A DNA stretch of 64,000 bases, taken from assembly GCF_041248615.1 (NCBI RefSeq), contig NZ_CP158425.1. One strand, written 5' to 3'. The notes beneath the pieces are model-generated. The model worked only from the letters and a program-made list of their open reading frames with translations. It had not been told where the DNA came from and ran no database searches. This DNA is from Escherichia coli. Lineage in GTDB: Bacteria; Pseudomonadota; Gammaproteobacteria; Enterobacterales; Enterobacteriaceae. The position numbers and the translations under genes are program-made. Within the stretch, counting starts at the first letter, position 1; the number at the start of each line of letters is the position of its first letter. This document shows positions 1 through 64,000 of this stretch, one piece after another.

Positions 1-133
1 GATTGGGTATCGCCGTGCTTCCGATATGTTCAATGGCTACGGCATGAGAACCGAAAAAATGGAGCAATTTTATTTTCTCTTCTTCAAAATTCTTTGTCCA
101 ATCCGGGTTATATTCCATAATTTCAATTTTCAT
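1..133 (-). CDS. GrpB-family protein, N-terminal part only (gene continues beyond window start)
   Basis: Minus-strand ATG at 133-131; translation MKIEIMEYNPDW..FEEEK..IEHIGSTAIP resembles GrpB N-terminus; no ORF-track entry because partial. Confidence 0.4.
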   Translation of the reverse strand, partial: MKIEIMEYNPDWTKNFEEEKIKLLHFFGSHAVAIEHIGSTAIPN

Positions 134-170
134 GATAGTTTCGTCCTTGCCTCAAAAACCATGTTTGGTA

Positions 171-1034
171 TTATACTCCATATCTCTCCGGTGCAGGAAT
201 AGCCTTTTCTGATGCACGGCTAACAGCTTCCCATTCTTCCCAGGTAGCCATCCGTGCTTTTAAGGTATCCATCGCCAAATCGTATACCATGCTGCCAAGG
301 ATAAGCCTCAAAGGCGGATTATTGCTGGCTACTAATTTCATAAGGGCTTCCGCTGCCAAGGAAGGATCACTATCGACCGAATCTTCGGAATACTGTTTCG
401 CCAGCTCATCGCGCAGTGTACCGTATGAATCTAATGGATTGCTGTAACTCATCGAAGTGTATAAATCTGTCCAATATCCTCCTGGTTCCACCATAGTGAG
501 TTTCACTCCGAAATGTTCCGCTTCTTTTGCTAAGGCTTCACTCATTCCTTCCAGCGCAAATTTACTTGCACTGTAAATACCAGACATCGGACCCGAGATA
601 ATAGCGCCAATGCTTGTAATCTGTATGATATGTCCAGAACGCTGCGACCTCAAATAGGGCATCACTGCCTGACAAACCCAAAGAGCTCCAAAAAAGTTTG
701 TGTCCATTAGTTTCCGAGCATCGGATTCGTTTAGTTCTTCAATCATACCCATAGTCATGATACCCGCATTATTAACAACAATATCAAGCCTACCGAAATG
801 TTTAACTGCTGTTTCAACCGTAGAAAAAACAGCCTCCCTATCTGTAACATCGAGGTTTAATGGCAGTAAGCTCTCTTGATATGTTTCTTCTAGCTTCGCC
901 AAATTATCGATAGTCCTTGCAACTGCAACAACTTTATCCCCGGCTTTCAAGGCGGCGCATGTAAAAGCATAGCCAAGCCCCTTGCTTGCTCCGGTAATAA
1001 ACCATACTCTTTTATTTTCGCTATTAGGTATCAT
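171..1034 (-). CDS. short-chain dehydrogenase/reductase (SDR) family oxidoreductase
   Basis: 287 aa ORF with N-terminal TGASKGLG Rossmann motif and YSASK (YxxxK) catalytic motif. Confidence 0.85.
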   Translation of the reverse strand: MIPNSENKRVWFITGASKGLGYAFTCAALKAGDKVVAVARTIDNLAKLEETYQESLLPLNLDVTDREAVFSTVETAVKHFGRLDIVVNNAGIMTMGMIEELNESDARKLMDTNFFGALWVCQAVMPYLRSQRSGHIIQITSIGAIISGPMSGIYSASKFALEGMSEALAKEAEHFGVKLTMVEPGGYWTDLYTSMSYSNPLDSYGTLRDELAKQYSEDSVDSDPSLAAEALMKLVASNNPPLRLILGSMVYDLAMDTLKARMATWEEWEAVSRASEKAIPAPERYGV

Positions 1035-1179
1035 AGATATTCTCCTTTAGGCTATTATAGAAAGATTATTATAAGCGAAATTAATACCGTTAAACGCCAT
1101 GAGCCCGACAATTTTGAGCACTTTGTTTTGTACTCCCAGAAGCTCACCACTACAAATTATCATCAACCCGGTCCTTTTT

Positions 1180-1439
1180 TCAGTCCACTTGCGGTTTCAT
1201 TGTTACTTTGTCATAGCGTCGTGTCAGAATGCGGCAGAGAACAGCGTTTACTATCAACGCAACACCAGACCAGAAAAACCATGTATTAACACCTATAACC
1301 TCAACAACCGGACCTGCAACAAGTAAGCCTATCGGCATAGAAAGAGTCATGGCGGTCATCAAAAGGGAAAACACCTTGCCCATCATTTCAGGGGCAATGC
1401 TTTCTTGAACATAAGCCATAACAGGAACATTCATAAATG
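1180..1439 (-). pseudogene. MFS-type transporter, C-terminal fragment truncated by IS26
   Basis: Hydrophobic C-terminal segment of a transporter-like ORF; reading frame runs into the IS26 terminal repeat at 1440. Confidence 0.5.
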
Positions 1440-2259
1440 GGCACTGTTGCAAAGTTAGCGATGAGGCAGCCTTTTGTCTTATTCAAAGGCCTTACATTTC
1501 AAAAACTCTGCTTACCAGGCGCATTTCGCCCAGGGGATCACCATAATAAAATGCTGAGGCCTGGCCTTTGCGTAGTGCACGCATCACCTCAATACCTTTG
1601 ATGGTGGCGTAAGCCGTCTTCATGGATTTAAATCCCAGCGTGGCGCCGATTATCCGTTTCAGTTTGCCATGATCGCATTCAATCACGTTGTTCCGGTACT
1701 TAATCTGTCGGTGTTCAACGTCAGACGGGCACCGGCCTTCGCGTTTGAGCAGAGCAAGCGCGCGACCATAGGCGGGCGCTTTATCCGTGTTGATGAATCG
1801 CGGGATCTGCCACTTCTTCACGTTGTTGAGGATTTTACCCAGAAACCGGTATGCAGCTTTGCTGTTACGACGGGAGGAGAGATAAAAATCGACAGTGCGG
1901 CCCCGGCTGTCGACGGCCCGGTACAGATACGCCCAGCGGCCATTGACCTTCACGTAGGTTTCATCCATGTGCCACGGGCAAAGATCGGAAGGGTTACGCC
2001 AGTACCAGCGCAGCCGTTTTTCCATTTCAGGCGCATAACGCTGAACCCAGCGGTAAATCGTGGAGTGATCGACATTCACTCCGCGTTCAGCCAGCATCTC
2101 CTGCAGCTCACGGTAACTGATGCCGTATTTGCAGTACCAGCGTACGGCCCACAGAATGATGTCACGCTGAAAATGCCGGCCTTTGAATGGGTTCATGTGC
2201 AGCTCCATCAGCAAAAGGGGATGATAAGTTTATCACCACCGACTATTTGCAACAGTGCC
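1440..2259 (-). mobile_element. IS26 (IS6 family), 820 bp
   Basis: Terminal inverted repeats GGCACTGTTGCAAA at 1440 and complement ending 2259; encloses Tnp26; flanking 8 bp differ (no target-site duplication). Confidence 0.95.
1492..2196 (-). CDS. tnp26: IS26 transposase Tnp26
   Basis: Protein MNPFKGRHFQRDIILWAVRWYCKYGISYRELQEM... matches remembered Tnp26; ORF-track N-terminal extension ignored. Confidence 0.95.
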   Translation of the reverse strand: MNPFKGRHFQRDIILWAVRWYCKYGISYRELQEMLAERGVNVDHSTIYRWVQRYAPEMEKRLRWYWRNPSDLCPWHMDETYVKVNGRWAYLYRAVDSRGRTVDFYLSSRRNSKAAYRFLGKILNNVKKWQIPRFINTDKAPAYGRALALLKREGRCPSDVEHRQIKYRNNVIECDHGKLKRIIGATLGFKSMKTAYATIKGIEVMRALRKGQASAFYYGDPLGEMRLVSRVFEM

Positions 2260-2605
2260 CCTGCGGGTTCTGACTGGAAAGGGCGCTCAGATCGACACCA
2301 CGACTGCGTCCGGTCGCATGGTGTTCGGAATCTTCGCCACCTTGGCCGAGTTCGAGCGGGATCTGATCCGAGAGCGCACCATGGCGGGTCTCGCCTCCGC
2401 GAGAGCGCGCGGTCGCAAGGGCGGACGAAAATTCGCGCTCACCAAAGCTCAGGTGCGTCTCGCGCAAGCCGCCATGGCCCAGCGCGATACTTCAGTTTCC
2501 GATCTCTGCAAGGAACTCGGCATCGAGCGCGTCACTCTCTACCGATATGTCGGTCCCAAAGGCGAGCTCAGAGACCATGGAAAGCATGTTCTCGGACTTA
2601 CGTAG
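2260..2605 (+). pseudogene. tnpR: Tn5393 resolvase tnpR, 3' fragment (5' end removed by IS26)
   Basis: 346 bp identical in translation to the 3' part of the intact tnpR at 11075-11420; begins directly at the IS26 boundary. Confidence 0.9.
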
Positions 2606-2669
2606 TGGACTTGCCTCGGTTTCGTTCCGGTCTTTTTGAGAGCATTATTTGTTATCAAGGAGACCATAT

Positions 2670-2945
2670 ATGTCATTAAAGCATAGTGATGAATTTAAGC
2701 GTGATGCAGTTCGCATAGCACTCACTAGTGGCTTAACACGCCGTCAAGTTGCGTCAGATTTAAGTATTGGGCTTTCCACGCTTGGGAAATGGATCGCATC
2801 AATTTCCGATGAAACTAAAATTCCTACCCAAGACACTGATCTTCTGCGTGAGAATGAACGTTTACGCAAAGAGAACCGTATCCTTCGGGAGGAGAGGGAG
2901 ATATTAAAAAAGGCAGCAATATTTTTCGCAGTACAAAAGCTGTGA
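2670..2945 (+). CDS. IS1133 transposase OrfA (helix-turn-helix)
   Basis: IS3-family OrfA-like protein with leucine-zipper C-terminus; ATG at 2670 preceded by AAGGAG. Confidence 0.8.
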   Translation: MSLKHSDEFKRDAVRIALTSGLTRRQVASDLSIGLSTLGKWIASISDETKIPTQDTDLLRENERLRKENRILREEREILKKAAIFFAVQKL

Positions 2946-3799
2946 GATTTCAGTTTATTACGGATTACCGTGGCTCTCTCTCACGTTCACGCATATGTCG
3001 TTTGATGGGCGTAACAGATCGTGGTTTACGTGCATGGAAACGCCGTCCTCCATCACTGCGCCAGCGTCGTGATCTTATACTTCTAGCGCATATACGTGAG
3101 CAGCATCGGTTGTGTTTGGGGAGCTATGGTAGGCCGCGTATGACAGAAGAGTTGAAAGCGCTGGGCCTGCAGGTTGGGCAGCGTCGGGTTGGACGTTTGA
3201 TGCGCCAGAATAACATTACAGTTGTTCGAACGCGTAAATTCAAACGGACAACGGATAGTCATCATACCTTCAACATTGCACCGAACCTATTAAAACAAGA
3301 CTTTAGCGCAAGCGCACCCAACCAGAAATGGGCAGGCGATATCACTTATGTTTGGACCAGAGAAGGATGGGTCTATCTTGCTGTTATCCTTGACCTGTAT
3401 TCCCGTCGCGTGATTGGCTGGGCAACAGGTGATCGATTAAAGCAGGATCTTGCATTAAGGGCACTGAATATGGCGTTGGCTTTACGCAAACCACCACCGG
3501 GTTGTATTCAACACACAGACCGTGGGAGCCAATATTGCGCTCATGAATATCAAAAGCTACTGCTCAAACATCAATTGCTGCCGTCCATGAGCGGGAAAGG
3601 CAATTGTTTTGATAACTCCGCAGTAGAAAGCTTCTTTAAATCATTAAAGGCTGAGTTGATTTGGCGCAGACACTGGCAAACAAGGCGAGATATTGAGATT
3701 GCAATCTTCGAATATATAAATGGCTTTTATAATCCACGCCGAAGACATTCAACACTCGGCTGGAAATCGCCGGTGGCATTTGAGAAAAAAGCCGCTTAA
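2942..3799 (+). CDS. IS1133 transposase OrfB (integrase core, DDE)
   Basis: 285 aa ORF overlapping OrfA in typical IS3 frameshift arrangement; DITYV...integrase core. Confidence 0.85.
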   Translation: MRFQFITDYRGSLSRSRICRLMGVTDRGLRAWKRRPPSLRQRRDLILLAHIREQHRLCLGSYGRPRMTEELKALGLQVGQRRVGRLMRQNNITVVRTRKFKRTTDSHHTFNIAPNLLKQDFSASAPNQKWAGDITYVWTREGWVYLAVILDLYSRRVIGWATGDRLKQDLALRALNMALALRKPPPGCIQHTDRGSQYCAHEYQKLLLKHQLLPSMSGKGNCFDNSAVESFFKSLKAELIWRRHWQTRRDIEIAIFEYINGFYNPRRRHSTLGWKSPVAFEKKAA

Positions 3800-3905
3800 A
3801 ATGAGAGATAGACCGGAACACAACCGGTGCAAGTCCATAGCAACTCGTTTCTTTTCGCAGGTTGAGCCACCTCCGCGCTTCATCAGAAAACTGAAGGAAC
3901 CTCCA

Positions 3906-4709
3906 TTGAATCGAACTAATATTTTTTTTGGTGAATCGCATTCTGACTGGTTGCCTGTCAGAGGCGGAGAATCTGGTGATTTTGTTTTTCGACGTGGTGA
4001 CGGGCATGCCTTCGCGAAAATCGCACCTGCTTCCCGCCGCGGTGAGCTCGCTGGAGAGCGTGACCGCCTCATTTGGCTCAAAGGTCGAGGTGTGGCTTGC
4101 CCCGAGGTCATCAACTGGCAGGAGGAACAGGAGGGTGCATGCTTGGTGATAACGGCAATTCCGGGAGTACCGGCGGCTGATCTGTCTGGAGCGGATTTGC
4201 TCAAAGCGTGGCCGTCAATGGGGCAGCAACTTGGCGCTGTTCACAGCCTATCGGTTGATCAATGTCCGTTTGAGCGCAGGCTGTCGCGAATGTTCGGACG
4301 CGCCGTTGATGTGGTGTCCCGCAATGCCGTCAATCCCGACTTCTTACCGGACGAGGACAAGAGTACGCCGCAGCTCGATCTTTTGGCTCGTGTCGAACGA
4401 GAGCTACCGGTGCGGCTCGACCAAGAGCGCACCGATATGGTTGTTTGCCATGGTGATCCCTGCATGCCGAACTTCATGGTGGACCCTAAAACTCTTCAAT
4501 GCACGGGTCTGATCGACCTTGGGCGGCTCGGAACAGCAGATCGCTATGCCGATTTGGCACTCATGATTGCTAACGCCGAAGAGAACTGGGCAGCGCCAGA
4601 TGAAGCAGAGCGCGCCTTCGCTGTCCTATTCAATGTATTGGGGATCGAAGCCCCCGACCGCGAACGCCTTGCCTTCTATCTGCGATTGGACCCTCTGACT
4701 TGGGGTTGA
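3906..4709 (+). CDS. strA: aminoglycoside 3''-phosphotransferase APH(3'')-Ib (streptomycin resistance)
   Basis: Protein from NRTNIFFGESHSDWLPVRGG... to ...LRLDPLTWG matches StrA; TTG start at 3906; ORF-track upstream extension not coding. Confidence 0.95.
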   Translation: MNRTNIFFGESHSDWLPVRGGESGDFVFRRGDGHAFAKIAPASRRGELAGERDRLIWLKGRGVACPEVINWQEEQEGACLVITAIPGVPAADLSGADLLKAWPSMGQQLGAVHSLSVDQCPFERRLSRMFGRAVDVVSRNAVNPDFLPDEDKSTPQLDLLARVERELPVRLDQERTDMVVCHGDPCMPNFMVDPKTLQCTGLIDLGRLGTADRYADLALMIANAEENWAAPDEAERAFAVLFNVLGIEAPDRERLAFYLRLDPLTWG

Positions 4710-5545
4710 TGTTCATGCCGCCTGTTTTTCCTGCTCATTGGCACGTTTCGCAACCTGTTCTCATTGCGGACACCTTTTCCAGCCTCGTTTGGAAAGTTTC
4801 ATTGCCAGACGGGACTCCTGCAATCGTCAAGGGATTGAAACCTATAGAAGACATTGCTGATGAACTGCGCGGGGCCGACTATCTGGTATGGCGCAATGGG
4901 AGGGGAGCAGTCCGGTTGCTCGGTCGTGAGAACAATCTGATGTTGCTCGAATATGCCGGGGAGCGAATGCTCTCTCACATCGTTGCCGAGCACGGCGACT
5001 ACCAGGCGACCGAAATTGCAGCGGAACTAATGGCGAAGCTGTATGCCGCATCTGAGGAACCCCTGCCTTCTGCCCTTCTCCCGATCCGGGATCGCTTTGC
5101 AGCTTTGTTTCAGCGGGCGCGCGATGATCAAAACGCAGGTTGTCAAACTGACTACGTCCACGCGGCGATTATAGCCGATCAAATGATGAGCAATGCCTCG
5201 GAACTGCGTGGGCTACATGGCGATCTGCATCATGAAAACATCATGTTCTCCAGTCGCGGCTGGCTGGTGATAGATCCCGTCGGTCTGGTCGGTGAAGTGG
5301 GCTTTGGCGCCGCCAATATGTTCTACGATCCGGCTGACAGAGACGACCTTTGTCTCGATCCTAGACGCATTGCACAGATGGCGGACGCATTCTCTCGTGC
5401 GCTGGACGTCGATCCGCGTCGCCTGCTCGACCAGGCGTACGCTTATGGGTGCCTTTCCGCAGCTTGGAACGCGGATGGAGAAGAGGAGCAACGCGATCTA
5501 GCTATCGCGGCCGCGATCAAGCAGGTGCGACAGACGTCATACTAG
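4709..5545 (+). CDS. strB: aminoglycoside 6-phosphotransferase APH(6)-Id (streptomycin resistance)
   Basis: Protein MFMPPVFPAHWHVSQPVLIADTFSS... matches StrB; start overlaps strA stop (TGATG). Confidence 0.95.
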   Translation: MFMPPVFPAHWHVSQPVLIADTFSSLVWKVSLPDGTPAIVKGLKPIEDIADELRGADYLVWRNGRGAVRLLGRENNLMLLEYAGERMLSHIVAEHGDYQATEIAAELMAKLYAASEEPLPSALLPIRDRFAALFQRARDDQNAGCQTDYVHAAIIADQMMSNASELRGLHGDLHHENIMFSSRGWLVIDPVGLVGEVGFGAANMFYDPADRDDLCLDPRRIAQMADAFSRALDVDPRRLLDQAYAYGCLSAAWNADGEEEQRDLAIAAAIKQVRQTSY

Positions 5546-5570
5546 ATATCAAGCGACTTCTCCTATCCCC

Positions 5571-5651
5571 TGGGAACACATCAATCTTACCGGAGAATAT
5601 CGTTGGCCAAAGCCTTAGCGTAGGATTTCGCCCTCTCCCGCAAACGACCCC
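5571..5651. repeat. Tn5393 81-bp terminal inverted repeat (IRR)
   Basis: Reverse complement aligns with the IRL at 7762-7842 with a few mismatches. Confidence 0.85.
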
Positions 5652-5880
5652 TTTATTGTAGGTGGGCCAGTTGGTGATTTTGAACTTTTGCTTTGCCACG
5701 GAACGGTCTGCGTTGTCGGGAAGATGCGTGATCTGATCCTTCAACTCAGCAAAAGTTCGATTTATTCAACAAATCCACGTTGTGTCTCAAAATCTCTGAT
5801 GTTACATTGCACAAGATAAAAATATATCATCATGAACAATAAAACTGTCTGCTTACATAAACAGTAATACAAGGGGTGTT

Positions 5881-6696
5881 ATGAGCCATATTCAACGGGA
5901 AACGTCTTGCTCGAGGCCGCGATTAAATTCCAACCTGGATGCTGATTTATATGGGTATAAATGGGCTCGCGATAATGTCGGGCAATCAGGTGCGACAATC
6001 TATCGATTGTATGGGAAGCCCGATGCGCCAGAGTTGTTTCTGAAACATGGCAAAGGTAGCGTTGCCAATGATGTTACAGATGAGATGGTCAGACTAAACT
6101 GGCTGACGGCATTTATGCCTCTTCCGACCATCAAGCATTTTATCCGTACTCCTGATGATGCATGGTTACTCACCACTGCGCTCCCCGGGAAAACAGCATT
6201 CCAGGTATTAGAAGAATATCCTGATTCAGGTGAAAATATTGTTGATGCGCTGGCAGCGTTCCTGCGCCGGTTGCATTCGATTCCTGTTAGTAATTGTCCT
6301 TTTAACAGCGATCGCGTATTTCGTCTCGCTCAGGCGCAATCACGAATGAATAACGGTTTGGTTGATGCGAGTGATTTTGATGACGAGCGTAATGGCTGGC
6401 CTGTTGAACAAGTCTGGAAAGAAATGCATAAGCTTTTGCCATTCTCACCGGATTCAGTCGTCACTCATGGTGATTTCTCACTTGATAACCTTATTTTTGA
6501 CGAGGGGAAATTAATAGGTTGTATTGATGTTGGACGAGTCGGAATCGCAGACCGATACCAGGATCTTGCCATCCTATGGAACTGCCTCGGTGAATTTTCT
6601 CCTTCATTACAGAAACGGCTTTTTCAAAAATATGGTATTGATAATCCTGATATGAATAAATTGCAGTTTCATTTGATGCTCGATGAGTTTTTCTGA
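5881..6696 (+). CDS. aph(3')-Ia: aminoglycoside 3'-phosphotransferase APH(3')-Ia (kanamycin/neomycin resistance)
   Basis: Protein MSHIQRETSCSRPRLNSNLDADLYGYKWARDNVGQSGATIYRLYGK...; upstream leader matches Tn903-type aphA1 context. Confidence 0.95.
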   Translation: MSHIQRETSCSRPRLNSNLDADLYGYKWARDNVGQSGATIYRLYGKPDAPELFLKHGKGSVANDVTDEMVRLNWLTAFMPLPTIKHFIRTPDDAWLLTTALPGKTAFQVLEEYPDSGENIVDALAAFLRRLHSIPVSNCPFNSDRVFRLAQAQSRMNNGLVDASDFDDERNGWPVEQVWKEMHKLLPFSPDSVVTHGDFSLDNLIFDEGKLIGCIDVGRVGIADRYQDLAILWNCLGEFSPSLQKRLFQKYGIDNPDMNKLQFHLMLDEFF

Positions 6697-6849
6697 TAGT
6701 TAGTCTTTGTAGAGACACAAACCTGAAATTCCGGACACCGCGCTTCAGGACATCTCCCTGGACGCCGATATCTGGCAGTATCCGGACGGTACTATCGAAC
6801 GCCGGGCCAACGGTACTCCCCTGCCCTTTATGACTGACGACCGGCTATT

Positions 6850-7758
6850 TCACCCACGCACTTCTCCATGAAATTTAGCATCGTCGCGGTTAATGTCGAA
6901 AATTTGCCACCTGACGTGGTTGGCATCGAGGGTGAAAACTGCCGTGGCGAGGGTGTTCTCCTCATCCGGATCGTCGGCAGCCAGCCGGTAAATTGGCAGT
7001 TCTGCGTCATGGGTATCTGAGAGAATGGTTTTTGCCGCCGCGGCGTCAAACGGAGGTTGCGTTTCCCGCCACTGCACGAGGCGTAACTGCCGCGACGCTG
7101 AACTGTCGGTAACGATCTGCTCAACGCCAGCCAGTGCCGCATGCACCAGATGGTTGGCATGCCCGGTTACCGTCGTCAGGGGTAGAACGGAACAGCCTTG
7201 ACCGGTGGCCTCAACGCTGAACAGCCGCGCATCGCCCAGCTGCCCGAGCGTATGGTGAAACGCCCCGGATCGCGGCTGGCCGGTAAGTATAGTGATGGCC
7301 TCGTCGAGGGTGTTCGCATTCAGCGAGGCGCGAGCCAGGATCTGACGCGGTAATCCCTGCGGACGATACACTGCACGGATGTTATTCACCGTGTTAACGA
7401 TACCTTTTTCATTTACCGCAAAGGTGTGGCCGCAAATCGACCCCGGATAGGCAAAACTCGTAAAGCTCAGACCGCGACTCGGAGTAATGGTAGCCAGCAA
7501 GCATTCATCCCGTAACTGAGGAAAACCGTCTTCATTATGCGCGATAATCCGCTCGCCTGCGGCGTTTACCCCGGCCACCGTCGTACAGCCATCCGACGTT
7601 GAGCGCACCAGATCGCCACGGCAGTTCCAGGCAAAGACCTGATCAACAGTGGCCTCCAGTCCCTGCGCCAGCCCCTCCAGCTCCTGCCAGATGTGCGGAT
7701 AATGCCGCTGCACCTCGGCGCGCATTAACCGGGTCTCAGGGGATGCCTGCAGGGTCAT
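6850..7758 (-). CDS. C45-family autoproteolytic acyltransferase/hydrolase-like protein (tentative)
   Basis: About 302 aa; DGCTTV motif resembles the Gly-Cys self-cleavage site of acyl-CoA:6-APA acyltransferase-like enzymes; ends 3 bp before Tn5393 IRL. Confidence 0.5.
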   Translation of the reverse strand: MTLQASPETRLMRAEVQRHYPHIWQELEGLAQGLEATVDQVFAWNCRGDLVRSTSDGCTTVAGVNAAGERIIAHNEDGFPQLRDECLLATITPSRGLSFTSFAYPGSICGHTFAVNEKGIVNTVNNIRAVYRPQGLPRQILARASLNANTLDEAITILTGQPRSGAFHHTLGQLGDARLFSVEATGQGCSVLPLTTVTGHANHLVHAALAGVEQIVTDSSASRQLRLVQWRETQPPFDAAAAKTILSDTHDAELPIYRLAADDPDEENTLATAVFTLDANHVRWQIFDINRDDAKFHGEVRG

Positions 7759-7761
7759 CAC

Positions 7762-7842
7762 GGGGTCGTTTGCGGGAGGGGGCGGAATCCTACGCTAAGG
7801 CTTTGGCCAGCGATATTCTCCGGTGAGATTGATGTGTTCCCA
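7762..7842. repeat. Tn5393 81-bp terminal inverted repeat (IRL)
   Basis: GGGGTCGTTTGCGGGAGGGGGCGGAATCCTACGCTAAGG...; tnpA reading frame terminates inside it. Confidence 0.85.
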
Positions 7843-10680
7843 TCCGAGCGGCGAAACATGGGCCAAGAGATCGGGCGATAGCAGCTTTCCATCGCGTTTC
7901 TGGTTTGCAACGACCTCGCCGAGCTTCATGGTGTTCCAGAAGATGATGATGGCGGCGAGCAGATTCATGCCGGCGATGCGGTAATGCTGGCCTTCGGCGG
8001 AACGGTCGCGGATTTCACCGCGGCGGTGGAAGCTGATTGCCCGCTTCAGCGCATGATGAGCTTCGCCTTTGTTGAGCCCGATCTGGGCACGCCGTTGGAG
8101 TTCGGCATCCAGAATCCAGTCGATCATGAACAGGGTGCGCTCGACGCGACCGACTTCCCGCAGGGCTGTCGCGAGCTCGTTCTGCCGCGGATAGGAGGCG
8201 AGTTTCCGCAGAATCTGGCTTGGCGCGACGGTCCCGGCAGCAATGGTGGCGGCGATGCGCAGGATGTCGGGCCAATTGCGCTCGATCATGGCTTGGTTGA
8301 CCTTTCCGCCGATCAACGCTCGCAGGTGCGCCGGGGCGGCCGACGGATTGAACGCGTAGAGCCGTTTGGATGGCAGGTCGCGGATGCGCGGAGCGAACCG
8401 GTAGCCGAGAATGGCACATGCGGCAAAGACGTGATCGGTGAAGCCGCCCGTGTCGGTGAACTGCTCGCGGATATGGCGTCCAGCATCGTTCATCAGCAGG
8501 CCATCGAGGATGTAAGGCGCTTCGCTTGCCGTTGCAGGAATCACCTGGGTTGCGAACGGCGCATATTGGTCGGAGACGTGGCTATAGGCTTTCAGGCCCG
8601 GGGTATTGCCATATTTCGCGTTGACCAGGTTCATGGCCTCACCTTGCTCTGTAGCGACGAAGAACTGTCCGTCGCTCGAAGCCGACGTGCCCATGCCCCA
8701 GAACCGGGCCATGGGTAACGCTGCCTGTGCCTCGACCACCATGGCCAGCGCCCGGTCATAGGCTTCGCCCTCGACATGCCACCGTCCAATGCGGATCAAT
8801 TCCCAGAAGGTGTGGGTGTTTGTCGCATCCGCCATTTTGCGCAAGCCGAGGTTGATCCCTTCCGCCAAGATAACGTTCATTAGCCCGATCCGGTCAGCGC
8901 AGGGTGCTCCTGTGCGCAGATGGGTGAACGCTTCGGTGAAGCCGGTCGCCGCATCCACCTCCAGCAGGAGATCGGTGATGCGCGTGGGCGGGATCTGCTT
9001 GTAGAGATCGAGCACCAGATCTTCGGCGCCTGTCGGCGCGGCGGCTTCGAGTTTCTCGATATGCAGAACGCCGTTTTCAATCGACCCGCCCGGGATCGTG
9101 CCTGCGCGAGCGGCACGGCCAAGCTCGCGCAACCGCATGTCGAGGCGAGCTTGCCGGTCTGCCAGCCATTCCTCCGGCCGCAATGGCACAGCGAGACGAC
9201 CGCCTTCCGCGATGGATTGTGCCGGAACGAGTGCGTGTTTCAGATCGCCATAGCGCCGGGACCTAGTAAGCCAGACATCTCCGGAGCGGAACGCATCGCG
9301 CAGATGGAACAGCACCGCGATCTCCCATAGGCGAGCGTCGCCAGCCCTCTGGGCCCGAAGGTGGCGATGCCATTTCGAGCTGGGCCGCAAGAAGCTGGTC
9401 ATCGCGGCATCGTTCAAACCGGTACGAAGGGCCGTCACCGCTTCCAGAAGCGGCAGTGCAACGGGCGCAGCTCGCAGATCGAGCAGGCGCAACATGCGTG
9501 GAGCGTATCGGCGGAAGCGGTGATAACCGTCGAGCACATGATTGAGCGGATCGTCGGCCATGGTGGCGGTCAGCCTGGTTGCCATTGCAACAAGGGTTTT
9601 TAAGCCGTCCCACCCTGACCCACTCGCGATGACATCGCCCAGCGGCTGGCCATCATCCTGTGCATCGACCAGGGCGCCCCCGATCTCGGCGAAGGATTTC
9701 AGGGTGTCACGCACCACCCCCGCTTCGTCTGCGACCTTTGCATGGCAAATACGCTCCGAAGCACGGTAGAGACGGCCGACGATCCGGTCGTGGGTTTCGA
9801 CCACTGCGTCGGCCAACATCGCCTGCCATTCCGAGACGCAAACAGCCAAGATCGCAAGCCGCCTGTCCTCCGGGAGATCGCGCATGCCGTCGGCATAATA
9901 CCGTTCACCCTGCCTGCGCAGACGAGTCACCCGATGGGCAGGAACGCCGGCAAGCAGATCCTCGGGGAGATCGATGCGTTGCAGATATTCGAGCCGGTCG
10001 AGCAGCCGGTTGGCCGACGAAGAGTTCGAGCCAGGCTCGAACTGGCGCAGCCACACAAAACGGGTCACCCGATCATCAGCCGTCTCCTCGAGCAATGCCA
10101 GCAACTGTTCTCGGATCGACATAGGCAGCCGACTGGCGATCCTCGTCTCGATGCGTCGCTCGGCATCGACGAGAGCCGCGGCACAAAGCCGCTCGATCGT
10201 GGATGTCGCGGGAAGGACAGTGCGGGTGCGTCGGCACTCGGCTACGAAGCGACGGGCGATATCCTCGTTCGACACCGCCATCTCGGCTTCTCGGAACAAC
10301 CATTCCTTCAGCTCGCTCGCACCACGTCCGGAGAAGGTGCGGAAGCCGTAGAGCCCCCGTAACTCGGCAAGATGCTCGTGCCGTGTTTCCTCGCGGGCAG
10401 CATAGTCTACGAGATCGTCGGCACCCAGGCCAAGCTGCGCTCCGATAAATTCGATGACCTCTGCAGGGATCAGTTCGCCTGGAGCCAGCACCCGGCCGGG
10501 ATAGCGCAGGACACACAATTGCAGGGCGAAGCCGAACCTGTTGTGAGCGCGCCGACGCAGCCTGATATGCCCAAGGTCTTCATCACTCAGCGTATAGTGC
10601 TTGAGCAAATCCGTCTGTGAAGTCGGCAAGCGCAACAGCGCGTCTTTCTGCCGATCGGTTAGAGTGACGCGACGCGGCAT
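7795..10680 (-). CDS. tnpA: Tn3-family transposase TnpA of Tn5393
   Basis: 961 aa ORF typical of Tn3-family transposases; divergent from tnpR. Confidence 0.95.
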   Translation of the reverse strand: MPRRVTLTDRQKDALLRLPTSQTDLLKHYTLSDEDLGHIRLRRRAHNRFGFALQLCVLRYPGRVLAPGELIPAEVIEFIGAQLGLGADDLVDYAAREETRHEHLAELRGLYGFRTFSGRGASELKEWLFREAEMAVSNEDIARRFVAECRRTRTVLPATSTIERLCAAALVDAERRIETRIASRLPMSIREQLLALLEETADDRVTRFVWLRQFEPGSNSSSANRLLDRLEYLQRIDLPEDLLAGVPAHRVTRLRRQGERYYADGMRDLPEDRRLAILAVCVSEWQAMLADAVVETHDRIVGRLYRASERICHAKVADEAGVVRDTLKSFAEIGGALVDAQDDGQPLGDVIASGSGWDGLKTLVAMATRLTATMADDPLNHVLDGYHRFRRYAPRMLRLLDLRAAPVALPLLEAVTALRTGLNDAAMTSFLRPSSKWHRHLRAQRAGDARLWEIAVLFHLRDAFRSGDVWLTRSRRYGDLKHALVPAQSIAEGGRLAVPLRPEEWLADRQARLDMRLRELGRAARAGTIPGGSIENGVLHIEKLEAAAPTGAEDLVLDLYKQIPPTRITDLLLEVDAATGFTEAFTHLRTGAPCADRIGLMNVILAEGINLGLRKMADATNTHTFWELIRIGRWHVEGEAYDRALAMVVEAQAALPMARFWGMGTSASSDGQFFVATEQGEAMNLVNAKYGNTPGLKAYSHVSDQYAPFATQVIPATASEAPYILDGLLMNDAGRHIREQFTDTGGFTDHVFAACAILGYRFAPRIRDLPSKRLYAFNPSAAPAHLRALIGGKVNQAMIERNWPDILRIAATIAAGTVAPSQILRKLASYPRQNELATALREVGRVERTLFMIDWILDAELQRRAQIGLNKGEAHHALKRAISFHRRGEIRDRSAEGQHYRIAGMNLLAAIIIFWNTMKLGEVVANQKRDGKLLSPDLLAHVSPLGWEHINLTGEYRWPKP

Positions 10681-10805
10681 ACATGTTCCTTTTTCAAAAT
10701 CTGATAGCGTTCAAGACGCTTTGTTTATGAAGCTGGTTGAGATACATTTCCAGAGGTCAATGCAATCGTGGCCGAAGCGCCGCCTCAAACCAACGTTTGT
10801 GATAC
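10681..10805. promoter_or_regulatory. res site / divergent tnpA-tnpR promoter region of Tn5393
   Basis: 125-bp intergenic region between divergently transcribed tnpA and tnpR, the usual position of res in Tn3-family elements. Confidence 0.6.
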
Positions 10806-11420
10806 ATGCTGATCGGATATGCCCGCGTCTCCAAAGCCGATGGCTCGCAGTCTCTCGACCTGCAGCACGACGCCTTGCGCGCCGCAGGTGTCGAACGGGA
10901 CAATATCTATGATGATCTTGCTTCCGGCGGTCGTGATGATCGCCCTGGCTTGACTGCCTGCCTCAAGTCATTGCGTGACGGCGATGTGCTGGTGGTCTGG
11001 AAGCTCGATCGCCTCGGACGATCGCTTGCCCATCTGGTCAACACGGTGAAGGAGCTGTCAGACCGCAAGATCGGCCTGCGGGTTCTGACTGGAAAGGGCG
11101 CTCAGATCGACACCACGACTGCGTCCGGTCGCATGGTGTTCGGAATCTTCGCCACCTTGGCCGAGTTCGAGCGGGATCTGATCCGAGAGCGCACCATGGC
11201 GGGTCTCGCCTCCGCGAGAGCGCGCGGTCGCAAGGGCGGACGAAAATTCGCGCTCACCAAAGCTCAGGTGCGTCTCGCGCAAGCCGCCATGGCCCAGCGC
11301 GATACTTCAGTTTCCGATCTCTGCAAGGAACTCGGCATCGAGCGCGTCACTCTCTACCGATATGTCGGTCCCAAAGGCGAGCTCAGAGACCATGGAAAGC
11401 ATGTTCTCGGACTTACGTAG
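10806..11420 (+). CDS. tnpR: Tn5393 resolvase TnpR (serine recombinase)
   Basis: 204 aa; N-terminal MLIGYARVSKADGSQSLDLQ serine-recombinase motif; C-terminal helix-turn-helix. Confidence 0.95.
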   Translation: MLIGYARVSKADGSQSLDLQHDALRAAGVERDNIYDDLASGGRDDRPGLTACLKSLRDGDVLVVWKLDRLGRSLAHLVNTVKELSDRKIGLRVLTGKGAQIDTTTASGRMVFGIFATLAEFERDLIRERTMAGLASARARGRKGGRKFALTKAQVRLAQAAMAQRDTSVSDLCKELGIERVTLYRYVGPKGELRDHGKHVLGLT

Positions 11421-11450
11421 CAACTCGTTTCTTTTCGCAGGTTGAGCCAC

Positions 11451-11871
11451 AGAGGTGGATCAGGAAATTTGAACAACACTTATAAGTGATATTTTGCTCC
11501 CCAAATGATGTTATAAACATCAATATATGGAGTATTTTATGACACGTAGACCAAGAAGAAATCATTCAAATGACTTTAAAGCTAAGGTAGCACTTGCTGC
11601 GATTAAAGCAGAAAAAACACTTGCTGAATTGAGTGCTGAATTTGATGTTCATCAAAACCAAATTATTGACTGGAAAAATCAACTGATTTCAGCTTCCTCG
11701 CAAGCTTTCGATCAATCAAAAGCTCCAACAGAACCACCCATCGATCTAAAAAAACTACATGCAAAAATCGGTGAGCAGGCATTAGAAATTGATTTTTTAG
11801 AAGGTGTGTTGAAGAAACTGGGTCGCTTCAACCACAAAAGTTAATCGATGACTCACTTCAGATTTCAGTAT
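11451..11871 (+). mobile_element. IS3-family element, left end only (AT-rich), truncated
   Basis: Starts AGAGGTGGATCAGG (similar to ends of the IS at 13781-15064); contains OrfA but no OrfB before the IS5-family element. Confidence 0.55.
11539..11844 (+). CDS. IS3-family transposase OrfA
   Basis: MTRRPRRNHSNDFKAKVALAAIKAEKTL... similar to the OrfA at 14669-14980. Confidence 0.7.
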   Translation: MTRRPRRNHSNDFKAKVALAAIKAEKTLAELSAEFDVHQNQIIDWKNQLISASSQAFDQSKAPTEPPIDLKKLHAKIGEQALEIDFLEGVLKKLGRFNHKS

Positions 11872-11938
11872 CTAGGGTCAGGACCCATTGATTTGAACTG
11901 ACGGCTGTGATTCAGATGGGCGTATAGGAGCCCGACTG

Positions 11939-12289
11939 ATGAGTAATTTGTTTTGGCTGACGGACGAGCAAATGGCTCGTCTTCAGCCCTATTTCCCCAA
12001 GAGCCATGGCCGCCAGCGCGTTGATGATCGACGCGTTCTGAGCGGCATCATCTTCGTCAACCGCAACGGGCTGCGTTGGCGTGATGCGCCGAAGGAATAT
12101 GGCCCGGCGAAGACGCTTTATAACCGCTGGAAACGCTGGGGCGACAAGGGCGTATTTATCCAGATGATGGAAGGTCTGGCCGTGCCTGAAGCCGCAGAGC
12201 ACAAGACCATCATGATCGATGCGACCTATCTCAAGGCCCACCGCACGGCTTCCAGCTTGCGGGTAAAAAAGGGGGCGCGGGCCGCCTGA
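11939..12289 (+). CDS. IS5-family transposase, N-terminal ORF
   Basis: 116 aa MSNLFWLTDEQMARLQPYFP... typical IS5/IS427-group OrfA. Confidence 0.75.
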   Translation: MSNLFWLTDEQMARLQPYFPKSHGRQRVDDRRVLSGIIFVNRNGLRWRDAPKEYGPAKTLYNRWKRWGDKGVFIQMMEGLAVPEAAEHKTIMIDATYLKAHRTASSLRVKKGARAA

Positions 12290-12309
12290 TTGGACGCACG
12301 AAAGGCGGC

Positions 12310-12699
12310 ATGAACACCAAGCTTCATGCCGTAACGGATGCGAGTGGTCGCCCGATCAGCTTCTTCATAACGGCAGGCCAGGTCAGCGATTACACCGGTG
12401 CTGCCGCCTTGCTTGATGAACTTCCCAAGGCCAAATGGTTGCTGGCCGACCGTGGCTATGATGCCGACTGGTATCGTGACGCTTTACAGGCGAAGGGGAT
12501 CACTCCCTGCATTCCAGGTCGAAAATCCCGCAAGAAGACCATCAAATACGACAAACGCCGCTACAAACGGCGCAACCGGATCGAGATCATGTTCGGGCGT
12601 CTCAAAGACTGGCGGCGTGTCGCTACGCGTTACGACCGGTGCCCAATGGCCTTTCTCTCCGCCATCGCTCTCGCTGCGACCGTTATCTTCTGGCTATGA
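12310..12699 (+). CDS. IS5-family transposase, C-terminal ORF (DDE)
   Basis: 129 aa, ...LADRGYDADWYRDAL... DDE-domain portion; likely joined to OrfA by frameshifting. Confidence 0.75.
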   Translation: MNTKLHAVTDASGRPISFFITAGQVSDYTGAAALLDELPKAKWLLADRGYDADWYRDALQAKGITPCIPGRKSRKKTIKYDKRRYKRRNRIEIMFGRLKDWRRVATRYDRCPMAFLSAIALAATVIFWL

Positions 12700-12719
12700 G
12701 CAATGAGTCCTGACCCTAG

Positions 12720-13318
12720 CGCATATCAAGCCAGAGGAGCCTGAGGTACTTGGTCTTTTAGCCCTCATGGAACTCCAGTGCTCTCGGCTGCTTGCCCGAC
12801 AAGATCGTCAAGGCTTGCCAGTGCCGCTCGATCGTCAGGATCGTGGCTTGTGGGATCGATTGCTCATACGTCGAGGTCTGGAGATAGTTGAGCGAGCATG
12901 CCGCATGTCGTCTCCCACTGGATGGTATCTTCTGCAAGCGTTGATTTCTGCTTGTCACGCGCGGGCTGCGAGCTTTCGAGACACCAATTGGCGAGAGATA
13001 CTGGCGAGATATGACGCGCTCTTCCTGTTGAGCCCTACATACGTAGTTGCCCTCAATCGAGCAGTCGCTGTGTCGTGGGCCATGAACCCCGCTGCAGGGA
13101 TGGCGGTCCTTAAGGCGATTGAGGACGAGTGGGACGTGGAGACCTACCCGCTTTTTCACGCGACGCGGGCGGATTTCCTTTCGCGTCTTGGTTTCCAAGA
13201 CCAAGCTGCGGCAGCCTATCAGGCTGCGGCCGTACTCAGCACCAACCTACCTCAAAAGTTGTTCTTGGTCACGCGCGCTGAGGAATGCCTGGCAGGGTCT
13301 CGGACAGATGTTGGATAA
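12720..13318 (+). pseudogene. ECF-type RNA polymerase sigma factor, C-terminal domain fragment (GC-rich)
   Basis: YLLQALISACHARAASFRDTNWREI...VVALNRAVAV resembles C-terminal extension of ECF sigma factors; N-terminal sigma regions absent. Confidence 0.45.
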
Positions 13319-13841
13319 CATCAGTCGATTGACGGTGATTGCGCGCACGTGGACGCGCATCATGACAGGTATGACGAGCCTTTGAACGTCCGCTGGCTGT
13401 GCCGGCGCCATCATATCCGGCTGCACTTCTACGGTGAGGACATGTTTCCTATGTGCAGGCCGCATCACGTATGAACGGCGGCTCTCCGGTTATGCCTCAA
13501 CGCCGCTGAAAGCGTCGCGCGGTCAGTCAGCCATGACGATCATACCTTATTCAGATCATGCGATCGGCGCCCTGCCATCAGGAGGATGAAATGCGTAAAG
13601 ATCAGATCCCGGATTTCGTTGATGAGATCTTCGCCACCGGCTGCCCAATCACCGCAGTAGGACAAGATTGCTATGTTTTGCAGAGAGCGATCTGCTGGCA
13701 GAAGACTTCGACCGTGTTGGTGAGGTGGTCGATAAAATCTGCCAGCGATAAGGAAAGCGTGACCATCTGTTGCTGACATCAGAGGTGGCTCGGTTTGTCT
13801 GAACAGTTTTGGGCGTTTTGCTAAGTGGATTTCCGCCTTGA

Positions 13842-14672
13842 TTATGCCGCCACCATCATTGGTGCCAGCGCGTTGAAGTAGGCCTGATCCGGCGTCTGCC
13901 GGTCAAGGGATGAATGTGGACGTCGGCTATTGTAGAAGGCGAGATAGCGGCCGATGCCAGCGCGAGCCTCGGATACGGTCTTGTAGGCGTGGAGATAGAC
14001 CTCTTCGTATTTGATCGACCGCCAGAGCCGCTCGACGAAGACGTTGTCGCGCCACGCGCCCTTGCCATCCATCGAGATGGCGATCTCCGCCTTCTTCAGC
14101 ACGGCTGTGAAGTCGATGGAGGTGAACTGCGAACCCTGATCGGTGTTGAATATTTCAGGCTTTCCATAGCGGGCCAGCGCGTCCTCGACCGCTTCGATGC
14201 AGAAGTCCGCCTCCATCGTGATCGACAGCCGCCAGGACAGAACCCGCCGGCTAAACCAGTCCACGACGGCGCAGAGATAGACGAATCCCCGCGCCATCGG
14301 CACATACGTTATGTCCATTGCCCAGACCTGGTTGGGCCGGGTGACCGCCAGCTTGCGCAGGAGATAAGGATAGATTTTGTGACCTGGCGCTGGTTTGGAG
14401 GTGTTCGGGCGACGGTAGATTGCCTCGATGCCCATCTTCTTCATCAGCGTGGCGACGTGCAACCGCCCGACCTCGGTCCCTTCACCCCTCAAAAGCCCTT
14501 GCAACATCCGACTTCCGGCGAACGGATAGTCGAGGTGCAGTTCGTCGATCCGCCGCATCAGGTCCAGATCGCCGTCGGACACTTGACGTGGAGAATAGTA
14601 GACACTGCCACGGCTGAAGCCGAGAAGCCTGGCCTGACGTGCGACCGACAGTTTGTGTGTTCGGTCGATCAT
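13842..14672 (-). CDS. IS3-family transposase OrfB (integrase core)
   Basis: 276 aa with DITYV...D...E integrase core; overlaps OrfA by 4 nt. Confidence 0.85.
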   Translation of the reverse strand: MIDRTHKLSVARQARLLGFSRGSVYYSPRQVSDGDLDLMRRIDELHLDYPFAGSRMLQGLLRGEGTEVGRLHVATLMKKMGIEAIYRRPNTSKPAPGHKIYPYLLRKLAVTRPNQVWAMDITYVPMARGFVYLCAVVDWFSRRVLSWRLSITMEADFCIEAVEDALARYGKPEIFNTDQGSQFTSIDFTAVLKKAEIAISMDGKGAWRDNVFVERLWRSIKYEEVYLHAYKTVSEARAGIGRYLAFYNSRRPHSSLDRQTPDQAYFNALAPMMVAA

Positions 14673-14980
14673 TTCTTTCCGCCCAGCAATCCCGCTTTGC
14701 CGAGCGCTCCGGCTAAAAAATCATTCTCCAATGTCAGTTCGCCTATTTTGGCGTGCAGCGTTTTGACATCGACGGTTGGACCTGCCGGTTCCGCCTTCGC
14801 TTCATCGCCGAAAACGCCTGTCGCCCCATCAAGGAGCTGGTCTTTCCACTGTTTGATCTGGTTGGCATGCACGTCGAACTGCTGGGACAATTCCACCAGC
14901 GTCTGCTCACCTCGGATCGCGGCGAGCGCCACTTTTGCCTTGAAAGCCGGGCTGTGGTTCCGGCGCGGTCGTCTTGTCAT
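14669..14980 (-). CDS. IS3-family transposase OrfA
   Basis: MTRRPRRNHSPAFKAKVALAAIRGEQTL... Confidence 0.8.
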   Translation of the reverse strand: MTRRPRRNHSPAFKAKVALAAIRGEQTLVELSQQFDVHANQIKQWKDQLLDGATGVFGDEAKAEPAGPTVDVKTLHAKIGELTLENDFLAGALGKAGLLGGKK

Positions 14981-15226
14981 GGTATCTCCTGTTCCCGGCA
15001 TCTAAGCCGAAGTCAGGCAGAAATTCCACTTATCACCGCTGTGCAGATTTCCCGAGCCACCTCTATCGTCGATCATTTGAGGAGCCTCGGCCGTTTCTAC
15101 GACCTGCGGCTTGAGACACTCCAATAGCGACTATGGGTCGGTCCGCGCTTTAGAATAAGGGATCTAGACCCTGTCGCCAATTTTGGCCTGACGGGGGTTT
15201 CCAGCTACGCCTTCATATGTCGTGCC

Positions 15227-15418
15227 TCAGCCGCGCTGCAAGCGCCGGGCACTGATGCCCAGCATGCTGGTGGTCTTCACCTTTCCGCCGACGCGCCTGA
15301 GGATGATGATTGCCGCGTCCGTGGCCAGCCCGGTGCCGATGGCAGCCAAATGACCCAATTGGAACGGCAGATAGCCCGGCTTGACCACGAGAAGCACTCC
15401 GATGAAGCCGATGACCAC
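15227..15418 (-). pseudogene. possible EamA/DMT transporter fragment
   Basis: 63 aa hydrophobic ORF GFIGVLLVVKPG...; short remnant only. Confidence 0.3.
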
Positions 15419-15999
15419 GGCGGTCCACCGCCGAACCGCGATGCTGAAGCCACAAATCGAGCTTTGCGAGGAGTTTCTTTATCCGTCTCAATGAGATAAG
15501 GGCCAACTTTAGATCAAGTGCGTCGTAGTACGGCGTGCACCTTGGGCTTGATCCAGCTATAGTGTAATTGTATGCTGGAAATATGTGCAACCCTGGTGTC
15601 TAGGCCGTGCGAAGCCAATCAGGCTCGAAAGTCGTTGCGGGTTGTTATCCGTTAAAGGCGGCGACTGTAGCCGCCGCTATTTGGCCCCTTGATACCATTT
15701 AGCATTTGGAGCTTTAGGTTCTATAATTTAACGTTACGCTACAGCCGACACCCCGCTTGCCTGAGCGTTTGGATTTCAATCACTTAGTAGACCAACTTGC
15801 GGGTCGACGGTTCGTGTCCCTTCAAGGCGGAGGCTTCGGCAGCTGGCGTCTCTATGCCGCGGTGGTGCTTTTCCGAAACGGAAGTCGCCCATTCGCGTCA
15901 CGTAAACCGACCGTCAGGCGGTACGGCTTAGGAGAATAATCGCAAAGCAGACTGAGACCACCACCCTCGCGCTACCCTTTGCGCAGGCGTCGAAGGCGA

Positions 16000-16542
16000 T
16001 CAGGTGCGCTGATCGAGTCTGTCGAGCACCATCGCTGCAAGTTCATCGCTGGTGTGTGCACCACTATCGAGAACACGGGTTGTGGACGGAAGCCGTTCCC
16101 TTGCGGCCAAGCATCGGGCGACATTCGCTAATCGCCACTCTCGAATCTCCGCATTCCGATTCGGGTCAGGATGCATGGTCTGGTTCGAGATCCGGTGACG
16201 CAATAGGTCCTCGTTAAGCATCAGAAAGATGTGCAGCAGCTGATCGTCGATCTGCCTTAACCCGTCGAGTATCTCAGTCAGATAGTCCGGGTGCACGAGC
16301 GTCATTGGGATGATGATGTCCTGCGAGTAATTCCTGCGAATCTCGCTGACCGCAGCGATCGTAAGTCCCCTCCACAAGGGGAGATCCTGATAGTCTCCGC
16401 TCGCTGGTATGGGGACCGTTTCTTTCACCACGAACCCGATTTCCTCAGGGTCAAAGATCAGCGATTTCGGACGCCGATCGCGCAGCCGCTCAGCGAGAGT
16501 CGTCTTTCCGGCGCCGAAAGGTCCGTTGATCCAGATTATCAT
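16000..16542 (-). CDS. tmrB: TmrB-like P-loop ATPase (tunicamycin resistance protein family)
   Basis: 180 aa with Walker A GPFGAGKTT; lies immediately downstream of aac(3)-II as in remembered contexts. Confidence 0.8.
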   Translation of the reverse strand: MIIWINGPFGAGKTTLAERLRDRRPKSLIFDPEEIGFVVKETVPIPASGDYQDLPLWRGLTIAAVSEIRRNYSQDIIIPMTLVHPDYLTEILDGLRQIDDQLLHIFLMLNEDLLRHRISNQTMHPDPNRNAEIREWRLANVARCLAARERLPSTTRVLDSGAHTSDELAAMVLDRLDQRT

Positions 16543-16554
16543 TGTCGACGGCCT

Positions 16555-17415
16555 CTAACCGGAAGGCTCGCAAGAGCGCTGGGCGGCTTCGTGTGCTGGC
16601 ACGATCGGAGTGGCTCCGAAGTGCTTCTCAAGATAGGTGACGCCGAACGTCACGATGTCCTGCGCGTCGAACAGGTAGCACTGAGCAAAGCCCACGACAC
16701 CTTCTCGATGGCGACCGAGCTTCACGTAAGCATTTGCTATAGTTTCGACCGCATCCGGCTTTCCTTCGATAGCAAAGCAATCGAGAATGCCGTTTGAATC
16801 GTATTCTGATGCCGTTTTCCAGGCGACTTCACCGTTTCTTCCAAGCATCGGCATCTCATACGTCACCCATCGTTTGTTGGGGATATCCGCAACCGCCTCG
16901 GCGTAGTGCAATGCGGTAACGGAGTTTAGCGGCGCACCCAACAGCAGGGCCTTCCCGCCAAGGCGGACGAACCGCTCGACGGGCGACCCTTCCCCCAAGG
17001 CGTGACCGAGTTCGTGAGGCTCCGTCAGCGTTTCAGCTAGCGGACCAACCGCGACCATCGATGCATCGGGGTGCGCGCTGCGCCGCGCGCCGGGGGCTTG
17101 AACCAGAAATTGATTCAGCAGGCCGAACCCACGGTAAGTCCCGGCCGTTGCGGGATCGAACGGCGGCCAGGTACGGCGGGCTTTGTCATCCAACCGAGCG
17201 CCATTCAGAGTCTCCTCGTAGGGTGATCGGTCCCACGACGCGTATCCCATCACAGTGCCAGTCGGCCCAACCGCGGAGCGTAACGCGGCAACGACCGTCT
17301 CCGCTCCTCCTTCGACCGGACCAATCGCTTTAAGTGAGGCATGCACCATCAACAGGTCACCGGTTTGGACTCCGAGTTTTCGAATTGCCTCCGTTATTGC
17401 CTTCCGCGTATGCAT
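16555..17415 (-). CDS. aac(3)-II: aminoglycoside N-acetyltransferase AAC(3)-II (gentamicin resistance); sub-variant not resolved
   Basis: 286 aa MHTRKAITEAIRKLGVQTGDLLMVHASLKAIGPVEGGAETVVAALR... matches AAC(3)-II family. Confidence 0.92.
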   Translation of the reverse strand: MHTRKAITEAIRKLGVQTGDLLMVHASLKAIGPVEGGAETVVAALRSAVGPTGTVMGYASWDRSPYEETLNGARLDDKARRTWPPFDPATAGTYRGFGLLNQFLVQAPGARRSAHPDASMVAVGPLAETLTEPHELGHALGEGSPVERFVRLGGKALLLGAPLNSVTALHYAEAVADIPNKRWVTYEMPMLGRNGEVAWKTASEYDSNGILDCFAIEGKPDAVETIANAYVKLGRHREGVVGFAQCYLFDAQDIVTFGVTYLEKHFGATPIVPAHEAAQRSCEPSG

Positions 17416-17491
17416 CGCGATATCTCCTTTTAAATTAAAAATGAAGTTTTAAATCAATCTAAAGTATATATGAGTAAACTTGGTCTGACAG

Positions 17492-18364
<873 letters not shown>

Positions 18365-18517
18365 TCAATATTATTGAAGCATTTATCAGGGTTATTGTCT
18401 CATGAGCGGATACATATTTGAATGTATTTAGAAAAATAAACAAATAGGGGTTCCGCGCACATGGTGATGCTGCCAACTTACTGATTTAGTGTATGATGGT
18501 GTTTTTGAGGTGCTCCA

Positions 18518-18793
18518 GTGGCTTCTGTTTCTATCAGCTGTCCCTCCTGTTCAGCTACTGACGGGGTGGTGCGTAACGGCAAAAGCACCGCCGGACATCA
18601 GCGCTATCTCTGCTCTCACTGCCGTAAAACATGGCAACTGCAGTTCACTTACACCGCTTCTCAACCCGGTACGCACCAGAAAATCATTGATATGGCCATG
18701 AATGGCGTTGGATGCCGGGCAACCGCCCGCATTATGGGCGTTGGCCTCAACACGATTTTCCGCCATTTAAAAAACTCAGGCCGCAGTCGGTAA
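18518..18793 (+). CDS. insA: IS1 InsA
   Basis: 91 aa [40 protein letters not shown]... Confidence 0.9.
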
Positions 18794-19215
18794 CCTCGCG
18801 CATACAGCCGGGCAGTGACGTCATCGTCTGCGCGGAAATGGACGAACAGTGGGGATACGTCGGGGCTAAATCGCGCCAGCGCTGGCTGTTTTACGCGTAT
18901 GACAGGCTCCGGAAGACGGTTGTTGCGCACGTATTCGGTGAACGCACTATGGCGACGCTGGGGCGTCTTATGAGCCTGCTGTCACCCTTTGACGTGGTGA
19001 TATGGATGACGGATGGCTGGCCGCTGTATGAATCCCGCCTGAAGGGAAAGCTGCACGTAATCAGCAAGCGATATACGCAGCGAATTGAGCGGCATAACCT
19101 GAATCTGAGGCAGCACCTGGCACGGCTGGGACGGAAGTCGCTGTCGTTCTCAAAATCGGTGGAGCTGCATGACAAAGTCATCGGGCATTATCTGAACATA
19201 AAACACTATCAATAA
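18712..19215 (+). CDS. insB: IS1 InsB reading frame (expressed as InsAB' by frameshift)
   Basis: 167 aa ORF overlapping insA. Confidence 0.9.
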
Positions 19216-19230
19216 GTTGGAGTCATTACC

Positions 19231-20737
19231 CTCCCCTCAAAGCCATATCACGTACGTTAATCCTGACTTCATTAAAATCAGTGGTTTCACTGAGGAAGAA
19301 CTATTAGGCCAGCCTCACAACATCGTAAGACACCCAGATATGCCGCCTGCTGCATTTGAGCATATGTGGAGTACATTAAAATCTGGCCGCTCATGGATGG
19401 GGCTAGTAAAAAATCGCTGTAAAAATGGCGACCACTATTGGGTAAGTGCTTATGTAACGCCAATAGCTAAGAATGGTTCGATTGTTGAATACCAGTCTGT
19501 AAGGACCAAGCCTGAACCTGAGCAGGTTTTGGCTGCGGAAAAATTATATGCTCAATTGAGAAGCGGGAAGGCCGCGAGGCCGAAATTGGCTGCTAGCTTT
19601 TCCGTGAAAATACTCTTGCTCATATGGGGTAGTATTATATCAAGCGCAATGGCTGCCGGCATGCTTACTGATACATCAATAAGCAGCTTATTGTTAGCCA
19701 CTTTAATGTCAGGAAGCTTAAGCTCTGTTAGTGTTTTGGCTATTCTCTCTCCTCTTGGAAGACTGGTTGAAAGAGCCAGGAATATTTCCAATAACCCATT
19801 AAGTCAATCCCTCTACACTGGGCGCACCGATGAGTTTGGCCAAATAGAGTTTGCTTTACGAATGATGCAAGCTGAAACAGGCGCCATAGTAGGTCGCATA
19901 GGTGATGCATCAAATCGGCTTAGCGAACACACCCGAGGCCTACTAAAGGATATTGAGTCAAGCAATGTACTTACAGTTGAGCAGCAGGCAGAGACAGATC
20001 AAATAGCAACGGCAGTAAACCAAATGGTGGCAAGCATTCAAGAGGTTGCGAGCAATGCACAGCATGCTGCAGATGCGGCCGGAAGAGCAGACACTGAGAC
20101 GGCATCTGGCCAGCGTCTGGTAGCCCACACAAGCCAGTCAATCACTGCCCTTGAAGGTGAAATTAGGCAAGCCACTCAGGTTATTCATGAGCTTGAAGGT
20201 CAAAGTAACGAGATATCAAAAGTTCTTGACGTTATACGAGGGATCGCCGAGCAAACGAATTTGTTGGCACTCAACGCAGCAATTGAGGCCGCGCGTGCTG
20301 GTGAGCAGGGGCGTGGTTTTGCTGTTGTCGCCGATGAGGTTCGCAGTCTTGCTGCTCGCACACAGCAATCGACAACGGATATTCAAAGCATGATCAGCGC
20401 TCTACAAGAGCGAGCGCAATCCGCTGTTACAGTCATGGAGCAAAGTAGTCGGCAAGCGCACACGAGTGTAGCTCACGCAGAGGAAGCAGCTACAGCTCTT
20501 GATGGAATTGGCCAACGCGTTAACGAAATTACCGACATGAACGCGCAAATAGCGACTGCGGTCGAGCAGCAGGGAGCAGTAAGTGAAGACATAAACCGCA
20601 GTATTATCAATATACGCGATGCTGCTGATACCAATGTACAGACCGGGCAGAATAATTTGCAAAGTGCGAAATCTGTCGCTCAGTTAACTAGCGCTCTGAG
20701 CGAACTGGCAAAACAGTTTTGGGAAAAACGAGGATAA
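19231..20737 (+). pseudogene. aer: aerotaxis-receptor-like PAS/methyl-accepting chemotaxis protein, 5'-truncated by IS1
   Basis: [16 protein letters not shown] segment and MCP signalling domain resemble Aer; first ~25 codons missing, frame starts at the IS1 boundary. Confidence 0.7.
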
Positions 20738-20870
20738 CGCTTTTCAGTATCTCGACAGGGATAACTTACTTTACCATCGGTTATCCCTTTTAGCCGCACA
20801 AATTTTAGCCATGGCTTTTCAGGAAGTCAGGGCTATCAGAATGGCCTTAGAAAGCCTAGTCAAAGAGCTG

Positions 20871-21671
20871 TCACGAGAACACCGTTAGCTTAGCGTACGA
20901 TTTTTTCCGAATTCTGCGGTTCCCCCTTAAATACCTTCCGATGGACTTAAACCTTGCCGCTGCAACTTCCTCGAAATAGGGCAGCATTCTTTTGCTGGCA
21001 TTAGCGATTGCCTGCGTTCGTTGTGTGATGATTTTGCTGATGGCTGTGCTGATCTGCCCTTCTTTTAAGGCCGCTTCTCTGATTTGTTCAATGCGGGTAT
21101 CTGAAATACCAGAGGACAGAGCATTCTGAACTGATCCAATTGCCAAGGAAGTGACCGCCTGCTGCTCTTGAGAGGGCACTAACGCAACGCTAATGCCCGT
21201 CACAGGGTTTTCACGGTCATCTGTACCTAATTGCTCAATCGCGAGGTCACGGAGCCCCTGAGCATCACTCACGAGGGCTGTAAGCGATGCCTGTAGGCTA
21301 TTCACTTCTTCCTGAGCTTGTCTGAGTTCAGCATCCCGGATTACCTTATGGTCGGGTTCAAATACAAAACTGGACAGAAAATCCTTAACCAGGAAGCGAT
21401 GCTCTCGCATTTCTTTGCCACGTTCCCTACGGTAGCCACTGCTGTCTTCAGTGACAATAGCAACAGTCTGACCGTAAACGCGGGGATGGGCGCGTAGAAT
21501 TACTGTATGCAGCTTATCTTCAACGTAACGCAAAGACGTAATGAGCAGTGTATCCCCTGCCACAATACCCTCTTCAGGGATGCTGTCAGTGGACGTCCAG
21601 TACTGACCCGCCAGCAAAGAATGAAATCGCTCTAAACGGTCAATGCTATTTTTGCTGACCAGGTCACCCAT
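20871..21671 (-). CDS. hypothetical protein (266 aa)
   Basis: ORF with GGAAGGA upstream of the ATG; no recognisable motif. Confidence 0.5.
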   Translation of the reverse strand: MGDLVSKNSIDRLERFHSLLAGQYWTSTDSIPEEGIVAGDTLLITSLRYVEDKLHTVILRAHPRVYGQTVAIVTEDSSGYRRERGKEMREHRFLVKDFLSSFVFEPDHKVIRDAELRQAQEEVNSLQASLTALVSDAQGLRDLAIEQLGTDDRENPVTGISVALVPSQEQQAVTSLAIGSVQNALSSGISDTRIEQIREAALKEGQISTAISKIITQRTQAIANASKRMLPYFEEVAAARFKSIGRYLRGNRRIRKKSYAKLTVFS

Positions 21672-21864
21672 ATACTTTTCCTTCCAGATTCGTGTGTTAG
21701 GTGAATCATACCAGATTGCCCTTGCCGTCTAATAACGCAGAAAACTGTGAATCCAAAATTCCTTAAATTCAAACCTGTCCAATATAAAAGATGGCTCTTT
21801 TTCTTATCCAGTGTTAAGCGATAATGCTCAATTTTATTTCATTATTGTCAGAATCAAAATAATC

Positions 21865-21896
21865 TGAAAATAAAAAAGGCTTCAGAATTGAAGCCT
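21865..21896 (-). terminator. rho-independent terminator after the 118-aa gene
   Basis: Stem AGGCTTCA / TGAAGCCT followed by a T-run on the minus strand. Confidence 0.5.
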
Positions 21897-21921
21897 CTAT
21901 ATTATACAACGTGAATGTATT

Positions 21922-22278
21922 TTATTTATCTTTCACCGGGTTCATTTCCCAGTATCTTTCACGTACGTTTTCTTGGCAATGGTCCGCTCGCTCCGGCGTG
22001 TCCCTTTTACGAGTAGCAAATGCTTCAATTACGGCATTCAAGTCTTTTTCTTTGATTTTAGATCCAACAGGCAAGTTTTCTTCAAACTCAGTCCTTACCA
22101 GTTCTTTCGTTTTTTTATAATCGGTTTCACTTTGGATTTCAGGTTTTAAACAAATATCGGCAACCATCACATCTGATTTGCCCGGGATCGGTTTTTTCCC
22201 GTTTTCAGATGCAAGGACCGCAGAGGAGGTAAAGGCGACAGACAGAGTTGCACATAACAGAAGGTATTTTAATTTCAT
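21922..22278 (-). CDS. hypothetical secreted protein (118 aa, signal peptide)
   Basis: N-terminal MKLKYLLLCATLSVAFTSSAVLA signal-like sequence; GGAG upstream. Confidence 0.5.
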   Translation of the reverse strand: MKLKYLLLCATLSVAFTSSAVLASENGKKPIPGKSDVMVADICLKPEIQSETDYKKTKELVRTEFEENLPVGSKIKEKDLNAVIEAFATRKRDTPERADHCQENVRERYWEMNPVKDK

Positions 22279-22427
22279 GACTCACTCCATGATTATCAAT
22301 GATGGTTGCTCAGACACATCATTTATACCATGCCTGTCACCGAATACGAGATCCCCATATTTTGGCTTTAAATATTATCCAATAGGGTTTCATACACCTG
22401 GCTTCTGAAAGCAAGGTTCAAGGAGCT

Positions 22428-23045
22428 TCAGGGGGAAATCAGATTGTTGTCGACCCAGTACTTGTGCAAACCTACCACCCAATTCCTGGAAATGGACGAA
22501 AGTTCATGCGCCAGTTCACGACAGCATTCAGGCGTAAAAATACGTATGGGTCCTGAAGTACCGATATCAACAGACATGATAAACTCCAGAATGTTGCCAT
22601 GGCATAGGTTGTTTCTCAGCCTGACAATTTCTGCTTCAGGTGTTCTCCCGGCTGCTACCTTAACCAACATATCCTGCTCGGCTGGAAATGAAAGTAATTC
22701 TACCGGCACCCCTTCCTGCTTGGCCTTTCTCAGTAAGGCATTACTCATTACGGAGATACCCTCCAAGTCCACCAGCTCAGGAGCTGCATGCTGATCGTTA
22801 ACTGTTGGTTTCAGCATCAGCGACTTCAACGTAACCATGAGTGATGTTTCAATCCCGTTCAGGAAGCTCGTACAGGCCGGTATCCATAGTTCGTGATGCA
22901 ACGCCTCGGTTGCTTGTTTAAAGAACCAGTCAATCACGGGGACAGTGTGATAATCATAATAGTGATTTATCTCGCTGAATCTTGACATATAAGCATCGTA
23001 CTCAGCCTGGTCTTCAGGAGATAAAAAATTTGGTGGGAGGGGCAT
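22428..23045 (-). CDS. hypothetical protein with HEPN-like Rx4HG motif (205 aa)
   Basis: RNNLCHG motif near C-terminus; otherwise unassigned. Confidence 0.45.
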   Translation of the reverse strand: MPLPPNFLSPEDQAEYDAYMSRFSEINHYYDYHTVPVIDWFFKQATEALHHELWIPACTSFLNGIETSLMVTLKSLMLKPTVNDQHAAPELVDLEGISVMSNALLRKAKQEGVPVELLSFPAEQDMLVKVAAGRTPEAEIVRLRNNLCHGNILEFIMSVDIGTSGPIRIFTPECCRELAHELSSISRNWVVGLHKYWVDNNLISP

Positions 23046-23199
23046 CAGAATCCTTTCATCCTAGCTTGTATACCTTCTTCGTAGGCCAGCTCGCCATTAT
23101 CGGTAAAAGATGGTTTTTGGTGTTTGTGACAAAGCTTAATTTTTCGTCAGGCTCGATAGCGTTACCGGAGAGATTTGATCTTTTCTCTGTAACTCGCAA

Positions 23200-23219
23200 T
23201 ACTGTTTATACATACAGTA
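23200..23219 (+). promoter_or_regulatory. LexA (SOS) box upstream of the umuD-like gene
   Basis: TACTGTTTATACATACAGTA = CTGT-N8-ACAG consensus, 20 bp upstream of the ATG. Confidence 0.75.
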
Positions 23220-23238
23220 TGAGAATTCGAGTGTAGCT

Positions 23239-23673
23239 ATGTCTGTTATCCTTGAGCACATTAGCAACAAGCCTTACGAAATGGCACCTTTTTTCAGTGA
23301 TTTACTGAGCTGTGGAGTGATGAGTCCGTGCGCCGGGCATGAAGATAATGAATTAAATTTGCATGAATATGTAGTCCGTAACCGCCCCTCAACCTTCTTT
23401 GTCAGGGCGGCGGGCCTCAGTATGATCAATGCCGGTATCAATGATGGCGCTATTCTGGTTGTGGATCGGTCTTTAACGGCACGACACGGCTCTATCGTCG
23501 TTGCGCTGGTGGATGGAGAGTTCACGGTAAAGATCTTACACACGTATCCTGAGCTGCTTTTGATGCCTTCTAATCCAGCCTATAAGCCGATACGTGTAAA
23601 TCCCGAATCCCTTGAGATATGGGGCGTCGTCACCTTTGCACTGAATCAGTTTAGCCATGTACATGCACGTTGA
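23239..23673 (+). CDS. umuD: UmuD/MucA-like translesion-synthesis accessory protein (S24 peptidase)
   Basis: 144 aa; Cys-Gly cleavage-site region, Ser in AGLSM and Lys in GEFTVK as in UmuD. Confidence 0.85.
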   Translation: MSVILEHISNKPYEMAPFFSDLLSCGVMSPCAGHEDNELNLHEYVVRNRPSTFFVRAAGLSMINAGINDGAILVVDRSLTARHGSIVVALVDGEFTVKILHTYPELLLMPSNPAYKPIRVNPESLEIWGVVTFALNQFSHVHAR

Positions 23674-24916
23674 TATTAACGGGGCCTATGCGGCATTTGA
23701 GTGTGCGATGGATCCCAAGCTGGCAAAAAAGCCGCTCATCATAGCCAGCAATAACGATTCGTCCGTCATTGCAATGAATAAACTGGCTAAAAGCGTTGGT
23801 ATTAAGCGTGGGACCCCAATTTTTAAGTGCAGGGATTTGATTCAGCAACACCAGATCGAAGTCCGGAGCTCTAACTTTACTTTGTATGAAGACTACTCAA
23901 ATCGCTTCCATGAAACGCTGGAAAGCTTCGCGCCTCAATCGAGTCGATATAGCATAGATGAAAATTTCATGTTATTGAAAAACATGAACAAGATAATAGA
24001 TTATGAAGATTACGGCCGGTTGATCAGAAGTACACTTCTTCATAATCTGTCCCTTACCTGTGGTGTGGGGTGTTCAAGCACCAAAACCCTGGCTAAATTA
24101 TGCACCTATGCGAGCAAACGATGGGCAGCTACAGGCGGGGTTGTAGTTTTGACTGATCAGGCCAGGATCAGGAAGCTCCTGGGCCTTATCAGTACCAGAG
24201 AAATATGGGGTATTGGTCAAAAGATCAGTGAACGCCTGTCGGCTTTCGGGATCATCACTGCCGGTGATTTTTATAATAGCGACGTTCGCTTTTTACGTAA
24301 AAGCTTTGGCGTTGAAATCGAGCGTACCTGGCGGGAACTGCATGGCGAACCATGTTTCCGGCTGCATGAATCCCCTCCTGTCCGGCAACAGATTATCGTT
24401 TCCAGAAGTTTTGGTCAGCGCCTTAATGAGATAGGCAAGCTACATGAGGCAGTTTCATTTTTTACCGCCCGGGCGGCAGAGCAGCTGCGCAAGGATGGCT
24501 CGTGGACCCGTCAAATCACAGTCTTCATTCAGAGCAGCAATTATGCGCAAGGTGAAAACCGCTACAGCAATTGTGGTATCGAGCCGCTTACCGCTACACA
24601 GGACACCCGCGATCTGGTTGATGCAGCCATGACCATCCTGAACCGCATTTACAAACCCGGGATAGCGTATGCGAAAGCTGGGGTAATGCTCTCCGCTATG
24701 ACTGACGGCACAGAGCAACTCAGCCTGTTTGATGAGCGCCCGGCCAGGCCTGGCAGTCAGGCACTGATGAAAGTTATGGACCGGTTCAATAAAGAAAAGC
24801 GCGGAGCTCTGTTTTTGCTGGGGGAAGGCATTCAACAGGATTTTCGTATGAAACAGGCCATGCTATCACCGAGATATACGACCCGCTGGGATGAATTACT
24901 CGTTGTAAAAGCGTAG
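23657..24916 (+). CDS. umuC: UmuC/MucB-like Y-family DNA polymerase
   Basis: 419 aa; N-terminal D..NGAYAA, SIDENF, and C-terminal LSPRYTTRWDELLVVKA resemble UmuC. Confidence 0.9.
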   Translation: MYMHVDINGAYAAFECAMDPKLAKKPLIIASNNDSSVIAMNKLAKSVGIKRGTPIFKCRDLIQQHQIEVRSSNFTLYEDYSNRFHETLESFAPQSSRYSIDENFMLLKNMNKIIDYEDYGRLIRSTLLHNLSLTCGVGCSSTKTLAKLCTYASKRWAATGGVVVLTDQARIRKLLGLISTREIWGIGQKISERLSAFGIITAGDFYNSDVRFLRKSFGVEIERTWRELHGEPCFRLHESPPVRQQIIVSRSFGQRLNEIGKLHEAVSFFTARAAEQLRKDGSWTRQITVFIQSSNYAQGENRYSNCGIEPLTATQDTRDLVDAAMTILNRIYKPGIAYAKAGVMLSAMTDGTEQLSLFDERPARPGSQALMKVMDRFNKEKRGALFLLGEGIQQDFRMKQAMLSPRYTTRWDELLVVKA

Positions 24917-24961
24917 CGGCCATGACCGGCATGGCCGTACTCATCAAAAGTGAAAGTAACT

Positions 24962-25771
24962 TTAGGCCCCGCGAGCTTTTTCGATTGCGCCCTGCAAAGT
25001 TGCTGCGTCCATAGCCCCGGGGATAAATGTGGTAGTCGCCGCATTCGGCTTTTTCATATTCATAATGATGAAGCCGGGTGTGCCGGTGATCCCAAGCGCT
25101 TCGCCCAGCTGCATGTTGCCGGAGATCACGTTTTCATATCGGTTTTTTTCCCTGTCAGAAAACGTGCTGTTAAACCCTGACTTATCCACCACAGTATTAA
25201 AGTCGCTGAGTTCGAATTTGCGTTGAGAGGTCATGAAGGTATGAGCCACAGCCATCAGGTTGTTGTGGTATTTACGATAGGCTTCAGCACCGAAATTCTG
25301 ATAGACGTGCAGACCCGTAGCGGCCCCCATGGCAGATACAGGTTTTGAACCGGCAAAAATCGGGAATTCTTTAAAGAAGAATTTTACATCTTTGCTCTGA
25401 TTCATTACCGATTCAACAACAGGTGTAACCCGCATGCAGTAAATACACTGATAGTCGAAGAACTCGATTACCGCGACGTCGGCGTCATCCGGGCCGATGT
25501 TTGGCGTCTCCTTGGTATCCAGCAGAGCTGGCGCATATGGAATTATTCGTTCCACTGAGGCACTTACGTTCTGATTTTCCAGCGCCTTACCTGCTTCCAC
25601 TAAATAATGGGGATTTTTTACCAGGTAAGTAGCGGCAATTTTGCCAATTTCTTCCTCACTGAGCACCTTCGGTTTAAAATAAGTTGCCGCGATTAACGCC
25701 GAGGCAGCGGTAGCAATTACCGCAGAAATTAAAATCGTGGCCATCGGTTTTAAATAAAATTCTTTAGACAT
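24962..25771 (-). CDS. DsbA-family thiol:disulfide oxidoreductase-like protein
   Basis: 269 aa with CIYC (CxxC) active-site motif and N-terminal membrane anchor. Confidence 0.65.
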   Translation of the reverse strand: MSKEFYLKPMATILISAVIATAASALIAATYFKPKVLSEEEIGKIAATYLVKNPHYLVEAGKALENQNVSASVERIIPYAPALLDTKETPNIGPDDADVAVIEFFDYQCIYCMRVTPVVESVMNQSKDVKFFFKEFPIFAGSKPVSAMGAATGLHVYQNFGAEAYRKYHNNLMAVAHTFMTSQRKFELSDFNTVVDKSGFNSTFSDREKNRYENVISGNMQLGEALGITGTPGFIIMNMKKPNAATTTFIPGAMDAATLQGAIEKARGA

Positions 25772-25877
25772 AGCTACCTTTATGCTTTTCAGCCTGTTAG
25801 TTATTAACCTGCGATGGATTATACTGGCCCGGTAAATCGGAATTATTCGTGAAACAATGCTTTTTGGAGATTAAAGG

Positions 25878-26489
25878 ATGATTAGGCAGGGCTTTATACT
25901 CACAACCGCAATGCTTTTGAGTGGTTGTGGATATCATTTCGCAAACCAGGTAGATGCGTACGATCTAATGCCTCGTCCTGTTACAAATAAAAGGTTTCAG
26001 ATAGTCCCTCCGGACGAAAGTATTCAGTCCAGAATGTTTTCAGGCCGTTTTGCTGATGGATTAGCAAAAAAAGGAGTCATTATTTCCACTCACCAGCCAG
26101 ATTATGTGCTCAGGTTCCGAATGAGCAGCTCACAGGAGAACATGCAGTATAGCGAGCAGCTTCTTACTGGGGTGACAGGCTACGTTGTAGATAAAAAGAC
26201 AACGAGAACTGACAAGCATGGCGAATCGCATACTGACTATGACTACAGGCCGGTCGATGGGGTAATAGGCACTGAGACGATGTCGCAGATGCACTATATG
26301 CGACAGCTGGATGTCGAGGTATACCCGTCAGCGAAAGGAGCAAAGCAGGTTCTGAAAGTGAGTATGCAAAGCAATGCACCTGTGCCGTCAGACAGCATTG
26401 CTTATTCAGCAATGATCGACGCCTTTACTGATAAATTTGATGCGCCGCTGCGTTCCGGAAATTATGTTGCAGTGATCCCCTGGAACTGA
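25878..26489 (+). CDS. hypothetical lipoprotein
   Basis: Lipobox LLSGC at residues 13-17. Confidence 0.5.
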   Translation: MIRQGFILTTAMLLSGCGYHFANQVDAYDLMPRPVTNKRFQIVPPDESIQSRMFSGRFADGLAKKGVIISTHQPDYVLRFRMSSSQENMQYSEQLLTGVTGYVVDKKTTRTDKHGESHTDYDYRPVDGVIGTETMSQMHYMRQLDVEVYPSAKGAKQVLKVSMQSNAPVPSDSIAYSAMIDAFTDKFDAPLRSGNYVAVIPWN

Positions 26490-26548
26490 AAGCAGACGGC
26501 GGGAAGAGAATGTTCAAAAGTGACTTTTGGACACGCACATAAACGTGG

Positions 26549-26971
26549 CTATCGCCCTCCCCCATTAAAATCATAAAGTCGGTAAAGATCGCCCATCGTG
26601 ATGGAATTGGGCTTATTAATGATTAGATACTGTAACTGTTCTTTATGTTGAGTACTGGCGGCTGCATTCATAAGCACTTCCAGGTAGAACTTGTAGCCTA
26701 TGCTTCGCTCTGAATACATATACTGGAACTGCAACAGTAAAATGCCTGACATAACATACAACAGCAGCAGACTGAGTAACACAGTGCTATCAGGCTGTTC
26801 CAGTGCCATACTGACATACCCTGAACCCAGAATGCACAGAAGCCAACCCGTCATTAGAGCAGGCACCCTACGACTCAGACGTTCATAACAACGTTTTATT
26901 ACGGGATCCCGGAGATACTTTTTGTCAGGTATCCCCGTTGCCCTGATGACGAAGTTACTGAGTATCGACAT
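26549..26971 (-). CDS. hypothetical membrane protein
   Basis: 140 aa ORF with hydrophobic segments. Confidence 0.4.
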   Translation of the reverse strand: MSILSNFVIRATGIPDKKYLRDPVIKRCYERLSRRVPALMTGWLLCILGSGYVSMALEQPDSTVLLSLLLLYVMSGILLLQFQYMYSERSIGYKFYLEVLMNAAASTQHKEQLQYLIINKPNSITMGDLYRLYDFNGGGR

Positions 26972-27004
26972 CTTTTTTCCTTCTGGACGCTCTCAGTCAA
27001 TAAA

Positions 27005-27403
27005 TCAGGCCAGGCGCTCATTGAAAGCTACCACGAGCTGCGAATCGGGATTTTTTACCAGTTCGGGCCGGATAACTTTTAGTTGCCTCGTTGGGGCGAG
27101 CTCATCTGTAGGCCTGATGGTGGTATTACCCGGCCCCTTGCGGGTACTGTCGGTGTTTACCTTGAGCTTTTTATTTCCCAGGTAGCTTTCCATCTTTTTA
27201 GAGATGGTGTCACCTGTGGTCGCAACACCAGAGAGTTCCTTTAGTTGTTCACCTTGATCCATTTGTACCGATGACATCAGAAATACGATTCCTGGATCGT
27301 TTTCCGTTCCACAGGCTCCGTACTGACATTGTGCAGCGAAAACGGGCTGTACACCTACAGCAACCAGCATTAACGTACTCAGTAAAGTAGATTTCATACA
27401 CAC
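27005..27403 (-). CDS. hypothetical secreted protein
   Basis: 132 aa, signal-peptide-like N-terminus ending VFA. Confidence 0.45.
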   Translation of the reverse strand: MCMKSTLLSTLMLVAVGVQPVFAAQCQYGACGTENDPGIVFLMSSVQMDQGEQLKELSGVATTGDTISKKMESYLGNKKLKVNTDSTRKGPGNTTIRPTDELAPTRQLKVIRPELVKNPDSQLVVAFNERLA

Positions 27404-27416
27404 CTCTTACAGTCGG

Positions 27417-27429
27417 AAAAGTTACTTTT
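27417..27429. repeat. AAAAGT-N-ACTTTT motif instance (AAAAGTTACTTTT)
   Basis: Perfect; overlaps dsbC-like stop codon, 14 bp upstream of next gene start. Confidence 0.6.
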
Positions 27430-28171
27430 GCGCAGCGCCCATTTGGGTCACCAGGTTTTCCGGGCTCAGCCACCCCGTAAATAACTGCGGTTTGCCGCTT
27501 AGTGTCACCATGGTAGGAGTACCTTGCAGCGGGATTGTTGAGGCCACCTGGAAATGCGATTTGATAATGTTTAAGCAAGCCTCATCAGGACGTCCTTCCG
27601 GGATAGTTGAAACCGGATTCATCGCTGCATCCAGAGCTTCGTTTGGCTTTGCTGAACACCAGATTTTGGCCATGTTCCCGGCTACTACCGAGTTCAGTCC
27701 TGCACGTGGGAATGCAAGAAACTTAATCGAAATACCGGCATCAAGATAAGACTTCAGATCATGATGCAGTTTTTGGCAGTATCCACAGGTTATATCGGTA
27801 AAGATAGCAAGCCGGTATTTTTCGTTTGGTGATTTGTAGTCGATGGATTTTGTTTTGGATGCGAATTCCCGGACGCCCATTAAAATGGCCTGCTCAGTGG
27901 TGTTTACCACATCTTTACCTTTCACGTGGAATAAGCTTCCGGTAAAAATGTAATCTCCGTCTTTGCTCACGTAACTTACCCCCTCCCTGGAAATCACCGT
28001 AAAAATATCTTTTACTGGCGAGGGTTCGACGTGCTCGATTGAAAGCCCAATGGCTTTGAGCTTATCCCGGGCTGCATCTGGCAGTACCATTGTATTAACC
28101 GGCTCGGCATTCATCGTGAAGGCGGTACTTAATGAAAGAAGTAATACCGATGCCTTAATAATTTTTTTCAT
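27422..28171 (-). CDS. dsbC: DsbC-like disulfide isomerase
   Basis: 249 aa; signal peptide; FTDITCGYCQKLH active site and overall similarity to DsbC. Confidence 0.85.
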   Translation of the reverse strand: MKKIIKASVLLLSLSTAFTMNAEPVNTMVLPDAARDKLKAIGLSIEHVEPSPVKDIFTVISREGVSYVSKDGDYIFTGSLFHVKGKDVVNTTEQAILMGVREFASKTKSIDYKSPNEKYRLAIFTDITCGYCQKLHHDLKSYLDAGISIKFLAFPRAGLNSVVAGNMAKIWCSAKPNEALDAAMNPVSTIPEGRPDEACLNIIKSHFQVASTIPLQGTPTMVTLSGKPQLFTGWLSPENLVTQMGAAQK

Positions 28172-28318
28172 TTATGCTCCTTGAATCGAGCACTAATATT
28201 ATCACGCCCAAAAATTCCAGAATTTTGCTTAAACGCTTAAATCAACGGGTAAAGCCGAAAGAAAGTCGATAGATATATGGGAGAATAGATAAAACGTAGA
28301 TTCAGTGGAGAAATCGTT

Positions 28319-28858
28319 GTGTTTACACCACCAGCAGATGATGTGAAACCTATTCCCGTTCCTGATGAGATTTACACTCAGTGCATTACGGATGCCGCCC
28401 GCTTCTTCGGAATTGATGCCGAACTGGTTTTTACGTTGTTTGACAATGAAGGCGGTAAGGTTGGTACTTTCAGCAGGAATACTAACGGCACTTATGATAT
28501 TGGCCCGATGCAGATCAACTCATCCAATCTGCCTGAAATAAAAAAGCATTTCCCGACTGTAACGTGGCGGGTTCTGGCTTACGATGCTTGCGCTAGTTTC
28601 TGGGTTGGAACATGGTGGCTCTACAGAAAAATTGTTGATCGCAAGGGCAATGTGTTTGAAGGGATTGCAGATTACAACAGCAAAACCCCAAAGGTACGTG
28701 CAAAGTACATATTTAACTTCATGGTAAAGTACAATCGCCGGATCCAGCAGCGTAACGGGATGGGTGAGCTTTATCAATGGACCCAACAACCTCCTCGATA
28801 CAATGGCCATATAGCTAAAAATGTCCCGGAGCAAAACCCGACTCCTGTTGTTAAATAA
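28319..28858 (+). CDS. lytic transglycosylase (transfer-associated, Slt domain)
   Basis: NEGG...GPMQIN motifs typical of plasmid X/Orf169/P19-type lytic transglycosylases. Confidence 0.7.
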   Translation: MFTPPADDVKPIPVPDEIYTQCITDAARFFGIDAELVFTLFDNEGGKVGTFSRNTNGTYDIGPMQINSSNLPEIKKHFPTVTWRVLAYDACASFWVGTWWLYRKIVDRKGNVFEGIADYNSKTPKVRAKYIFNFMVKYNRRIQQRNGMGELYQWTQQPPRYNGHIAKNVPEQNPTPVVK

Positions 28859-28940
28859 ATTCAACCTGATATTACAGAAGATCATCGAGTAGCTTGGGTA
28901 CCCCCCCGCAAAAAATTCGCATAGACTCAGGGGTAATAAA

Positions 28941-29507
28941 TTGTCTTTTTCTGCAAGAAATATATTTAAGATTCTCTCTTCTTTCTTGATGCAGAAAAGC
29001 CCTCTTCATGAAGAAGTATGTGTTCCTGAAGAAACAACAGCTGGTTTATGGGGCCCTCTCCCTGATTCGCATGTCGTGCTTTTCTTAGATTTCGATGGGG
29101 TTTGTCACAGGTGCAAAAATGAAACCTTTGAGCGAATGCCATTGGTGGAAAAATTACTGGATAAATGCCCTTCCATGGTGATTGTCATCTCCAGTTCGTG
29201 GCGTGAATGTGCCAGTATAACTTACCTGAAATCTCTTTTCCGGCTACCTTATAGAGACAAAGTCATAGGTGCTACCGATTCGGTATATTTAAAACCTAAT
29301 CAGTCAGGTGTGCGGGCTGCTGAGTGTGAGGACTTTGTATTTTCACATCGAGTTAAAGCATTTATCTGCCTTGATGACGACGAATCATTATTCCCGGTCG
29401 GTTATCCACATTTGCAAAAAACCAATTATTACACCGGCCTCACCGAATCTGATCTTGCAGCTCTTAACACCAGGTATCATCTGCTTATGAAACGTTGGGC
29501 TTCCTGA
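28941..29507 (+). CDS. HAD-superfamily-like hydrolase (tentative)
   Basis: FLDFDGV (DxDG) motif I, SSS motif II and CLDDDE motif IV-like. Confidence 0.4.
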   Translation: MSFSARNIFKILSSFLMQKSPLHEEVCVPEETTAGLWGPLPDSHVVLFLDFDGVCHRCKNETFERMPLVEKLLDKCPSMVIVISSSWRECASITYLKSLFRLPYRDKVIGATDSVYLKPNQSGVRAAECEDFVFSHRVKAFICLDDDESLFPVGYPHLQKTNYYTGLTESDLAALNTRYHLLMKRWAS

Positions 29508-29509
29508 AT

Positions 29510-29522
29510 TAAAGTAACTTTT
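29510..29522. repeat. AAAAGT-N-ACTTTT motif instance (TAAAGTAACTTTT)
   Basis: 12/13; between convergent HAD-like and HNH genes. Confidence 0.5.
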
Positions 29523-29614
29523 ACGGAGAGCATGCCCGCATTATCAGTTCTATGCTTCTCCATTTCTGCCCCGGGTCAAAGCATTGCACAGTTGGAAGAA
29601 AACATGCCGGTCTC

Positions 29615-30904
29615 TTAAGCTTGCTGCTCAGTTTGGTTCCGGTGCTGAAAAACCTGCCAACGGTGCTTTAGGAATTCAGTATTGATGGGTTTACGCAGCG
29701 GCTTAATAAACTCTCCTTGATATGCCGCTAAATCATGATCTACCGCCAAAGCTTCAGCGAGAATGTTAACCTCCAACGTCACCGGATGAATGGCAATCAT
29801 GTTTGCGTCGAAAAGATCGTGTATATCATGGCGTAAGAGCAACCCATTTGTATAATGGTCTACTCCTCCGTTACGATGCTCCATCAGATGAGCAGCCTCA
29901 GTGCGCTGGCGCAGTCTAGAGCCTGTAATCACACATTGGTCATAACAGTTGTTGCGGACGGCTTCTGCAAATGAGGCCTGATCTGGTCGTGTCTCGACAG
30001 TTGTCTTACTACCCTTACGCTTACCCGGTACAGTAGTTTCATCAGGAATATTCGGCTGAAGCTCCTTTTCTTCTATACCATCAGTCTTCATAGCGACCAT
30101 AATCGCGGCCGGTGGAGATTTAGGCTGATCTTCCTGCGATCTTTCGCGGCCACCAACTGGATACCCTAGAAAACCCTCAATGATCTCTAGTGGAGGTAAT
30201 GTAGCGTTTGAACGTGCATAAATAGCGAACTCTGCGGCACGTCCGCCGGGAATATATCTACGTACCAGTATTGGAAGAGAGGCTTCTTCATCTGGTTCCT
30301 CTTTTTCCGACAGGATTATTCGTTCGGTGAGACGGGCTGAATTTTTTTTCATTTCACTCAACAGTCTATTGCGTTCTTTTACCTTTCGGTCATTATCCTC
30401 CAACATCTTACGATGACTAACCTTAGCCAGATGGTCTTCCAGTTCCTGTATATATTCGGGATCGATAGTGTCAATTAGACCGAACGCCATCAACCGCTCC
30501 CCCCTTGTTTTACAAGATTCTAGCCGAACGCGAATGTACTCCTTACGCTTGGCCATCAAATGTTCTTTTTGTTTTTTTTCTCGAATTACACGGAGCTGAG
30601 TATTGTAATTAGAATAAACGGTTTCGCTATTCTGCTCTGTCTCTAGAGCAAATTTTTGTAGGTGTTCACGTAGTTTTTTACGGGTATTTTTGGGGGCATG
30701 CATTACGGTACGCTCAATGTATGAGCCTGTGCAGCGTAAAGAAAGTACAGTTTCAGCATGGGAATAACCAGCATTGAGACGATAGCGGGCAATTTTAAGC
30801 AAATTATTAAAGTGTGCACCATTACATATACCTAGTTCTTCCAAGACACGACGTTCTCTATCATTAATAGATGGATGGTTAATATCTTTTACTTTGTTTG
30901 CCAT
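29615..30904 (-). CDS. HNH endonuclease-domain protein with long coiled-coil N-terminal region
   Basis: C-terminal CVITGSRLRQRTEAAHLMEH...VDHYTNGLLLRHDIHDLFDANMIAIHP matches HNH_2-type motif. Confidence 0.65.
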   Translation of the reverse strand: MANKVKDINHPSINDRERRVLEELGICNGAHFNNLLKIARYRLNAGYSHAETVLSLRCTGSYIERTVMHAPKNTRKKLREHLQKFALETEQNSETVYSNYNTQLRVIREKKQKEHLMAKRKEYIRVRLESCKTRGERLMAFGLIDTIDPEYIQELEDHLAKVSHRKMLEDNDRKVKERNRLLSEMKKNSARLTERIILSEKEEPDEEASLPILVRRYIPGGRAAEFAIYARSNATLPPLEIIEGFLGYPVGGRERSQEDQPKSPPAAIMVAMKTDGIEEKELQPNIPDETTVPGKRKGSKTTVETRPDQASFAEAVRNNCYDQCVITGSRLRQRTEAAHLMEHRNGGVDHYTNGLLLRHDIHDLFDANMIAIHPVTLEVNILAEALAVDHDLAAYQGEFIKPLRKPINTEFLKHRWQVFQHRNQTEQQA

Positions 30905-30983
30905 GTCCTGTGTCTCAGTGCCTATTCAGCCGGAACATCTACTACATAAAGAACGAGATTGTACAGAAATCAGCTAAGTTTAT

Positions 30984-31019
30984 GAATAAAAAAGGCCGCA
31001 AATTTATACTTTGCGGCCT
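30984..31019 (-). terminator. rho-independent terminator downstream of the TraG-like gene
   Basis: Stem GGCCGCAAA / TTTGCGGCC followed by T-run on the minus strand. Confidence 0.6.
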
Positions 31020-31084
31020 TCACTGTTTAACACCATATTTTAGTAAATACGTTTAATTTTCATTAGGTTATATTTGAAACTCAC

Positions 31085-34000
31085 CTACCTTTTATTTTCA
31101 TTAAGCCACTGATCCGCTTTATCGACACGTGACTGGTAAGGCTCATTTGTGTTGCTCAGCTCTGACTTCATGTACTGAATGAATTCATCTGCTTTCTGAG
31201 GCCCAAAGCGTGGGTCATCCGTCAATTGCTGCCGGATAGCCCTTTCAGAGTTCTGCGCTGCATTCGCATAAGTCGAAACGCCGTCGCTGCTAATACTCTG
31301 ATACCGGTCACTTACAGCTGCGACGCCATCAGACATCTGCATGTGATTAAGGACTTTACCCTGGAGAGAATCAGGCATATTTGCAGGGTTAGAGGCATCA
31401 TTTGCTATCGATGTCTGGGTTTGAAGGATGCCCGCTCCCGTAAGCATCTCATTTACCGGTTTCGCCCCAACGCTGGTTAGCGTATCCGAAACAAATTGCT
31501 GGCCCCCGAGTAGCGCACCAGAAATCGCGCCCCGCTCAGTGTTGGCCTCTATCTTTTCCCCAACCAAGCGATCTGTGACGGTCTGAGTGCGGTTACCAAC
31601 GAGACCACCGCCCGACCCACCCTCTCCTAGGTTTGCCCGTACGACTGACTCAAGTGAACCATCAGCTCTGTTATGAGTGTTGAAACTGCTATGGATGCTC
31701 TGAACGTCATTCATACTCCAGTTAACGTTATAGTTACCCAGTTCATTAAGGATCTTCTGGGTATCCGCTTTGAGCTGCTCTCTTTCGGCACCGGTAGCCA
31801 TGGTGCTGGCACCATAGGTAAAGACAGCTTGCTGTGCCAATTCAGCTCGCTTATCGTCCCGGCTTAAGTTCGGGTTGTTGGCAACACGACTAAAGTAGTT
31901 ATCAGTGTTATTAGATAAGCCACGAACTTGACCGCTCTGATACATACTGTTCAAAGCAGTGGCTCGTTGATCCATTCCATCACCAACCACCCGACCTCCG
32001 GTAGCCTTTTCCAGATCGTTAAATGTGCCTTCTGCATTTCTGACATCCTGACCTGAATTGACGACTTTCTCTACACCCTGATTATTCAGTACAGGGCCAT
32101 TCGTTTTGAGAGAATTGAGCACATTCCTTTCTTCATCAGAATAAGTGCGGCCCACGTTGTTGTTATGTATTCCCTGAATATCGCCTTTGCCCGCGTTATC
32201 AAGGTTATACGGAGTAAAGCCAGCTTCACTTTTTCCAGGGACACGCTGAGTCGCGTCCTGAGCGTTGGAGGAAAGACCGAGTTTAGCCTGCGAATCAACA
32301 CTTCCACCCAGTTCCCCTACGCGTGACGCACTCATCACGCCAGACGTATTTACGCTGTCAGGAGTTCTATCCTGTGCCTGAGTGATAGTATTAATTCCTG
32401 ACCCTTCGCCTGAAATTCTGTCGAGCTGATTGGTGATAGGTAGCAGCTGCTGTGCATTACCACCGAAGTCGGAAACCAGACTTTTAAGCAGGCTGGAGGT
32501 TTCACGGAGATCCTGTTTATTACTTTCGGCCGTCTCTCCCCGGGCGGTATCAATCGCAATTTTTTGCTCACTGAAATCTCGTGTTGCAGCCACAAGCGCG
32601 TCAGTACGTTGAAGCTGCGAACCAAGCTGATTACTGGCCTTGAAGGTATCGTTATAGGAGTTAAATTTCTCCATAAACGCATTCTCATCCAGCCCATTCT
32701 TACGAGCAAAATTCCTTACATCATCATCACTGAAGTTTTTGTTGCGAATAGAATCGGAGAACCTGTCCAGGTTAATGCTTTGTTTAGAATCAAGGCTCAT
32801 TCCACTATTGGAGCTGGCGTTAGTCGATACCGATGTAGAAATGTTTTGCGCCATCGTCTGTGTCGCCTGGTTCATTTTCGACGATGCTTCTTTAAACGCA
32901 TTAGTATTGGATATCTGATCGCTGCTTACCTGAGACGCCGCTTTACTGAACTGGTCAGTCAAAGCAGAATCCTGGCTAAGCTGATTCGTGATTGCTTTTG
33001 AAAGGTCATTTGAAAGCGAGTCACTGCCTGTATTGGTCTTAGATGCGCCGCTACTCAATTGCCCTGCTACAGCTGCTTTCAGCCCGGCTCCGTTGCCAGT
33101 TCCAGCACCTCCATTAAGCCCAGCGTTTAGAATAACATTTGAAGCAATGCTGGCCATCTGAGACGCACTCACCCCATGTTTCGTTGCAATACCTTCTGCT
33201 ACAGAGGCACCAATCTTATCCGAGATCTGCTTCATTGTTTGCAGGTTGGTTGAGAACTGCTGGCTCGACTGTCCTGACCTTCCAATTTCACTCATCTGAC
33301 TGTAACCAGCCTGGAATGAATTACTTGCCGCACTCATAACTGATGAGGTTACAGCTGATCCTTGCCCCTGGCTGTTAGCGATACTTGAACCAGCATTCCA
33401 CATTCCAAGACGGAAATTACTTGAATCAACTGCGCCGCCATCGCTGTATCCCTGACCGGTACTGGTCAAGGCGGTTCGTGTCACGTCACCAAATGAAGAT
33501 TTACCGCTGTTAGGGCCATCCCATACTTTGGGCGTTACATGACCAGTATCCACCGGCGCATCGGGGGTCACTCCCTTAACCGCATTCATCATCGGGTGAA
33601 TCGACTGTGTCATCAGGAATAATGTGAGTACCGGAATCAGAGCATAAAGCGCGGAAGCAACAGACAGGTATGAACTGTATGTTTCCGCAAGCCCTGGGAG
33701 CCCCATCCACGTGACGGCATTATTCTGGCTGTTGAGGGTGCTCCAGGTATCCAGATCGGCCGTCGCGACTTTCTTCACATACGCGTTGACCATTACTGCC
33801 GTAAGCGGCCACATATTCACGAAGAGAATAAGTTGCAAATATTTCGCCGCAGCGGCAACACCATTACCACCTAACGCCAGCAGCATAAGCAAAGCAAATG
33901 GAGCAACCATGTAAGCAAACATCTCAAGGAATGCGATTGCTGCTCCAGACAGTTGTAACCACAACTGGCCCTGTGAAGCCATTGTGTTGGTTCGCTTCAG

Positions 34001-35038
34001 AGAAGCCTCAAACAACTGCATATCGGAAGCCAGACCGAGTGGGGTCTTATATTTGCTTGCGCCATTTCTGAGCTCATTCATTATGAACAGGTTCAGGGTG
34101 GCGTCATACGAACCAATAGCCTTACCGTACATACCATTTGCTGACGCCATAACATCAGTAAAACTTGCGCCGGTAGGTGCACCATTTGCTTCGTCTGGAG
34201 TAAGGATGCCGTTTGTCTGTCCTATAAGGGAAATAGTCTGGCGAGCTTCAGCTGTACTGGTAACCTGTTTCACAGTTGACCAGACCTCATCACACGTACC
34301 AGATTTTGAACCGTTAGCGCCAACAATACTGGCAGAGGCATTCTTCAGTGCGCCTTTCATCGCCTGATTAATCCGGTCCATGCTATCTGCCAGATTAGCT
34401 GAGAAAATATCGTTAAAAATAGTTTCTTTACCGGCAATATTTGCGCTTGAGTTTTGGGTAGCCTTCAGGCAGTTGTATGCAAGAGACTGAACGGTAGCAC
34501 ATACGTTCATTGGCCCTAGCCCGCTGGCCGGTTCAGGAAATGCAGAACAGTAGCCCTGGCTATCGCCGCCCCATTGCAAAAACTTCACGAATCGGATCAT
34601 CGGACCGAGGGTGATGTCATCGTCCAGAGTTGTTGCAGACAGGTCCACCGGAGAAAGCGGATCAAACGCAGTTTTATAATCCTTCAGCAAACCCTGGCTT
34701 AAGTTAGTGGTGACGGTGGCCATCGCAGCAATAAAAATTGGAATTCCGTCGACGTTTCTGACCTCTCCCGACTTTACAGATTCAATAGTTACATCCACTC
34801 GAACCATTGCCATCATGAAAAGGATCAACCCCAAAAACCAGGAGAAAAACGGTAATTCATTTTTGGTCGGAGCCTGAAGCCATAGCCACGTTTTATAGAA
34901 TAGGCTCACACCTGCTACAACGGCGGCCGTGGTCAGGAACTCTTTTACACCAGTATATTGAGAAAAGATTAGGGCAATACCGGTAAAAGCCGACCAGACA
35001 AAATCAATATCACCCAGGGTATATATGTTGTAATCCAT
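31085..35038 (-). CDS. traG: F-type conjugative mating-pair stabilisation protein TraG/TrhG (large, N-terminal polytopic membrane domain)
   Basis: 1317 aa; N-terminal multi-TM TraG_N-like region; follows TraH as in F-like/IncHI systems. Confidence 0.85.
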   Translation of the reverse strand: MDYNIYTLGDIDFVWSAFTGIALIFSQYTGVKEFLTTAAVVAGVSLFYKTWLWLQAPTKNELPFFSWFLGLILFMMAMVRVDVTIESVKSGEVRNVDGIPIFIAAMATVTTNLSQGLLKDYKTAFDPLSPVDLSATTLDDDITLGPMIRFVKFLQWGGDSQGYCSAFPEPASGLGPMNVCATVQSLAYNCLKATQNSSANIAGKETIFNDIFSANLADSMDRINQAMKGALKNASASIVGANGSKSGTCDEVWSTVKQVTSTAEARQTISLIGQTNGILTPDEANGAPTGASFTDVMASANGMYGKAIGSYDATLNLFIMNELRNGASKYKTPLGLASDMQLFEASLKRTNTMASQGQLWLQLSGAAIAFLEMFAYMVAPFALLMLLALGGNGVAAAAKYLQLILFVNMWPLTAVMVNAYVKKVATADLDTWSTLNSQNNAVTWMGLPGLAETYSSYLSVASALYALIPVLTLFLMTQSIHPMMNAVKGVTPDAPVDTGHVTPKVWDGPNSGKSSFGDVTRTALTSTGQGYSDGGAVDSSNFRLGMWNAGSSIANSQGQGSAVTSSVMSAASNSFQAGYSQMSEIGRSGQSSQQFSTNLQTMKQISDKIGASVAEGIATKHGVSASQMASIASNVILNAGLNGGAGTGNGAGLKAAVAGQLSSGASKTNTGSDSLSNDLSKAITNQLSQDSALTDQFSKAASQVSSDQISNTNAFKEASSKMNQATQTMAQNISTSVSTNASSNSGMSLDSKQSINLDRFSDSIRNKNFSDDDVRNFARKNGLDENAFMEKFNSYNDTFKASNQLGSQLQRTDALVAATRDFSEQKIAIDTARGETAESNKQDLRETSSLLKSLVSDFGGNAQQLLPITNQLDRISGEGSGINTITQAQDRTPDSVNTSGVMSASRVGELGGSVDSQAKLGLSSNAQDATQRVPGKSEAGFTPYNLDNAGKGDIQGIHNNNVGRTYSDEERNVLNSLKTNGPVLNNQGVEKVVNSGQDVRNAEGTFNDLEKATGGRVVGDGMDQRATALNSMYQSGQVRGLSNNTDNYFSRVANNPNLSRDDKRAELAQQAVFTYGASTMATGAEREQLKADTQKILNELGNYNVNWSMNDVQSIHSSFNTHNRADGSLESVVRANLGEGGSGGGLVGNRTQTVTDRLVGEKIEANTERGAISGALLGGQQFVSDTLTSVGAKPVNEMLTGAGILQTQTSIANDASNPANMPDSLQGKVLNHMQMSDGVAAVSDRYQSISSDGVSTYANAAQNSERAIRQQLTDDPRFGPQKADEFIQYMKSELSNTNEPYQSRVDKADQWLNENKR

Positions 35039-35046
35039 GTCAGACC

Positions 35047-36462
35047 TCAGTTACGTGTGCCACGAATACTTTCAGTGAAAGCCTTCCGTTGCAGGCGACG
35101 GTTATCCCAGGTTGAAATGACGTCCGAGCTGGTACCGACCTGGCTGTGCGATAGCTCATAGGCGGCTTTAACCTGTTTTGAGAGATTGTCTGTTAATCGG
35201 TTGAGATCATCCCTTTTACCCGACAGCGACTCACTCGGTATGCTCATGGTTGAAATTTTGGCCTCAACCTGGCGCAACATGTTGATTACGAGGCTCGTCG
35301 CAGCAATAGTGCTTATGTCCTGAATGTATGCGTACCCTTCCGGTGCTTCGAATGTTTGCAAAGAGTCGATAATGGTCGGGATGCCGATATAGGAGATAAT
35401 GCGTAATTCATCATCTGAAACACGAACGTCGTTGATGATTTTTTTCTGTACGTTTAAAAGAAGATCAGAAATGGTATCCTTCAATCCCTTAAAACCACCG
35501 TCATTAACTTCTGACATGACAAGGCACTGAGCCTTTCGTGGGGATGATGGATCTGGTGCCGGAGAACACTTGAGCATTTTAATTGATCCGCCAGCTGGTG
35601 GCCCCATGATGTAATCCGTGACAGTCATGGTAGACGGGCGGACTTCCATTCCCGCTTTTTCGCCTTTGCTATCCCAGTTGATAATGACAGTACCCACGAG
35701 AGACATAAGTTGTTCTGCCAATTTATAACCGGATAACTCCGTTACCCCTCCGATGTTCATTGTTCCCTTATCAATATCCATGAACGACATATAGAAGAGG
35801 TTACCACTGAATTTTTCAGCGAACTCTTCGGGATCCTTTGCTTTAACCTGAGAAGTGACAGCTTCAGGTGACTTTGTCATCGATGAGCCAAAATCAGGAA
35901 TGAGACCATTAATCGATCCCAGAATTGAGGCTGGTCCAGAGCTAACTGAGTTAGCGAACTGGCTTGGCGTACCCACGTTTTCAGAAAGGAAAGAGTAAGT
36001 TGCATTGCATGAATCTTTCGCAAATTTATTTAGCGCTTGCAGTTTGTTTTGGATGTCATTAATCGTTGCAGCACAGTCAGCACAAATAGCTGAAACAGCA
36101 ACGTTAAAAGCATAGATAGCCGCACCCTGGGCAATACCACGGGCCACCTGCACAAGCTGGTCCCCGTTGATCATGCTGAAGGACCCAAGAAAAACGTCAA
36201 TACCATTACAACCGACAGAAGCTTTTGGAAACGACATGGAAACAAGGTTGGTATTAACGTTTGTTGTTCGGTAAGACATTGACCCGCCAACTATGCCTGT
36301 ACGGGTTGCTGTGGAAAAGGTGGCCGGGCTGGTAGACGTCATCATGCCATTGAAAATGTTACGCATTGCGTTGTCTGCATTTGCAGTCGGGGCTAAAATT
36401 GCAGCACAAACAGAAAGAGACAAAAGTAACTTTTTGAAGTTGAAAACGGCATTACTGCGCAT
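35047..36462 (-). CDS. traH: F-type conjugative pilus assembly protein TraH/TrhH
   Basis: Signal peptide MRSNAVFNFKKLLLSLSVCAAILA; TraH-like sequence; ATG at 36462 has GGAGG upstream. Confidence 0.85.
   Translation of the reverse strand: MRSNAVFNFKKLLLSLSVCAAILAPTANADNAMRNIFNGMMTSTSPATFSTATRTGIVGGSMSYRTTNVNTNLVSMSFPKASVGCNGIDVFLGSFSMINGDQLVQVARGIAQGAAIYAFNVAVSAICADCAATINDIQNKLQALNKFAKDSCNATYSFLSENVGTPSQFANSVSSGPASILGSINGLIPDFGSSMTKSPEAVTSQVKAKDPEEFAEKFSGNLFYMSFMDIDKGTMNIGGVTELSGYKLAEQLMSLVGTVIINWDSKGEKAGMEVRPSTMTVTDYIMGPPAGGSIKMLKCSPAPDPSSPRKAQCLVMSEVNDGGFKGLKDTISDLLLNVQKKIINDVRVSDDELRIISYIGIPTIIDSLQTFEAPEGYAYIQDISTIAATSLVINMLRQVEAKISTMSIPSESLSGKRDDLNRLTDNLSKQVKAAYELSHSQVGTSSDVISTWDNRRLQRKAFTESIRGTRN
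36422..36434. repeat. AAAAGT-N-ACTTTT motif instance (AAAAGTAACTTTT)
   Basis: Perfect; inside the traF/traH overlap (traH signal-peptide codons). Confidence 0.5.
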
Positions 36463-37498
36463 AAGTGCCTCCAAAACTGCCGCCAGCATTGAGATAATTG
36501 ACCGGATCGGCCGTAGGCATGTCATAGCCTTCGAGTTTTTGGTCCATTATTTTTTGAAGTAAGAATGGGTCTGATTCCATTTCGGATTTATTAACGGTAA
36601 TAACGCCATCATCACCGATGGTATATTGCCTTTTAATATCTAGAGTTGACTGAAACGAAGCGTCATCGATCAGATTCATGCCCTTCGCGGCAAGTATAAT
36701 AGTGTTCTTTAATTCATCAGCGGAGATCATGCCTTCACTAATGCGCTGAGCTGATGTCCCATCCTTTGAAACCAGGAAAATTGTAGGTACCTCTCGAATT
36801 TTAAATTGATCAATAATTTGTGCATTGGGGATGTTAAAATCCTGAAAAAGGCCATTATGCAATGGCCTTCCATCCATACTGATTGGAAGAATATCTACCG
36901 AATAATAGTTCTGCATAAATTGAAGTATTTGGCTCTCTTCGTGGCAAAACTGGCAAGTACTCTGGAAAAAGAAAAATAAACCTGACTTAGTAAAGATATC
37001 TTTCATTACCGTTTGCTGATTTTTTTCAACAACAGTGCGGTGAGCATCCAGTGCCACCTTTTCCACTGGTTGCCTGCGTTTTTCAGACATCATCGGGTTT
37101 TTAAGAAAATAATCTTTTGATTTGTCAGAAAAACGCGTACTGATATCCAGCATTAACCTTTGCGCCGTGTAATAACGTGATAGATTTTCTGCGGTAGGGT
37201 TATCCATTGCCTGCGTTAACAGTCGAGGCATATTCTCTTTTAGCCATTTTGAATTTAAATCTACCTTTTCCTCTTTTGAAGGCGAGCTAGCAGCACCGGT
37301 TGGTGGCAAAACCTTTTCTTCTTCAGCTTCGCTTTTTTTAGCAGGATCGTCATACCAGAAGAAACCCTTCTTATAAGCCTGGCCTGATACAAAGGGCGTA
37401 TCTTTTATTAGGGGTTGCTCAGGGCTGGCGTGGGCACCAGTAATTACCAAAGACATAAGCAAAACCATCTTTGAAGGCGCTAATGCAATACGAGTCAT
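36452..37498 (-). CDS. traF: F-type TraF/TrbB-like thioredoxin-fold pilus assembly protein (CxxC)
   Basis: 348 aa with CQFC motif in a thioredoxin-like C-terminal domain; AAGGAG upstream of the ATG. Confidence 0.8.
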   Translation of the reverse strand: MTRIALAPSKMVLLMSLVITGAHASPEQPLIKDTPFVSGQAYKKGFFWYDDPAKKSEAEEEKVLPPTGAASSPSKEEKVDLNSKWLKENMPRLLTQAMDNPTAENLSRYYTAQRLMLDISTRFSDKSKDYFLKNPMMSEKRRQPVEKVALDAHRTVVEKNQQTVMKDIFTKSGLFFFFQSTCQFCHEESQILQFMQNYYSVDILPISMDGRPLHNGLFQDFNIPNAQIIDQFKIREVPTIFLVSKDGTSAQRISEGMISADELKNTIILAAKGMNLIDDASFQSTLDIKRQYTIGDDGVITVNKSEMESDPFLLQKIMDQKLEGYDMPTADPVNYLNAGGSFGGTYAQ

Positions 37499-38091
37499 AG
37501 ACCGTTCTCCTTTTCTGATGCGGTTATGATGGCATACAAAAAAAAGGTTAGAGCTCGTATAGCATGGTCGTTTTTATGTTGAAAAGGACGGAAAAGGAGT
37601 GCTGACTAAGAAGATAGTCTCGGTGATGGAAAGATCATCCATCTTGCACATTGTGAAAAATCCGGTGTAACAAAAACATGGTTTTATCGAATATCTAAAA
37701 GCAAATATTGCTTTGAAAACAGGTGTATTAAGAGCTGAAAAAAATCATCACCAGTAACGCTGTTTCTATATTTCAAAGAAGGAATAGCTAAGGATCAAAG
37801 AAGCGAACTTAGGCAAGAATATAAAATATATTAATTGAAAGCGATTAAGAAGTCGTCATGCATAGAAGGTTTTAGAGAACCTAAGTAGTTTTACGTTTTC
37901 AACAGAAAAAAAGGTGAACATTTTTTGGAACGAAGAAAGACTGTATAAAGAAAAATCAAATTATATCTTTACTTGTCAAGAGTTAATATTTAAGTTGTAA
38001 CTAATATTTGATTGTAAAGCAAACAACAGAATTTGACTTAAGTCAATATTTAGATTCAGACAAGGCAAGTTTCGCGATATCTTTTTTAAAT

Positions 38092-38604
38092 TTAATCTAA
38101 TTCTTCTTGAGAATACCTCTCTATGGCTGAAGCAGTTGAAGATAATCTGCAACGTGGACAATAAGCATCATTTGTCACTGGCACAATGTATGGGCGTTTA
38201 CATTTTTCGCAGGCACCTAGTTCTTCAATTTCTTTCATAGAAGTAAGGATTTCTATTATTTTATTAACTTCCGGTGCGCATACAAAGTATCCCAGATTAT
38301 GAAGGACACTCATTATTCGGTTGAAGTCAATTTGCCGAAAACTCGCTTCCGGATTTATTGGATCAAAACCAAAATAGTTAACTGCGACATCAATAACAGC
38401 AGAAAAAGCTCGGCGGTTATCTGTGCGTTTGCTCCAGCCCCGGATACCTTTTTTGAGTTTTGTTTTTGCACCAGGCTCAAAATCGATATTTTCAGCAACA
38501 TGATTACCGTACAAAATTCGTATTGTATTTTTATTTGCCCCAAGCGACATAGTCCTTGCTGCTCGCAATAGAGCATTAGCTTTTGTTTGATCGACCTTTG
38601 CCAT
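38092..38604 (-). CDS. hypothetical protein with C-terminal zinc ribbon (possible transfer regulator)
   Basis: 170 aa; CEKC...CPRC motif; position equals trhR/trhY-like genes next to oriT in IncHI Tra1 (assignment not verified). Confidence 0.5.
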   Translation of the reverse strand: MAKVDQTKANALLRAARTMSLGANKNTIRILYGNHVAENIDFEPGAKTKLKKGIRGWSKRTDNRRAFSAVIDVAVNYFGFDPINPEASFRQIDFNRIMSVLHNLGYFVCAPEVNKIIEILTSMKEIEELGACEKCKRPYIVPVTNDAYCPRCRLSSTASAIERYSQEELD

Positions 38605-38605
38605 A

Positions 38606-39406
38606 TTAATAATCCTTTAACATAACTTTATTTGTTAAAGTGTTGAACACATCCTGACGGTGACTGGTGAACATAGTGTCATAACGTAATAGTTCCATCA
38701 AATCATCACTAACTTTTCCTAACCGGATGTCAGCAGACAATTCATAAGCCCAGGCAAAAACTTTCGTTTTAAGTGAAACACTCTCTTCAATATGCCCTTG
38801 TGAGAAAGCAATTGTACGTGGGAAAAGAACGACATCGTTAATTGTTTTTAACGATGAATAACCAATGTCTTTAATAGCATCAGCTGTAGTTGGTTTTAAA
38901 CCAAAGAAAACACTTACAAACTCTGGTGCGAGCATTGAGATAAAGAACACCTGCATAAAGTAGTCATTCTGTATATCAACACATTTAGAACGCAACTCAT
39001 GAATCTTCTTGGGATTATAGATATCCACTGTACCATTCAGAAAAGTCACTTTTTCACCGGCATCGTAAATACCATAGTCAATATCATTTGTATCATATTC
39101 ACGAATTACATTGGAATCACCGTCCAAGACCGCAGAAAAAAACCTCTCCCATGTAATTTCCTTTCCGAGTGTACGCGGAACCAAAAAACTACCTGGACGT
39201 GTTTCCACTTCAAAAGCTAAATCAGCGGCTGTACTAAATCCTTTCCCAAATAGGCGACGCTGGAGAAGAGGAGTCCCAGTTTGATATGCAGAAGATCCAT
39301 GCACAGGCAATAACATTAAAAATGCACGGTAACTACGAATAAGCGAAATCTCAGTGCGGAAAAGTTTACCGAGTAAGCTACGAGTTAAATTATCAGATTC
39401 TGACAT
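38606..39406 (-). CDS. hypothetical protein (266 aa)
   Basis: ORF separated by 1 nt from the following gene; no motif recognised. Confidence 0.5.
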   Translation of the reverse strand: MSESDNLTRSLLGKLFRTEISLIRSYRAFLMLLPVHGSSAYQTGTPLLQRRLFGKGFSTAADLAFEVETRPGSFLVPRTLGKEITWERFFSAVLDGDSNVIREYDTNDIDYGIYDAGEKVTFLNGTVDIYNPKKIHELRSKCVDIQNDYFMQVFFISMLAPEFVSVFFGLKPTTADAIKDIGYSSLKTINDVVLFPRTIAFSQGHIEESVSLKTKVFAWAYELSADIRLGKVSDDLMELLRYDTMFTSHRQDVFNTLTNKVMLKDY

Positions 39407-39481
39407 GTGCTGATTGTCCTTGCGCCATTACAATTGTTCAAATCTTCAACATGGATTTTTTGTTAGGTGTTCGGTAGGGTG

Positions 39482-39494
39482 AAAAGTAACTTTT
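39482..39494. repeat. AAAAGT-N-ACTTTT motif instance (AAAAGTAACTTTT)
   Basis: Perfect; oriT-candidate intergenic region. Confidence 0.6.
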
Positions 39495-39733
39495 AGTATT
39501 TTCTTAAGGCTTGAATAAGCCTTAAATCTATCCCTTCAACCACACCGCTTACTTGTAACACTTTTTAACCAAACTGACCAGAATTTTATCAAAATTTCTT
39601 CGCATGCTAACGAAATGTGAAGCGATTAAAAAAAAACCTAAATCCAGCCCCTCCCAACGTTGGATTAGAATAACGACGTCTTTCACTGACCGTCATAAAC
39701 TGACATTTTTACTTTTCATCAACCTCATGCTTA

Positions 39734-39898
39734 CATAGGATCACTAAACAAAGAAAAGTGACCCTATGAATGCCTCACATAGGGTCACTTATGTTTGAAA
39801 AGTGACCCTATGTAATGTCGTCATAGGGTCACTTTTTATAAAAGTGTCACTATGGACAAAGTTCCATAGGGTCATTTTTTTTGGAAAAGTGGCACTAG
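39734..39898. repeat. array of about 43-bp-periodic imperfect palindromes (AAAAGTGACCCTATG-N9-CATAGGGTCACTTTT); candidate oriT/operator region
   Basis: Three full palindromes at 39754-39790, 39797-39837, 39841-39880 plus half-sites at 39734-39745 and 39883-39898, in the 760-bp divergent intergenic region before the relaxase operon. Confidence 0.5.
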
Positions 39899-39966
39899 AT
39901 ATATGTATAACTTTAATAGAGCAATGCACATTATCAAAAGCAATAATCCACAATGGTCATTCCCTC

Positions 39967-39979
39967 AAAAGTAACTTTA
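39967..39979. repeat. AAAAGT-N-ACTTTT motif instance (AAAAGTAACTTTA)
   Basis: 12/13; oriT-candidate intergenic region, other side of the palindrome array. Confidence 0.55.
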
Positions 39980-40164
39980 GAGGGTAGCGATGGAAGTGAG
40001 GCTAAACTCGCTGTTACTGTTTCTGAAGGCCCCTCCCGAATGGGGGAAACAGCGAGTGCATTACATCTGTTCAATTCCCTCATCAAAGAGCATTCAAAAA
40101 TCTTCTGTTCGTGAAAAAAAACGGAAATTTCCTCCGGTATAGTAATTTCACATCAGGAGGCGTC

Positions 40165-40650
40165 ATGAGTAATTCGAATCTTATAAGTTCTATAGAGCTA
40201 ACACGTAAAAATTTACGTGCTCAGATTGAAGGTTTGCGTGTTGAGGCTGAAGATCTCATTACAAAATACTGGATCAAGTGGAAGGAACGAAACCACCAAG
40301 AGATTAACCTTACCCGACATAGCAAAGTTCCAAAGAGGGAGTATCTGGGTTCTTACGCACCAAAAGTTGAGCTAATTGGTAATGCCAGAAAAGTAACGAT
40401 CACTTGGCATCAGTTCAGCCCTTATAAAACAAGAGCGCCTAGTCACATGTCAAAACGGGTGCAACCAATGAAAAGTGGAAAATATTCTAAGAACTGTTTT
40501 GTAAACCATGCCAGCTGGGAATACGAAATGATTTCTGAAACGGAAGCATTGCTGGAGCCTTACAGAGAAATGCTTGAGCTCTATCATTCAGCATATATCG
40601 AACTTGGACGAAAAATCCGTCAATACTCAAAAACTAAGGTGGCACAATGA
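40165..40650 (+). CDS. hypothetical protein, first gene of relaxase operon (possible relaxosome accessory)
   Basis: ATG at 40165 with AGGAGG 6 nt upstream; ORF-track start 40111 less likely. Confidence 0.5.
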   Translation: MSNSNLISSIELTRKNLRAQIEGLRVEAEDLITKYWIKWKERNHQEINLTRHSKVPKREYLGSYAPKVELIGNARKVTITWHQFSPYKTRAPSHMSKRVQPMKSGKYSKNCFVNHASWEYEMISETEALLEPYREMLELYHSAYIELGRKIRQYSKTKVAQ

Positions 40651-41384
40651 CCGACGCAATTATCACGGACAATGAGCGTATTAACATTGAACCAAAAGAT
40701 GTAATGGTAAAAGGTTCAAATAAAAAGCAAGGCGTAAACGCTCAAACTTCTACTCAACGTAGACCAGAGCACCAGGGTATGGCCAAAGTTATTATTAACC
40801 CCGGCACCCCAGATTTTAACCGGTTTTTAACTGCCAGAAATGGAGCAGTCATCAGAGGTTTTGATGATGTGAGTATCGCTATTTCCTCTCTCTTTAAAAC
40901 GGTTGATGCAGTTAAACATCCTGACCTTGTTCAGGCTATTCAGGATTGGTTCAACGAGCTGCATGAAGAAAACAATAAGATGAAAGAAAATCTTGTTGCT
41001 TATATTAAGTCAATTGAGTTCGACAAGAATGACTCATTCATGTCATCAACTCAGTTTGTACCTTTCAGTTTTGAACCAGTACAACTCAACTTCAATAACC
41101 ACAACACCATGAGGTTTTACAAGTACATCTTCGAGATGAACCAGCTCATGAACACAATGTATGAGTACAACTCATTGGGTTTACTGGCTGTAAGCGACTA
41201 TCCGGTTATGTCTCACAACATTATAAAGAGTATTAATTTATATGTTGAGAATGTGAAAAAGACTCTGAATGTTTCTCGCCGTAAGGATGGGCCATACAGT
41301 CCAGCAGAGTTCATCACCAAAGTAATGCAATATAAAAGTGTGCAGGCATACATTGCAGCCGAACTGTCAGGCAAACGTCGATAA
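40647..41384 (+). CDS. hypothetical protein (245 aa)
   Basis: Overlaps upstream stop by 4 nt (operon coupling). Confidence 0.5.
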   Translation: MTDAIITDNERINIEPKDVMVKGSNKKQGVNAQTSTQRRPEHQGMAKVIINPGTPDFNRFLTARNGAVIRGFDDVSIAISSLFKTVDAVKHPDLVQAIQDWFNELHEENNKMKENLVAYIKSIEFDKNDSFMSSTQFVPFSFEPVQLNFNNHNTMRFYKYIFEMNQLMNTMYEYNSLGLLAVSDYPVMSHNIIKSINLYVENVKKTLNVSRRKDGPYSPAEFITKVMQYKSVQAYIAAELSGKRR

Positions 41385-41387
41385 GGT

Positions 41388-44300
41388 ATGATGATGAATT
41401 TCAGGGCGCTGTATTTATGTATTAAACGGATTTTGGGGATATTCTCATCTCAGGAGAATGATGCAACCTCTGTAATGATTGAGGATATATCAAGCCTCTC
41501 TCCTTTTGCGCAGATTCTAGGAGATCAGAAGTACACTGTTCCTGATCATCCAAATCCAGAAGTCCTGAAATTCATCGAGTATCCAACTCGTCCGACGGGC
41601 ATACAGACATTTAATGAACAGTCAATCCTGTCTCTGTATCGGGAAAAGCTGCACTCAATTTCAATGATGTTAGCTATCAGCGATAGCGACATCAGGGACG
41701 ATGCATATACATTTACTAATTTAGTATTAAAGCCCTTGGTTGAATATGTTCGCTGGATACATCTTTTGCCAGCTTCCGAAAATCATCATCATAATGGTAT
41801 TGGTGGGTTACTTTCTCACAGCCTGGAAGTGGCCATACTCTCTTTAAAAAATGCGCATCACTCAGAACTGAGACCAATCGGATATCAAGATGAAGAAGTA
41901 GTCCGTAGAAAAGTATATCTCTATGCTGCGTTTATCTGTGGTTTAGTCCATGATGCCGGAAAGGTTTACGATCTCGATATTGTAAGCCTGAATTTAGCTA
42001 GTCCGATCATTTGGACGCCAAGCTCACAAAGTCTTCTTGACTGGGCACGTGAAAATGACGTGGTTGAATACGAAATCCACTGGCGAAAGCGTATTCATAA
42101 TCAACATAATATCTGGTCCAGCGTTTTCCTTGAGCGAATCCTAAACCCGGTATGTCTTGCATTTTTGGATCGGGTAAATAAAGAACGTGTTTATTCAAAA
42201 ATGATCACCGCCCTAAACGTTTATACTGATGGGAATGACTTTTTGTCTAAATGCGTGAGGACCGCTGATTTCTATTCTACTGGTACAGACCTTAATGTTT
42301 TACGTGACCCTATCATGGGTCTGCGTTCTAATGATGCAGCAGCAAGGGCCATTAGTACCATCAAGCACAACTTTACCAGTATCAATATCAACAATTACAA
42401 TGCTAAGCCTATGCACATCATTATCGTAAATGGTGAGGTATACCTTAACGAGAACGCATTCCTTGATTTTGTTCTCAATGATTTCGAATTACATAAATAT
42501 AACTTCCCTCAGGGAGAGGCTGGTAAGACGGTATTGGTAGAATCCCTAGTTCAACGTGGTTACGTCGAGCCCTATGATGATGAGCGTGTCGTTCACTACT
42601 TCATTCCGGGTATCTATTCGGAAAACGAAATATCAAACATCTTTAGAAATGGGATAGGGAAACTAGAATTCTATAACCTTCTTAAGCTAAGGTGGATTGG
42701 TTTAATCTTTGATTCCTATAAAATCCCTGACTCAGTGCCGGGTCTTTTTAGCGTTAATGCCAATAAAGACTTTATTTACATTGACGAGCAAAAAACAGTT
42801 ACTGAATACAGAAGACCAGTGCCCGGTCGGGACGCTATAACTAAAATTACTGATACTGTTGAGACGGCTGTTCTTAAGGTTAATGATTTAGGCCGCTCCA
42901 CTGCCTCTATTGATGTTGATATACATTCTAAGAAAAATGAAGGCTCATCCGACGATTTTGAGAAGAAAGCCGAAAGTGATAATGAAATTGATAATGACAC
43001 GCAGATAGTTAAATCTGAGGGTGAGGAAGCAGCTGATCCTGTCATTCCTGATATAGAAGAAAGTGAAGATGAATCGGCAAAGGACACGGAATCCCATGTC
43101 CTGGTCAACCAACTTCATGAACTCCTTTTAAGCGCTCCACTTTCCAATGACTATATAGTGTGTGTAGATGCTGTCCCCTACCTCAACATAGATGCCACTA
43201 TGGCATTGCTGCCGGGATTAGATGAAAAAGCATTTAGTGAAGAGCCCTATTTCCAACTGACATTCAGAGAAGGCTCTCTCGATGGAATGTGGATAGTAAG
43301 GGACATTGACGATCTGCGTTTAGTCCAGCTCGGCGATAACTGCGCCGGGTTCCAGCTCACCTATCATGAGCCAAGAAGGCCAACAACTTTAAAGTCACTT
43401 TTCAATACTTCTATGTATCAGGCATTAGTGATTAATGATGAGTCTTCTGTTGAAAACTCTGCCCCACGTCCAAAGCAAACGCTTGAGCTGCCTCCCCCAC
43501 GTGTAAATGCACTCGAAGAACATTCTGGCGACGTGGAATATCATGGAACCGATAGTGCATCCGCGACTGGTCCGCTGAAAACTGAGGCTGTGGAATATGA
43601 ACATTATCAACATCTTTTTGAGGAAGAAGATGAAGAGCATGAGATCATTGATTATACCGATTTCACACAGCTTAGTGTTTCTCGGCCAGAAGTCGGTAGT
43701 TGTGCAACAAGCTCTTCGGTCCATAATGAAAAGCTTCTCCCCGAGCCGTCAGAATTACCAGAACTTAACCGAGAACAGAACGCTGATCCCCAGGGTACGA
43801 TTGAACGCTCTATGGATGTTTCTGTAGGACAAGAAAACTCAGAACCAGATACTGAGGGTAACTGCCCACCACCAGCTGAAGTTGTGTATTCCCAGACCGA
43901 AGCAGCCGCAACCAGTGTGATGGCAAGTGAAGAGCCCGCCTTACCTCCTGTACTTGAAGAATCAAATGGAGAGCATGCGCCCACAGACGCTAAGGGGCAT
44001 CATCTTTCGCCAGCACTGGCCAGACTGTTCGCCCCAACAGCACCGGTAGAAAAACAAAATCCCAAGCGCAACCGGAATAAATCATCGGACAAAGCAGAAG
44101 TACAAAAACCAGCATCACCTGTTTCTGGTCACAATCTGAACAGTAAAGTCTTTGCAACTACTGAATCAGACCAAAATGGTGAATTCTCGCTTATAAGCGA
44201 AGGTGACGTTACAGAGCTTGAATTTGTAGAAATTGCGTCAGTACTGCATCAAATTCTGTCCAAAATGGAGGTGGCGTTTAAAAGAAAGCGCAAAAACAGA

Positions 44301-44540
44301 TTTATGGTAAGTACTCCTAATACTCTCTATCTGACCCAATCTTGCGTGGAAAAATTTGGGTCGCAGTTAGAGGCTCAAGATCTTTTCAATAAGCTTCCTC
44401 AGTACCTCGTTAATTCTGGTGCTGTGATCAATACAAAATGCCATGCATTTAACATGCCTACTTTGCTGGCCGCATCAGACCGGGCGAAAGTGGACATTGA
44501 ACGAATTATCAATAACCTGAAAGAGGCTGGGAACCTATAA
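41388..44540 (+). CDS. traI: MOB-H-family relaxase TraI-like (HD-hydrolase motif)
   Basis: 1050 aa; HHHNG and LVHDAGK motifs consistent with MOB-H relaxases; precedes coupling protein; acidic low-complexity C-terminal half. Confidence 0.65.
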   Translation: MMMNFRALYLCIKRILGIFSSQENDATSVMIEDISSLSPFAQILGDQKYTVPDHPNPEVLKFIEYPTRPTGIQTFNEQSILSLYREKLHSISMMLAISDSDIRDDAYTFTNLVLKPLVEYVRWIHLLPASENHHHNGIGGLLSHSLEVAILSLKNAHHSELRPIGYQDEEVVRRKVYLYAAFICGLVHDAGKVYDLDIVSLNLASPIIWTPSSQSLLDWARENDVVEYEIHWRKRIHNQHNIWSSVFLERILNPVCLAFLDRVNKERVYSKMITALNVYTDGNDFLSKCVRTADFYSTGTDLNVLRDPIMGLRSNDAAARAISTIKHNFTSININNYNAKPMHIIIVNGEVYLNENAFLDFVLNDFELHKYNFPQGEAGKTVLVESLVQRGYVEPYDDERVVHYFIPGIYSENEISNIFRNGIGKLEFYNLLKLRWIGLIFDSYKIPDSVPGLFSVNANKDFIYIDEQKTVTEYRRPVPGRDAITKITDTVETAVLKVNDLGRSTASIDVDIHSKKNEGSSDDFEKKAESDNEIDNDTQIVKSEGEEAADPVIPDIEESEDESAKDTESHVLVNQLHELLLSAPLSNDYIVCVDAVPYLNIDATMALLPGLDEKAFSEEPYFQLTFREGSLDGMWIVRDIDDLRLVQLGDNCAGFQLTYHEPRRPTTLKSLFNTSMYQALVINDESSVENSAPRPKQTLELPPPRVNALEEHSGDVEYHGTDSASATGPLKTEAVEYEHYQHLFEEEDEEHEIIDYTDFTQLSVSRPEVGSCATSSSVHNEKLLPEPSELPELNREQNADPQGTIERSMDVSVGQENSEPDTEGNCPPPAEVVYSQTEAAATSVMASEEPALPPVLEESNGEHAPTDAKGHHLSPALARLFAPTAPVEKQNPKRNRNKSSDKAEVQKPASPVSGHNLNSKVFATTESDQNGEFSLISEGDVTELEFVEIASVLHQILSKMEVAFKRKRKNRFMVSTPNTLYLTQSCVEKFGSQLEAQDLFNKLPQYLVNSGAVINTKCHAFNMPTLLAASDRAKVDIERIINNLKEAGNL

Positions 44541-46624
44541 TGTCAGATTCGAAGAGGACTAACCTCCATGCACAAGAGAATTTTTATCGGCCTATTCTTG
44601 AGTATCGTAGTGCCTCAATACTTTTGATTTGTTCGGTTTCTATGCTTTATATGGGACTTTCTTCAGACGGACTGGACATCGCCCCAATAGTTCTGTTCAC
44701 CTCAATATTGCTTTTTTTGCTGTGCCTTTATCGTTGCAAAACAGCAGCGCCATTCTTGATGGCTCATTGGCGTGTATTCAAGCGACATTTCATGTTCGTT
44801 AGTCTTGATTCACTGCGTGTAATTAACAAAAGTAACTTTTTCTCCAATGAGCGAAAGTATCGTCAACTGGTTCAGGATTATCAAAATAAAAATAAGGATA
44901 TACCCGAGCGAAAGTCCTATTTTTGTGATGGGTTTGAGTGGGGCCCGGAACATGCGGATCGGGCATATCAAATAGCTAACCTCTCCAGTGATAAACGTGA
45001 GATCGAGTTGCCATTCGTCTTCAACCCAATTAAGAGACATTTTGACGCAATGGCTCGTAAGATGGGCGGCAGCAATGCAATTTTTGCTGTGGAACGTAGG
45101 GAACCCATATTTGTAACTGAAGACAATTGGTTTGGTCATACTCTGATAACCGGAAACGTGGGTACCGGGAAAACGGTGCTACAGCGTTTACTAAGCATTA
45201 GCATGCTTCATCTTGGTCATGTTGTTGTTGTCATAGATCCAAAGAACGATGCAGAGTGGCGAGAATCTCTAATGGAAGAGGCTAAGACCCTCGGTCTTCC
45301 TTTCTATAAATTTCATCCTGGCCAGCCAGCATCTTCGGTCTGTATTGATGTCTGCAACACCTATACTAATGTTTCTGACCTAACATCTCGTCTTTTGAGC
45401 TTGGTGACAGTTCCCGGTGAGGTTAACCCATTCGTTCAGTATGCCAAGGCTCTCGTTTCCAATGTGATTTCCGGGCTTTCTTACATAGAGAAAAAGCCTT
45501 CTATTTATCTGATTCACAAGAACATGAAAAGCCACATGTCTATTGTGAATCTTACAGTCAAGGTAATGGAGTCATGTTACGCGAGATATTATGGTTACGA
45601 TGTCTGGACCGAAAAAGTTAAGTACGTCGCTAACGAAACCTTGCCGGTACGTTTCAAGCGTCTCGCTGAATGGTTTACGGCTCATTTCATGAATTACGAG
45701 GGGTCCGAACAAATAGACTGGTTAGATACTGTTTCCCAGCTTATTGATTACTCAATGTCCGACCCAGAGCATATGGCTAAAATGACCGCAGGTATTATGC
45801 CTGTTTTCGATATGCTCATTGAAAAACCTTTAAATGAGCTTTTATCTCCTAACCCGAACTCAGTATCATCAAGAGAAATTGTAACAAGCGAAGGGATGTT
45901 CAGCACTGGCGGGGTGCTATACATTTCGCTTGATGGCCTTTCAAACCCCGATACAGCAGCTGCTATTTCTCAATTAATAATGTCAGATCTGACCTCCTGT
46001 GCCGGTAGTCGCTACAACGCTCAGGATGGTGATATGTCAGCTAATTCCAGGATAAGTATTTTTGTTGATGAGGCACACTCAGCCATTAACAACCCTATGA
46101 TTAACCTTCTGGCGCAGGGTCGTGCAGCGAAAATTGCACTGTTTATTTGCACCCAAACCATCTCCGACTTTATTGCTGCGGCAAGTGTTGAAACTGCCAA
46201 TCGAATTACGGGGCTCTGCAACAATTATATAAGCTTGCGAGTCAACGATACTCCTACTCAGACGCTTGTTGTAGAGAACTTTGGTAAGAGTGCGATAAGC
46301 ACAAATATGGTCACTTATACGACCGGTTCAGAAACATCTTTGCCGCATAATAACTTCTCAGGTTCAATCTCAGAAAGAAAGCAGACAACTTTAGAAGAGA
46401 GTATTCCAAAGGATCTCTTGGGTCAGGTCCCTATGTTTCACATAGTTGCCAGGCTTCAAGATGGCAGGAAGGTTGTAGGCCAAATCCCTATTGCTGTTGC
46501 TGAGAAACAAATGAAGCCAAACACAACTCTGTCGGAAATGCTTTTCAAGAAGGCCGGAAAAGTTACTTTGCGTCAAAATCTCGATATCAAAAATCTTAAT
46601 AAATTTCTAAGGAAGTTGCATTGA
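44540..46624 (+). CDS. type IV coupling protein (TraG/TraD/VirD4 family)
   Basis: 694 aa; N-terminal TM segments; Walker A GNVGTGKT; start overlaps traI stop. Confidence 0.85.
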   Translation: MSDSKRTNLHAQENFYRPILEYRSASILLICSVSMLYMGLSSDGLDIAPIVLFTSILLFLLCLYRCKTAAPFLMAHWRVFKRHFMFVSLDSLRVINKSNFFSNERKYRQLVQDYQNKNKDIPERKSYFCDGFEWGPEHADRAYQIANLSSDKREIELPFVFNPIKRHFDAMARKMGGSNAIFAVERREPIFVTEDNWFGHTLITGNVGTGKTVLQRLLSISMLHLGHVVVVIDPKNDAEWRESLMEEAKTLGLPFYKFHPGQPASSVCIDVCNTYTNVSDLTSRLLSLVTVPGEVNPFVQYAKALVSNVISGLSYIEKKPSIYLIHKNMKSHMSIVNLTVKVMESCYARYYGYDVWTEKVKYVANETLPVRFKRLAEWFTAHFMNYEGSEQIDWLDTVSQLIDYSMSDPEHMAKMTAGIMPVFDMLIEKPLNELLSPNPNSVSSREIVTSEGMFSTGGVLYISLDGLSNPDTAAAISQLIMSDLTSCAGSRYNAQDGDMSANSRISIFVDEAHSAINNPMINLLAQGRAAKIALFICTQTISDFIAAASVETANRITGLCNNYISLRVNDTPTQTLVVENFGKSAISTNMVTYTTGSETSLPHNNFSGSISERKQTTLEESIPKDLLGQVPMFHIVARLQDGRKVVGQIPIAVAEKQMKPNTTLSEMLFKKAGKVTLRQNLDIKNLNKFLRKLH
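44828..44840. repeat. AAAAGT-N-ACTTTT motif instance (AAAAGTAACTTTT)
   Basis: Perfect; inside coupling-protein gene about 290 bp from its start. Confidence 0.5.
46558..46570. repeat. AAAAGT-N-ACTTTT motif instance (AAAAGTTACTTTG)
   Basis: 12/13; near 3' end of coupling-protein gene. Confidence 0.45.
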
Positions 46625-47733
46625 TGGATGAAAAAATTGTCCTGACGCGCCAGCAAATTTTAAGCTCTGCACTAAAAGTCAGCAAATGTCGCTCGCTCGT
46701 AAAAAGGCGCTTTCAGTCTTTGGGTTTAAAGTACGCAGATTCTCAGGAAGTTCGAGATCGGCTAACTAAGATAGAAAAAAACGCGTTTCATCATTTGGGA
46801 AAATTTTGTCAGAGCAACGATATCGATTCCCTATTCTCCATGGCAAATACCCTGTCTGAGCTTTTCCTTTTAAAGGGAGAGTTGATCACGACTGATCCCT
46901 TTGGGGACCGTGAAACCAGCTACTGGTCGGTACCACAAGGTTCATGCCATGAATGGATTCAATCGCTGACCACCAGCGAAGGTCCTGAACGTAAATTCGT
47001 TAGTTTCCGTATTTCTTTCGATAACAATGACGAACGGTGTGATCTTGTAAAGAAGAATGCCCGTATGCTTGGTTGTTATCTTTTGCCTTATTTCGTCGAT
47101 TTGACACGCACGGTGGGCGCATTCATTAATTTGCCAGGTAGTGTCTCTTTTAAACAAGTACAGCGCATCAAACCCCAGATTCATCCAGAAACAACACATA
47201 GTCATATAGTTACTATTGAGGACTCTCCCTTTCTTTCTCGGTTAAAATTTAAAATCATTACTGCCATAGATCGGCTTCCTGACCCTAATGGCCTTTATAC
47301 AAACACCTTTAACAGCATTATTGACCGTGCACTGCTGACTCATCTCAAAACCGAACAGGAAAAAATAGATAGTCCAAGAGTCTGCAAAAATGTGATTTCG
47401 GCTTTTGCCGACTCAACTCTTTCTCTGCCGGTGTTTAACATCGGCCTAAACGAGCAGTACAGATACTGGACGCCGTGGGGCATCAACTTTATAGAATTTT
47501 CCCGCCAGGCCGCAAAAGCAAGGACCGCTGTATTTGTTCCTGATGTGGGACAGATCGAGTGGAAAAGCGCAGAGCATAAAGAACTGGCGGAGTTAAGCCT
47601 CATCGACCAAATCATACCTAAACAGTACCACTGGCTCCTGGGTATCCCGACGATGTGGCGTAACAACTATTGCAATCACGATCAGAGGCTAGCTCTTTTT
47701 CGTGAATGGAGGGAAAGCAATGGCTGCGGATAA
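46621..47733 (+). CDS. hypothetical transfer-associated protein (370 aa)
   Basis: Overlaps coupling-protein stop; no motif recognised. Confidence 0.45.
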   Translation: MMDEKIVLTRQQILSSALKVSKCRSLVKRRFQSLGLKYADSQEVRDRLTKIEKNAFHHLGKFCQSNDIDSLFSMANTLSELFLLKGELITTDPFGDRETSYWSVPQGSCHEWIQSLTTSEGPERKFVSFRISFDNNDERCDLVKKNARMLGCYLLPYFVDLTRTVGAFINLPGSVSFKQVQRIKPQIHPETTHSHIVTIEDSPFLSRLKFKIITAIDRLPDPNGLYTNTFNSIIDRALLTHLKTEQEKIDSPRVCKNVISAFADSTLSLPVFNIGLNEQYRYWTPWGINFIEFSRQAAKARTAVFVPDVGQIEWKSAEHKELAELSLIDQIIPKQYHWLLGIPTMWRNNYCNHDQRLALFREWRESNGCG

Positions 47734-48382
47734 TACAAGCAGAGCAGCAGTGCTCAGAACAATGCTTTTTTTTGGCATGGTCATTTATTTTGGTTACAGC
47801 CTGGCTTTCCAGAATACTGAGGAGCTCAAATATCAGATTACTCAGGAGGTTAATGCAAGCCGGTCCATCATATCAAATGACCGTTGGAAGTCTGTTATTG
47901 CAAATAGTGAAGCGACTTTAAATTGGTTGGTACATGACTATAAGTTAATTGACTATCTGAATACTATTCTGATCCCTGACACCAAAAAACCAGCCAGAGG
48001 TATTAACATTGTTGCTGAAAAATTTACCTCTATTAATTACACTATGGCCAAAAACATACCCCTCTTACTTTATCAGTCCATTTTCCGGTGGAACTTAATC
48101 CTGGGGTGGCTAATCGTTTTTCTGCCCTATCTATTTGCCATGCTAGCAGATGGAATGTACCAGTGGAAATTGAAGAGGTACGTATTTGGTAAGGTTACAG
48201 TTCAGTTTTATCGTATTTGGTTTCGAGCATTTTGGGTGATCAGTGCTTTAACGATGGTCTACCTGGTCATGCCGAATATGTCACTATTTAACAATATCGC
48301 TCAACTTTTCCCACCAGTCGCTTTATTGATACTGGGAATTGCATTGAATCGCTTGTGGTCTAACTTTCAAAAACTCATGTAA
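47720..48382 (+). CDS. integral membrane protein (TraJ-like candidate)
   Basis: ATG at 47720 with GGAGGG upstream; several hydrophobic helices. Confidence 0.5.
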   Translation: MAADNTSRAAVLRTMLFFGMVIYFGYSLAFQNTEELKYQITQEVNASRSIISNDRWKSVIANSEATLNWLVHDYKLIDYLNTILIPDTKKPARGINIVAEKFTSINYTMAKNIPLLLYQSIFRWNLILGWLIVFLPYLFAMLADGMYQWKLKRYVFGKVTVQFYRIWFRAFWVISALTMVYLVMPNMSLFNNIAQLFPPVALLILGIALNRLWSNFQKLM

Positions 48383-48392
48383 AGGTGGTCAG

Positions 48393-49574
48393 ATGTTAAG
48401 CAGTAAAAAAAGGAAGTCCCCTACAAATATCAAAGAATCGCTCAATGATAACGCTGACCGTTTTTATAAGATGTTTCGCATTCATACCACGGCAAAAGTT
48501 GCTATGTCGCTAATTGCCATGACCGCTGTAGGGTTTTCTTTCTACAATCTTTACGAACAATGGCAGGACGCTGAAGGGAAGAAAGACCATATAGCTGTAA
48601 TACGGATTTCTGGCGAGATGGGTACCGGCTCGGAAACGGGCGATGGAACAGTGATCGCAACAGCTCTTGCCAAAGCTTACAATAATCCCCATGCCAAAGC
48701 AGTTATTATCGAGGCAGAGTCAGGTGGTGGTGGTCCCTCTGACGCCATCATTATTTACCGCCAGATAAACGCGCTTAAAAACCACCAGCCACAGATTGAA
48801 CGCGTATCAGATGCCGGTTGCTCTCTTTCATCTGTAGCCGCTGACAAGAGTAACAAAACCGGGAGCACAGAACGTGGCGATGAAGCACGGTCGAAGCAAA
48901 ACTCCCTCGAAGTACTCTCCAGCGGTACCGGTCGTTTTTTCTCTGATATCGCAGACTCATATAAACCAATCATCGTTAGTGTGAAAGGCATATGCGCATC
49001 CGCATGCTATTACGCGGTATCGCCCGCTGATGCAATTTATGCCGACAGTAATGCCCTGATCGGTTCTATCGGTGTGCGTATGGACCACTGGAATCTGTCA
49101 GAGATCATGAGCACAGTAGGCGTCAAGAATGAGCCCCTTACGGCCGGTGAGTTCAAAGATGCTCTTGACCCCTTCCACCCATTGTCCGATTCAACGAGGG
49201 AGTTCATGCAGAAGGAGATCCTGAACACGATGCATGAAAAATTTATAACTGATGTTGAACTTGGACGGGGTAAAAAGCTTCTCTCGCGTCATGATGCCGA
49301 TGCTGTTTCTCTCTATTCAGGCCGTGTATGGCCAACACCTCAGGCAGTTAAGTACGGCCTGGTGGATGGAGATCTTACGTCAGTAGAGATCCGTACACGT
49401 CTTTCAAAAATGTACTCCACTGACACGTTCAAAAACTACAATGAGCCTCATCGTAATCTCCGTTCTGCACTCGGCATGCTGATGAGCCTGTCTTCAAATA
49501 TTGAGAGCCTTACCGGTACCACTACCCGCTTGGTAGAATCTGTTAATGCCACCAGCTACCCCTCTGTGAGGTAA
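48393..49574 (+). CDS. S49-family peptidase (SppA-like)
   Basis: IAVIRISGEM... and CASACYYAVSPADAIYADSNALIGSIGV resemble the SppA/ClpP-fold signature. Confidence 0.6.
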   Translation: MLSSKKRKSPTNIKESLNDNADRFYKMFRIHTTAKVAMSLIAMTAVGFSFYNLYEQWQDAEGKKDHIAVIRISGEMGTGSETGDGTVIATALAKAYNNPHAKAVIIEAESGGGGPSDAIIIYRQINALKNHQPQIERVSDAGCSLSSVAADKSNKTGSTERGDEARSKQNSLEVLSSGTGRFFSDIADSYKPIIVSVKGICASACYYAVSPADAIYADSNALIGSIGVRMDHWNLSEIMSTVGVKNEPLTAGEFKDALDPFHPLSDSTREFMQKEILNTMHEKFITDVELGRGKKLLSRHDADAVSLYSGRVWPTPQAVKYGLVDGDLTSVEIRTRLSKMYSTDTFKNYNEPHRNLRSALGMLMSLSSNIESLTGTTTRLVESVNATSYPSVR

Positions 49575-49575
49575 C

Positions 49576-50307
49576 ATGGATGCTTTCAATCTGCTGTGGA
49601 GCATTACGGGGGTAGCTTTCATTATCCTTATTTTCGTCGTGTTGCTGTGTCTGTTGGGTTTTATGACCTCTGCCATAGCGGAACGGCGGACTGCAAAGGC
49701 AATTGAATCTGGGCTTCCTGAAGAAGCTCAGGGGCTACTTAGTGATCTCACCTTTCAGTTGTCGGCTCATAGCACTACTCAGGTTGATCACATTCTCGTA
49801 GCCCCACATGGTATATACGTCATAGAGCAGAAAAACTACGTAGGCAAGCTCTACGGTACTCTGGAGGAAAGCCACTGGCGGAAATGGACTCAGTCCCGAA
49901 CCCTCAAGTTGCAGAACCCGTTTAAGCAAAACCAGGGGCACATCAGGGCTATTCAGTCTGCTCTTAAGGCTAGAGAACTGGAATGTATCAATGTCGTCAT
50001 CATAAACGGACGTTGTAAGTTTGATGGCATCAAGCCGGAATGGTTATGTATGGGGATGGACGATTTTATCCATAAAGTCAAACAACGACGAGGGCTACGG
50101 TTGTTCACACCGGAGTCTGTTCAGCACATCTGTTCGGTGTTGAAGTCAACAAGGAAGTCGCCAGGGCTCTATACGGACCTTACTCATATTCACAACATAA
50201 CGACAAAGTACAAAGCCCCGATGAAATTCGAGCAACGAGTAACATACATTCTGCTCAACTTTATCCATTATCTGTGGGCAAGTCTGTTCACTAAGCAGAA
50301 GCCTTAG
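49576..50307 (+). CDS. NERD-domain protein with N-terminal membrane anchor
   Basis: DHILVAPHGIYVIEQKNYVGKLYG matches the NERD core; ATG one nucleotide after the peptidase stop. Confidence 0.65.
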   Translation: MDAFNLLWSITGVAFIILIFVVLLCLLGFMTSAIAERRTAKAIESGLPEEAQGLLSDLTFQLSAHSTTQVDHILVAPHGIYVIEQKNYVGKLYGTLEESHWRKWTQSRTLKLQNPFKQNQGHIRAIQSALKARELECINVVIINGRCKFDGIKPEWLCMGMDDFIHKVKQRRGLRLFTPESVQHICSVLKSTRKSPGLYTDLTHIHNITTKYKAPMKFEQRVTYILLNFIHYLWASLFTKQKP

Positions 50308-50345
50308 CGCTCTATCATTGGTAAGGCTGTAAAATGTCTGCAAAA

Positions 50346-50378
50346 GGCCCCATCGGTAAATTGTTGGGGCTTTTTCTT
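50346..50378 (+). terminator. rho-independent terminator ending the relaxase/coupling operon
   Basis: GCCCCA-loop-TGGGGC followed by TTTTTCTTT. Confidence 0.6.
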
Positions 50379-50593
50379 TGCGTAGTTCTGATACGGTTTA
50401 TCCTGTGGAGCATTATGGCCACCAGCCAGCTGGTGACTGGCCAACGCTTTGTATGACGTAGCCTACTCAGGGCAGGCTATTTTAGAGGGACCGATTTTTA
50501 TCCGGGCTAATTTAGAAAGAGATAATTTGAACTTAGGCGGGCTGACCACCAGCAGAGAGGTAAATCACTAGCCGGTGATATTGACAGAAGTCG

Positions 50594-50956
50594 TCAGGGG
50601 TTTAACGCCGGAATATTTTGCCAGGCCTCCTGCAAGGTCTGCAAGACTTCTACAAGTGATAGTGACGGCCACAGGACTGTTTCCGTCATTATCACTCCAG
50701 GTGGCTCGCACTCTACTGGTACCAGAATTAAAACAACACGAGTTCCTTTTACCTGGTAGGCAAGGTTTACTGCCGGTTGGCGGTAGGAGGCCAGTACACC
50801 CTCACCATATTGAGCAGGGTTACTTGCCCAGTTCCGCACCATTGCATACACCTGAGGCATATACCGACTATCCAGATCCCCTTTGGGCCGTCTGAACGGC
50901 ACGATTTCTTCTGAGCGGTAGGTGGTCGTTGTTGTATTGGTTGTCATCTTTGTCAC
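50594..50956 (-). CDS. hypothetical protein (120 aa)
   Basis: ORF only. Confidence 0.35.
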   Translation of the reverse strand: MTKMTTNTTTTTYRSEEIVPFRRPKGDLDSRYMPQVYAMVRNWASNPAQYGEGVLASYRQPAVNLAYQVKGTRVVLILVPVECEPPGVIMTETVLWPSLSLVEVLQTLQEAWQNIPALNP

Positions 50957-51012
50957 CTCCCCTGTTCGTCCATTTAGAGTTTTAAGCTGCTTTACACATC
51001 ACACTCAACTGA

Positions 51013-51297
51013 TTATTTAAGCTGGTCATCGTCTCTGGCCAGCATAGCCCAACCATTCGACTGGTTTTCGCGGGAGTAAGGATTCATTTCAAAATAACTA
51101 TCTACCGCGTCGCTGTCCGCAACAGAACTGTTGTTAGCTCTCTTTGAACCCTGAACCACTACAGCATCAACCTCTGCGGCTTTCCCGTTGCGCTGTACCA
51201 GGATTTTAACCGTCTTGGGCTTACGTCTTGCGAGCAGTTTGTTGGCGATAAAAAGCACAACAATCCAGGCCAAAAGCACGTATAAAAATTTATTCAT
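51013..51297 (-). CDS. small membrane protein (94 aa)
   Basis: N-terminal TM helix MNKFLYVLLAWIVVLFIANKLL. Confidence 0.4.
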   Translation of the reverse strand: MNKFLYVLLAWIVVLFIANKLLARRKPKTVKILVQRNGKAAEVDAVVVQGSKRANNSSVADSDAVDSYFEMNPYSRENQSNGWAMLARDDDQLK

Positions 51298-51451
51298 AAT
51301 GCCCTCCTTTGTATGTGATTATTATACCTGCTTCCATTGCAGGCCAAACAGGTTCGGTGTATGAAAAATAGACTTCTCTCCGGCGTATAGCAATCTACTT
51401 ACTGATCTGTTTTCGTATCAAACTGTATGGCATAACCGAGGGGCGTACGTG

Positions 51452-51464
51452 GTGAGTCAGAAAG
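51452..51464. repeat. AAAAGT-N-ACTTTT motif instance (GAAAGTTACTTTT, followed by CCG)
   Basis: 12/13; intergenic, 155 bp upstream of 51297 gene start. Confidence 0.55.
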
Positions 51465-51653
51465 TTACTTTTCCGTAATAGTTAATTTCAGATCCTTCTT
51501 CCAGTTACGCTTCAGTATAAAACCGATACCCTCTAATTCAGCATCCTTCACGTTTAATACGCTTCACTTTAAGGCAGGGCTTTTCGGTTGATATGAATTC
51601 TTTTTCCGGTTGCTGGACATGGGTTTCATCCTGATAGTTAAAATTGCAGGCTA

Positions 51654-51956
51654 TCAGTCACCACCACCACCTCCTCCTCCTCCTCCTCCACCGCCACCAT
51701 CACAACCACCAGCTATGCTATTTTCACCATTACAATCACCTCCGAGGGGGTTCAAATGGCTGCTCCCCTGTAGATGGTGTCCTTGCCAGATCGAACCCGA
51801 ACCAGCGCCTCCTGAGCGTCTTTGCTTGCCCTGAGGCAATTGTGCAGGCTCACCAGCACCGGCGGTCCCAAAAATGTCCCGGGCAATTTTATAAAGAAGG
51901 TAAAAAGGTACGCCCAGCATCATAAAAAAGATTACTGAAAATATTACACGTTCCAT
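51654..51956 (-). CDS. small membrane protein with C-terminal poly-glycine tail
   Basis: N-terminal TM helix; C-terminus GGCDGGGGGGGGGGGGGD encoded by the GGN repeat tract; strand chosen by neighbours. Confidence 0.35.
   Translation of the reverse strand: MERVIFSVIFFMMLGVPFYLLYKIARDIFGTAGAGEPAQLPQGKQRRSGGAGSGSIWQGHHLQGSSHLNPLGGDCNGENSIAGGCDGGGGGGGGGGGGGD
51661..51707. repeat. CCN/GGN trinucleotide repeat tract
   Basis: caccaccaccacctcctcctcctcctccaccgccaccatcacaaccacc. Confidence 0.8.
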
Positions 51957-52388
51957 TGATGATCTCCTGTCTTGTGAGAGACCAGTTATATCAGGGTGAT
52001 TCAGTATTTCCGTTTAGAAAAGAGTACTAATTTGGCCCTGTTCGATCTTAATTTGCCATCCGGGAAAAAGTCATAGGGATAGGCCTGCCAGAGTCAATAA
52101 CTTCCAGTGATCTGGAGGAGACCCCGGCTCTCTGAGCCCTCATGGATGGTACGGCTTTACCCCCTGTAAACAGATTCACGTTCCGCAGGACAAACATCGA
52201 CTACTGACGTCTCATATTTGCTGACGCTAATCCGACGTCTCATTGCCGTCTGCTTGTTTTCTTTAAAGGGTGTATTAGACGAATATCAAATCGGAATGGT
52301 AGGGGATGTGTGGGCACCATGCCCGGCCCTCTTTGAGCATCTGAGAGATTGGAGACCTAGCCGGGTAAGATAGCTACTTTCTTACGGG

Positions 52389-52757
52389 TTACCCTTCAAA
52401 TCCAAAGACGAAACGGACGCTGCCGTTCTCCACGTGGAGACGCTTTACTTCTTCGACAAATTCCTGGATCACCTCTCCGGCGTTATCGGGTGGTATGGCT
52501 GACAAAATTTCTTCCGAAGTCAGCCATGAGTATGAATGTTCACCGAATAAATCATCATCTTCGGACGGTATATCATCAGGTAATCCGCGTAATGCGTGGA
52601 TAAAAACTGCTGATGTGCTCGCCCTTTCACGATCTACATCAAATCCGAGCCAGGCAAAGTGGAGATATGATCGGTCCCCTTTATAATTGCTTGATAAATT
52701 AATCCATTTACCAGGCTTTTCTTCCCTTTGAAATCGCCAGCAGATATCAACGCCCAT
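52389..52757 (-). CDS. hypothetical protein (122 aa)
   Basis: ORF only. Confidence 0.35.
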   Translation of the reverse strand: MGVDICWRFQREEKPGKWINLSSNYKGDRSYLHFAWLGFDVDRERASTSAVFIHALRGLPDDIPSEDDDLFGEHSYSWLTSEEILSAIPPDNAGEVIQEFVEEVKRLHVENGSVRFVFGFEG

Positions 52758-52921
52758 TAAGAAACTCCATTACTATCGTTCGTATGAGATAACTATCATT
52801 TCAGAATACTATGACTTCTTCCCGTATAGAACTAATCGCTCACGCCAACTGGGCGAAGCCAACCGGTTCCGCCACTTCGCTCATTGGTTTTTAGGCGTAA
52901 GCACTGAAGCCAGTCTCCATG

Positions 52922-53464
52922 CTAACTGGCGAGCCTGCGAAAGTCAGACTCGTTGTTATAAAGCGGCATATCGTAAGCGGTGTCTGAAATGAACATGCGG
53001 ATCTGCTCAAGCGTCATGCCACAATGAAAACGGTTTACGCTCACATTGGCCCGGGGGAAGTCAGCACAAAACGCATTCAAAACATTTTCATGGACAATGC
53101 CAATGTTGATCAACGCAGCTGGCCCGTTGTCACGGAAGGATACGACACGGAATCCCCCATACCAGCCTGAATGGGAGAAAAATGAAAATGCGCCGGATGC
53201 CAGACCATTAGACAGGTCATAGCGCAATTTCCCGCACAGAGACTGGCTGTCTTTGCTGTACACGCGATTAATGAAAATACCGGGACCAACTTCTACCGGC
53301 TGCTTGTTGCTTGCTAAACACGGAAAGCCCACCAGCGAAACCTCCCTTTCTCCTGACCAGTTTACCTGATACCCGGCAGTGAGAAAGTCCGTCAGTTCTA
53401 CGCCAGAAAGAGCATTAATGGCCGCGATATCGGTAGTCAAAATATTTACGTTTTTCATATTCAT
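52922..53464 (-). CDS. hypothetical protein (180 aa)
   Basis: ORF only. Confidence 0.4.
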   Translation of the reverse strand: MNMKNVNILTTDIAAINALSGVELTDFLTAGYQVNWSGEREVSLVGFPCLASNKQPVEVGPGIFINRVYSKDSQSLCGKLRYDLSNGLASGAFSFFSHSGWYGGFRVVSFRDNGPAALINIGIVHENVLNAFCADFPRANVSVNRFHCGMTLEQIRMFISDTAYDMPLYNNESDFRRLAS

Positions 53465-53525
53465 CTCATCTTTATTCTAAAGTGCGTTTTTTGTCTATCA
53501 GCCCGAGGATTGAAAATTTGAATAT

Positions 53526-53963
53526 TTAATGTGACAGATAAATACCTGTCACTTTTTCAAAAACAGCCTGTAATTGAATATCGAGAGAGTTCATTTTAAA
53601 ATCCACCAGCTCACCTTTATTATCGCAAACCAAATAAAAATAGGAGTCAAATGCGTCTGTATCTTCATCTTTAAAAATACGGAAGGAATTAATTTTATCA
53701 TGCCCTTCAAATTCGGCATGAATACCATAGCGAACCGAGCCGTCATCGAACTGAACAACCCGTCGTACAGAATTAATCCGGACGTACTGTTTTAAGGCCC
53801 TCGCGAAATCGGCATTTAACGCCAACGCTCGTAAGATTGAATCAGCGGTTTCATTCTGCTTTTTACGATCGTATTCAAATATCCCACAGCCGGTGTTACG
53901 AAAGACCGGCTGAAGAGCATTAACCAGGTTGAAGGAATCCACGTTTCTGTCGTTTCTGTACAT
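53526..53963 (-). CDS. hypothetical protein (145 aa)
   Basis: ORF only. Confidence 0.4.
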   Translation of the reverse strand: MYRNDRNVDSFNLVNALQPVFRNTGCGIFEYDRKKQNETADSILRALALNADFARALKQYVRINSVRRVVQFDDGSVRYGIHAEFEGHDKINSFRIFKDEDTDAFDSYFYLVCDNKGELVDFKMNSLDIQLQAVFEKVTGIYLSH

Positions 53964-54007
53964 GAGATATCTCCTGCCCCTCCGCTATACGAAGGGGCTT
54001 GATAGGG

Positions 54008-54304
54008 TTACTGCCAGGCTGCGATCACTTCTTCGCACTGGAAATGAGATAAGCACTGCTGGAGTAGAAGAGCCAGCACCGCTGTGTTAGGGACGCGATT
54101 GTTACACCACGCGTTGAAAAGCAGCTGCCATGGACCGGCATAATACCCGGCCAGTTTCTTTTTTTGTTTAGCTGTACGGCAGCGGGAAATGGCCTGCTGA
54201 TAAAGGCTTTCATTCTCATCACCAGCCCGTTTTTGCAGAGTGCGATAAATATACGAATAAAGACTGTCAGAACAGTTTGAAGCGTACGCCAGTTGTTTTT
54301 TCAT
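54008..54304 (-). CDS. hypothetical protein (98 aa)
   Basis: ORF only. Confidence 0.35.
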   Translation of the reverse strand: MKKQLAYASNCSDSLYSYIYRTLQKRAGDENESLYQQAISRCRTAKQKKKLAGYYAGPWQLLFNAWCNNRVPNTAVLALLLQQCLSHFQCEEVIAAWQ

Positions 54305-54424
54305 AATACCTCCTGTTTAGAAGTATTATATGTAAACAGCCTCAGCGGCTAATAACCCGTAGCAATATAATTTGCATTTTTTCTATTTCTGAAGACGCTT
54401 TTTAAATTAATATTTACTGAGTTA

Positions 54425-54703
54425 TCACAACTTATTATTCTTCCCGTCTGCTGTTTTATTAATCCCCCAGTTAGTAATCACGCCAAGTCGGCGCAATTTT
54501 TCACGTTGTTCATAAATAAAAAAATCGCCAAGGCAGTCTTTTAAAACTTCACTATCCTGATATTTTATTTTTTGAAGCATCCTCGCAACTATGGCGCGTT
54601 TCAGGAATATGGCTGCATCAGACTCAAGCATTTGTGAGGACTGTCTGACGGTCTCCTGCATGTCGACGATACTGCTGAGCTTTCGTCTGACCACGCTTAG
54701 CAT
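54425..54703 (-). CDS. hypothetical protein (92 aa)
   Basis: ORF only. Confidence 0.35.
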   Translation of the reverse strand: MLSVVRRKLSSIVDMQETVRQSSQMLESDAAIFLKRAIVARMLQKIKYQDSEVLKDCLGDFFIYEQREKLRRLGVITNWGINKTADGKNNKL

Positions 54704-54887
54704 AGTGTCCGGGAACCGCTTAGCGGCTGAATGTAACCCGCAACAACGTTACGCATTGTTTTACTCACTGCAATTTTCCATTTAAGTCTGTTTGTTCCAC
54801 CAGCTGCTAACATCAGCGTTATTCATCCTGAGGTTTCGCCCGCGATTGACAGATCAGAGGCAGCATGGATGAAATTGCCAGAGTAGA

Positions 54888-55169
54888 TCACTGCATACGC
54901 GAATAGTGGTTTGTATTCAGTTCTGCGTTTGCCTGCTTTTCCAGTGCTGTCATAACCCGGCGGAGCATCGCCAGAGCCTGAACAGGCGAGCTCCCAAACT
55001 GCACTTTCACTTCAGCCGTATCATGATCCTGAATCAGGTCGAGTATATTCACTTCGATCCCTGCCCCGTTTTCATCTTTTGCCGTGCACTGAATACTTAC
55101 CCGGGTCACCGAATCCGTCAGGACTGGCAGTGGGTTAGTTTTGTCTACGTTGATAACAGCCTTCTTCAT
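54888..55169 (-). CDS. hypothetical protein (93 aa)
   Basis: ORF only. Confidence 0.35.
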   Translation of the reverse strand: MKKAVINVDKTNPLPVLTDSVTRVSIQCTAKDENGAGIEVNILDLIQDHDTAEVKVQFGSSPVQALAMLRRVMTALEKQANAELNTNHYSRMQ

Positions 55170-55188
55170 TGCCCTGTTTCCCCTTGTC

Positions 55189-55232
55189 CTGAAAAAGTTA
55201 CCGACCCGTCCGGATGGAGGGGTCGGTCAGAA
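55189..55232 (-). terminator. terminator-like hairpin after the ParB-like gene
   Basis: GACCGACCC / GGGTCGGT stem followed by T-run on the minus strand. Confidence 0.45.
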
Positions 55233-55234
55233 AA

Positions 55235-56419
55235 TCATGACTGTCCCTTGTTCATCTTATCAGCATGCTTACGCAGGTACTCTTTCAGGTCAGCATGAGC
55301 GTTGATGATATCGTTCATTTCATCATTGGTCAGAACAAGCGTGTAAGTATCAGTACTGACAGATTCACCTTCTTTAAGCTTGGCTTCTTCAGCAATACGT
55401 TCAAAAATCGGGATCGCGGTGTCTGCAATGACGGTCACAGTCTTTTTGTTCAGAACGCTGGACATGGAAGGTGCTTTACCTGCCGGGTTCTGTTTAGGAG
55501 CGCTGTCCTTTGGAGCTGGAGCCGGTTCCTGTACCGGTGGCGTATCCAGCGTCTCCGTATTGCTTTCATCGTTCAGTTGATCCGGTACCGGGGTGTTATC
55601 GGTAGTATCATCTGCCGGTTGCTCAGCACCGATGTTTTCCGGAGTCTGCGGATCTGCCATGCGCTCTTCTACCTTGGCAGCTTTGACGAATTTCAGCGTG
55701 TTTTTCGTCGCCTTGCCATAGATGGAGATCGCTTTGTTGATGTTATCTACCGCATCCTCACCGCTGTACATATACTCGTCCAGTGCAACGTACATGCTCA
55801 CCTGATCGCTCACAAGCATGGTCTGTAGTTCAGAAGGCAGGTCCAGTACGCGAACCATCTGGCGAAGATGCTGCTCTGATTTACCACGTTTTTTTGCCAG
55901 TTCCGCAAAGGTCTTAGGCTCTTCTTTATCTTCAACCAGACGCTTAATTGAAAGCGCTTCAGCTACGACAGACAGCGCCAGGTTGGAGTTGCCGGTCAGG
56001 GTGAAGAGTTCTGCTTTTGAAGCGCTACCGCGAAACTCTTCGCAGCGAATACGAGTAATGCGTTCACGCCCTTCTGCTTCCAGCTGGCGGTTTGCAATAG
56101 CGATGGAACGGATACGGCAAGCCCCCTGACGCAGTACAGGTACGCCATTAACCATCTGAACAACGATAGGCGTCACGCTGAACGGGTCTTCCATGTAGGC
56201 ATCGGCCAGGCTGTTCAGGTGTTCCACAACGTGAGGCATTGAATAGTAGAGCTCGCCCATACCGGCCGTGCGGGTGTTAAAGCCTTCCTGCTCTACAACA
56301 ACCGAAGGGTCAATGATAAGGCCGTTGCCTTTACGGGCACCGTTACCAGTGCGTTCCAGGTAACCACGAAGGCTGATTTCGTTGCTGTTGTTTTTTACTT
56401 CAGTTTCGATTGCGGACAT
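55235..56419 (-). CDS. ParB/Srx-domain protein (ParB-like, orphan)
   Basis: N-terminal IIDPSVV..NTR and GACRIRS (GxxRxR[AS]) ParB-box-like motifs; acidic linker; no parA partner adjacent. Confidence 0.55.
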   Translation of the reverse strand: MSAIETEVKNNSNEISLRGYLERTGNGARKGNGLIIDPSVVVEQEGFNTRTAGMGELYYSMPHVVEHLNSLADAYMEDPFSVTPIVVQMVNGVPVLRQGACRIRSIAIANRQLEAEGRERITRIRCEEFRGSASKAELFTLTGNSNLALSVVAEALSIKRLVEDKEEPKTFAELAKKRGKSEQHLRQMVRVLDLPSELQTMLVSDQVSMYVALDEYMYSGEDAVDNINKAISIYGKATKNTLKFVKAAKVEERMADPQTPENIGAEQPADDTTDNTPVPDQLNDESNTETLDTPPVQEPAPAPKDSAPKQNPAGKAPSMSSVLNKKTVTVIADTAIPIFERIAEEAKLKEGESVSTDTYTLVLTNDEMNDIINAHADLKEYLRKHADKMNKGQS

Positions 56420-56508
56420 TTTTGTTCTCTTTTTTGGTTGGTTGTTTAACTGCGCTACAACACAACAATACCAGGTTCGACATTTTTCCTAATAGGTTGC
56501 GGAGAAGA

Positions 56509-56521
56509 AAAAGTAACTTTT
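56509..56521. repeat. AAAAGT-N-ACTTTT motif instance (AAAAGTAACTTTT)
   Basis: Perfect; 90 bp upstream of ParB-like gene start. Confidence 0.6.
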
Positions 56522-56634
56522 TTTAAAAATTTTCCTGAGGCAATACTACTCGATCCGTCCGTTTTAAATCTTCACAACAGTGGGCCGTTTTTACGTTTAA
56601 GCAAAATAACTGGTTCAGAAGGTGACTCAGAGAG

Positions 56635-56647
56635 AAAAGTTACTTTT
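56635..56647. repeat. AAAAGT-N-ACTTTT motif instance (AAAAGTTACTTTT, followed by CCGG)
   Basis: Perfect; 216 bp upstream of ParB-like gene start. Confidence 0.6.
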
Positions 56648-56834
56648 CCGGTTGTCTGGGCCAGTGATGGGAGAGTGGCAGGACAGGAATGGCTAAACCG
56701 GTGCGGGTCTCTTGTAAGTCGCAGGGGATTCAGGAGATATAGAGGTAAACTGGTACGTTCAGTTTTTGGATTGAGCCGGGCTTTTGGCCCGGGCTTAAGG
56801 AAGCAGAAATTTGAACGAACTGGCAGGTAATGCT

Positions 56835-57011
56835 TTATGCCGCCGACAGCTGGCCGTCAGTGCTTTGCTGTTCTGGTTTGACAGTTGGGGGATAACCGGC
56901 AGTTAGCCGCTGGCATTCCGCATCACAGAAAGCCCTGAGGTTGCTGAAGACGGACTCCATGAAATCAGCATGAGCATACGAGTCTACAGGACGTGTCTTG
57001 TTATCTTTCAT
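56835..57011 (-). CDS. small hypothetical protein (58 aa)
   Basis: ATG preceded by GAGGAGAA; shorter than ORF-track entry. Confidence 0.3.
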   Translation of the reverse strand: MKDNKTRPVDSYAHADFMESVFSNLRAFCDAECQRLTAGYPPTVKPEQQSTDGQLSAA

Positions 57012-57520
57012 CTTGTTCTCCTCAATCATTATTAAAACCAGCGGATTTAGTTTCTGGCGCTCCATCTGCTGACCGGCTTTCCCAGAGAGCAGCGATGTGT
57101 CGGGTTCTTTTTCTCATTTTATCGTTTTCATCGGGCCCATCCGGGCGTATAAGAGACCGATTTGGCATGTTTAGGAAACGTACTGGCGTAATTAAAAGCT
57201 GAGGTTGGATTTGGAATAAAAGGATGCTTTTCCCGTTTGTCGGGTCTTTCGCCACCGCTGCACGATGATTCTGTCAGGCATTCTGCGCCCTCCCAGGCTG
57301 CACATCTGGAAACAAGCGTTGGGATGTTCCCTTCCCCTGCTCACCGTAGAAAGATCGGCAAGTCCCGACGGTCGTTCCGTACGAGCCGGGTCCAAATAAT
57401 GAATAAATAAAACGCCGCTTCAATTGTATTGACAATAGAAGTCAGGAGGATCATAGTGTCATTCATGGTGCGGCTTTCGCACCACCGCCCCGGCGGTACC
57501 GGGCAGAACTGGAGTACCTC

Positions 57521-58465
57521 ATGAAACTTTCCCGTCAGACGACTTCTGATACTTCTGTTGATGGCCGTTCACGCGCATATGCCTGGGGCCGTGTCCATTA
57601 TTTCATTATCGAACATGCACCAATGGCTGAGCTGGTCGCTATTGACGAGCTGCTGGAAAAAGCTGGCTGGAGCAATGACGGCTGTCCGAACTATGAGAAA
57701 GATGACGAGTTTGGTAATGCTGGTTACAGCTGTGGTTACTGGATCGATATTGACAGCGTGGGAAGCTTCAAGGCTGACTACAAACGTCTTAAGGGGGAGA
57801 TTAGTGCGCATATCGCCTCAAAGGCGGCAGAGGTGGAGATCCGCGTACTGGACTCGATGTCCGACAAAGAATGTAAAGATGTTGCCTCGGTGGCATCTAC
57901 TGTTCGCCGTGACTTACGTACGCAGTCCGAATCGCTTCATTCACTGCGTACAATCGTAACGGTTGATCATTACAATCCCTATGTGACCACCAGCCGCCCG
58001 CTGAGCATTTCCGCCTGGACACTTATCCACGACTGTCTGAAAACAGGCACCATCAATGACGTCTGTTCACGGTTGAGTTCATTAATCCTGCACTCTGAAG
58101 CCGCGATTGCCCGTTGTAAGGGAAGCTCCGACTACTCTTCGGAACACGCTCAGCTATCGTTTTTTGCTGGTAACGACTATGTCACCAGACGCACCCTTGT
58201 TGATGCAGCTCACGAAGAGGCTCTGCGAATGAACCGCCGCTTTGATGAACGCATTGCAATGAACGCGGATTCTGATGCCAGAAGGCTCCAGTGCGAATTC
58301 AACCTTAGCAACCATGTCGTACAGCGTAGGACCGTTGAATCTGCTCATATCCAGGCACTCAATGAAGACGTCACCCGTTCACAGGCGGAACCACGCTGCC
58401 CTGGAAAGCTTCTTCTGAATATGACCAGTCATGAGGAAGTGCGGGACTCACTGAGCGCCTGTTAG
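57521..58465 (+). CDS. hypothetical protein (314 aa)
   Basis: GGAG upstream of the ATG. Confidence 0.45.
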   Translation: MKLSRQTTSDTSVDGRSRAYAWGRVHYFIIEHAPMAELVAIDELLEKAGWSNDGCPNYEKDDEFGNAGYSCGYWIDIDSVGSFKADYKRLKGEISAHIASKAAEVEIRVLDSMSDKECKDVASVASTVRRDLRTQSESLHSLRTIVTVDHYNPYVTTSRPLSISAWTLIHDCLKTGTINDVCSRLSSLILHSEAAIARCKGSSDYSSEHAQLSFFAGNDYVTRRTLVDAAHEEALRMNRRFDERIAMNADSDARRLQCEFNLSNHVVQRRTVESAHIQALNEDVTRSQAEPRCPGKLLLNMTSHEEVRDSLSAC

Positions 58466-58561
58466 TCCAGCGACACCCCCTGCGGCTCTACTACCGGGCC
58501 GCAGTCTGCTCCTGCCCAGATGGTGCCAGTGGTGTAATGAATTTGTTTAATAAGGCTAAGT

Positions 58562-59164
58562 ATGATGAATAAAGAACAACTAATCGACAAACTGGAACGC
58601 GTGGTATGTGGTCAGTACTCCTACGAAATGCAGGAGCTTGCGTATTCGGCCCTCTGCTGCATTAAAGGCACCCCGGACGACTGCGCTAAGTTCCCTGTTA
58701 CGCGTCCGCTGCCTGACACCTTAGTGGACGTATGGGACGAAATCGGGCAATACCTTGGCACAGGCAAAGCCATTGAAACTCGCAGTTGCGGCGTTTCGCT
58801 TCTGCTTCATGGACACTGCTACGATTCAAATCATGTGCTTTACTGGCGCAATGCTGGCGCACTTCCAGCAGCTTGCGATACGCCACTGGCTGGTGGGTCT
58901 CGCAAACTGTTCACCTGCTCAGCCTGTGGAGTGGACGGTCTGGATGAACCACCTGAAACCAGTTGCCACTGCTGCACAGAGGGGGCCCACTGGGTTGAGA
59001 GCAGGCTCTTCACCTCCGGGCAGGCAGACCCTGAAGAATTTAGACCCGTGGCGGTCGTGAAAGAGTGTGCAGGCTCAACGCCGGATGATCGGCTCATCTG
59101 GAGTGTGATTGAACAGCTCAACGGCGAACTGGCGGAAGGCGATAAACTATTTAAGCGACGCTGA
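58562..59164 (+). CDS. hypothetical Cys-rich protein (200 aa)
   Basis: Multiple Cys pairs. Confidence 0.4.
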   Translation: MMNKEQLIDKLERVVCGQYSYEMQELAYSALCCIKGTPDDCAKFPVTRPLPDTLVDVWDEIGQYLGTGKAIETRSCGVSLLLHGHCYDSNHVLYWRNAGALPAACDTPLAGGSRKLFTCSACGVDGLDEPPETSCHCCTEGAHWVESRLFTSGQADPEEFRPVAVVKECAGSTPDDRLIWSVIEQLNGELAEGDKLFKRR

Positions 59165-59217
59165 CAGATCACGGCAGCATTTATAACAGACGAACTCCAG
59201 AATAATTTAAAGCAACC

Positions 59218-59574
59218 ATGAACATGAAAAAGCCCAAAGCTGCATTACAGAATGCCATGAAAGAAGATGTGCCAGCTGTGACACAGATTCAGATGCGATC
59301 TACGGTTTCCAGAAAGGTTCGCTATGTAAAACAGGCAAATCGAGAGGGTCTGAAATTATCTGAGTGGATGTCGCGGCATCTCGACGCTGTCTGTGATACC
59401 GCAGATGAGATTCATAAAGGCAAACGCTCAACTCCGGTTGCGCCTGGGAAGATTCCCCCAGAGGTATACCAGGTGATATACGATCAGTGCGGCGGGTTCG
59501 TGGAGTGTGATGCTAATGCCCAGGTTATCTGGGAAGCCTGCCGTAATGCCATTCTTAACGGAGACAAAGGGTAA
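59218..59574 (+). CDS. hypothetical protein (118 aa)
   Basis: ORF only. Confidence 0.4.
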   Translation: MNMKKPKAALQNAMKEDVPAVTQIQMRSTVSRKVRYVKQANREGLKLSEWMSRHLDAVCDTADEIHKGKRSTPVAPGKIPPEVYQVIYDQCGGFVECDANAQVIWEACRNAILNGDKG

Positions 59575-59604
59575 ACGGCAGGTATCGCCTGTCATTTTAC
59601 CCTT

Positions 59605-59823
59605 GTGAGGACAATACTGATGAACCATGAGAGCCGAACTGTATACCTGAACACGGCCATTGAGGCCCTGCTGAAAGCTGAGGCGGCTCTGAACGATCTG
59701 GCATTAGCCTATGAGCTTAAACCTGATGAAAAGGCAAGCGCATGCCATCCCAGAACCGGCACACTTTCCACTGCGTCCCAGGTAAAAAAACTCCGCCGTG
59801 TCCTTGAGAAGCAGAAGGTATGA
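59605..59823 (+). CDS. hypothetical small protein
   Basis: ORF only. Confidence 0.3.
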   Translation: MRTILMNHESRTVYLNTAIEALLKAEAALNDLALAYELKPDEKASACHPRTGTLSTASQVKKLRRVLEKQKV

Positions 59824-60199
59824 AGGGCTGCATCAGCCAGGCCCGGATATAAATACATGCTCTGCCAGGTGAGTACCACTGCCCGGTAGCCGAATGATAA
59901 GTTTTGATTTCACGGTTGCAATTTCTCCCTCTGGCATCACTGCTCCACGATGCACCCCGATCAGCTTAGCGTCTGAAAATGAAGATGCACCGGACCTGCA
60001 TGAAGCGGAACGGTGCCCAGCTGAGTGTTTGTGGGCACAATGAACCGCAATTTCATGATGGGAATGAAAGATGGCTGGTGGCCCGCTGATATGAACGCTT
60101 ACCCTGCATAACGTTACTAACCACAATCTTTTCACTAAAAGAAAAAAGGGTTCCTCCGCTTTAGAGGAACCCTTTCAAAAGGTGCCGATGGCATACTAA

Positions 60200-60232
60200 T
60201 CCACACCCTGAAAAGAGGGGGGTTGCCCCCCT
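60200..60232 (-). terminator. strong GC hairpin immediately 3' of hok-like gene
   Basis: AGAGGGGGG-TTG-CCCCCCTCT followed by T-run on the minus strand. Confidence 0.6.
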
Positions 60233-60241
60233 CTTTGTCAG

Positions 60242-60400
60242 CTACTTACCGGATTCGTAGGCCAGGATAGCAAATACCTCCCTTGTTCCGTCTTTCATCC
60301 GCAACTCGCAAAGCGAGTTTCGTGTGAGCCAGGTGAATATCAACAGCGTTAAACAAACTATTAATATGCACAAAACAATGGGTTGGTTCGGCATTTTCAT
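60242..60400 (-). CDS. hok: Hok/Gef-family membrane toxin (type I toxin-antitoxin)
   Basis: 52 aa [52 protein letters not shown] closely resembles Hok; in-frame upstream extension is mok-like. Confidence 0.85.
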
Positions 60401-60754
60401 GGCCTTCTTCTCCTTGCATTTAAGCAGGCAAGAGGCTACGCTGTGTGTGACTAGCATACAGGGGCCTCGGGTTAATTGAAAAATTACTCGGGGCTTTCTG
60501 CTTTTACCACAGTCAAACAGTGTTACCGCTGGCTGGGGCAAAAGCCTCCAGCACCAGCGTCATTATATCACTCTGCCCTGATCAGCCAAACACCCTGCCT
60601 GCATAAATCATTGATTTATAATTTATTTGACATGAGTCACTTCCGGTTGTCGGAGACAGTCTTTTTACACTAAAGAAAAGGGTAACGGGCAGCTGCTTGG
60701 TCGGAACATACAGTGCAGTTCCTGCCCGTTTAATTTCCGGATGCAATGGTAGGA

Positions 60755-61360
60755 TCAGGAGGCACTGGTTCCGTTGATTAGGGAAAGCTTATGTGCCTGA
60801 ATACGGCTGTATTCGAGATGGGATGGAATATTACAGATGCGCTCCAGTCGATCATGCAGCCTCGTGTAGGTCAGTCGATGAATACCGGACATTTCATCAA
60901 GTAGCCAGCGCTTGATGTAAGGGTTACAGGAAAGCCGGGCAAGATCGTCGTCATCCACTTCGTCAAAGAACCAGTACTGCTCCATCGGGACTACCTGAAA
61001 TATCCACGGCCGGGGATAGTCCCCTGTGACAACCAAAAACCATGCGAGAAAGCATAGACACAGCTCAACGATCATCAGCATCGAAAATTGCGAATAACTT
61101 AGACCAGGCACATAGGGTGAACTATCCGCAACATACCCCCTGAACAATTCCGCCACAAGGTAGCCCAATAGCGACAAGGCCAGCATCAGGGTCAGGATTA
61201 ATCCCCCATTAAACGCTACCGAAGCCTTTTGAACCCGATCAGGTGCTGTCCGGCTGCGATAGTTGGTCACTACTCTTTCTACAAGTGCCCTTATGGCAGC
61301 CTGTTCTTTACTGACATCAGCTCCGGAAAAACCGGACGGGCTTTTATTTAATTCAGTCAT
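60755..61360 (-). CDS. hypothetical membrane protein (201 aa)
   Basis: Two hydrophobic helices. Confidence 0.45.
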   Translation of the reverse strand: MTELNKSPSGFSGADVSKEQAAIRALVERVVTNYRSRTAPDRVQKASVAFNGGLILTLMLALSLLGYLVAELFRGYVADSSPYVPGLSYSQFSMLMIVELCLCFLAWFLVVTGDYPRPWIFQVVPMEQYWFFDEVDDDDLARLSCNPYIKRWLLDEMSGIHRLTYTRLHDRLERICNIPSHLEYSRIQAHKLSLINGTSAS

Positions 61361-61575
61361 ACCCCACTCCTGTTATGTGCTCTACTGAACAAACACGTAG
61401 ATCATACAGAGCTCACGGACGCACTCCTGCCAGATAAAGGAGGGAATTTGGCTGTAAGACGGTTAGCCAACAGTTCAGGTTATGCGTGGGATCCGGCCAG
61501 TCAGAAAGGATTCCGTTATTAACAGGCAAGGTTAAAGGCAGATGGACGTTGAAATTGTGGATGCTAAAAGGGGTA

Positions 61576-61857
61576 TTACTCTTTTTCCTGCATAGCGGCT
61601 TTTTCAGCCCGGGTGGCCAGGCGAGCATTTCCGAAAGGTTCACGGACAAGCAGGGGCTTCTCCTTCTTCCAGCCCCTGATAGCCGTTTCTCCAAAACGAC
61701 GTGGTGCATTGCCGTTCCAGCGAGCAATCACATGATTATCATGAATTTCTATAATGACAACGGGGTGGACAATGACCGTTGTAATGGTGGTATTTCCCAT
61801 TTTGGTACGGGTTACAGACCAAACCTGCATCCCGGATTCCAGCTGGCTGATTTTCAT
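61576..61857 (-). CDS. hypothetical protein (93 aa)
   Basis: ORF only. Confidence 0.35.
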   Translation of the reverse strand: MKISQLESGMQVWSVTRTKMGNTTITTVIVHPVVIIEIHDNHVIARWNGNAPRRFGETAIRGWKKEKPLLVREPFGNARLATRAEKAAMQEKE

Positions 61858-62231
61858 ATTATATCCTTAAGCCAACACGAACTGCGCCACAAAAATTAAT
61901 GTGGCGCAATTTACCATAAACAATAAACATCAGATACCCGTGAAGAGATTTCCCTTTATTTTAAAATTCTTCTGGAGAAAAAATGATATTTCCAGAAGAA
62001 GTCAGCGAAATTCAGAAACGGCCATCACAATGGTGCTGCGCTGACGCTGGCGTTCTGCCTTGCGCTGCCTGCGGCGATAGATCTATTTTGCGCTGACGTA
62101 AGGGCAGTCCTCACGGGTATACCAGCAGCAGCCGCAAGGTTCGGGCCGGGGTTTTCCGGCAAGTCCAAATGGTTTCATCAAGTCACCTTTTTAATATTTT
62201 TAATGGCAAGATACTTCCCTAACACATTGTT

Positions 62232-62543
62232 TTATCGCATATAACGCTGTTGCATAAACAGATACAGATAACCCTCAGGAGAAAACATGCAAAGGTTATC
62301 AGTGATAACCGCATCCAGATACCGAGTGTCAGTCTGTAAACGTTTTATCACCAGAAAATGTGCTGCCGCAGCCTTAATGCCAGAACTACCGTTTACAACA
62401 TTATGTATACCCGCTTCGAATAACGAACGAGCATGAATTACCTTTTCCCGGGCCGCTTCGATCTCCGCATTAATAACGCATTGCCGCGCCTGGATGACTG
62501 CCTCTCCGGTTAAATCGCGGAAATTCATTAGAGATGTGATCAT
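62232..62543 (-). CDS. hypothetical protein (103 aa)
   Basis: ORF only. Confidence 0.35.
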   Translation of the reverse strand: MITSLMNFRDLTGEAVIQARQCVINAEIEAAREKVIHARSLFEAGIHNVVNGSSGIKAAAAHFLVIKRLQTDTRYLDAVITDNLCMFSPEGYLYLFMQQRYMR

Positions 62544-62765
62544 GATTAACTCTCCAGATTATGTGGAATCATTATAACAACTGGCATCCCGCCACAAATA
62601 ACCTGAGAAAAATTCTTTGAAATATTCCTATATATAAGGAATTACAGTCGGAAAAGAAACGATGAAATAGCGCCGACCGCTTAAAATCGATAAATTAAAA
62701 TGGACGGCACTGGAATGAAAAACTGAAAGTAGTAAGACCGTAATTATCCTTCACGGATGTAAGCT

Positions 62766-62966
62766 TTATAAGAGGAGTACTGGCAAAGCTTTGCCAAGTA
62801 CTTCGGCGGTTGTGTCTACGATTTTACGGATGTCATCGATCTGCGAAGGCTTATTCAACACCACCGTAAAAAGCTCTCCTTCGTTATCAGCCTGCTCGCA
62901 GTTTCCGTATCGGCTCCCGTCGTACAGCTGCACAATACGTGACATAGAAGACTTTGTTTGTTTCAT
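62766..62966 (-). CDS. hypothetical small protein (66 aa)
   Basis: ORF only. Confidence 0.3.
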   Translation of the reverse strand: MKQTKSSMSRIVQLYDGSRYGNCEQADNEGELFTVVLNKPSQIDDIRKIVDTTAEVLGKALPVLLL

Positions 62967-63005
62967 GGCTTTGCACCTGCTTTTAGGCAGTTTGGTTACT
63001 GGTTA

Positions 63006-63230
63006 TCAGAAGCTGGTTTCATGCGCTTCCGGCTGGGACACGAACTGGTATTTGACGCCGCCAGGCACACCTACTGCTTCGGCAATAGAGTCGCAAAGCC
63101 GCGATAAATCATTTAGTGTCATCGGATATTCAATATCTACAGAATATAAAGCACCTGCATTTTCAGCATCTTCGATGTTTTTATACTGGGCACTAAATAT
63201 AGCAATGGTCTGAATTTCGTGGTTATGCAT
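63006..63230 (-). CDS. hypothetical small protein (74 aa)
   Basis: ORF only. Confidence 0.3.
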   Translation of the reverse strand: MHNHEIQTIAIFSAQYKNIEDAENAGALYSVDIEYPMTLNDLSRLCDSIAEAVGVPGGVKYQFVSQPEAHETSF

Positions 63231-63284
63231 GAACCGGTCCTTATTAAATTATAAAAGCCACCCGAGAGTGGCCTGAGTTGAAAC

Positions 63285-63488
63285 TTAAATCTGTGAAGTA
63301 TTTTTGAGAGATTTTTTGCGATCCAGATGCCGGGCAACAATGGTTCCGATAACAAGTAGCATGATGACCGCACTGAAGAAGGTGCTGTCAGGGACGCCCT
63401 GGAAAAAATCACTGAAACTGTAAACAATAAAAATCAATGCGCAAAAATAGAAAACGATACGAACATAAGGGGTAAAAAACATTTTCAT
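63285..63488 (-). CDS. small membrane protein (67 aa)
   Basis: Single TM helix. Confidence 0.35.
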   Translation of the reverse strand: MKMFFTPYVRIVFYFCALIFIVYSFSDFFQGVPDSTFFSAVIMLLVIGTIVARHLDRKKSLKNTSQI

Positions 63489-63627
63489 CGGTTGCCTTCC
63501 ATTCAGGGAGAATTCTCAGTAATTACATCACACCTGAAGAGAAACTATTTTCGTATAAATGAGCATTTTCGACATATCAGAGGGGGGGTTTACTCATAAA
63601 TGAGGTAGTAAGGGTCACACTTGAGGT

Positions 63628-63640
63628 GAAAGTTACTTTC
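63628..63640. repeat. AAAAGT-N-ACTTTT motif instance (GAAAGTTACTTTC)
   Basis: 11/13; intergenic, 140 bp upstream of 63488 gene start. Confidence 0.45.
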
Positions 63641-63667
63641 CTGGCTGCGAACGAACTATCTCAAATG

Positions 63668-63961
63668 TTAGAGGTGTGCGTTCGCCTTGAGAGCCTCATG
63701 CCCTGAGGAGCTCAACTTGAGCCGATAGTATAAACCTGGCTCCAGATGGCTTGCTGGCTGGCATAACTCCACGAGGCCGAGCCGGAACAGGACCGGAGAG
63801 CTCCTGCACGTCACATCATCAGGATTCCCCATAAACGTACGCCGTTCTCTGGCCCGTCTGAAATTGCCAGAGATATCATAGACCGTGCCGGATGCCATCC
63901 GTCGTAACACGTAAATCTGTGCCATTGTAAGCTTCTGGGCGGAACTGCTTAAACCTGACAT
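63668..63961 (-). CDS. hypothetical protein (97 aa)
   Basis: ORF only. Confidence 0.3.
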   Translation of the reverse strand: MSGLSSSAQKLTMAQIYVLRRMASGTVYDISGNFRRARERRTFMGNPDDVTCRSSPVLFRLGLVELCQPASHLEPGLYYRLKLSSSGHEALKANAHL

Positions 63962-64000
63962 ACCTTCCCCTCCTTATATAAAACAATCCGCCAGCAGCTC

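Follow-up and report, generated by a model that had tools for sequence, protein, structure and literature searches.

Within the 64,000-nucleotide stretch of Escherichia coli DNA analysed here (the window), which is part of an IncHI2 plasmid (a widespread type that confers multidrug resistance), an ATG-to-stop open reading frame encoding 429 amino acids lies on the minus strand (29615-30904), directly downstream of the transfer genes trhF-trhH-trhG of the Tra1 region. The question it raises is what a nuclease-like gene contributes at such a site, and whether it could serve in defence, exclusion or plasmid competition, as originally predicted. The gene is real and uncharacterised: its product bears only a generic RefSeq label ("HNH endonuclease signature motif containing protein"), and no published characterisation was found in the literature searched, as had been anticipated for single-gene HNH proteins of this kind. 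The protein is 100% identical across more than 500 sequenced IncHI2 plasmids, and the gene is present in 222 of 5,426 complete E. coli genomes (about 4%). The window holds no second copy (tblastn); a second HNH_2 paralog of IncHI2 plasmids (202 amino acids), adjoining an H-NS gene, lies outside it. The gene and the main elements of its nuclease domain are as follows.

29615..30904, minus strand: complete coding sequence, 429 amino acids plus stop codon (RefSeq WP_001284752.1)
29618..30004, minus strand: HNH_2 (beta-beta-alpha-metal) nuclease domain, residues 301-429 (Pfam, conservation, Foldseek)
29888-29890, minus strand: catalytic His339, invariant in 85 sequences
29846-29848, minus strand: catalytic Asn353, invariant in 85 sequences
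29819-29821, minus strand: catalytic His362, invariant in 85 sequences

Judged from its sequence, the protein ends in an HNH_2 nuclease domain of ~130 residues with the full catalytic set intact, and cleavage is predicted. The C-terminal HNH-type motif reported at the outset is confirmed by the ending of the protein, CVITGSRLRQRTEAAHLMEHRNGGVDHYTNGLLLRHDIHDLFD, and by a match to Pfam HNH_2 (PF13391; residues 324-373, E = 3.6e-10, score 40.0, model positions 1-66 of 66), a domain also precomputed for the cluster to which the protein belongs. Invariant positions among the 85 sequences are Q309, F312, C324, A337, H339, N353, G354, H362 and D366, of which H339, N353, H362 and D366 are also invariant in 12 full-length homologs; a lack of conservation at the catalytic residues, named in advance as evidence against the original prediction, was thus not found. 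From knowledge of the family, we take H339, N353 and H362 to be the general base, structural asparagine and metal ligand, respectively. AlphaFold2 models residues 300-429 with a pLDDT of ~98, as strands 335-339 and 354-358 followed by a helix at 359-366. The best PDB matches of the domain in Foldseek were VcaM4I (6yex, 2e-3) and TagI (6ghs, 4.5e-3), both aligned over ~120 columns at 21% identity, and then EcoKMcrA and ScoMcrA; Cas9 HNH domains were also matched. The predicted fold is therefore nearest to modification-dependent (type IV) restriction enzymes, and the modelled domain is nearer to restriction enzymes than to toxin DNases. At a threshold of E <= 1e-3, 4,184 representative proteins match it, and in a classification of the His-Me finger superfamily HNH_2 group 6 comprises restriction endonucleases (PMC5714182). 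No system-specific defence model in PADLOC-DB v2 was matched; generic "HNH" models alone matched the C-terminal domain (E = 1.7e-5 and 0.029), and the NCBIfam phosphorothioate-restriction model scored 16.5 bits, far under its 180-bit cutoff.

The remainder of the protein is of a different nature. In the AlphaFold2 model (mean pLDDT 86.9) residues 1-250 are predicted to be all-helical, with two small bundles linked by two long helices, and are followed by a flexible region.

30695..30904, minus strand: four-helix bundle, residues 1-70 (helices 15-23, 32-44, 49-57 and 60-68; AlphaFold2, pLDDT >90)
30326..30691, minus strand: two long charged helices, residues 72-193 (72-130 and 149-193; AlphaFold2)
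30167..30292, minus strand: conserved three-helix bundle, residues 205-246, LVRRYIPGGRAAEF...PLEIIEGFLG (AlphaFold2 and homolog alignment)
30005..30157, minus strand: disordered linker, residues 250-300 (pLDDT <50 at residues 257-283)

The first bundle is basic (pI 9.2) and without a match in Pfam, NCBIfam or PDB; it is a candidate recognition or DNA-binding module. Residues 72-193 are the most divergent part of the family, and the turn that joins their two helices is conserved (RGERLMAFG, with R137, F141 and G142 nearly invariant). The second bundle is acidic, with L210, L213, I218, G220, F226, P238 and F245 invariant in full-length homologs, and the linker, rich in acidic residues and proline, tethers the nuclease domain. 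The long coiled-coil N-terminus originally described holds good as far as long charged helices are predicted, but a canonical coiled coil was rejected: heptad a/d periodicity is no better than in shuffled sequences (799/2000 and 1542/2000 shuffles reach the observed value), and "long helical hairpin" is the safer description of the modelled region. In 85 members Pfam finds HNH_2 only, with no domain N-terminal to it. A profile search against PDB sequences, Foldseek against AFDB50, NCBIfam searches with isolated sub-domains and a profile search of a 5.8-billion-protein database each returned nothing but family members or generic long-helix matches for the N-terminal fold, and no modified-base reader (SRA, YTH/EVE, phosphorothioate-binding domain or McrA-N) is recognisable in the module.

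We tentatively favour, as plausible though somewhat short of probable, the reading that the gene encodes a solitary restriction-like endonuclease, an optional plasmid cargo used in conflicts between mobile elements (phages or rival plasmids). The 250-residue helical N-terminal module would select the target and mediate oligomerisation; since a single HNH site cleaves a single strand, two subunits are required to break both. The 50-residue flexible linker would let the nuclease reach DNA bound by the module. Because there is no methyltransferase or immunity partner, we propose that the cell's own DNA may be spared through target specificity or control of activation. The absence of such a gene also stands against the restriction reading, leaving self-protection unexplained, and since no known modification reader or DNA-binding domain is similar to the N-terminal module, a role of the module in target recognition is purely what we infer.

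The layout has parallels among characterised enzymes. VcaM4I (6yex), TagI (6ghs), EcoKMcrA (6ghc) and ScoMcrA (5zmm) are likewise single polypeptides with N-terminal recognition and C-terminal HNH regions, and they too have no cognate methyltransferase; EcoKMcrA, too, resides on a mobile element, the e14 prophage. These type IV enzymes use known readers (SRA, YTH/EVE-like, phosphorothioate-binding domain or McrA N-domain), whereas the module here is an unrelated all-helical one. AlwI, BbrI and HphI are type II enzymes paired with methyltransferases. Unlike restriction-modification systems of the HphI/AlwI type, the gene described here has no adjacent methyltransferase; on a reference IncHI2 plasmid a single annotated methyltransferase was found, a cytosine methyltransferase ~25 kb distant in DNA that has no counterpart in the window. 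AlwI, BbrI and HphI belong to HNH_2/COG3440 His-Me finger group 6 and share the PF13391 catalytic domain, and their determinants of recognition lie outside the His-Me finger (PMC5714182). END nucleases (PMC12191111) and CMoRE (PMC12923530) follow the same one-protein logic, in which sensing and cleavage lie in separable domains and a partner methyltransferase is lacking; their folds (a type IIS-like nuclease with an inactive EndoIII domain, or a GIY-YIG nuclease) are unrelated to the 429-residue protein, and the likeness is one of analogy only.

Neighbourhoods of the homologs lend circumstantial weight to a role in defence, exclusion or competition, as does variability at the insertion site (below), although PADLOC recognises no known system in the protein; the association with defence genes comes from inspection of about ten genomic contexts. 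One homolog appears to share an operon with PifA (PADLOC E = 2e-238). Others adjoin a type I restriction-modification system along with Mokosh MkoC (E = 0) and a second gene of the HNH_2 type; one more adjoins a type I restriction-modification system and a NERD-domain helicase, and SSU5-like phage-plasmids encode further homologs. On large plasmids with MOBH-family relaxases there are two or three paralogs per plasmid. In phage databases the family is rare, with eight INPHARED records (C-terminal domain only) and four IMG/VR loci. On one Enterobacter plasmid the homolog is upstream of pifA, at the position of pifC in F-like plasmids; identity of the family with PifC was rejected for want of homology, and the HNH-PifA pairing is not widespread in PLSDB. 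Two homologs (L006 and L010) are preceded by a ~90-residue open reading frame (41% identity between the two), which was dismissed as a related piece, being absent from the window and without profile similarity to the N-terminal module.

The neighbours of the gene in the window are trhG, 180 bp away, and a HAD-domain gene, 107 bp away. Neither a methyltransferase nor an immunity gene adjoins it, the flanking gaps offering no open reading frame, and a terminator and promoter-like site stand between the gene and trhG; the description of a stand-alone gene was correct. The same slot in IncHI1 plasmid pHCM1 is empty, with a trhG/HAD gap of 246 bp, and because IncHI1 plasmids carry nothing there, the gene falls outside the conserved transfer apparatus. 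Some 424 IncHI2 plasmids of lineage B carry a different cassette in the slot (WP_000902297.1 and WP_000654195.1), comprising a 353-residue HNH protein with a colicin-like C-terminal domain (PF01844, E = 1e-4) and, following it, a YrhA-family protein (NF038335, E = 2e-36). This cassette resembles the gene described here in occupying the trhG/HAD gap as unannotated cargo with a nuclease of the HNH superfamily; it differs in its opposite strand, its HNH family and its immunity-like partner, and the two nucleases have no sequence similarity. A third variant of the slot (L009) keeps the nuclease domain with a recombined N-terminal module, IS elements are further cargo, and the slot has also accepted the mcr-1 transposon (PMC5748712). 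The slot is thus cassette-like and variable, and the 429-residue protein is encoded by accessory cargo.

The edge of the slot nearest the HAD gene is marked by a copy of a short palindrome.

29511..29521, no strand assigned: AAAGTAACTTT, a copy of the IncHI backbone palindrome AAAGTNACTTT, 4 nt past the stop codon of the HAD gene

A plasmid-wide motif flanking the gene had been noted from the start, and the window does contain 15 AAAGTNACTTT sites against ~1.5 expected by chance; no published characterisation of the motif was found in the literature searched. The copy after the HAD stop codon is kept at the identical position in IncHI1 plasmids and IncHI2 lineage B, both of which lack the gene, so the motif belongs to the IncHI backbone, and AAAGTAACTTT was rejected as a target or regulator of the gene.

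A bolder proposal than the restriction reading, possible if doubtful, is that the protein and ~35 related clusters constitute a new single-gene anti-mobile-element system of Enterobacterales plasmids, phage-plasmids and genomic islands. Its swappable orphan helical module would sense invading DNA or an invader protein and release the tethered HNH_2 nuclease, unaccompanied by any methyltransferase or immunity protein, and the trhG/HAD gap would be a dedicated IncHI2 "weapon slot" for alternative nuclease cassettes.

The lineage-B cassette looks like a toxin-immunity pair, and its presence in the same slot suggests a role for the 429-residue protein as a nuclease toxin for plasmid addiction or for competition between bacteria or plasmids, killing plasmid-losing cells or rivals in the manner of colicin or polymorphic-toxin DNases. 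PF13391 is, moreover, listed for effectors of eukaryotic pathogens and is named in a paper on modular lipoprotein toxins moved by outer-membrane exchange (PMC8546572). We regard this as unlikely: the gaps of just 107 and 180 bp leave no immunity gene beside the gene, neither a signal peptide nor a secretion or trafficking domain was detected (HNH_2 being the only Pfam domain in 85 members), the nuclease domain is nearest to restriction enzymes and not to toxin DNases, and the two occupants of the slot are unrelated in sequence.

Comparison with the L009 variant indicates how the gene may have evolved. The flanks are ~92% identical, and dS in the nuclease domain (0.28) is similar to that in trhG (0.34), whereas the first 295 codons are saturated (pS = 0.64-0.81); recombination breakpoints are located at the borders of the gene and inside it. 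In phage-plasmids, P0009 and P0012 likewise occupy one syntenic site with very different N-termini. By these sequence comparisons, the N-terminal module appears to be swapped by recombination while the nuclease domain is kept, which under the restriction reading would change specificity. Positive selection in the N-terminus was rejected, the saturated synonymous sites pointing to recombination with a distant allele and not to a measurable dN/dS above 1. Against the closest variant dN/dS is 0.39, with 0.2-0.55 in all folded domains, indicating functional constraint; the linker alone gives 2.4, from very few substitutions. At 0.3-0.4 the ratio is relaxed relative to trhG (0.05), which counts against the restriction reading.

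Breakpoints of this kind, together with an intergenic stand-alone HNH gene with a promoter-like site, its presence or absence at a fixed backbone site and its dispensability in view of IS insertions, would also suit a selfish free-standing homing-type endonuclease that cuts the empty trhG/HAD junction and spreads by recombinational repair, benefiting neither plasmid nor host. We consider this less likely still than a toxin. NUMOD, AP2 and IENR are the DNA-binding modules typical of homing endonucleases; the protein belongs to the HNH_2 restriction-type clade and such modules are not found in it, a single weak I-HmuI NUMOD-like match (E = 0.011) in one of 85 members being the exception to HNH_2-only Pfam results. 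Homologs occupy many unrelated loci, including defence islands and operons. The conserved site is empty in IncHI1 and filled in IncHI2, but it also takes unrelated cargo (the HNH and YrhA cassette, IS elements and the mcr-1 transposon), so this polymorphism is not specific to homing.

The position directly downstream of trhF-trhH-trhG, ~9 kb from the divergent trhR/mobI region (the probable site of oriT), raises the prospect that the protein assists IncHI2 conjugation or plasmid DNA metabolism, for instance as a DNA-binding regulator or helper nuclease. The region between trhG and the gene bears on this.

30991..31021, minus strand: intrinsic terminator of trhG, 12-bp stem with 6 G-C pairs and a T-run (terminator scan)
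30958..30986, minus strand: sigma-70-like promoter candidate, -35 TTCATA at 30986, 17-nt spacer, -10 TACAAT ending at 30958 (consensus scan)

The strong terminator and the promoter-like site (predicted from 9/12 consensus matches) separate the gene from the transfer operon. Of the promoter and terminators originally assigned to the gene, these upstream elements stand as predictions, while beyond the stop codon the scan gave no convincing terminator on the minus strand. In other plasmids ISKpn26 is inserted in the promoter spacer (30974-30978), ISVsa5 in the trhG terminator (31007-31015), and IS5 and an IS3-family element inside the gene, at or just before the start of the linker (30164-30169 and 30141-30144). 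With IS elements found in the gene or its promoter region at least four times, the gene is dispensable, and because the disrupted plasmids persist, any benefit it confers is conditional. A conjugation factor is very unlikely, as plasmids with the disrupted gene are still typed conjugative, as are IncHI1 and IncHI2 lineage B, from which the gene is absent, and no homolog outside IncHI2 was linked to transfer genes among the contexts inspected. Most improbable is a functionless remnant decaying after acquisition, with which the tolerated IS insertions and a dN/dS above that of trhG would agree, given an intact frame identical in more than 500 plasmids, invariant catalytic residues and a dN/dS that stays clearly under 1 in every folded domain.

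IncHI2 plasmids are major vehicles for mcr-1, mcr-9, ESBL and metal-resistance genes. Should the gene have no phenotype, it would count as one more piece of plasmid cargo, selfish or neutral. Restriction of phages or competing plasmids, if that is its role, would have a bearing on which hosts retain IncHI2 resistance plasmids and on how phage therapy or plasmid curing directed against them performs; were the broader anti-mobile-element proposal true, IncHI2 hosts would gain phage resistance or rival plasmids would be excluded. A restriction-type nuclease guided by a helical module without relatives would represent a new recognition module for solitary nucleases, particularly as recombination appears to swap it.

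The HNH gene encodes a 429-aa protein (WP_001284752.1 in pSTM6-275, annotated as 'HNH endonuclease signature motif containing protein') and lies in a region 100% identical to IncHI2 conjugative plasmids (R478-type, with a MOBH relaxase and MPF_F mating-pair formation) from Salmonella, E. coli, Enterobacter, and Klebsiella. As originally proposed, it adjoins transfer genes, being located in the Tra1 transfer region immediately 3′ of trhF-trhH-trhG; it is convergent with a HAD-domain gene, beyond which lie genes for a lytic transglycosylase and a DsbC-like protein. The gene was found in 222 of 5,426 complete E. coli genomes, nearly all copies being plasmid-borne. The pSTM6-275 backbone is collinear with window 21528-61974, except for an IS block of about 2.8 kb at window 60230-60470, present in pSTM6-275 only.

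Features in the window (IS positions are breakpoints mapped from other plasmids)
28922-28932: IS1, between the lytic transglycosylase and HAD genes
28941-29507, plus strand: 188-aa HAD-domain protein (HAD_SAK_2, PF18143, via its homolog in the variant locus L009)
29615-30904, minus strand: HNH gene, 429 codons, ATG to stop (ORF list)
30141-30144: IS3-family element, in the gene, between N-terminal module and nuclease
30164-30169: IS5, in the gene, between N-terminal module and nuclease
-35 at 30986, -10 ending 30958, minus strand: sigma-70-like promoter candidate (consensus match only)
30974-30978: ISKpn26, in the predicted promoter spacer
31021-30991, minus strand: trhG terminator, strong hairpin and T-run (terminator scan)
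31007-31015: ISVsa5, in the trhG terminator
49576-50307, plus strand: 243-aa 'nuclease-related domain-containing protein' (annotation)

The HAD gene is kept in IncHI1 and IncHI2 backbones (dN/dS ~0.4), and the 243-aa nuclease-like backbone gene closes the row mobI-relaxase-coupling protein-S49 peptidase. Window 1-21500 is a separate accessory region (GC 53%, versus 45% in the backbone) sharing no DNA with the reference IncHI2 stretches compared except an IS26-sized match of 824 bp (window 1436-2259).

The HNH gene had been credited with its own promoter and terminators. The trhG hairpin and the predicted sigma-70-like site, about 54 nt 5′ of the ATG, support transcription independent of trhG, as far as such signals predict it; downstream, the scan found no convincing terminator on the gene's own strand 3′ of its stop.

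The C-terminus reads CVITGSRLRQRTEAAHLMEHRNGGVDHYTNGLLLRHDIHDLFD, bearing out the predicted HNH motif, and Pfam HNH_2 (PF13391) covers residues 324-373 (E = 3.6e-10), with no second significant Pfam domain in the protein. The catalytic residues on which the original prediction depended are conserved: Q309, F312, C324, A337, H339, N353, G354, H362, and D366 are invariant in 85 of 85 family sequences, and these columns include the His-Asn-His set that is the hallmark of beta-beta-alpha-metal nucleases. Foldseek against the PDB placed the domain nearest to VcaM4I (6yex, E = 2e-3) and TagI (6ghs, E = 4.5e-3), with EcoKMcrA and ScoMcrA next; each of the four is a modification-dependent restriction enzyme. 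By profile, catalytic residues, and fold, the protein belongs to HNH_2. Group 6 of HNH_2 is classed as restriction endonucleases (AlwI, BbrI, and HphI), with recognition determinants located outside the His-Me finger (PMC5714182). The NCBIfam model for phosphorothioate-dependent restriction scored far below threshold (16.5 bits, cutoff 180), and PHROGs matches were to families annotated as of unknown function, over the C-terminal part only. When 1.84 billion representative proteins were searched exhaustively, 4,184 relatives of the nuclease domain emerged at E <= 1e-3, but only 35 at E <= 1e-30.

AlphaFold2, given the family alignment of 85 sequences, predicted helices throughout the N-terminal part and a confident HNH domain.

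Predicted architecture of the 429-aa protein (AlphaFold2)
Residues 1-70: four short helices, basic (pI 9.2)
Residues 72-130 and 149-193: two very long helices with the conserved turn RGERLMAFG between them
Residues 205-246: three-helix bundle with the most conserved N-terminal motif, LVRRYIPGGRAAEF...PLEIIEGFLG
Residues 250-300: disordered linker, acidic and proline rich
Residues 300-429: HNH domain, pLDDT ~98

A mean pLDDT of 86.9 with a pTM of 0.39 means that the domains are modelled confidently and their mutual arrangement uncertainly; a separate model of residues 1-252 only gave the same secondary structure. The N-terminus had been described as a long coiled coil. Long helices are indeed predicted, but the a/d heptad pattern in both is not above that of shuffled sequence, so a long helical hairpin is preferred over a proven coiled coil.

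No relatives of the N-terminal module emerged outside the family, which makes it an orphan: in none of the 85 members did Pfam place a domain ahead of HNH_2, the module's profile matched no PDB sequence and, in a 5.8-billion-protein database, family members only, and a structure search of AFDB50 returned only the protein itself and its fragments. Full-length relatives form about 10 clusters, every one in Enterobacterales, and the family is rare in phage collections. Reading of the wider set revealed three conserved islands (an N-terminal bundle, an 'RL-A-F/W-G' turn, and a 'Y-I/V-R...EF' bundle) in addition to the linker and nuclease. Two or three paralogs apiece are present on large plasmids whose relaxases are of the MOBH family.

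Loci of other plasmids
L002 6797-7405, outside the window: second HNH_2 paralog of IncHI2, 202 aa (WP_000289256.1)
L006 7716-11697, Enterobacter hormaechei plasmid contig: orf91-HNH homolog (42% identical)-orf86-PifA cluster
L016 2823-4400, equivalent to window 29508-31084, opposite strand to the HNH gene: cassette of the second IncHI2 lineage (lineage B) in pFJMB80063_1, encoding a 353-aa protein and a YrhA-family protein

The 202-aa paralog, about 44% identical across the nuclease domain, lies between a mercury-resistance (mer) operon and a plasmid H-NS-family gene in the plasmid examined. In the Enterobacter plasmid, the relative (P0004) belongs to a tight same-strand cluster with a KAP NTPase identified as PifA by PADLOC (E = 2e-238). 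The cluster stands where an F-like plasmid has pifC, ahead of pifA; the HNH family was rejected as a PifC homolog, no homology being found, and the HNH-PifA pairing is not widespread. In a Salmonella bongori island, a relative (P0007) has a type I R-M system on one side and Mokosh MkoC (E = 0) on the other, with hipA and a second HNH_2 gene in the vicinity, and P0008 adjoins a type I R-M system and a NERD-domain helicase. P0009 and P0012, whose N-termini differ greatly, are found at a single syntenic site on contigs of about 100 kb that resemble phage-plasmids, flanked by a YafQ-type toxin on one side and tail-fibre and terminase genes on the other. An element of that kind has P0026 amid its Dam, RNase H, ThyA, and DHFR genes; P0027 lies between two replication-initiator genes of a Serratia plasmid, and P0005 in a small chromosomal islet of Pectobacterium. 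The neighbourhoods of PifA, type I R-M, MkoC, and phage-plasmids lend circumstantial support to the proposed candidacy of this stand-alone HNH protein for defence, exclusion, or competition; for the protein itself, PADLOC matched generic HNH models only and no named system.

What fills the gap between trhG and the HAD gene differs among plasmids, making it a variable slot. With 4 kb around the gene as query, a sensitive DNA search of PLSDB identified about 526 plasmids carrying the 429-aa gene at >=99% identity and about 424 IncHI2 plasmids with flanks 95% identical and different slot content; IncHI1 plasmids matched in the flanks alone, and in pHCM1 an empty 246 bp separates the HAD gene from trhG. 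In those 424 or so plasmids the slot is filled by the lineage-B cassette: its 353-aa product ends in a colicin-like HNH (PF01844), its other product is of the YrhA family (NF038335, E = 2e-36), and the two look like a toxin-immunity pair. This cassette suggests that the HNH gene, too, might act in toxicity or addiction, a role we consider unlikely; its proteins have no sequence kinship with the 429-aa protein.

At L009 (protein P0003), flanks are about 92% identical, and DNA similarity is lost at the trhG stop codon and regained at about codon 290. The nuclease domain has a dS of 0.28 (trhG, 0.34; HAD gene, 0.17), whereas the first 295 codons have reached synonymous saturation (pS = 0.64-0.81); the nuclease domain has thus, on codon comparison, evidently stayed with the backbone while the N-terminal two-thirds and promoter region were replaced by recombination with a distant allele. 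The lower N-terminal GC3 (0.35, versus 0.46) fits module replacement. A selfish homing-type endonuclease, spreading by its own cleavage, is slightly less probable still than a toxin.

Five independent IS elements make window 28922-31015 an insertion hot spot across IncHI2 plasmids, and an insertion of the mcr-1 transposon between the DsbC and HNH genes has been reported (PMC5748712). Plasmids bearing the IS insertions are still typed conjugative, and the independent insertions indicate that the gene is dispensable; a conjugation accessory factor is improbable. Relative to P0002, the closest variant, which lacks 22 residues of the first long helix, overall dN/dS is 0.39 and the folded domains give 0.2-0.6, so selection on the protein is purifying but relaxed, and a decaying remnant is very improbable.

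The plasmid-wide motif said to flank the gene is real, with a copy of the palindrome AAAGTNACTTT at 29511, but unrelated to it. The palindrome has 15 sites, all in the backbone part and about 10-fold over the ~1.5 expected by chance.

Sites of AAAGTNACTTT in the window
24953, 26517, 27418, 29511, 36423, 39042, 39483, 39968, 43391, 44829, 46559, 51461, 56510, 56636, 63629

It is absent from window 1-21500. At the DsbA, DsbC, and HAD genes, several copies overlap the stop codon or come right after it; the trhR/mobI divergent region holds two. Within the stretch that the 92%-identical plasmid L009 spans, the window has four exact AAAGTAACTTT sites, and L009 retains all of them at syntenic positions. 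The presence of the palindrome at the HAD and DsbC gene stops in IncHI1 and lineage B makes it an IncHI backbone feature, probably a binding site of a dimeric backbone protein; no literature mention of it was found.

No published characterisation of the gene was found, in keeping with the view that proteins of this layout are rarely characterised. In working it most resembles type IV HNH restriction enzymes, but is not filed with them because it has no recognisable modified-base reader, one of the features that define them. Also rejected were a type II R-M enzyme (no methyltransferase), a typical homing endonuclease, a polymorphic toxin, and a PADLOC-listed system (no system match).

On this evidence the HNH gene is accessory cargo of mobile elements and does not belong to the transfer genes, and its product, as modelled, is a restriction-type nuclease with a flexible tether and an exchangeable helical module. 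What is observed, namely the identity of the domain, its intact catalytic residues, the accessory status of the gene, the swapping of modules, and the neighbourhoods, underlies the best-supported mechanism, tentatively that of a solitary restriction-like endonuclease acting against foreign DNA. The N-terminal module would recognise the target and may mediate dimerisation, and the protein would serve in defence or competition.

Follow-up and report, generated by a model that had tools for sequence, protein, structure and literature searches.

The trhH locus and its copy of the motif

The window, a stretch of 64,000 nt, belongs to an IncHI2 plasmid. The IS421/IS150 insertion of pSTM6-275 is absent from it. 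Three minus-strand genes form the block of interest. By annotation, trhF (36452..37498) encodes a TraF/thioredoxin-family protein and trhG (31085..35038), the final gene of the block, a TraG N-terminal domain protein. Between them lies trhH (35047..36462), assigned from annotation, its translation and Pfam TraH matches to homologues, which encodes a 471-aa TraH-family pilus-assembly protein. The last 11 nt of trhF overlap the start of trhH (36452-36462). An earlier, sequence-only reading of this DNA had recognized the 11-nt overlap but named the genes traF and traH; they are the IncHI homologues trhF and trhH rather than the F-plasmid genes.

The perfect 13-mer AAAAGTAACTTTT described in that reading was confirmed on the plus strand at 36422-36434, with its core palindrome at 36423-36433. 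It had been placed inside the gene overlap; it lies 18 nt beyond it, deeper into trhH, entirely outside trhF and ~1.1 kb into the trhF-trhH-trhG block. Its assignment to signal-peptide codons was correct. The TrhH N-terminus, MRSNAVFNFKKLLLSLSVCAAILAPTANA/DN, is a Sec-type signal peptide, and on the coding (minus) strand the copy reads aAA AAG TTA CTT TTg, spanning codons 10-14 (K10 K11 L12 L13 L14) immediately after F9. The KKLLL codons of the trhU signal peptide likewise contain the motif, in IncHI2 and in R27. The DNA preceding trhF contains no copy. When the surroundings of the trhH copy and the upstream region of a ParB-like gene (described below) were scanned for consensus promoters and terminators, nothing exceeded chance, and no sigma-70 consensus promoter was found adjoining the sites examined.

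An exact, over-represented palindrome of the IncHI backbone

The underlying unit is an 11-base palindrome, AAAGTNACTTT, usually in the form AAAAGTWACTTTT; a site comprises 10-12 specified bases with A/T-tract arms and a free central base. Six exact 13-mers (AAAAGTAACTTTT) were counted in the window, where 100 dinucleotide shuffles predict 0.00. The 11-mer occurs 15 times, always exactly: the window holds no one-mismatch variant, where chance alone predicts 2.45 matches at ≤1 mismatch. All 15 of the AAGTNACTT 9-mers in the window extend to the 11-mer, as do 48 of 50 plasmid-wide, a tally in which one site was counted twice. R27 carries 46 exact copies versus 0.6 expected under an order-4 Markov model, more than all of its one-mismatch variants together (25). 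Over-representation is ~80-fold. The 253.6 kb of pSTM6-275 that were analysed contain 47 exact copies, of which the accessory part (~95 kb) has a single one; backbone DNA holds nearly all copies. For every arm and gap length tried AAAGTNACTTT was by far the top palindrome, and it ranked first in each IncHI-like lineage examined.

The copies favor intergenic DNA. Eight of 14 sites in the window are intergenic, compared with 16% of its sequence (P = 6e-4), and 18 of 20 at an IncHI3 locus (L012). Plasmid-wide, ~55-60% of copies are intergenic and the remainder intragenic. Intergenic copies typically precede a start codon by 80-260 bp and lie among the arrayed small genes next to oriT (the putative leading region), in the oriT/trhR-mobI region and at the trhA operon. 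Intragenic copies can be read as K-V-T-F/L, K-S-N/D-F or K-L-L. Sites reach far past the transfer genes, into tellurite-resistance, replication, Ig-like-protein and leading-region genes, and are found in both transcriptional orientations and between convergent genes.

Other copies in the window illustrate this range. One lies at the convergent 3' ends of umuC and dsbA (24953..24963) and another at a gene junction, over the stop codon of a thioredoxin-fold gene (27418..27428); both positions are kept in IncHI1. Two more occupy convergent intergenic regions, at 26517..26527 and, after a HAD-domain gene, at 29511..29521. At the trhR position, a 266-aa gene adjoining the oriT region contains a copy (39042..39052, kept in IncHI1) and has a second 77 nt upstream (39483..39493); a copy is present 77-127 nt upstream of the trhR-position gene in five lineages. 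The divergent promoter of the oriT region holds one 197 nt upstream of mobI (39968..39978), matched by copies 187-218 nt upstream of mobI in six of eight lineages. Further along, the copy within the mobH relaxase gene (43391..43401) is not kept in IncHI1, whereas those within the coupling-protein gene traD/traG (44829..44839) and at its 3' end (46559..46569) are. An intergenic copy (51461..51471) precedes a small gene without assigned function by 164 nt, and one falls within a gene of unknown function near the window end (63629..63639). The remaining two lie 91 nt (56510..56520) and 217 nt (56636..56646) upstream of the ParB-like gene, the proximal one being a putative auto-operator.

IncHI plasmids keep the palindrome unchanged, even within genes. 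Motif bases are identical between IncHI1 and IncHI2 at 79 of 80 positions, compared with 71% for the flanks, and among the window copies no conservation was detected in the flanks beyond the 11-13 bases. The motif itself is invariant across all lineages, whose hosts are Escherichia, Salmonella, Klebsiella, Yersinia and Photorhabdus. A hairpin, terminator or other RNA-level role was rejected on the basis of the 1-nt loop, the free central base, and the presence of copies in both orientations and between convergent genes. A Tus/Ter fork barrier was rejected because the motif is symmetric and too numerous: Ter sites are asymmetric, ~21 bp, few and oriented, the motif a symmetric 11-mer in ~47 copies. 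Only GTAAC is common to the motif and the E. coli Ter core.

A candidate binder and its competitors

Most likely, the motif is the docking site of an undescribed plasmid-encoded KorB/ParB-like regulator. The candidate is an orphan ParB/KorB-like protein of 394 aa (WP_001272970.1) encoded on the minus strand at 55235..56419; its R27 orthologue lies at 92336-93541. It comprises an N-terminal ParB/Srx-like domain, a ParB-type HTH (149-209), a disordered linker (256-320) and C-terminal helices. The boxes GFNTR and RQGACRIR (GxxR) were recognized in it, with G99-A-C-R102 invariant in 16 homologues; as judged from sequence, the GxxR element in the N-terminal domain would be the nucleotide-binding box of ParB-CTPase clamps. 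Pfam detected HTH_ParB, and a PDB sequence search matched ParB DNA-binding domains; neither a ParBc nor a KorB Pfam domain was found at E ≤ 0.01. An AlphaFold2 model was confident over residues 17-255, and its best Foldseek match in the PDB was RK2 KorB (8qa9, E = 1e-8), followed by ParB and Noc. A profile search of genome contigs with the ParB-like alignment gave one locus; lineage diversity came from protein searches and contig look-ups.

In seven of seven lineages (35-100% identity) the candidate gene has 1-5 motif copies within ~900 nt upstream, the proximal one 91-130 nt upstream in six of them. No parA lies beside the gene, which is flanked by small genes without assigned function. Upstream copies are not unique to the candidate gene, being present at many of the small genes next to oriT as well. 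In the recognition helix of the candidate orthologues only S-x-x-H-x-R is invariant, and the IncHI2 and IncHI3 orthologues differ at ParB/Noc specificity positions (E/V, M/L, D/T). Two more orphan paralogues of the ParB-like type, B and C, are encoded by IncHI2 and show ~30% identity to the candidate. On balance we consider it somewhat more likely than not that the trhH 13-mer is one copy of a specific protein-binding palindrome of the IncHI backbone whose sites serve the 55235-56419 protein.

By analogy, the system reads as kin of KorB/OB, BisD/bisS and VirB/virS. The OB site of KorB in IncP-1 RK2 (PMC11790492; PDB 8qa9, 1r71) is, like the motif, a short perfect palindrome with many backbone copies (13 bp, 6-1-6 geometry), and both site types occur promoter-proximally, promoter-distally, and in intragenic or remote positions. 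Site density is similar (12 per 60 kb in RK2, ~47 per 170 kb of backbone in IncHI), the IncHI total being ~4x that of RK2. The candidate resembles KorB in its predicted ParB N-terminal domain and HTH fold and in the motif copies upstream of its own gene. The site sequences differ, OB being TTTAGCSGCTAAA and the IncHI site AAAAGTNACTTTT. Unlike KorB, which is encoded in a central control operon with ParA (IncC) and KorA, the candidate has neither partner gene next to it; it lacks the Pfam KorB domain and shares its plasmid with two paralogues.

ICEclc has a MOBH relaxase, as does IncHI. On this conjugative element BisD is an orphan ParB-like CTP clamp that loads at odd-centered palindromes, GAGCTATCCCCnGGGGATAGCTC, inside genes (inrR, ssb) and affects transfer-gene promoters at a distance (PMC12409273). 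ICEclc has only two functional bisS sites versus the ~47 IncHI copies; BisD acts together with BisC and carries an activator domain at its C-terminus. ParB-like clamps at palindromic sites, some within genes, have precedent as gene regulators in both RK2 (PMC11790492) and ICEclc (PMC12409273). On the Shigella virulence plasmid, passages of PMC10770331 describe VirB as a ParB-like CTPase without a partition role that binds inverted repeats (virS) upstream of promoters and counteracts H-NS silencing; its sites are few, unlike the IncHI motif. IncHI transfer genes are likewise H-NS-silenced and thermoregulated (PMC7366339).

Noc of Bacillus subtilis binds ~70 palindromic sites scattered over one replicon; we know of no Noc on plasmids. 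It is a ParB paralogue without ParA (PDB 7ol9, 6y93), and Noc structures are among the top Foldseek matches of the candidate. Its function is in chromosomal cell division, it has a membrane-targeting helix, and the NBS sequence is unrelated to the motif. Classical ParABS centromeres share the binder family (ParB) and the palindromic site type but, unlike the motif, their sites lie beside the parAB operon. The motif was rejected as such a centromere: its sites are not clustered beside parAB, and the parAB region of pSTM6-275 (record positions 7134 to 18053) contains zero copies and carries a distinct tandem array (249 bp x 6). Upstream of the canonical ParA/ParB operon there is likewise a long tandem array belonging to it, and no motif copy. 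Canonical Par1 ParB was rejected as the binder, by inference, given these arrays of its own and the lack of copies near parAB.

A real, selected site bound by some other plasmid-encoded protein is the strongest competitor, though we consider it distinctly less probable than the orphan ParB/KorB-like protein. Paralogue B or C, the trhR- or trhY-position regulators, HtdA or an uncharacterized backbone protein could each fill the role. All three orphan ParB-like paralogues have common N-terminal boxes and HTH type, and copies precede the B-like gene of the IncHI3 plasmid p1194_11_1 by 117 and 296 nt; in IncHI2 and in pCF10, however, neither B nor C has upstream copies, and B orthologues lack a common recognition helix. 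A conjugation regulator would fit the conserved copies that precede mobI, the trhA operon and the trhR-position gene, or lie within the last of these, and PMC7366339 gives no binding site for the known regulators TrhR, TrhY and HtdA. Against this, no DNA-binding domain was detectable (Pfam, NCBIfam) in the trhR-, trhY- and htdA-position proteins, sites extend far outside the transfer genes, and the upstream region of trhF has no copy.

Two further classes of binder fare much worse. That a DNA-modifying or restriction-related enzyme of the plasmid, and no regulator, acts at these sites is very improbable. IncHI2 does encode Dam-family and other methyltransferases, a DUF4942 protein, a PAPS-reductase-family protein and HNH proteins, and a palindromic motif would suit an enzyme target; such targets are normally avoided or neutral, not ~80-fold over-represented, intergenically enriched and positionally conserved, and 10-12 specified bases with A/T-tract arms would be atypical of a methyltransferase site. 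Recruitment of a host (enterobacterial) factor by the plasmid is just as doubtful. An identical motif on plasmids from five host genera would fit a conserved host protein, but the ~95 kb of accessory DNA on the same plasmid contains one copy and an IncC locus from the same hosts none; IncC also has no orthologue of the ParB-like candidate, a pairing of absences that favors that protein as the binder. To our knowledge no E. coli regulator has this site; matS, SlmA, CRP and Fur sites differ.

Conservation within trhH and proposed plasmid-wide control

Comparison of trhH lineages separates the DNA motif from the peptide it encodes. Exact AAAGTTACTTT was present in eight of ten lineages, from 100% down to 50% amino-acid identity, starting at nt 30-45; a second tblastn search with TrhH at E ≤ 1e-150 yielded no further lineages. 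The codons are always AAG TTA CTT T, minor codons whose probability given K-L-L is 0.0125 per lineage. The residue following Leu-Leu changes (L/F/C), its codons sharing only the leading T, and that base stays. Around the fixed motif the TrhH peptide diverges completely, and the distance to the start codon varies. The sequence-only reading had held that homologues encoding the same peptide with different codons and no motif would count against the site; since motif and minor codons are kept to 50% protein identity, this is not what the lineages show. Its suggestion that the motif is an operator gains support from this DNA-level conservation and from the exact, strongly over-represented, intergenically enriched palindrome.

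Lys-Lys-Leu-Leu-Leu is a generic signal-peptide start in which the palindrome can be read in frame, and the trhH copy might on that ground be a functionless by-product of coding or, as the earlier reading had also proposed, a passively tolerated insertion of a spreading repeat; the lineage comparison largely refutes both, leaving this the least credible of the explanations considered. Nothing is kept beyond 11-13 bases, the copies have no mobile-element or repeat-element structure, and a loop of 1 nt on a 6-bp stem rules out a hairpin. A REP- or MITE-like repeat was rejected for the same unconserved flanks and impossible hairpin, and because positions are orthologous between IncHI1 and IncHI2 and at trhH in eight lineages.

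If the orphan ParB/KorB-like protein is the binder, AAAGTNACTTT sites would be its operator or loading sites, and the copies upstream of its own gene would place that gene under its control. By analogy with KorB, BisD and VirB, the ParB-type HTH of a dimer would recognize the palindrome; the dimer could then close as a CTP-dependent clamp acting on nearby promoters, whether positively or negatively. The trhH copy would serve as an entry or binding point for the trhF-trhH-trhG block, tolerated within the gene because AAG TTA CTT T encodes the Lys-Leu-Leu start of a signal peptide. More tentatively, IncHI plasmids may possess an undescribed global control layer in which this orphan CTP-dependent clamp loads at ~47 exact AAAGTNACTTT sites, some in trhH and trhU signal-peptide codons, and sets expression of oriT-side, replication-proximal and transfer genes. 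Such a layer might silence genes once the plasmid has entered a new cell, or might counter H-NS in the thermosensitive transfer switch.

Full-text literature searches with motif strings and with terms for IncHI/R27/R478 regulators, ParB/KorB and palindromes found no description of the motif; PMC11724359 deals with KOPS, matS and dif rather than with this motif. Plasmids of the IncHI1, IncHI2 and IncHI3 groups are major vehicles of resistance in Enterobacteriaceae (multidrug, colistin and carbapenem), and H-NS/Hha, HtdA, TrhR and TrhY account only in part for their temperature-dependent transfer. A cis element that is exact and family-wide, and for which there is an obvious candidate binder, offers a directly testable handle on plasmid-wide regulation. 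Should the ParB-like protein bind the motif, the clamp-as-regulator principle of KorB, BisD and VirB would extend to the largest group of enterobacterial megaplasmids, and trhH would clearly exemplify selection on a regulatory DNA site within the codons of a signal peptide.

The trhH copy and its reading frame

The perfect 13-mer AAAAGTAACTTTT noticed in the sequence-only reading was present at 36422–36434 on the plus strand, around an 11-base palindromic core (the motif, AAAGTNACTTT) at 36423–36433. The window is IncHI2 plasmid DNA; from 35000 to 39500, hundreds of IncHI2 plasmids, pSTM6-275 among them, matched it at 100% identity. Annotation transferred from pSTM6-275 placed trhH at 35047–36462 and trhF at 36452–37498, both on the minus strand. 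As had been proposed, the copy falls in signal-peptide codons, being read as K10 K11 L12 L13 L14 of TrhH (coding strand aAA AAG TTA CTT TTg), and the TrhH N-terminus (MRSNAVFNFKKLLLSLSVCAAILAPTANA/DN) has the form of a typical signal peptide. trhF and trhH do overlap by 11 nt, but the motif does not lie within that stretch: the overlap spans 36452–36462 and the motif is 18 nt further on, outside trhF.

The DNA of ten TrhH lineages spanning 50–100% amino-acid identity was then compared. Exact AAAGTTACTTT was found in eight, starting at nt 30–45 of trhH; one lineage differed by one substitution (AAAGGTACTTT, turning Leu into Val), and the motif was absent from one short metagenomic homologue. 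Every motif-bearing trhH used the codons AAG TTA CTT T, with no exceptions. Under the codon usage of genes in the window itself, K-L-L would be spelled this way with a probability of 0.0125. The residue following Leu-Leu was L, F or C, the codons of which have only the leading T in common, the base required by the motif. The preceding peptide was unrelated among lineages (NAVFNF, DFHVCA, SSAPRL, TSRLRK, STKLTK, LRRGSQ) and the distance from start codon to motif differed. The DNA has been kept, not just the peptide. This is the opposite of the outcome that was to refute the sequence-only reading, namely homologues encoding the same peptide in other codons and lacking the motif.

In IncHI3-type plasmids a second copy lies 17 nt upstream at the trhF/trhH junction, directly after the trhF stop (19986–19996 and 20003–20013 in locus L008; 6133–6143 and 6150–6160 in L022, each pair 17 bp apart). 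The annotated GTG start of traH in these plasmids would place both copies within the ORF; translation may really begin at an internal ATG or GTG that precedes KKLLL. Beyond the window, the motif recurs in the trhU signal peptide (VKKFKKLLLEF), in the same codons as in trhH (AAA AAG TTA CTT TTA), in both IncHI2 (pSTM6-275 record 30727, locus L002) and the IncHI1 plasmid R27 (record 9209, L024). A copy at codons 3–6 of htdO, also outside the window, is read K-V-T-L. Nineteen intragenic copies were read as K-V-T-F/L (12), K-S-N/D-F (4) or K-L/S-L (3).

Abundance and spread across IncHI plasmids

The window contained six exact 13-mers, where dinucleotide shuffles gave an expectation of 0.00. All 15 copies of the 9-mer AAGTNACTT extended to AAAGTNACTTT, and a one-mismatch search of the window gave no match beyond these 15. 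What recurs plasmid-wide is in fact the 11-bp palindrome. Nothing was conserved beyond the 13 bases when the 15 copies were compared, and the earlier suggestion of a tolerated position for a spreading repeat was not borne out. A feature-by-feature membership comparison rejected the motif as a spreading repeat, a Ter site or a partition centromere.

All 15 copies lay between 24953 and 63639, in backbone DNA, and none in window positions 1–24000. The latter is accessory DNA with resistance genes, a qacEdelta1/sul1 integron remnant, IS26 and similar elements; the window differs from pSTM6-275 at ~20003, and lacks its IS421/IS150 insertion near 60.3–63.2 kb. pSTM6-275 held 47 exact copies (253.6 kb covered), only one of them in its ~95 kb accessory part. 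Across all arm and gap lengths, no palindrome came near the motif's abundance, except those of multiple IS26 copies. R27, the IncHI1 reference plasmid, held 46 exact copies in 180 kb versus 0.6 from an order-4 Markov model, and only 25 one-mismatch variants combined, whereas chance would give the reverse. The central base was A or T in ~85% of copies.

The motif was the top palindrome in all IncHI-like loci examined, with 15 copies in 41 kb of an IncHI1 locus and 17–20 copies in 41 kb of Klebsiella IncHI3-type plasmids, where TrhH is just 50% identical. It was also the top palindrome in K. grimontii, Yersinia intermedia and Photorhabdus loci and in several metagenomic contigs. Between IncHI1 and IncHI2, at sites with alignable flanks, the ten specified motif bases were 79/80 identical versus 71% for the flanking 120 nt. 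Copies were intergenic in 8 of 14 cases in the annotated part of the window, 16% of which is intergenic sequence (binomial P=6e-4), and in 18 of 20 in the IncHI3 locus L012, mostly 20–260 nt upstream of start codons. IncHI3-type clusters were far denser than those of IncHI1 or IncHI2, with 4–5 copies within ~455 bp upstream of a ParB-like gene (L012 19416–19871; L013 9419–9871) and 4 packed into 330 bp ahead of the trhA-operon region (L010 17147–17478).

The locus of the IncC plasmid pB557-NDM (L011) had zero copies of the IncHI motif. It carried its own scattered 14-bp parS-like palindrome, TTTCACATGTGAAA, in 7 copies over 40 kb of backbone (290, 3874, 4333, 9648, 12984, 24028 and 27443), which looks like an analogous scattered-site system. 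One of these copies lies 63 nt upstream of the IncC operon for parA and a 'KorB domain-containing protein'.

Candidate binding proteins

As a 6-1-6 palindrome, the motif cannot form a hairpin; its central base is unconstrained, and copies occur irrespective of the direction of transcription. These properties point to double-stranded DNA bound by a symmetric protein dimer. A selected protein-binding site is very probably what it represents. The best candidate binder is an orphan ParB-like protein of 394 aa (55235–56419, minus strand), to which we give an even chance of being the motif's binder. It matched Pfam HTH_ParB (E=7e-6) and, by sequence, Caulobacter ParB DNA-binding domains; its matches to the NCBIfam models for ParB and Noc fell short of the cut-offs. 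Its AlphaFold2 model was confident over residues 17–255, and the best PDB match of this predicted fold was RK2 KorB (8qa9, E=1e-8, target TM 0.67), with structures of ParB and Noc next. The GFNTR and RQGACRIR (GxxR motif) boxes were invariant in 16 homologues.

Two motif copies lie 91 and 217 nt upstream of the candidate gene. Orthologues in all six other lineages (35–67% identical) had 1–5 copies within ~900 nt upstream, the proximal one at 102–130 nt in five of the six. This arrangement is that expected, by analogy, of an autoregulated KorB- or ParB-type protein. Upstream copies do not single out the candidate gene, because they are common before small genes beside oriT. No parA adjoins the candidate gene. 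At the ParB/Noc specificity positions, IncHI2 and IncHI3 orthologues carry different residues, and S-x-x-H-x-R alone is invariant; the motif is unchanged across lineages, with no site variation to set against binder variation.

Among other possible binders, IncHI2 encodes two more orphan ParB-like paralogues in the neighbourhood of RepB and the Dam methylase (pSTM6-275 record 269897–271060 and 274270–275325; L006 3667–4830 and 8040–9095), ~30% identical to the candidate. They share its boxes in the forms GFN(T/S/P)R and (V/L)RQGxCR. No motif copies were found upstream of either in IncHI2 and pCF10; a gene in one IncHI3 plasmid that resembles one of the two, paralogue B, does have copies upstream. 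IncC encodes a related 312-aa ParB-like protein. As a side observation, the IncHI1 and IncHI2 backbones both retain a large PAPS-reductase-family protein (~790 aa; pSTM6-275 record 223710–226094, L005 7480–9864; R27 69684–72059), and a motif copy sits in the intergenic DNA directly downstream of it. Elsewhere, members of this family pair with ParB-like proteins (IbrA/IbrB type). The proteins at the trhR, trhY and htdA positions, also possible binders, had no DNA-binding domain recognisable by Pfam or NCBIfam, and no binding site is reported for TrhR, TrhY or HtdA (PMC7366339). The ParB of the canonical ParA/ParB operon was rejected by inference, having its own long tandem arrays upstream, made up of six 249-bp units in IncHI2 (pSTM6-275, L002 12515–14025) and of 34 units of 66 bp, with ACAACnnnGTTGT, in IncHI3 (p1194_11_1, L010 24901–27124). 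Neither contains AAAGTNACTTT, and these arrays are probably the Par1 centromere or incompatibility region.

Proposed role and known systems

KorB is a CTP-dependent sliding clamp that loads at 13-bp OB palindromes on RK2 and silences distant promoters (PMC11790492). On ICEclc, BisD loads at odd-centred palindromes inside inrR and ssb and switches on transfer promoters at distances of up to tens of kb (PMC12409273). VirB recognises inverted repeats lying upstream of promoters and lifts silencing by H-NS (PMC10770331). KorB/OB comes closest in the geometry of the site, the density of copies and the class to which the candidate binder belongs. The IncHI system nevertheless falls outside that family, both in sequence, the candidate lacking a KorB domain and the operator differing from OB, and in gene organisation, with no IncC or KorA partner. 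The motif and the candidate's function had no description in the searchable literature, outside which lie subscription-journal papers on R27/R478.

Conserved copies precede the trhR-position gene by ~80–130 nt and mobI, in the oriT region, by ~190–220 nt, and others stand upstream of the trhA operon. The upstream region of trhF lacks a copy; that of trhH sits ~1.1 kb into the trhF-trhH-trhG block. By analogy, these sites may act like those of the ParB-derived regulators KorB, BisD and VirB, with the trhH copy as a binding or loading point serving the trhF-trhH-trhG block. A signal peptide beginning Lys-Leu-Leu would let trhH encode the palindrome at no cost to the protein. The effect on transcription could be repression or activation. 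The trhH copy is a way in to a plasmid-wide and family-wide cis element on clinically important plasmids.

Follow-up and report, generated by a model that had tools for sequence, protein, structure and literature searches.

The trhY-trhF gap of an IncHI2 plasmid: a probable activator-dependent promoter module beside trhF and an AT-rich spacer free of sequence constraint

The intergenic region between trhY and trhF in the 64,000-nucleotide stretch of DNA that we analyzed (the window) is a regulatory region of an ordinary, known type. Judged by its neighbors and by alignment, it is the IncHI2 counterpart of the F-operon promoter region of the IncHI1 plasmid R27, a positional orthologue whose core is also an orthologue in sequence; the correspondence is drawn because the same gene order is found on the minus strand. 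We consider it probable that the gap is built from a conserved, activator-dependent promoter module beside trhF and about 500 bp of AT-rich spacer that is unconstrained in sequence.

The window is from an IncHI2 resistance plasmid and holds a Tra1 region of the IncHI type. A 1-kb stretch around the gap matched 961 plasmids at ≥95% identity, all of them predicted to be conjugative, and the plasmid matches that were inspected (for example, pSTM6-275) were typed as IncHI2A, MOBH, and MPF_F. Read along the minus strand, the gene order is trhR, trhY, the gap, trhF, trhH, and trhG, with the following features.

31085-35038, minus strand: trhG, F operon (trhH and trhG together occupy 31085-36462)
35047-36462, minus strand: trhH, F operon, downstream of trhF
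36452-37498, minus strand: trhF, first gene of the F operon, encoding a TraF-like thioredoxin-fold pilus-assembly protein (Pfam TraF, E = 2.6e-51; TIGR02740, E = 2.5e-98)
37499-38091, minus strand: trhY-trhF intergenic region, 593 bp, 32% GC, regulatory region of the F operon
38092-38604, minus strand: trhY, R operon, activator pair, 85% identity to R27 TrhY
38606-39406, minus strand: trhR, R operon, activator pair, annotated as trhR in relatives, 77% identity to R27 TrhR

TrhF is 84% identical to the R27 protein. On the plus strand, past a 704-bp oriT-type gap, lie mobI/traH and then a MobH relaxase gene. Within that second gap, which separates trhR from mobI, positions 39730-39900 contain nested inverted repeats (AAAAGTGACCCTATG / CATAGGGTCACTTTT) in three units at intervals of 43 to 44 bp, one pair being complementary at 15 of 15 positions; these are probably binding sites for the relaxosome or accessory proteins.

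What is known of the regulation of this locus comes from R27, whose Tra1 region holds the R, F, and H operons and in which TrhR/TrhY activate the F promoter while HtdA counteracts this activation (PMC7366339). The array signal for R27 trhF was 129 at 25°C and 20 at 37°C, a 6.5-fold difference, and reached 3523 in an htdA mutant at 25°C, a 27-fold increase, while that for trhY was 397 at 25°C and 200 at 37°C (PMC7366339). H-NS silences the R27 trhR promoter at 37°C, and overexpression of TrhR/TrhY induces an R27 F-promoter-lacZ fusion at both 25 and 37°C (PMC7366339). At the level of the whole process, H-NS and Hha are reported to repress R27 conjugation at 37°C (PMC7366339, PMC2686267), and the regulatory circuit is highly conserved among IncHI plasmids (PMC7366339). 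These regulatory data all concern IncHI1, and we found no regulatory experiment on the IncHI2 region in the literature searched.

The two F regions are alike in lying between trhY and trhF on the same strand, in being AT-rich, in their length (611 bp in R27 and 593 bp here), in their orthologous neighbors, and in a module of ~70 to 120 bp beside trhF that is common to both. They differ in that approximately 80% of the gap (~470 bp) has no detectable similarity to R27, which also lacks the AATATTT copies, the palindrome, the distal TATAAT, and the fold sequestering the Shine-Dalgarno sequence that are described below for IncHI2.

The gap without an open reading frame (ORF) spans exactly 37499-38091, between the minus-strand ORFs 36452-37498 and 38092-38604, and the AT-rich, non-coding stretch of ~590 bp that a preliminary description of this DNA had placed upstream of a traF-traH-traG operon is thereby borne out. 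Its GC content is 0.32 against 0.479 for the window, just 0.4% of 593-bp windows being equally AT-rich, and falls along the gap from 41% beside trhF to 24% beside trhY. The density of TpA steps is 0.083 to 0.106, with the higher value in the distal AT-rich end, compared to 0.051 in the window. The gap is the most AT-rich stretch of the window, and just one other place in it reaches ≥68% AT over 300 bp. That place, 53413-53738, spans the junction of the minus-strand ORFs 52922-53464 and 53526-53963 and has three AATATTT matches of its own. The plus strand of the gap is purine-rich, the sense-strand C/G ratio being 1.5. We rejected this bias as a Rho-utilization-like signal, as the ratio is 1.5 in IncHI2 and R27 and the C excess is weak or absent elsewhere (1.0 to 1.3).

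We also asked what else the gap might encode. The preliminary description had suggested a small RNA, and the length of the gap amid a tightly packed operon region, its purine-rich plus strand, and several ORFs of 20 to 30 codons could be read as signs of a small regulatory RNA or a small protein. We regard this as very unlikely. An Rfam search of the gap returned nothing below E = 1 (the best hit, at E = 1.2, was a eukaryotic snoRNA model), a scan of both strands for intrinsic terminators found none, including after trhY, and a scan of both strands for consensus sigma-70 promoters found 0 where 3.0 were expected. The RNA fold z-scores over the repeat region, at -0.7 and +0.5, are unremarkable, the sequence is not conserved outside IncHI2, and its divergence inside IncHI2 is elevated. 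The small ORFs are short and mostly have non-ATG starts, and no ORF of ≥30 codons lies wholly within the gap except a single TTG ORF of 30 codons. In IncHI3/HI5-type Klebsiella plasmids, an extra 180-amino-acid gene lies between the trhY-like gene and traF (L003, 4051-4593; L009, 3536-4078); it has no Pfam match, and a counterpart was not detected in IncHI1 or IncHI2. The gap as a decayed remnant of that gene was rejected, the best tblastn match having an E value of 0.5. In R27 (L004, 3987-3999), we observed a weak terminator-like hairpin, GCCCTTTCAGGGT followed by CTTTCT, with a stem of 5 bp including 3 GC pairs, ~110 bp before the trhF ATG and directly preceding the conserved promoter module; no equivalent of it passed the scan in the IncHI2 gap.

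When the gap was compared by BLAST with the gaps of relatives, alignments were obtained at gap positions 498 to 591 only, and the aligned segments cover the last 45 to 95 bp. This divides the gap into two parts, the first of which contains several elements.

37506-37594, minus strand: promoter-proximal module, alignable with other lineages, unlike the rest of the gap
37507-37512, minus strand: Shine-Dalgarno sequence AAGGAG, 8 nt before the trhF ATG (37498-37496)
37519 (±2 nt), minus strand: predicted transcription start, the 7th nucleotide after the -10 hexamer, giving a 5' untranslated region of ~21 nt
37526-37534, minus strand: predicted extended -10 element TGcCATCAT (TG at 37534-37533, hexamer at 37531-37526)
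37538-37545, minus strand: T8 tract, directly upstream of the extended -10 element, with at least T5 in all lineages
37551-37557, minus strand: CGAGCTC, at the -35 position and unlike TTGACA
37566-37576, minus strand: conserved box (A/G)AAA(A/T)C(G/T)ACC, a candidate activator-contact region
37595-38091, no strand assigned: fast-evolving AT-rich spacer, not alignable outside IncHI2

The predicted -10 element stops 27 nt short of the trhF start codon, and its TG and its A2, T3, A5, and T6 positions do not vary among 9 lineages. In a Photorhabdus plasmid the hexamer reads CATAAT, a change toward the consensus, and in IncHI3/HI5 it reads GATGAT. The Shine-Dalgarno sequence is GAGGAG or AAGGAG across lineages and GAGGGG in IncHI3/HI5. 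The pattern invariant in the nine lineages is T5-n-T-n-TG-nn-AT-n-ATA followed by (A/G)AGG(A/G)G and ATG. The CGAGCTC sequence is kept in IncHI2, Photorhabdus, and R27, is CGAACTC in pTB222 and pCAV1374, and is not conserved in L015, L018, and IncHI3/HI5. At the 17-bp position for a -35 element, the sequence reads GCTCTA, leaving no usable -35.

From this arrangement we infer that the conserved module is an extended -10 promoter that relies on an activator and starts transcription near 37519. The lack of a consensus sigma-70 promoter in the gap, where a position weight matrix scan found none either, fits such a promoter. Because its architecture is weak, the promoter would need help, which, by homology with R27, would come from the TrhR/TrhY pair encoded next door, with HtdA opposing. 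The conserved block could instead be a binding site for an activator or a repressor rather than the -10 element for RNA polymerase. A sigma-28-type promoter was rejected, as the conserved block, judged by eye, has no CGA core. We found neither TTTTTTnTATGnnATnATA nor AAAWCKACC upstream of the R27 AC, AN, Z, H, R, and trhI units, and in the window these sequences are not above chance. The other R27 promoters that depend on TrhR/TrhY lack the conserved block, so an activator box common to them all cannot be derived.

Among the closest parallels to this arrangement are the AcaCD-dependent traF promoter of IncC plasmids and the SetCD-dependent traF promoter of the SXT/R391 elements, which belong to related MOBH/MPF-F systems with the same traF-traH-traG operon and stay silent unless a plasmid-encoded activator made of two proteins is present (PMC4207636, PMC4542580). 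The best structural match of a TrhY model was FlhC, the fold of AcaC and SetC. For TrhR (266 amino acids), we found no family match, and fold comparison of its model (pLDDT, 59.6) was uninformative, FlhD not being among the matches. TrhR/TrhY differ from these activators in having no sequence-level similarity to FlhDC, AcaCD, or SetCD, and the IncHI system differs from IncC and SXT in having no recognizable activator box and in adding control by HtdA and temperature.

A start site farther upstream was also considered. The best distal promoter-like site in a position weight matrix (PWM) scan lies in the spacer and is specific to IncHI2:

37960-37986, minus strand: TTAACT-15 nt-TATAAT

This site could be the main or a second F promoter, with a leader of ~440 nt whose folding controls trhF translation, possibly with temperature. 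The site has the top PWM score in the gap and a perfect TATAAT, and the proximal 171 nt of the IncHI2 gap RNA fold strongly (z = -3.7; z = -2.1 for the whole 612 nt), pairing the U8 tract and upstream sequence with the Shine-Dalgarno AAGGAG and the first trhF codons and sequestering the trhF start. This fold would matter only if transcripts start farther upstream than the predicted start at 37519. The 15-nt spacer is not of optimal length, and the consensus scan does not pass the site; a perfect TTGACA occurs at 37979-37974, just 8 nt from the TATAAT. Both the site and the anti-Shine-Dalgarno pairing are confined to IncHI2, and the corresponding R27 sequence has a z-score of -1.25 without the pairing; covariation of the -60 region with the trhF start was rejected, as the IncHI2 pairing is lost in R27 and other lineages. 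In addition, natural IS1 and ISKpn26 insertions lie between the site and trhF, and the sequence between them evolves 3 to 5 times faster than the flanking genes. We therefore consider a distal promoter with a regulatory leader quite improbable and retain the module beside trhF as the likely promoter.

The layout of trhY, a gene-free stretch of 591 to 746 bp, and trhF is found in R27, pCAV1374, pLEC, and two metagenome lineages, with gap lengths of 611 bp in R27, 615 bp in pKPC_CAV1374 and pLEC, and 723 and 746 bp in two lineages from public assemblies. IncHI3/HI5 plasmids, past their extra gene, have 365 to 372 bp before traF, and the Photorhabdus plasmid has a gap of 2,173 bp including an insertion sequence (L014, 3514-5686). 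Between two IncHI2 sublineages, there are 13 differences in the gap (2.2%, compared to 0.4 to 0.8% in the flanking genes), all of them in 37650-37985, one of which destroys the first AATATTT copy. There are no substitutions between the sublineages in 37499-37649, and 37986-38091 is also invariant.

Insertion sequences were also seen in the gap. An IS1 lies at 37971-37980 in pCFSAN086836 (L012), an ISKpn26 lies at 37788-37794 in p4281_EMB (L013), and the element in the Photorhabdus plasmid gap carries a 446-amino-acid transposase-like ORF and represents a third independent insertion. The trhF-proximal module is intact in all three, and at least 290 bp upstream of trhF are kept in the plasmids with IS1 and ISKpn26.

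We next consider the repeats at the distal end, which the preliminary description had given as three spaced copies of a 10-mer, (A/C)TAATATTT(A/G).

37985-37991, plus strand: AATATTT copy 1, GATATTT in the second IncHI2 sublineage (~450 plasmids)
38003-38009, plus strand: AATATTT copy 2, the sole exact match to the 10-mer
38033-38046, no strand assigned: perfect 14-bp palindrome TTGACTTAAGTCAA, overlapping copy 3, of a length reached in 6.7% of shuffles
38045-38051, plus strand: AATATTT copy 3

The three AATATTT cores are present, although the full 10-mer fits one copy only: copy 2 (CTAATATTTG) matches it exactly, copy 1 (TTAATATTTA) has 1 mismatch, and copy 3 (TCAATATTTA) has 2, so that the sequence common to all three is the 7-bp core. 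The copies lie 41 to 107 bp past the trhY stop and 487 to 553 bp before the trhF ATG, and a fourth AATATTT occurs in the gap on the minus strand, at 37709. Across the window, the 10-mer consensus has 16 matches against 16.7 expected, that is, no enrichment. In a shuffle test that allows for the local AT-richness and for free choice of the word, 5.4% of dinucleotide shuffles of the gap, and 3.9% of those of 37801-38091, contained some 7-mer in three copies within 70 bp, while AATATTT itself reached three copies in 0 of 2,000 shuffles. The cluster is real but marginal, barely above chance. Among the lineages compared, the copies are missing in every one other than IncHI2. The palindrome is not significant, because an equal length arises in 6.7% of shuffles, and for this reason we rejected it as an operator. 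The AATATTT copies are probably a by-product of the extreme AT-richness of the distal end rather than specific sites, and a functional role for them is improbable.

The same end of the gap bears on whether the region could sense temperature directly. The distal AT-rich end, AATATTT copies included, might be a specific nucleation site for H-NS (or for Hha/H-NS or a plasmid Sfh-type protein), from which a filament silences the F promoter at 37°C. Compatible with this are the GC content of 0.24 in 37951-38091, where the TpA density of 0.106 is twice the window average, the failure of AATATTT to reach three copies in any shuffle, the lack of change in 37986-38091 between the IncHI2 sublineages, and the repression of R27 conjugation by H-NS/Hha at 37°C (PMC7366339, PMC2686267). 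The gap also has five loose matches to the H-NS motif tCGWTWAATT, each with 2 mismatches, or 8.4 per kb compared to 3.1 per kb, an enrichment of 2.7-fold that is as predicted from AT content; at ≤1 mismatch, the gap has no match, whereas there are 24 elsewhere in the window. Nor did we find support for the curvature that had been assumed for the region: in an AA/TT periodicity test, which is the one measure of curvature we used in place of a full curvature model, the power at 10 to 11 bp was 0.38 against a shuffle mean of 0.49, with 63% of shuffles scoring as high, and the A-tracts are not phased. The repeats are missing in other lineages, copy 1 is mutated in ~450 IncHI2 plasmids, and in one natural plasmid an IS1 stands between the repeats and trhF. 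Finally, silencing at the R27 F promoter is not dominant, because overexpressed TrhR/TrhY activates it at 37°C. On balance, we think it unlikely that the gap is a direct thermosensor of this kind.

Binding of H-NS to the gap as such is plausible from composition alone (68% AT, TpA-rich). The gap resembles H-NS-silenced regions such as the R27 trhR promoter in its local AT-richness, its many TpA steps, and its location in horizontally transferred DNA, and differs from them in having no close high-affinity motif and no phased A-tracts, so that it fits the description of an H-NS-silenced curved promoter in composition only. As for the thermoregulated promoter that the preliminary description had placed in the gap, homology to R27 upholds its presence there, but the promoter-like module adjoins trhF and not the repeats. 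In R27, temperature control is reported to act chiefly upstream of the F promoter, through the silencing of trhR (PMC7366339). The F region need not itself be a thermosensor, because TrhR/TrhY overexpression switches the F promoter on at 37°C; the proposed promoter may respond to temperature mostly through the amount of TrhR/TrhY that is made, trhR being shut off by H-NS at 37°C.

What the spacer does, if anything, can be approached from the same comparisons. The gap beyond the core promoter might be functionless, that is, neutral, decaying DNA that serves as a landing pad for insertion sequences and owes its AT-richness to mutation bias. The sequence cannot be aligned between lineages and diverges 3 to 5 times faster than its neighbors, the three insertions are independent, and the repeat cluster and palindrome are within chance, all as this would predict. 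Against it, a long untranslated stretch is found here in every lineage examined (365 to 746 bp without an insertion sequence and 2,173 bp with one, in Photorhabdus), while the neighboring genes abut or overlap. Moreover, some insulation is necessary for the reported regulation, because an operon encoding the activators lies directly upstream on the same strand. These points leave a functionless gap possible but doubtful.

In the arrangement we favor, with the promoter module beside trhF, the ~500-bp spacer is probably passive, a stretch in which R-operon transcripts die out and which H-NS can coat. The R27 arrays at 37°C, with a signal of 200 for trhY and 20 for trhF, suggest that R-operon transcripts may stop short of trhF, although the probes behind this ~10-fold difference are not the same. 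More tentatively, the spacer may be kept for its physical properties and not its sequence, loading H-NS and/or Rho and insulating the F operon from trhR-trhY read-through. We infer this insulation from composition and from R27 microarray signals, the latter obtained with differing probes and on another plasmid.

If the spacer does insulate the F operon, then without it transcription of trhRY would switch on pilus assembly, bypassing the checkpoints set by HtdA and temperature, and silencing or termination in IncHI2 would start at the AATATTT- and TpA-rich end near the trhY stop. For work on IncHI2, results obtained with R27 would be transferable for the core only, and the location of the putative promoter and of the constrained part of the gap points to which ~100 bp to use in reporters and mutagenesis. 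IncHI2 plasmids, whose transfer is most efficient at environmental temperatures, are important vehicles of multidrug and colistin resistance.

Follow-up and report, generated by a model that had tools for sequence, protein, structure and literature searches.

The array of palindromes that occupies positions 39734 to 39899 of the 64,000-nucleotide stretch of DNA analyzed here (the window) is probably the part of the IncHI2 origin of transfer (oriT) that the MobI-family accessory protein TraH binds, forming a phased scaffold beside a candidate nic core; we assign this reading a probability of about 60%. The locus is already known as the IncHI oriT region, and what we propose for its internal logic, namely, a phased array of lineage-specific MobI sites followed by a core, is a reasonable and testable hypothesis. 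The binding of TraH to the units, its stoichiometry, the position of nic, and the recruitment of the IncHI TraI protein are what we infer.

The window is IncHI2 backbone, and its array is 100% identical to that of the IncHI2 prototype R478 (positions 190722-190917). Many IncHI2 plasmids in PLSDB match the 771-bp intergenic query at 100% identity; about 857 records have a best match of at least 99% identity, query coverage reaches at least 80% in 957, and approximately 960 of the 72,556 PLSDB records have the array region nearly unchanged. The BLAST tables show three places per record, which is probably self-similarity of the array. As the preliminary description had proposed, the array is placed between divergent transfer operons, in a 758-bp gap (39407-40164). 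The leftward operon consists of trhR, the gene at the trhY position, and then trhF/H/G-type mating-pair genes, while the rightward operon runs through traH, orf245, traI, the coupling protein gene traG (traD), and a gene encoding a DUF4400 (TraJ-like) protein, according to the RefSeq annotation of the identical region. Among TraH, TrhR, the protein at the TrhY position, and Orf245, a Pfam search gave a match for TraH alone (MobI, PF19456; E value of 4.8e-22, model positions 1-115 of 116), and PF07514 (TraI_2) was detected on traI homologues. NCBIfam hmmscan assigned TraH, TrhR, and TrhY to no family, and its sole match for Orf245 was far below threshold (17.8 bits versus a cutoff of 358); the PHROGs search returned only families of unknown function. 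Two features by which a MobI-dependent MOBH1 oriT may be recognized are seen at this locus: genes for a MobH (TraI_2) relaxase and for a coupling protein are linked in cis, and a MobI-family gene lies just downstream. The earlier suggestion of an oriT region also agrees with later reports on R27, in that the array lies in the intergenic region corresponding to the R27 oriT, with a MobI-family gene and then a MobH relaxase gene downstream (PMC10838148; bioRxiv 10.1101/2025.04.21.649884).

Table 1. Coordinates of genes, half-sites, units, and other intergenic features (positions in the window)
Feature	Position	Strand	Sequence or length	Remark
trhY-position gene	38092..38604	-	170 aa	Downstream of trhR; without Pfam family
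trhR	38606..39406	-		First gene of leftward operon; without Pfam family
Plasmid-wide 13-mer copy	39482..39494		AAAAGTAACTTTT	76 bp upstream of trhR start codon; conserved in all lineages
Conserved block	39547..39612	-		Sigma-70-like promoter: -35 TTAGCA 39610-39605, -10 TAAAAT 39588-39583, with TG
Half-site R1	39734-39748		CATAGGATCACTAAA
Half-site L1	39754-39768		AAAAGTGACCCTATG
Half-site R2	39778-39792
Half-site L2	39798-39812
Half-site R3	39822-39836
Half-site L3	39840-39854
Half-site R4	39865-39879
Half-site L4	39885-39899		AAAAGTGGCACTAGA
Unit 1 (R1-N5-L1)	39734..39768		CATAGGATCACTAAACAAAGAAAAGTGACCCTATG	Conserved in alignment A1
Unit 2 (R2-N5-L2)	39778..39812		CATAGGGTCACTTATGTTTGAAAAGTGACCCTATG
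Unit 3 (R3-N3-L3)	39822..39854		CATAGGGTCACTTTTTATAAAAGTGTCACTATG
Unit 4 (R4-N5-L4)	39865..39899		CATAGGGTCATTTTTTTTGGAAAAGTGGCACTAGA
Conserved core	39894..39913		ACTAGATATATGTATAACTT	Overlaps end of unit 4; candidate nic/relaxase-recognition core
Part of candidate nic core	39900-39911		TATATGTATAAC	Predicted cut within or beside
Extended palindrome	39962..39984		CCCTCAAAAGTAACTTTAGAGGG	Encloses second 13-mer copy (39967-39979)
traH	40165..40650	+	161 aa	RefSeq name mobI; proposed array binder
orf245	40647..41384	+		Conserved, between traH and traI; without Pfam/NCBIfam family
traI	41388..44540	+	1050 aa	MobH-family relaxase

The sequence itself and a repeat finder agree that the array is filled by eight 15-bp half-sites in strictly alternating orientation (Table 1). 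Their consensus is CATAGGGTCACTTTT; half-sites in this orientation are called R, and those in the reverse complement are called L. The preliminary description had recognized three palindromes with 9-nt spacers and two flanking half-sites. All of these elements are present, except that the third spacer is 10 nt long and the end given at 39898 is one base short. In that register, L1-N9-R2 has one mismatch and L2-N9-R3 is perfect (15/15), and the palindromes start 44 and 42 bp apart, in accord with the 42- to 44-bp repeat first noticed. The eight half-sites and four palindromic units constitute the repeat-rich noncoding DNA by which a MobI-dependent MOBH1 oriT is recognized. The GC content of the array is 0.33 to 0.39 compared with roughly 0.30 to 0.46 nearby, i.e., the array is not markedly more AT rich than the backbone. 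Tandem Repeats Finder reported nothing on the array because alternate half-site copies are inverted. As a known RNA element, the region was rejected, Rfam having given only far subthreshold, hairpin-like matches to eukaryotic microRNA models.

In the window and in R478 Tra2, the half-site is confined to the array. With up to two mismatches, the consensus matches six times in the 64-kb window, every time inside a 126-bp stretch of the array, where 0.13 matches are expected per 64 kb and 0.0003 per 165 bp. With up to three mismatches there are eight matches versus 1.73 expected, a number reached in none of 100 shuffles, and the two additional matches at three mismatches are at chance level. In the 50-kb Tra2 region of R478, two matches at three mismatches were found versus 1.49 expected, indicating no enrichment. 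The plasmid-wide AAAAGT/ACTTTT motif to which the array had originally been likened is real and behaves differently: its 13-mer, AAAAGTNACTTTT, has 13 matches in the window (0.24 expected) and 15 in R478 Tra2 (0.40 expected). Because it is enriched in both regions, unlike the array half-site, the 13-mer appears to be the better candidate for a regulator site. The proposal that the array is this motif split by an insertion is not supported: lineages with fully changed half-sites (TATACCTGACT in L021 and CATTGGTGAAT in L008) still have the 13-mer as AAAGTNACTTT; therefore, the two motifs evolve independently. The AAAAGT string forms the A-tract center of the units in many lineages, though not in all. 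To judge from these patterns, the 13-mer is a motif separate from the array, presumably with a different binder.

Our comparison of homologous plasmids, which had been named as a check on the array, covered close and distant relatives. An alignment of IncHI2, IncHI1 (L002), L003, and L004, which are about 75% identical over this DNA, shows invariant half-sites, while the 9- to 10-bp interunit spacers and the 3- to 7-bp unit centers vary freely and little of the flanking sequence can be aligned. The asymmetric L3 arm (GTGkCACTATG) is retained in IncHI1, L003, L004, and L014, and the variant L4 arm (GGCACTAGA) shows no change across IncHI1/HI2-like lineages. More distant loci, retrieved with TraH as a protein probe, encode MobI proteins of 33 to 86% identity. 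A comparable array, with three to six palindromic units of about 33 bp each, exists upstream of mobI in all 12 further lineages. Synteny between a trhR-like gene and mobI-orf-TraI_2 is common to all distant loci except two short contigs (L015 and L018), and mobI and a MobH relaxase gene are found wherever downstream sequence is available.

Half-sites differ from lineage to lineage. Three units of CATAGGGTCAC exist in Photorhabdus (L014), four units of CATAGTGTyAC in L012/L013, and six units of TATGTTTAACT in L018, where the spacing is 45, 45, 44, 44, and 44 bp; the partial contig L015 has CATAGAGTCAC. A spacing of 45 and 56 bp is shared by IncHI3 (L007; CATTkGTAnCT), IncHI1B (L009/L010; CATTAGTACyT, the IncHI1B-type sequence being also written CATTAGTACTTTT), and IncHI5 (L008; CATTGGTGAAT type). 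The remaining half-sites are CTTGTCGCACT in L019 (spacing of 44 and 44 bp), a TTGTsmwAC type in L020 (56 bp), and TATACCTGACT in L021 (55, 55, and 44 bp). The number of units is likewise variable, with three in L005 and L014, four in IncHI1 and IncHI2, and six in L018. Half-site identity is 0.71 to 0.98 within a lineage and only 0.24 to 0.56 between distant lineage groups. Such concerted change is the pattern that a sequence-specific binder with drifting specificity would produce.

Spacing and register were also informative. Across the 13 lineages, the units are spaced either 43 to 45 or 55 to 56 bp apart, approximately four or five turns of 11 bp, and these distances agree best with a period of 11 bp (mean residual of 1.08 versus 2.31 for 10.5 bp). 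This supports the helical phasing behind the idea of binding on one DNA face, but the register of the palindromes has to be revised. Either pairing gives palindromes in the window, L-N9-R as well as R-N3-7-L, whereas in lineages with the longer spacing (L007, L008, L010, L020, and L021) only the R-N-L pairing is still palindromic: the R-N-L unit stays 31 to 35 bp long, and the interunit gap grows from 9 to 12 bp to 21 to 23 bp. The conserved module is thus R-N-L, half a repeat off the earlier version. As an automatic palindrome picker mixed both registers at 44-bp spacing, the register was taken from the 55- to 56-bp lineages. Judged by this comparison, the conserved unit is CATAGGGTCACTTTT-N3-7-AAAAGTGACCCTATG, and the window holds four complete units with no orphan half-sites, in place of three palindromes and two orphans.

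The longest invariant run of the intergenic alignment, 39885 to 39913, comprises L4 and ACTAGATAtATGTATAACTT, has a single variable column (39902), and includes the candidate core. After the last unit, a motif related to the core (TAGATATAT, ATGTATAA, or AAGTATAA) is seen in most lineages, distant ones included, with none evident in L019. In most lineages the last unit adjoins a conserved (TAGATAT)ATGTA motif. Other intergenic elements are conserved as well, among them both copies of the 13-mer (at 39482 and 39967) in the IncHI2/IncHI1/L003/L004 alignment. The flanks of the extended palindrome around the second 13-mer copy vary among lineages yet remain complementary, and this palindrome is possibly a further element of oriT. 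The sigma-70-like site in the conserved block at 39547 to 39612 is, by consensus match only, the probable trhR promoter, and the last 60 bp before traH form another conserved island in the IncHI2/IncHI1/L003/L004 alignment. A leftward promoter predicted by the sigma-70 scan at 39937 to 39910 was treated as spurious, this stretch not being conserved in IncHI1.

TraH is the proposed partner of the array. In two reports, genes of MobI-like proteins are placed directly beside oriT in SXT and R27 (PMC10838148), and R27 TraH is presented as the required MobI-like mobilization factor of MOBH11 systems (bioRxiv 10.1101/2025.04.21.649884). In R27, trhR is a regulator and traH (R0122) is listed as a relaxosome protein (PMC7366339). 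MobI of IncC, an essential protein, associates with itself, binds the relaxase (TraI) at its C-terminal domain, and sets oriT selectivity; it is “thought to bind” oriT, and relaxases of MOBH11 and IncC (MOBH12) are described as dissimilar in their C-terminal domains (bioRxiv 10.1101/2025.04.21.649884). AF2 predicts TraH with confidence (pLDDT of 89.7 and pTM of 0.82) to be a helical hairpin (helices 3-48 and 119-160) with a small beta-sheet. No helix-turn-helix or ribbon-helix-helix (RHH) motif is recognizable in this model, and structure comparison with the PDB brought up nothing beyond generic helical hairpins, prefoldin, and stalk subunits of the V-ATPase. The predicted fold neither supports nor excludes DNA binding, and segment-wise conservation of MobI singled out no DNA-reading region. 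Neither the half-site sequence nor “R27 oriT” phrases led to anything relevant in full-text literature searches, and no definition of a MobI-family recognition sequence or of a MOBH1 relaxase nick position was found in the searchable literature.

Taken as a mechanism, the proposed explanation would run as follows. Each of the four ~34-bp units, 43 to 44 bp apart, would be bound by a dimer of the adjacently encoded MobI-family protein TraH. The helical phasing of the units would place these dimers on approximately the same side of the DNA, where they could build a cooperative nucleoprotein scaffold (a filament) that ends at unit 4, which abuts the conserved, AT-rich, and presumably easily melted core ACTAGATATATGTATAAC. 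TraH, by analogy with the MobI protein of IncC, would recruit the MobH relaxase TraI, which may nick inside or close to the core and thereby start transfer. The lineage-specific half-sites would decide which MobI, and hence which plasmid, recognizes the oriT.

A natural swap between the IncHI3 locus L007 and the IncHI1B locus L010 bears on the identity of the binder. The flanks of these two loci are 98 to 100% identical (TrhR, 99%; TrhY, 99%; Orf245, 98%; TraI, 98%), whereas the intergenic region is 39 to 68% identical, the 5' part of mobI is 83 to 94% identical (MobI, 94%), and the half-sites differ (CATTkGTAnCT versus CATTAGTACyT). Of the neighboring proteins, MobI alone tracks the array. 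This is only suggestive because the divergent tract is contiguous, and the MobI divergence could represent hitchhiking instead of coadaptation.

The location of the array between divergent operons would also suit a regulatory operator, as the preliminary description had considered, through which TrhR/TrhY, HtdA, Orf245, or an autorepressing TraH would control the divergent trhR and traH promoters, with no direct role of the array in DNA processing. There are precedents for it: (i) MobC of RA3 autoregulates the mobC-nic operon (PMC4175270), (ii) the IncA/C oriT overlaps the mobI promoters (PMC5587640), and (iii) TrhR, TrhY, and HtdA are known regulators of the R27 tra genes (PMC7366339). We nevertheless regard an operator as unlikely. 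A regulon-wide regulator would be expected to have sites at several operons, but the half-site is missing from the other tra regions examined (in the 64-kb window and the 50-kb R478 Tra2). Furthermore, the array ends about 265 bp upstream of the traH ATG, in the same intergenic region; the predicted trhR promoter is over 120 bp away from it, and none of the conserved promoter-like blocks reaches into it. In the L007/L010 pair, TrhR, TrhY, and Orf245 are 98 to 99% identical despite the differing arrays. Autoregulation by TraH, in turn, is compatible with TraH binding at oriT and hence is no rival to it.

Two other readings were considered. The palindromes might act as hairpins in the transferred single strand or as cruciforms, i.e., as signals for relaxase recognition, termination, priming, or early transcription in the recipient. 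The units do fold (-12.1, -7.7, -6.1, and -4.3 kcal/mol), with z scores of -4.1 to -8.9, well below shuffled controls, and TraI of the gonococcal genetic island (GGI), the only MOBH relaxase studied biochemically, needs a hairpin beside nic, for which structure outweighs sequence (PMC6736028). Hairpins, however, need only complementarity within a unit, yet the units of one lineage share their sequence and change in concert between lineages. Asymmetries that break the stems, in the L3 arm (GTGkCAC) and in the L4 arm GGCACTAGA, are conserved and uncompensated, and spacing quantized by 11 bp is a property of duplex DNA and its helical face, all of which makes the hairpin reading improbable. The phased repeats in noncoding DNA of a large low-copy plasmid could also be thought to represent a partition centromere, as first suggested, or replication iterons. 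This is very hard to reconcile with the gene maps, and we give it hardly any weight: in R478, ParA/ParB (15475-17729) and ParM with its partner (20835-22522) are all encoded in Tra2, about 170 kb from the array at 190722, and the RepB-family initiator is encoded at 1-876; none of the 13 lineages has a par or rep gene beside its array; and the repeats alternate in orientation, while iterons would be direct.

Arrays of binding sites for accessory proteins are familiar from other oriTs, such as those for F TraM (sbmA-C), R388 TrwA (sbaA/B), and RP4 TraJ/TraK. They consist of phased sites for an oligomeric, plasmid-specific protein beside nic; they set oriT specificity and aid relaxase loading. 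TraY/TraM and TraH/J/K are named as Dtr auxiliaries (PMC10838148). Unlike TraM, TrwA, and TraJ, which have RHH-type or other folds, TraH/MobI is predicted to be a helical hairpin with a beta-sheet and without a PDB relative, and its sites and their geometry differ.

The closest known system is the homologous oriT-TraH locus of R27 (IncHI1), as cited in later reports (Lawley et al. 2002, via PMC10838148, PMC7366339, and bioRxiv 10.1101/2025.04.21.649884). The two loci share the trhR and traH-orf-traI synteny and the same eight half-sites, placed alike, with 76% identity for TraH and 86% identity for the first 500 residues of TraI. The IncHI2 (R478-type) version in the window differs from R27 in its spacers and in having, in unit 1, a degenerate R1 arm where that of IncHI1 is perfect. 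A comparable MobI system exists in the oriT-mobI modules of IncA/C and SXT/R391 (MOBH12; PMC5587640, PMC4542580, and bioRxiv 10.1101/2025.04.21.649884). The IncA/C oriT comprises ~150 bp immediately upstream of mobI, with several inverted and direct repeats that differ in copy number from plasmid to plasmid (PMC5587640). The likeness is limited, as IncC MobI is only 17 to 18% identical to TraH and IncHI mobI, unlike that of IncC, shares an operon with the relaxase gene. The oriT of the IncC plasmid pSN254 has short ATTCCAGAT/ATCTGGAAT motifs and 11- to 14-bp direct repeats overlapping the mobI promoter; on inspection it contains no 33- to 35-bp palindromes at 44-bp phasing, so that the architecture described here is not shared by all MobI systems. 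The pSN254 sequence AGATAGATAGTTATGTGGAT resembles IncHI1 CTAGATAGATGTATAAC, which we note as a lead only. The GGI oriT is served by a MOBH2 TraI of the same relaxase superfamily (TraI_2 HD domain) and requires an inverted repeat beside nic (PMC6736028). It differs from the IncHI locus in having a single 32-nt inverted repeat, with nic 3 nt 5' of it and no need for MobI, whereas the IncHI locus has four units and a separate conserved, AT-rich candidate core.

A more far-reaching version of the proposed explanation, which we put forward tentatively, is that the array represents a specificity code for MOBH11 oriTs. Each MobI would read lineage-specific half-sites of ~11 nt, arranged in three to six dimer sites in an 11-bp register (44 or 55 to 56 bp), and would wrap or underwind the DNA, delivering the relaxase to the (TAGATAT)ATGTA nic core. 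If so, cross-mobilization among IncHI1, HI2, HI3, and HI5 plasmids should be predictable from sequence, as should mobilization involving truncated oriT-mobI remnants, and MobI would represent a new type of DNA-binding fold (helical hairpin and beta-sheet). IncHI2 plasmids count among the main vehicles of mcr-1, mcr-9, carbapenemase, and heavy-metal resistance genes. The comparative anatomy obtained here comprises the definition of the unit, the lineage-specific half-sites, the spacing of 44 or 55 to 56 bp, and the ATGTA core after the last unit, and it would offer a sequence-based way to predict which helpers mobilize which IncHI-type plasmids or oriT-mobI remnants. Truncated oriT-mobI remnants occur on IncF, IncY, and IncR plasmids.

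Copies of the 13-bp palindrome AAAAGTNACTTTT far outnumber the chance expectation in both transfer regions, with 13 matches in the 64-kb window (0.24 expected) and 15 matches in the Tra2 region of R478, the IncHI2 prototype (R478 positions 1-50000; 0.40 expected). Intergenic copies lie 5' of trhR, of the mobI-family gene traH, and of the trhA-L operon, as well as at the start of trhU; intragenic copies lie in trhR, traI, traG/traD, and trhI. The palindrome is kept unaltered even where the MobI protein of the lineage is only 33-42% identical. As a guess, its binder is a conserved tra regulator, with TrhR/TrhY or HtdA as candidates.

Coordinates of the sequence features discussed in the text
Feature	Sequence	Position
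13-bp palindrome AAAAGTNACTTTT	window	26516, 27417, 29510, 36422, 39041, 39482, 39967, 43390, 44828, 46558, 51460, 56509, 56635
Extended palindrome CCCTCAAAAGTAACTTTAGAGGG	window	39962-39984
Conserved block before trhR	window	39547-39612
Photorhabdus array	L014	2605-2750
Divergent tract	L007/L010	about 1850-2730
IncC minimal-oriT stretch AAATTCCAGATAGATAGTTATGTGGATAGG	L016 (pSN254)	264-300
IncHI1 core CACTAGATAGATGTATAAC	L002	3486-3505

The copy between the array and traH forms the center of the longer palindrome CCCTCAAAAGTAACTTTAGAGGG, the flanks of which vary by lineage with complementarity retained (GGCAGAAAAAGTTACTTTTCTGCC in L003, TGGAAAAGTTACTTTTCTTCCA in the IncHI1 locus L002, and CACAAAAGTTACTTTTGTTGTG in L012). 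Complementary flanks are absent at most other copies in the window, with a partial extension at 26516. The extended palindrome could be a second oriT element, e.g., a relaxase hairpin. On the trhR side, a 66-bp block is nearly invariant among IncHI1/HI2-like lineages and includes a leftward sigma-70-like promoter (TTAGCA-16-TAAAAT with TG) as well as CTTACTTGTAACACTTTTTAACCAAACT. Judged by its sequence, this block probably serves as promoter and operator of trhR.

In two Klebsiella plasmids (IncHI3, L007; IncHI1B, L010), the flanking tra genes are 98-100% identical, whereas identity falls to 39-68% in the intergenic region and is 83-94% over the first ~250 nt of mobI. The divergent tract looks like an oriT-mobI specificity module that was swapped or evolves fast. 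The minimal-oriT stretch of the IncC plasmid pSN254 is similar to the IncHI1 core, the conserved motif abutting unit 4, and the two have in common the pattern AGATAGAT...ATGT. This likeness could reflect either a common MOBH1 nic core or chance similarity in AT-rich DNA.

The IncHI1 and IncHI2 arrays comprise four units, and that of L018 has six; on a 289-kb contig of Photorhabdus tasmaniensis and in the IncY plasmid locus L005, the array is one 44-bp unit short of four. Such variation is consistent with inter-repeat recombination and tolerated copy-number differences.

Shortened IncHI1-like oriT-mobI remnants exist on non-IncHI plasmids (L005, L006, and the IncFIB matches H84-H88). They may be mobilized by IncHI helpers and may represent a natural deletion series of oriT. 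The L005 remnant (NZ_CP080596), with its three units, is flanked by IS1, and that of L006 (NZ_CP103723, IncFII/IncR) is reduced to unit 4 and the ATGTATAAC core plus the 13-mer, with mobI still intact.
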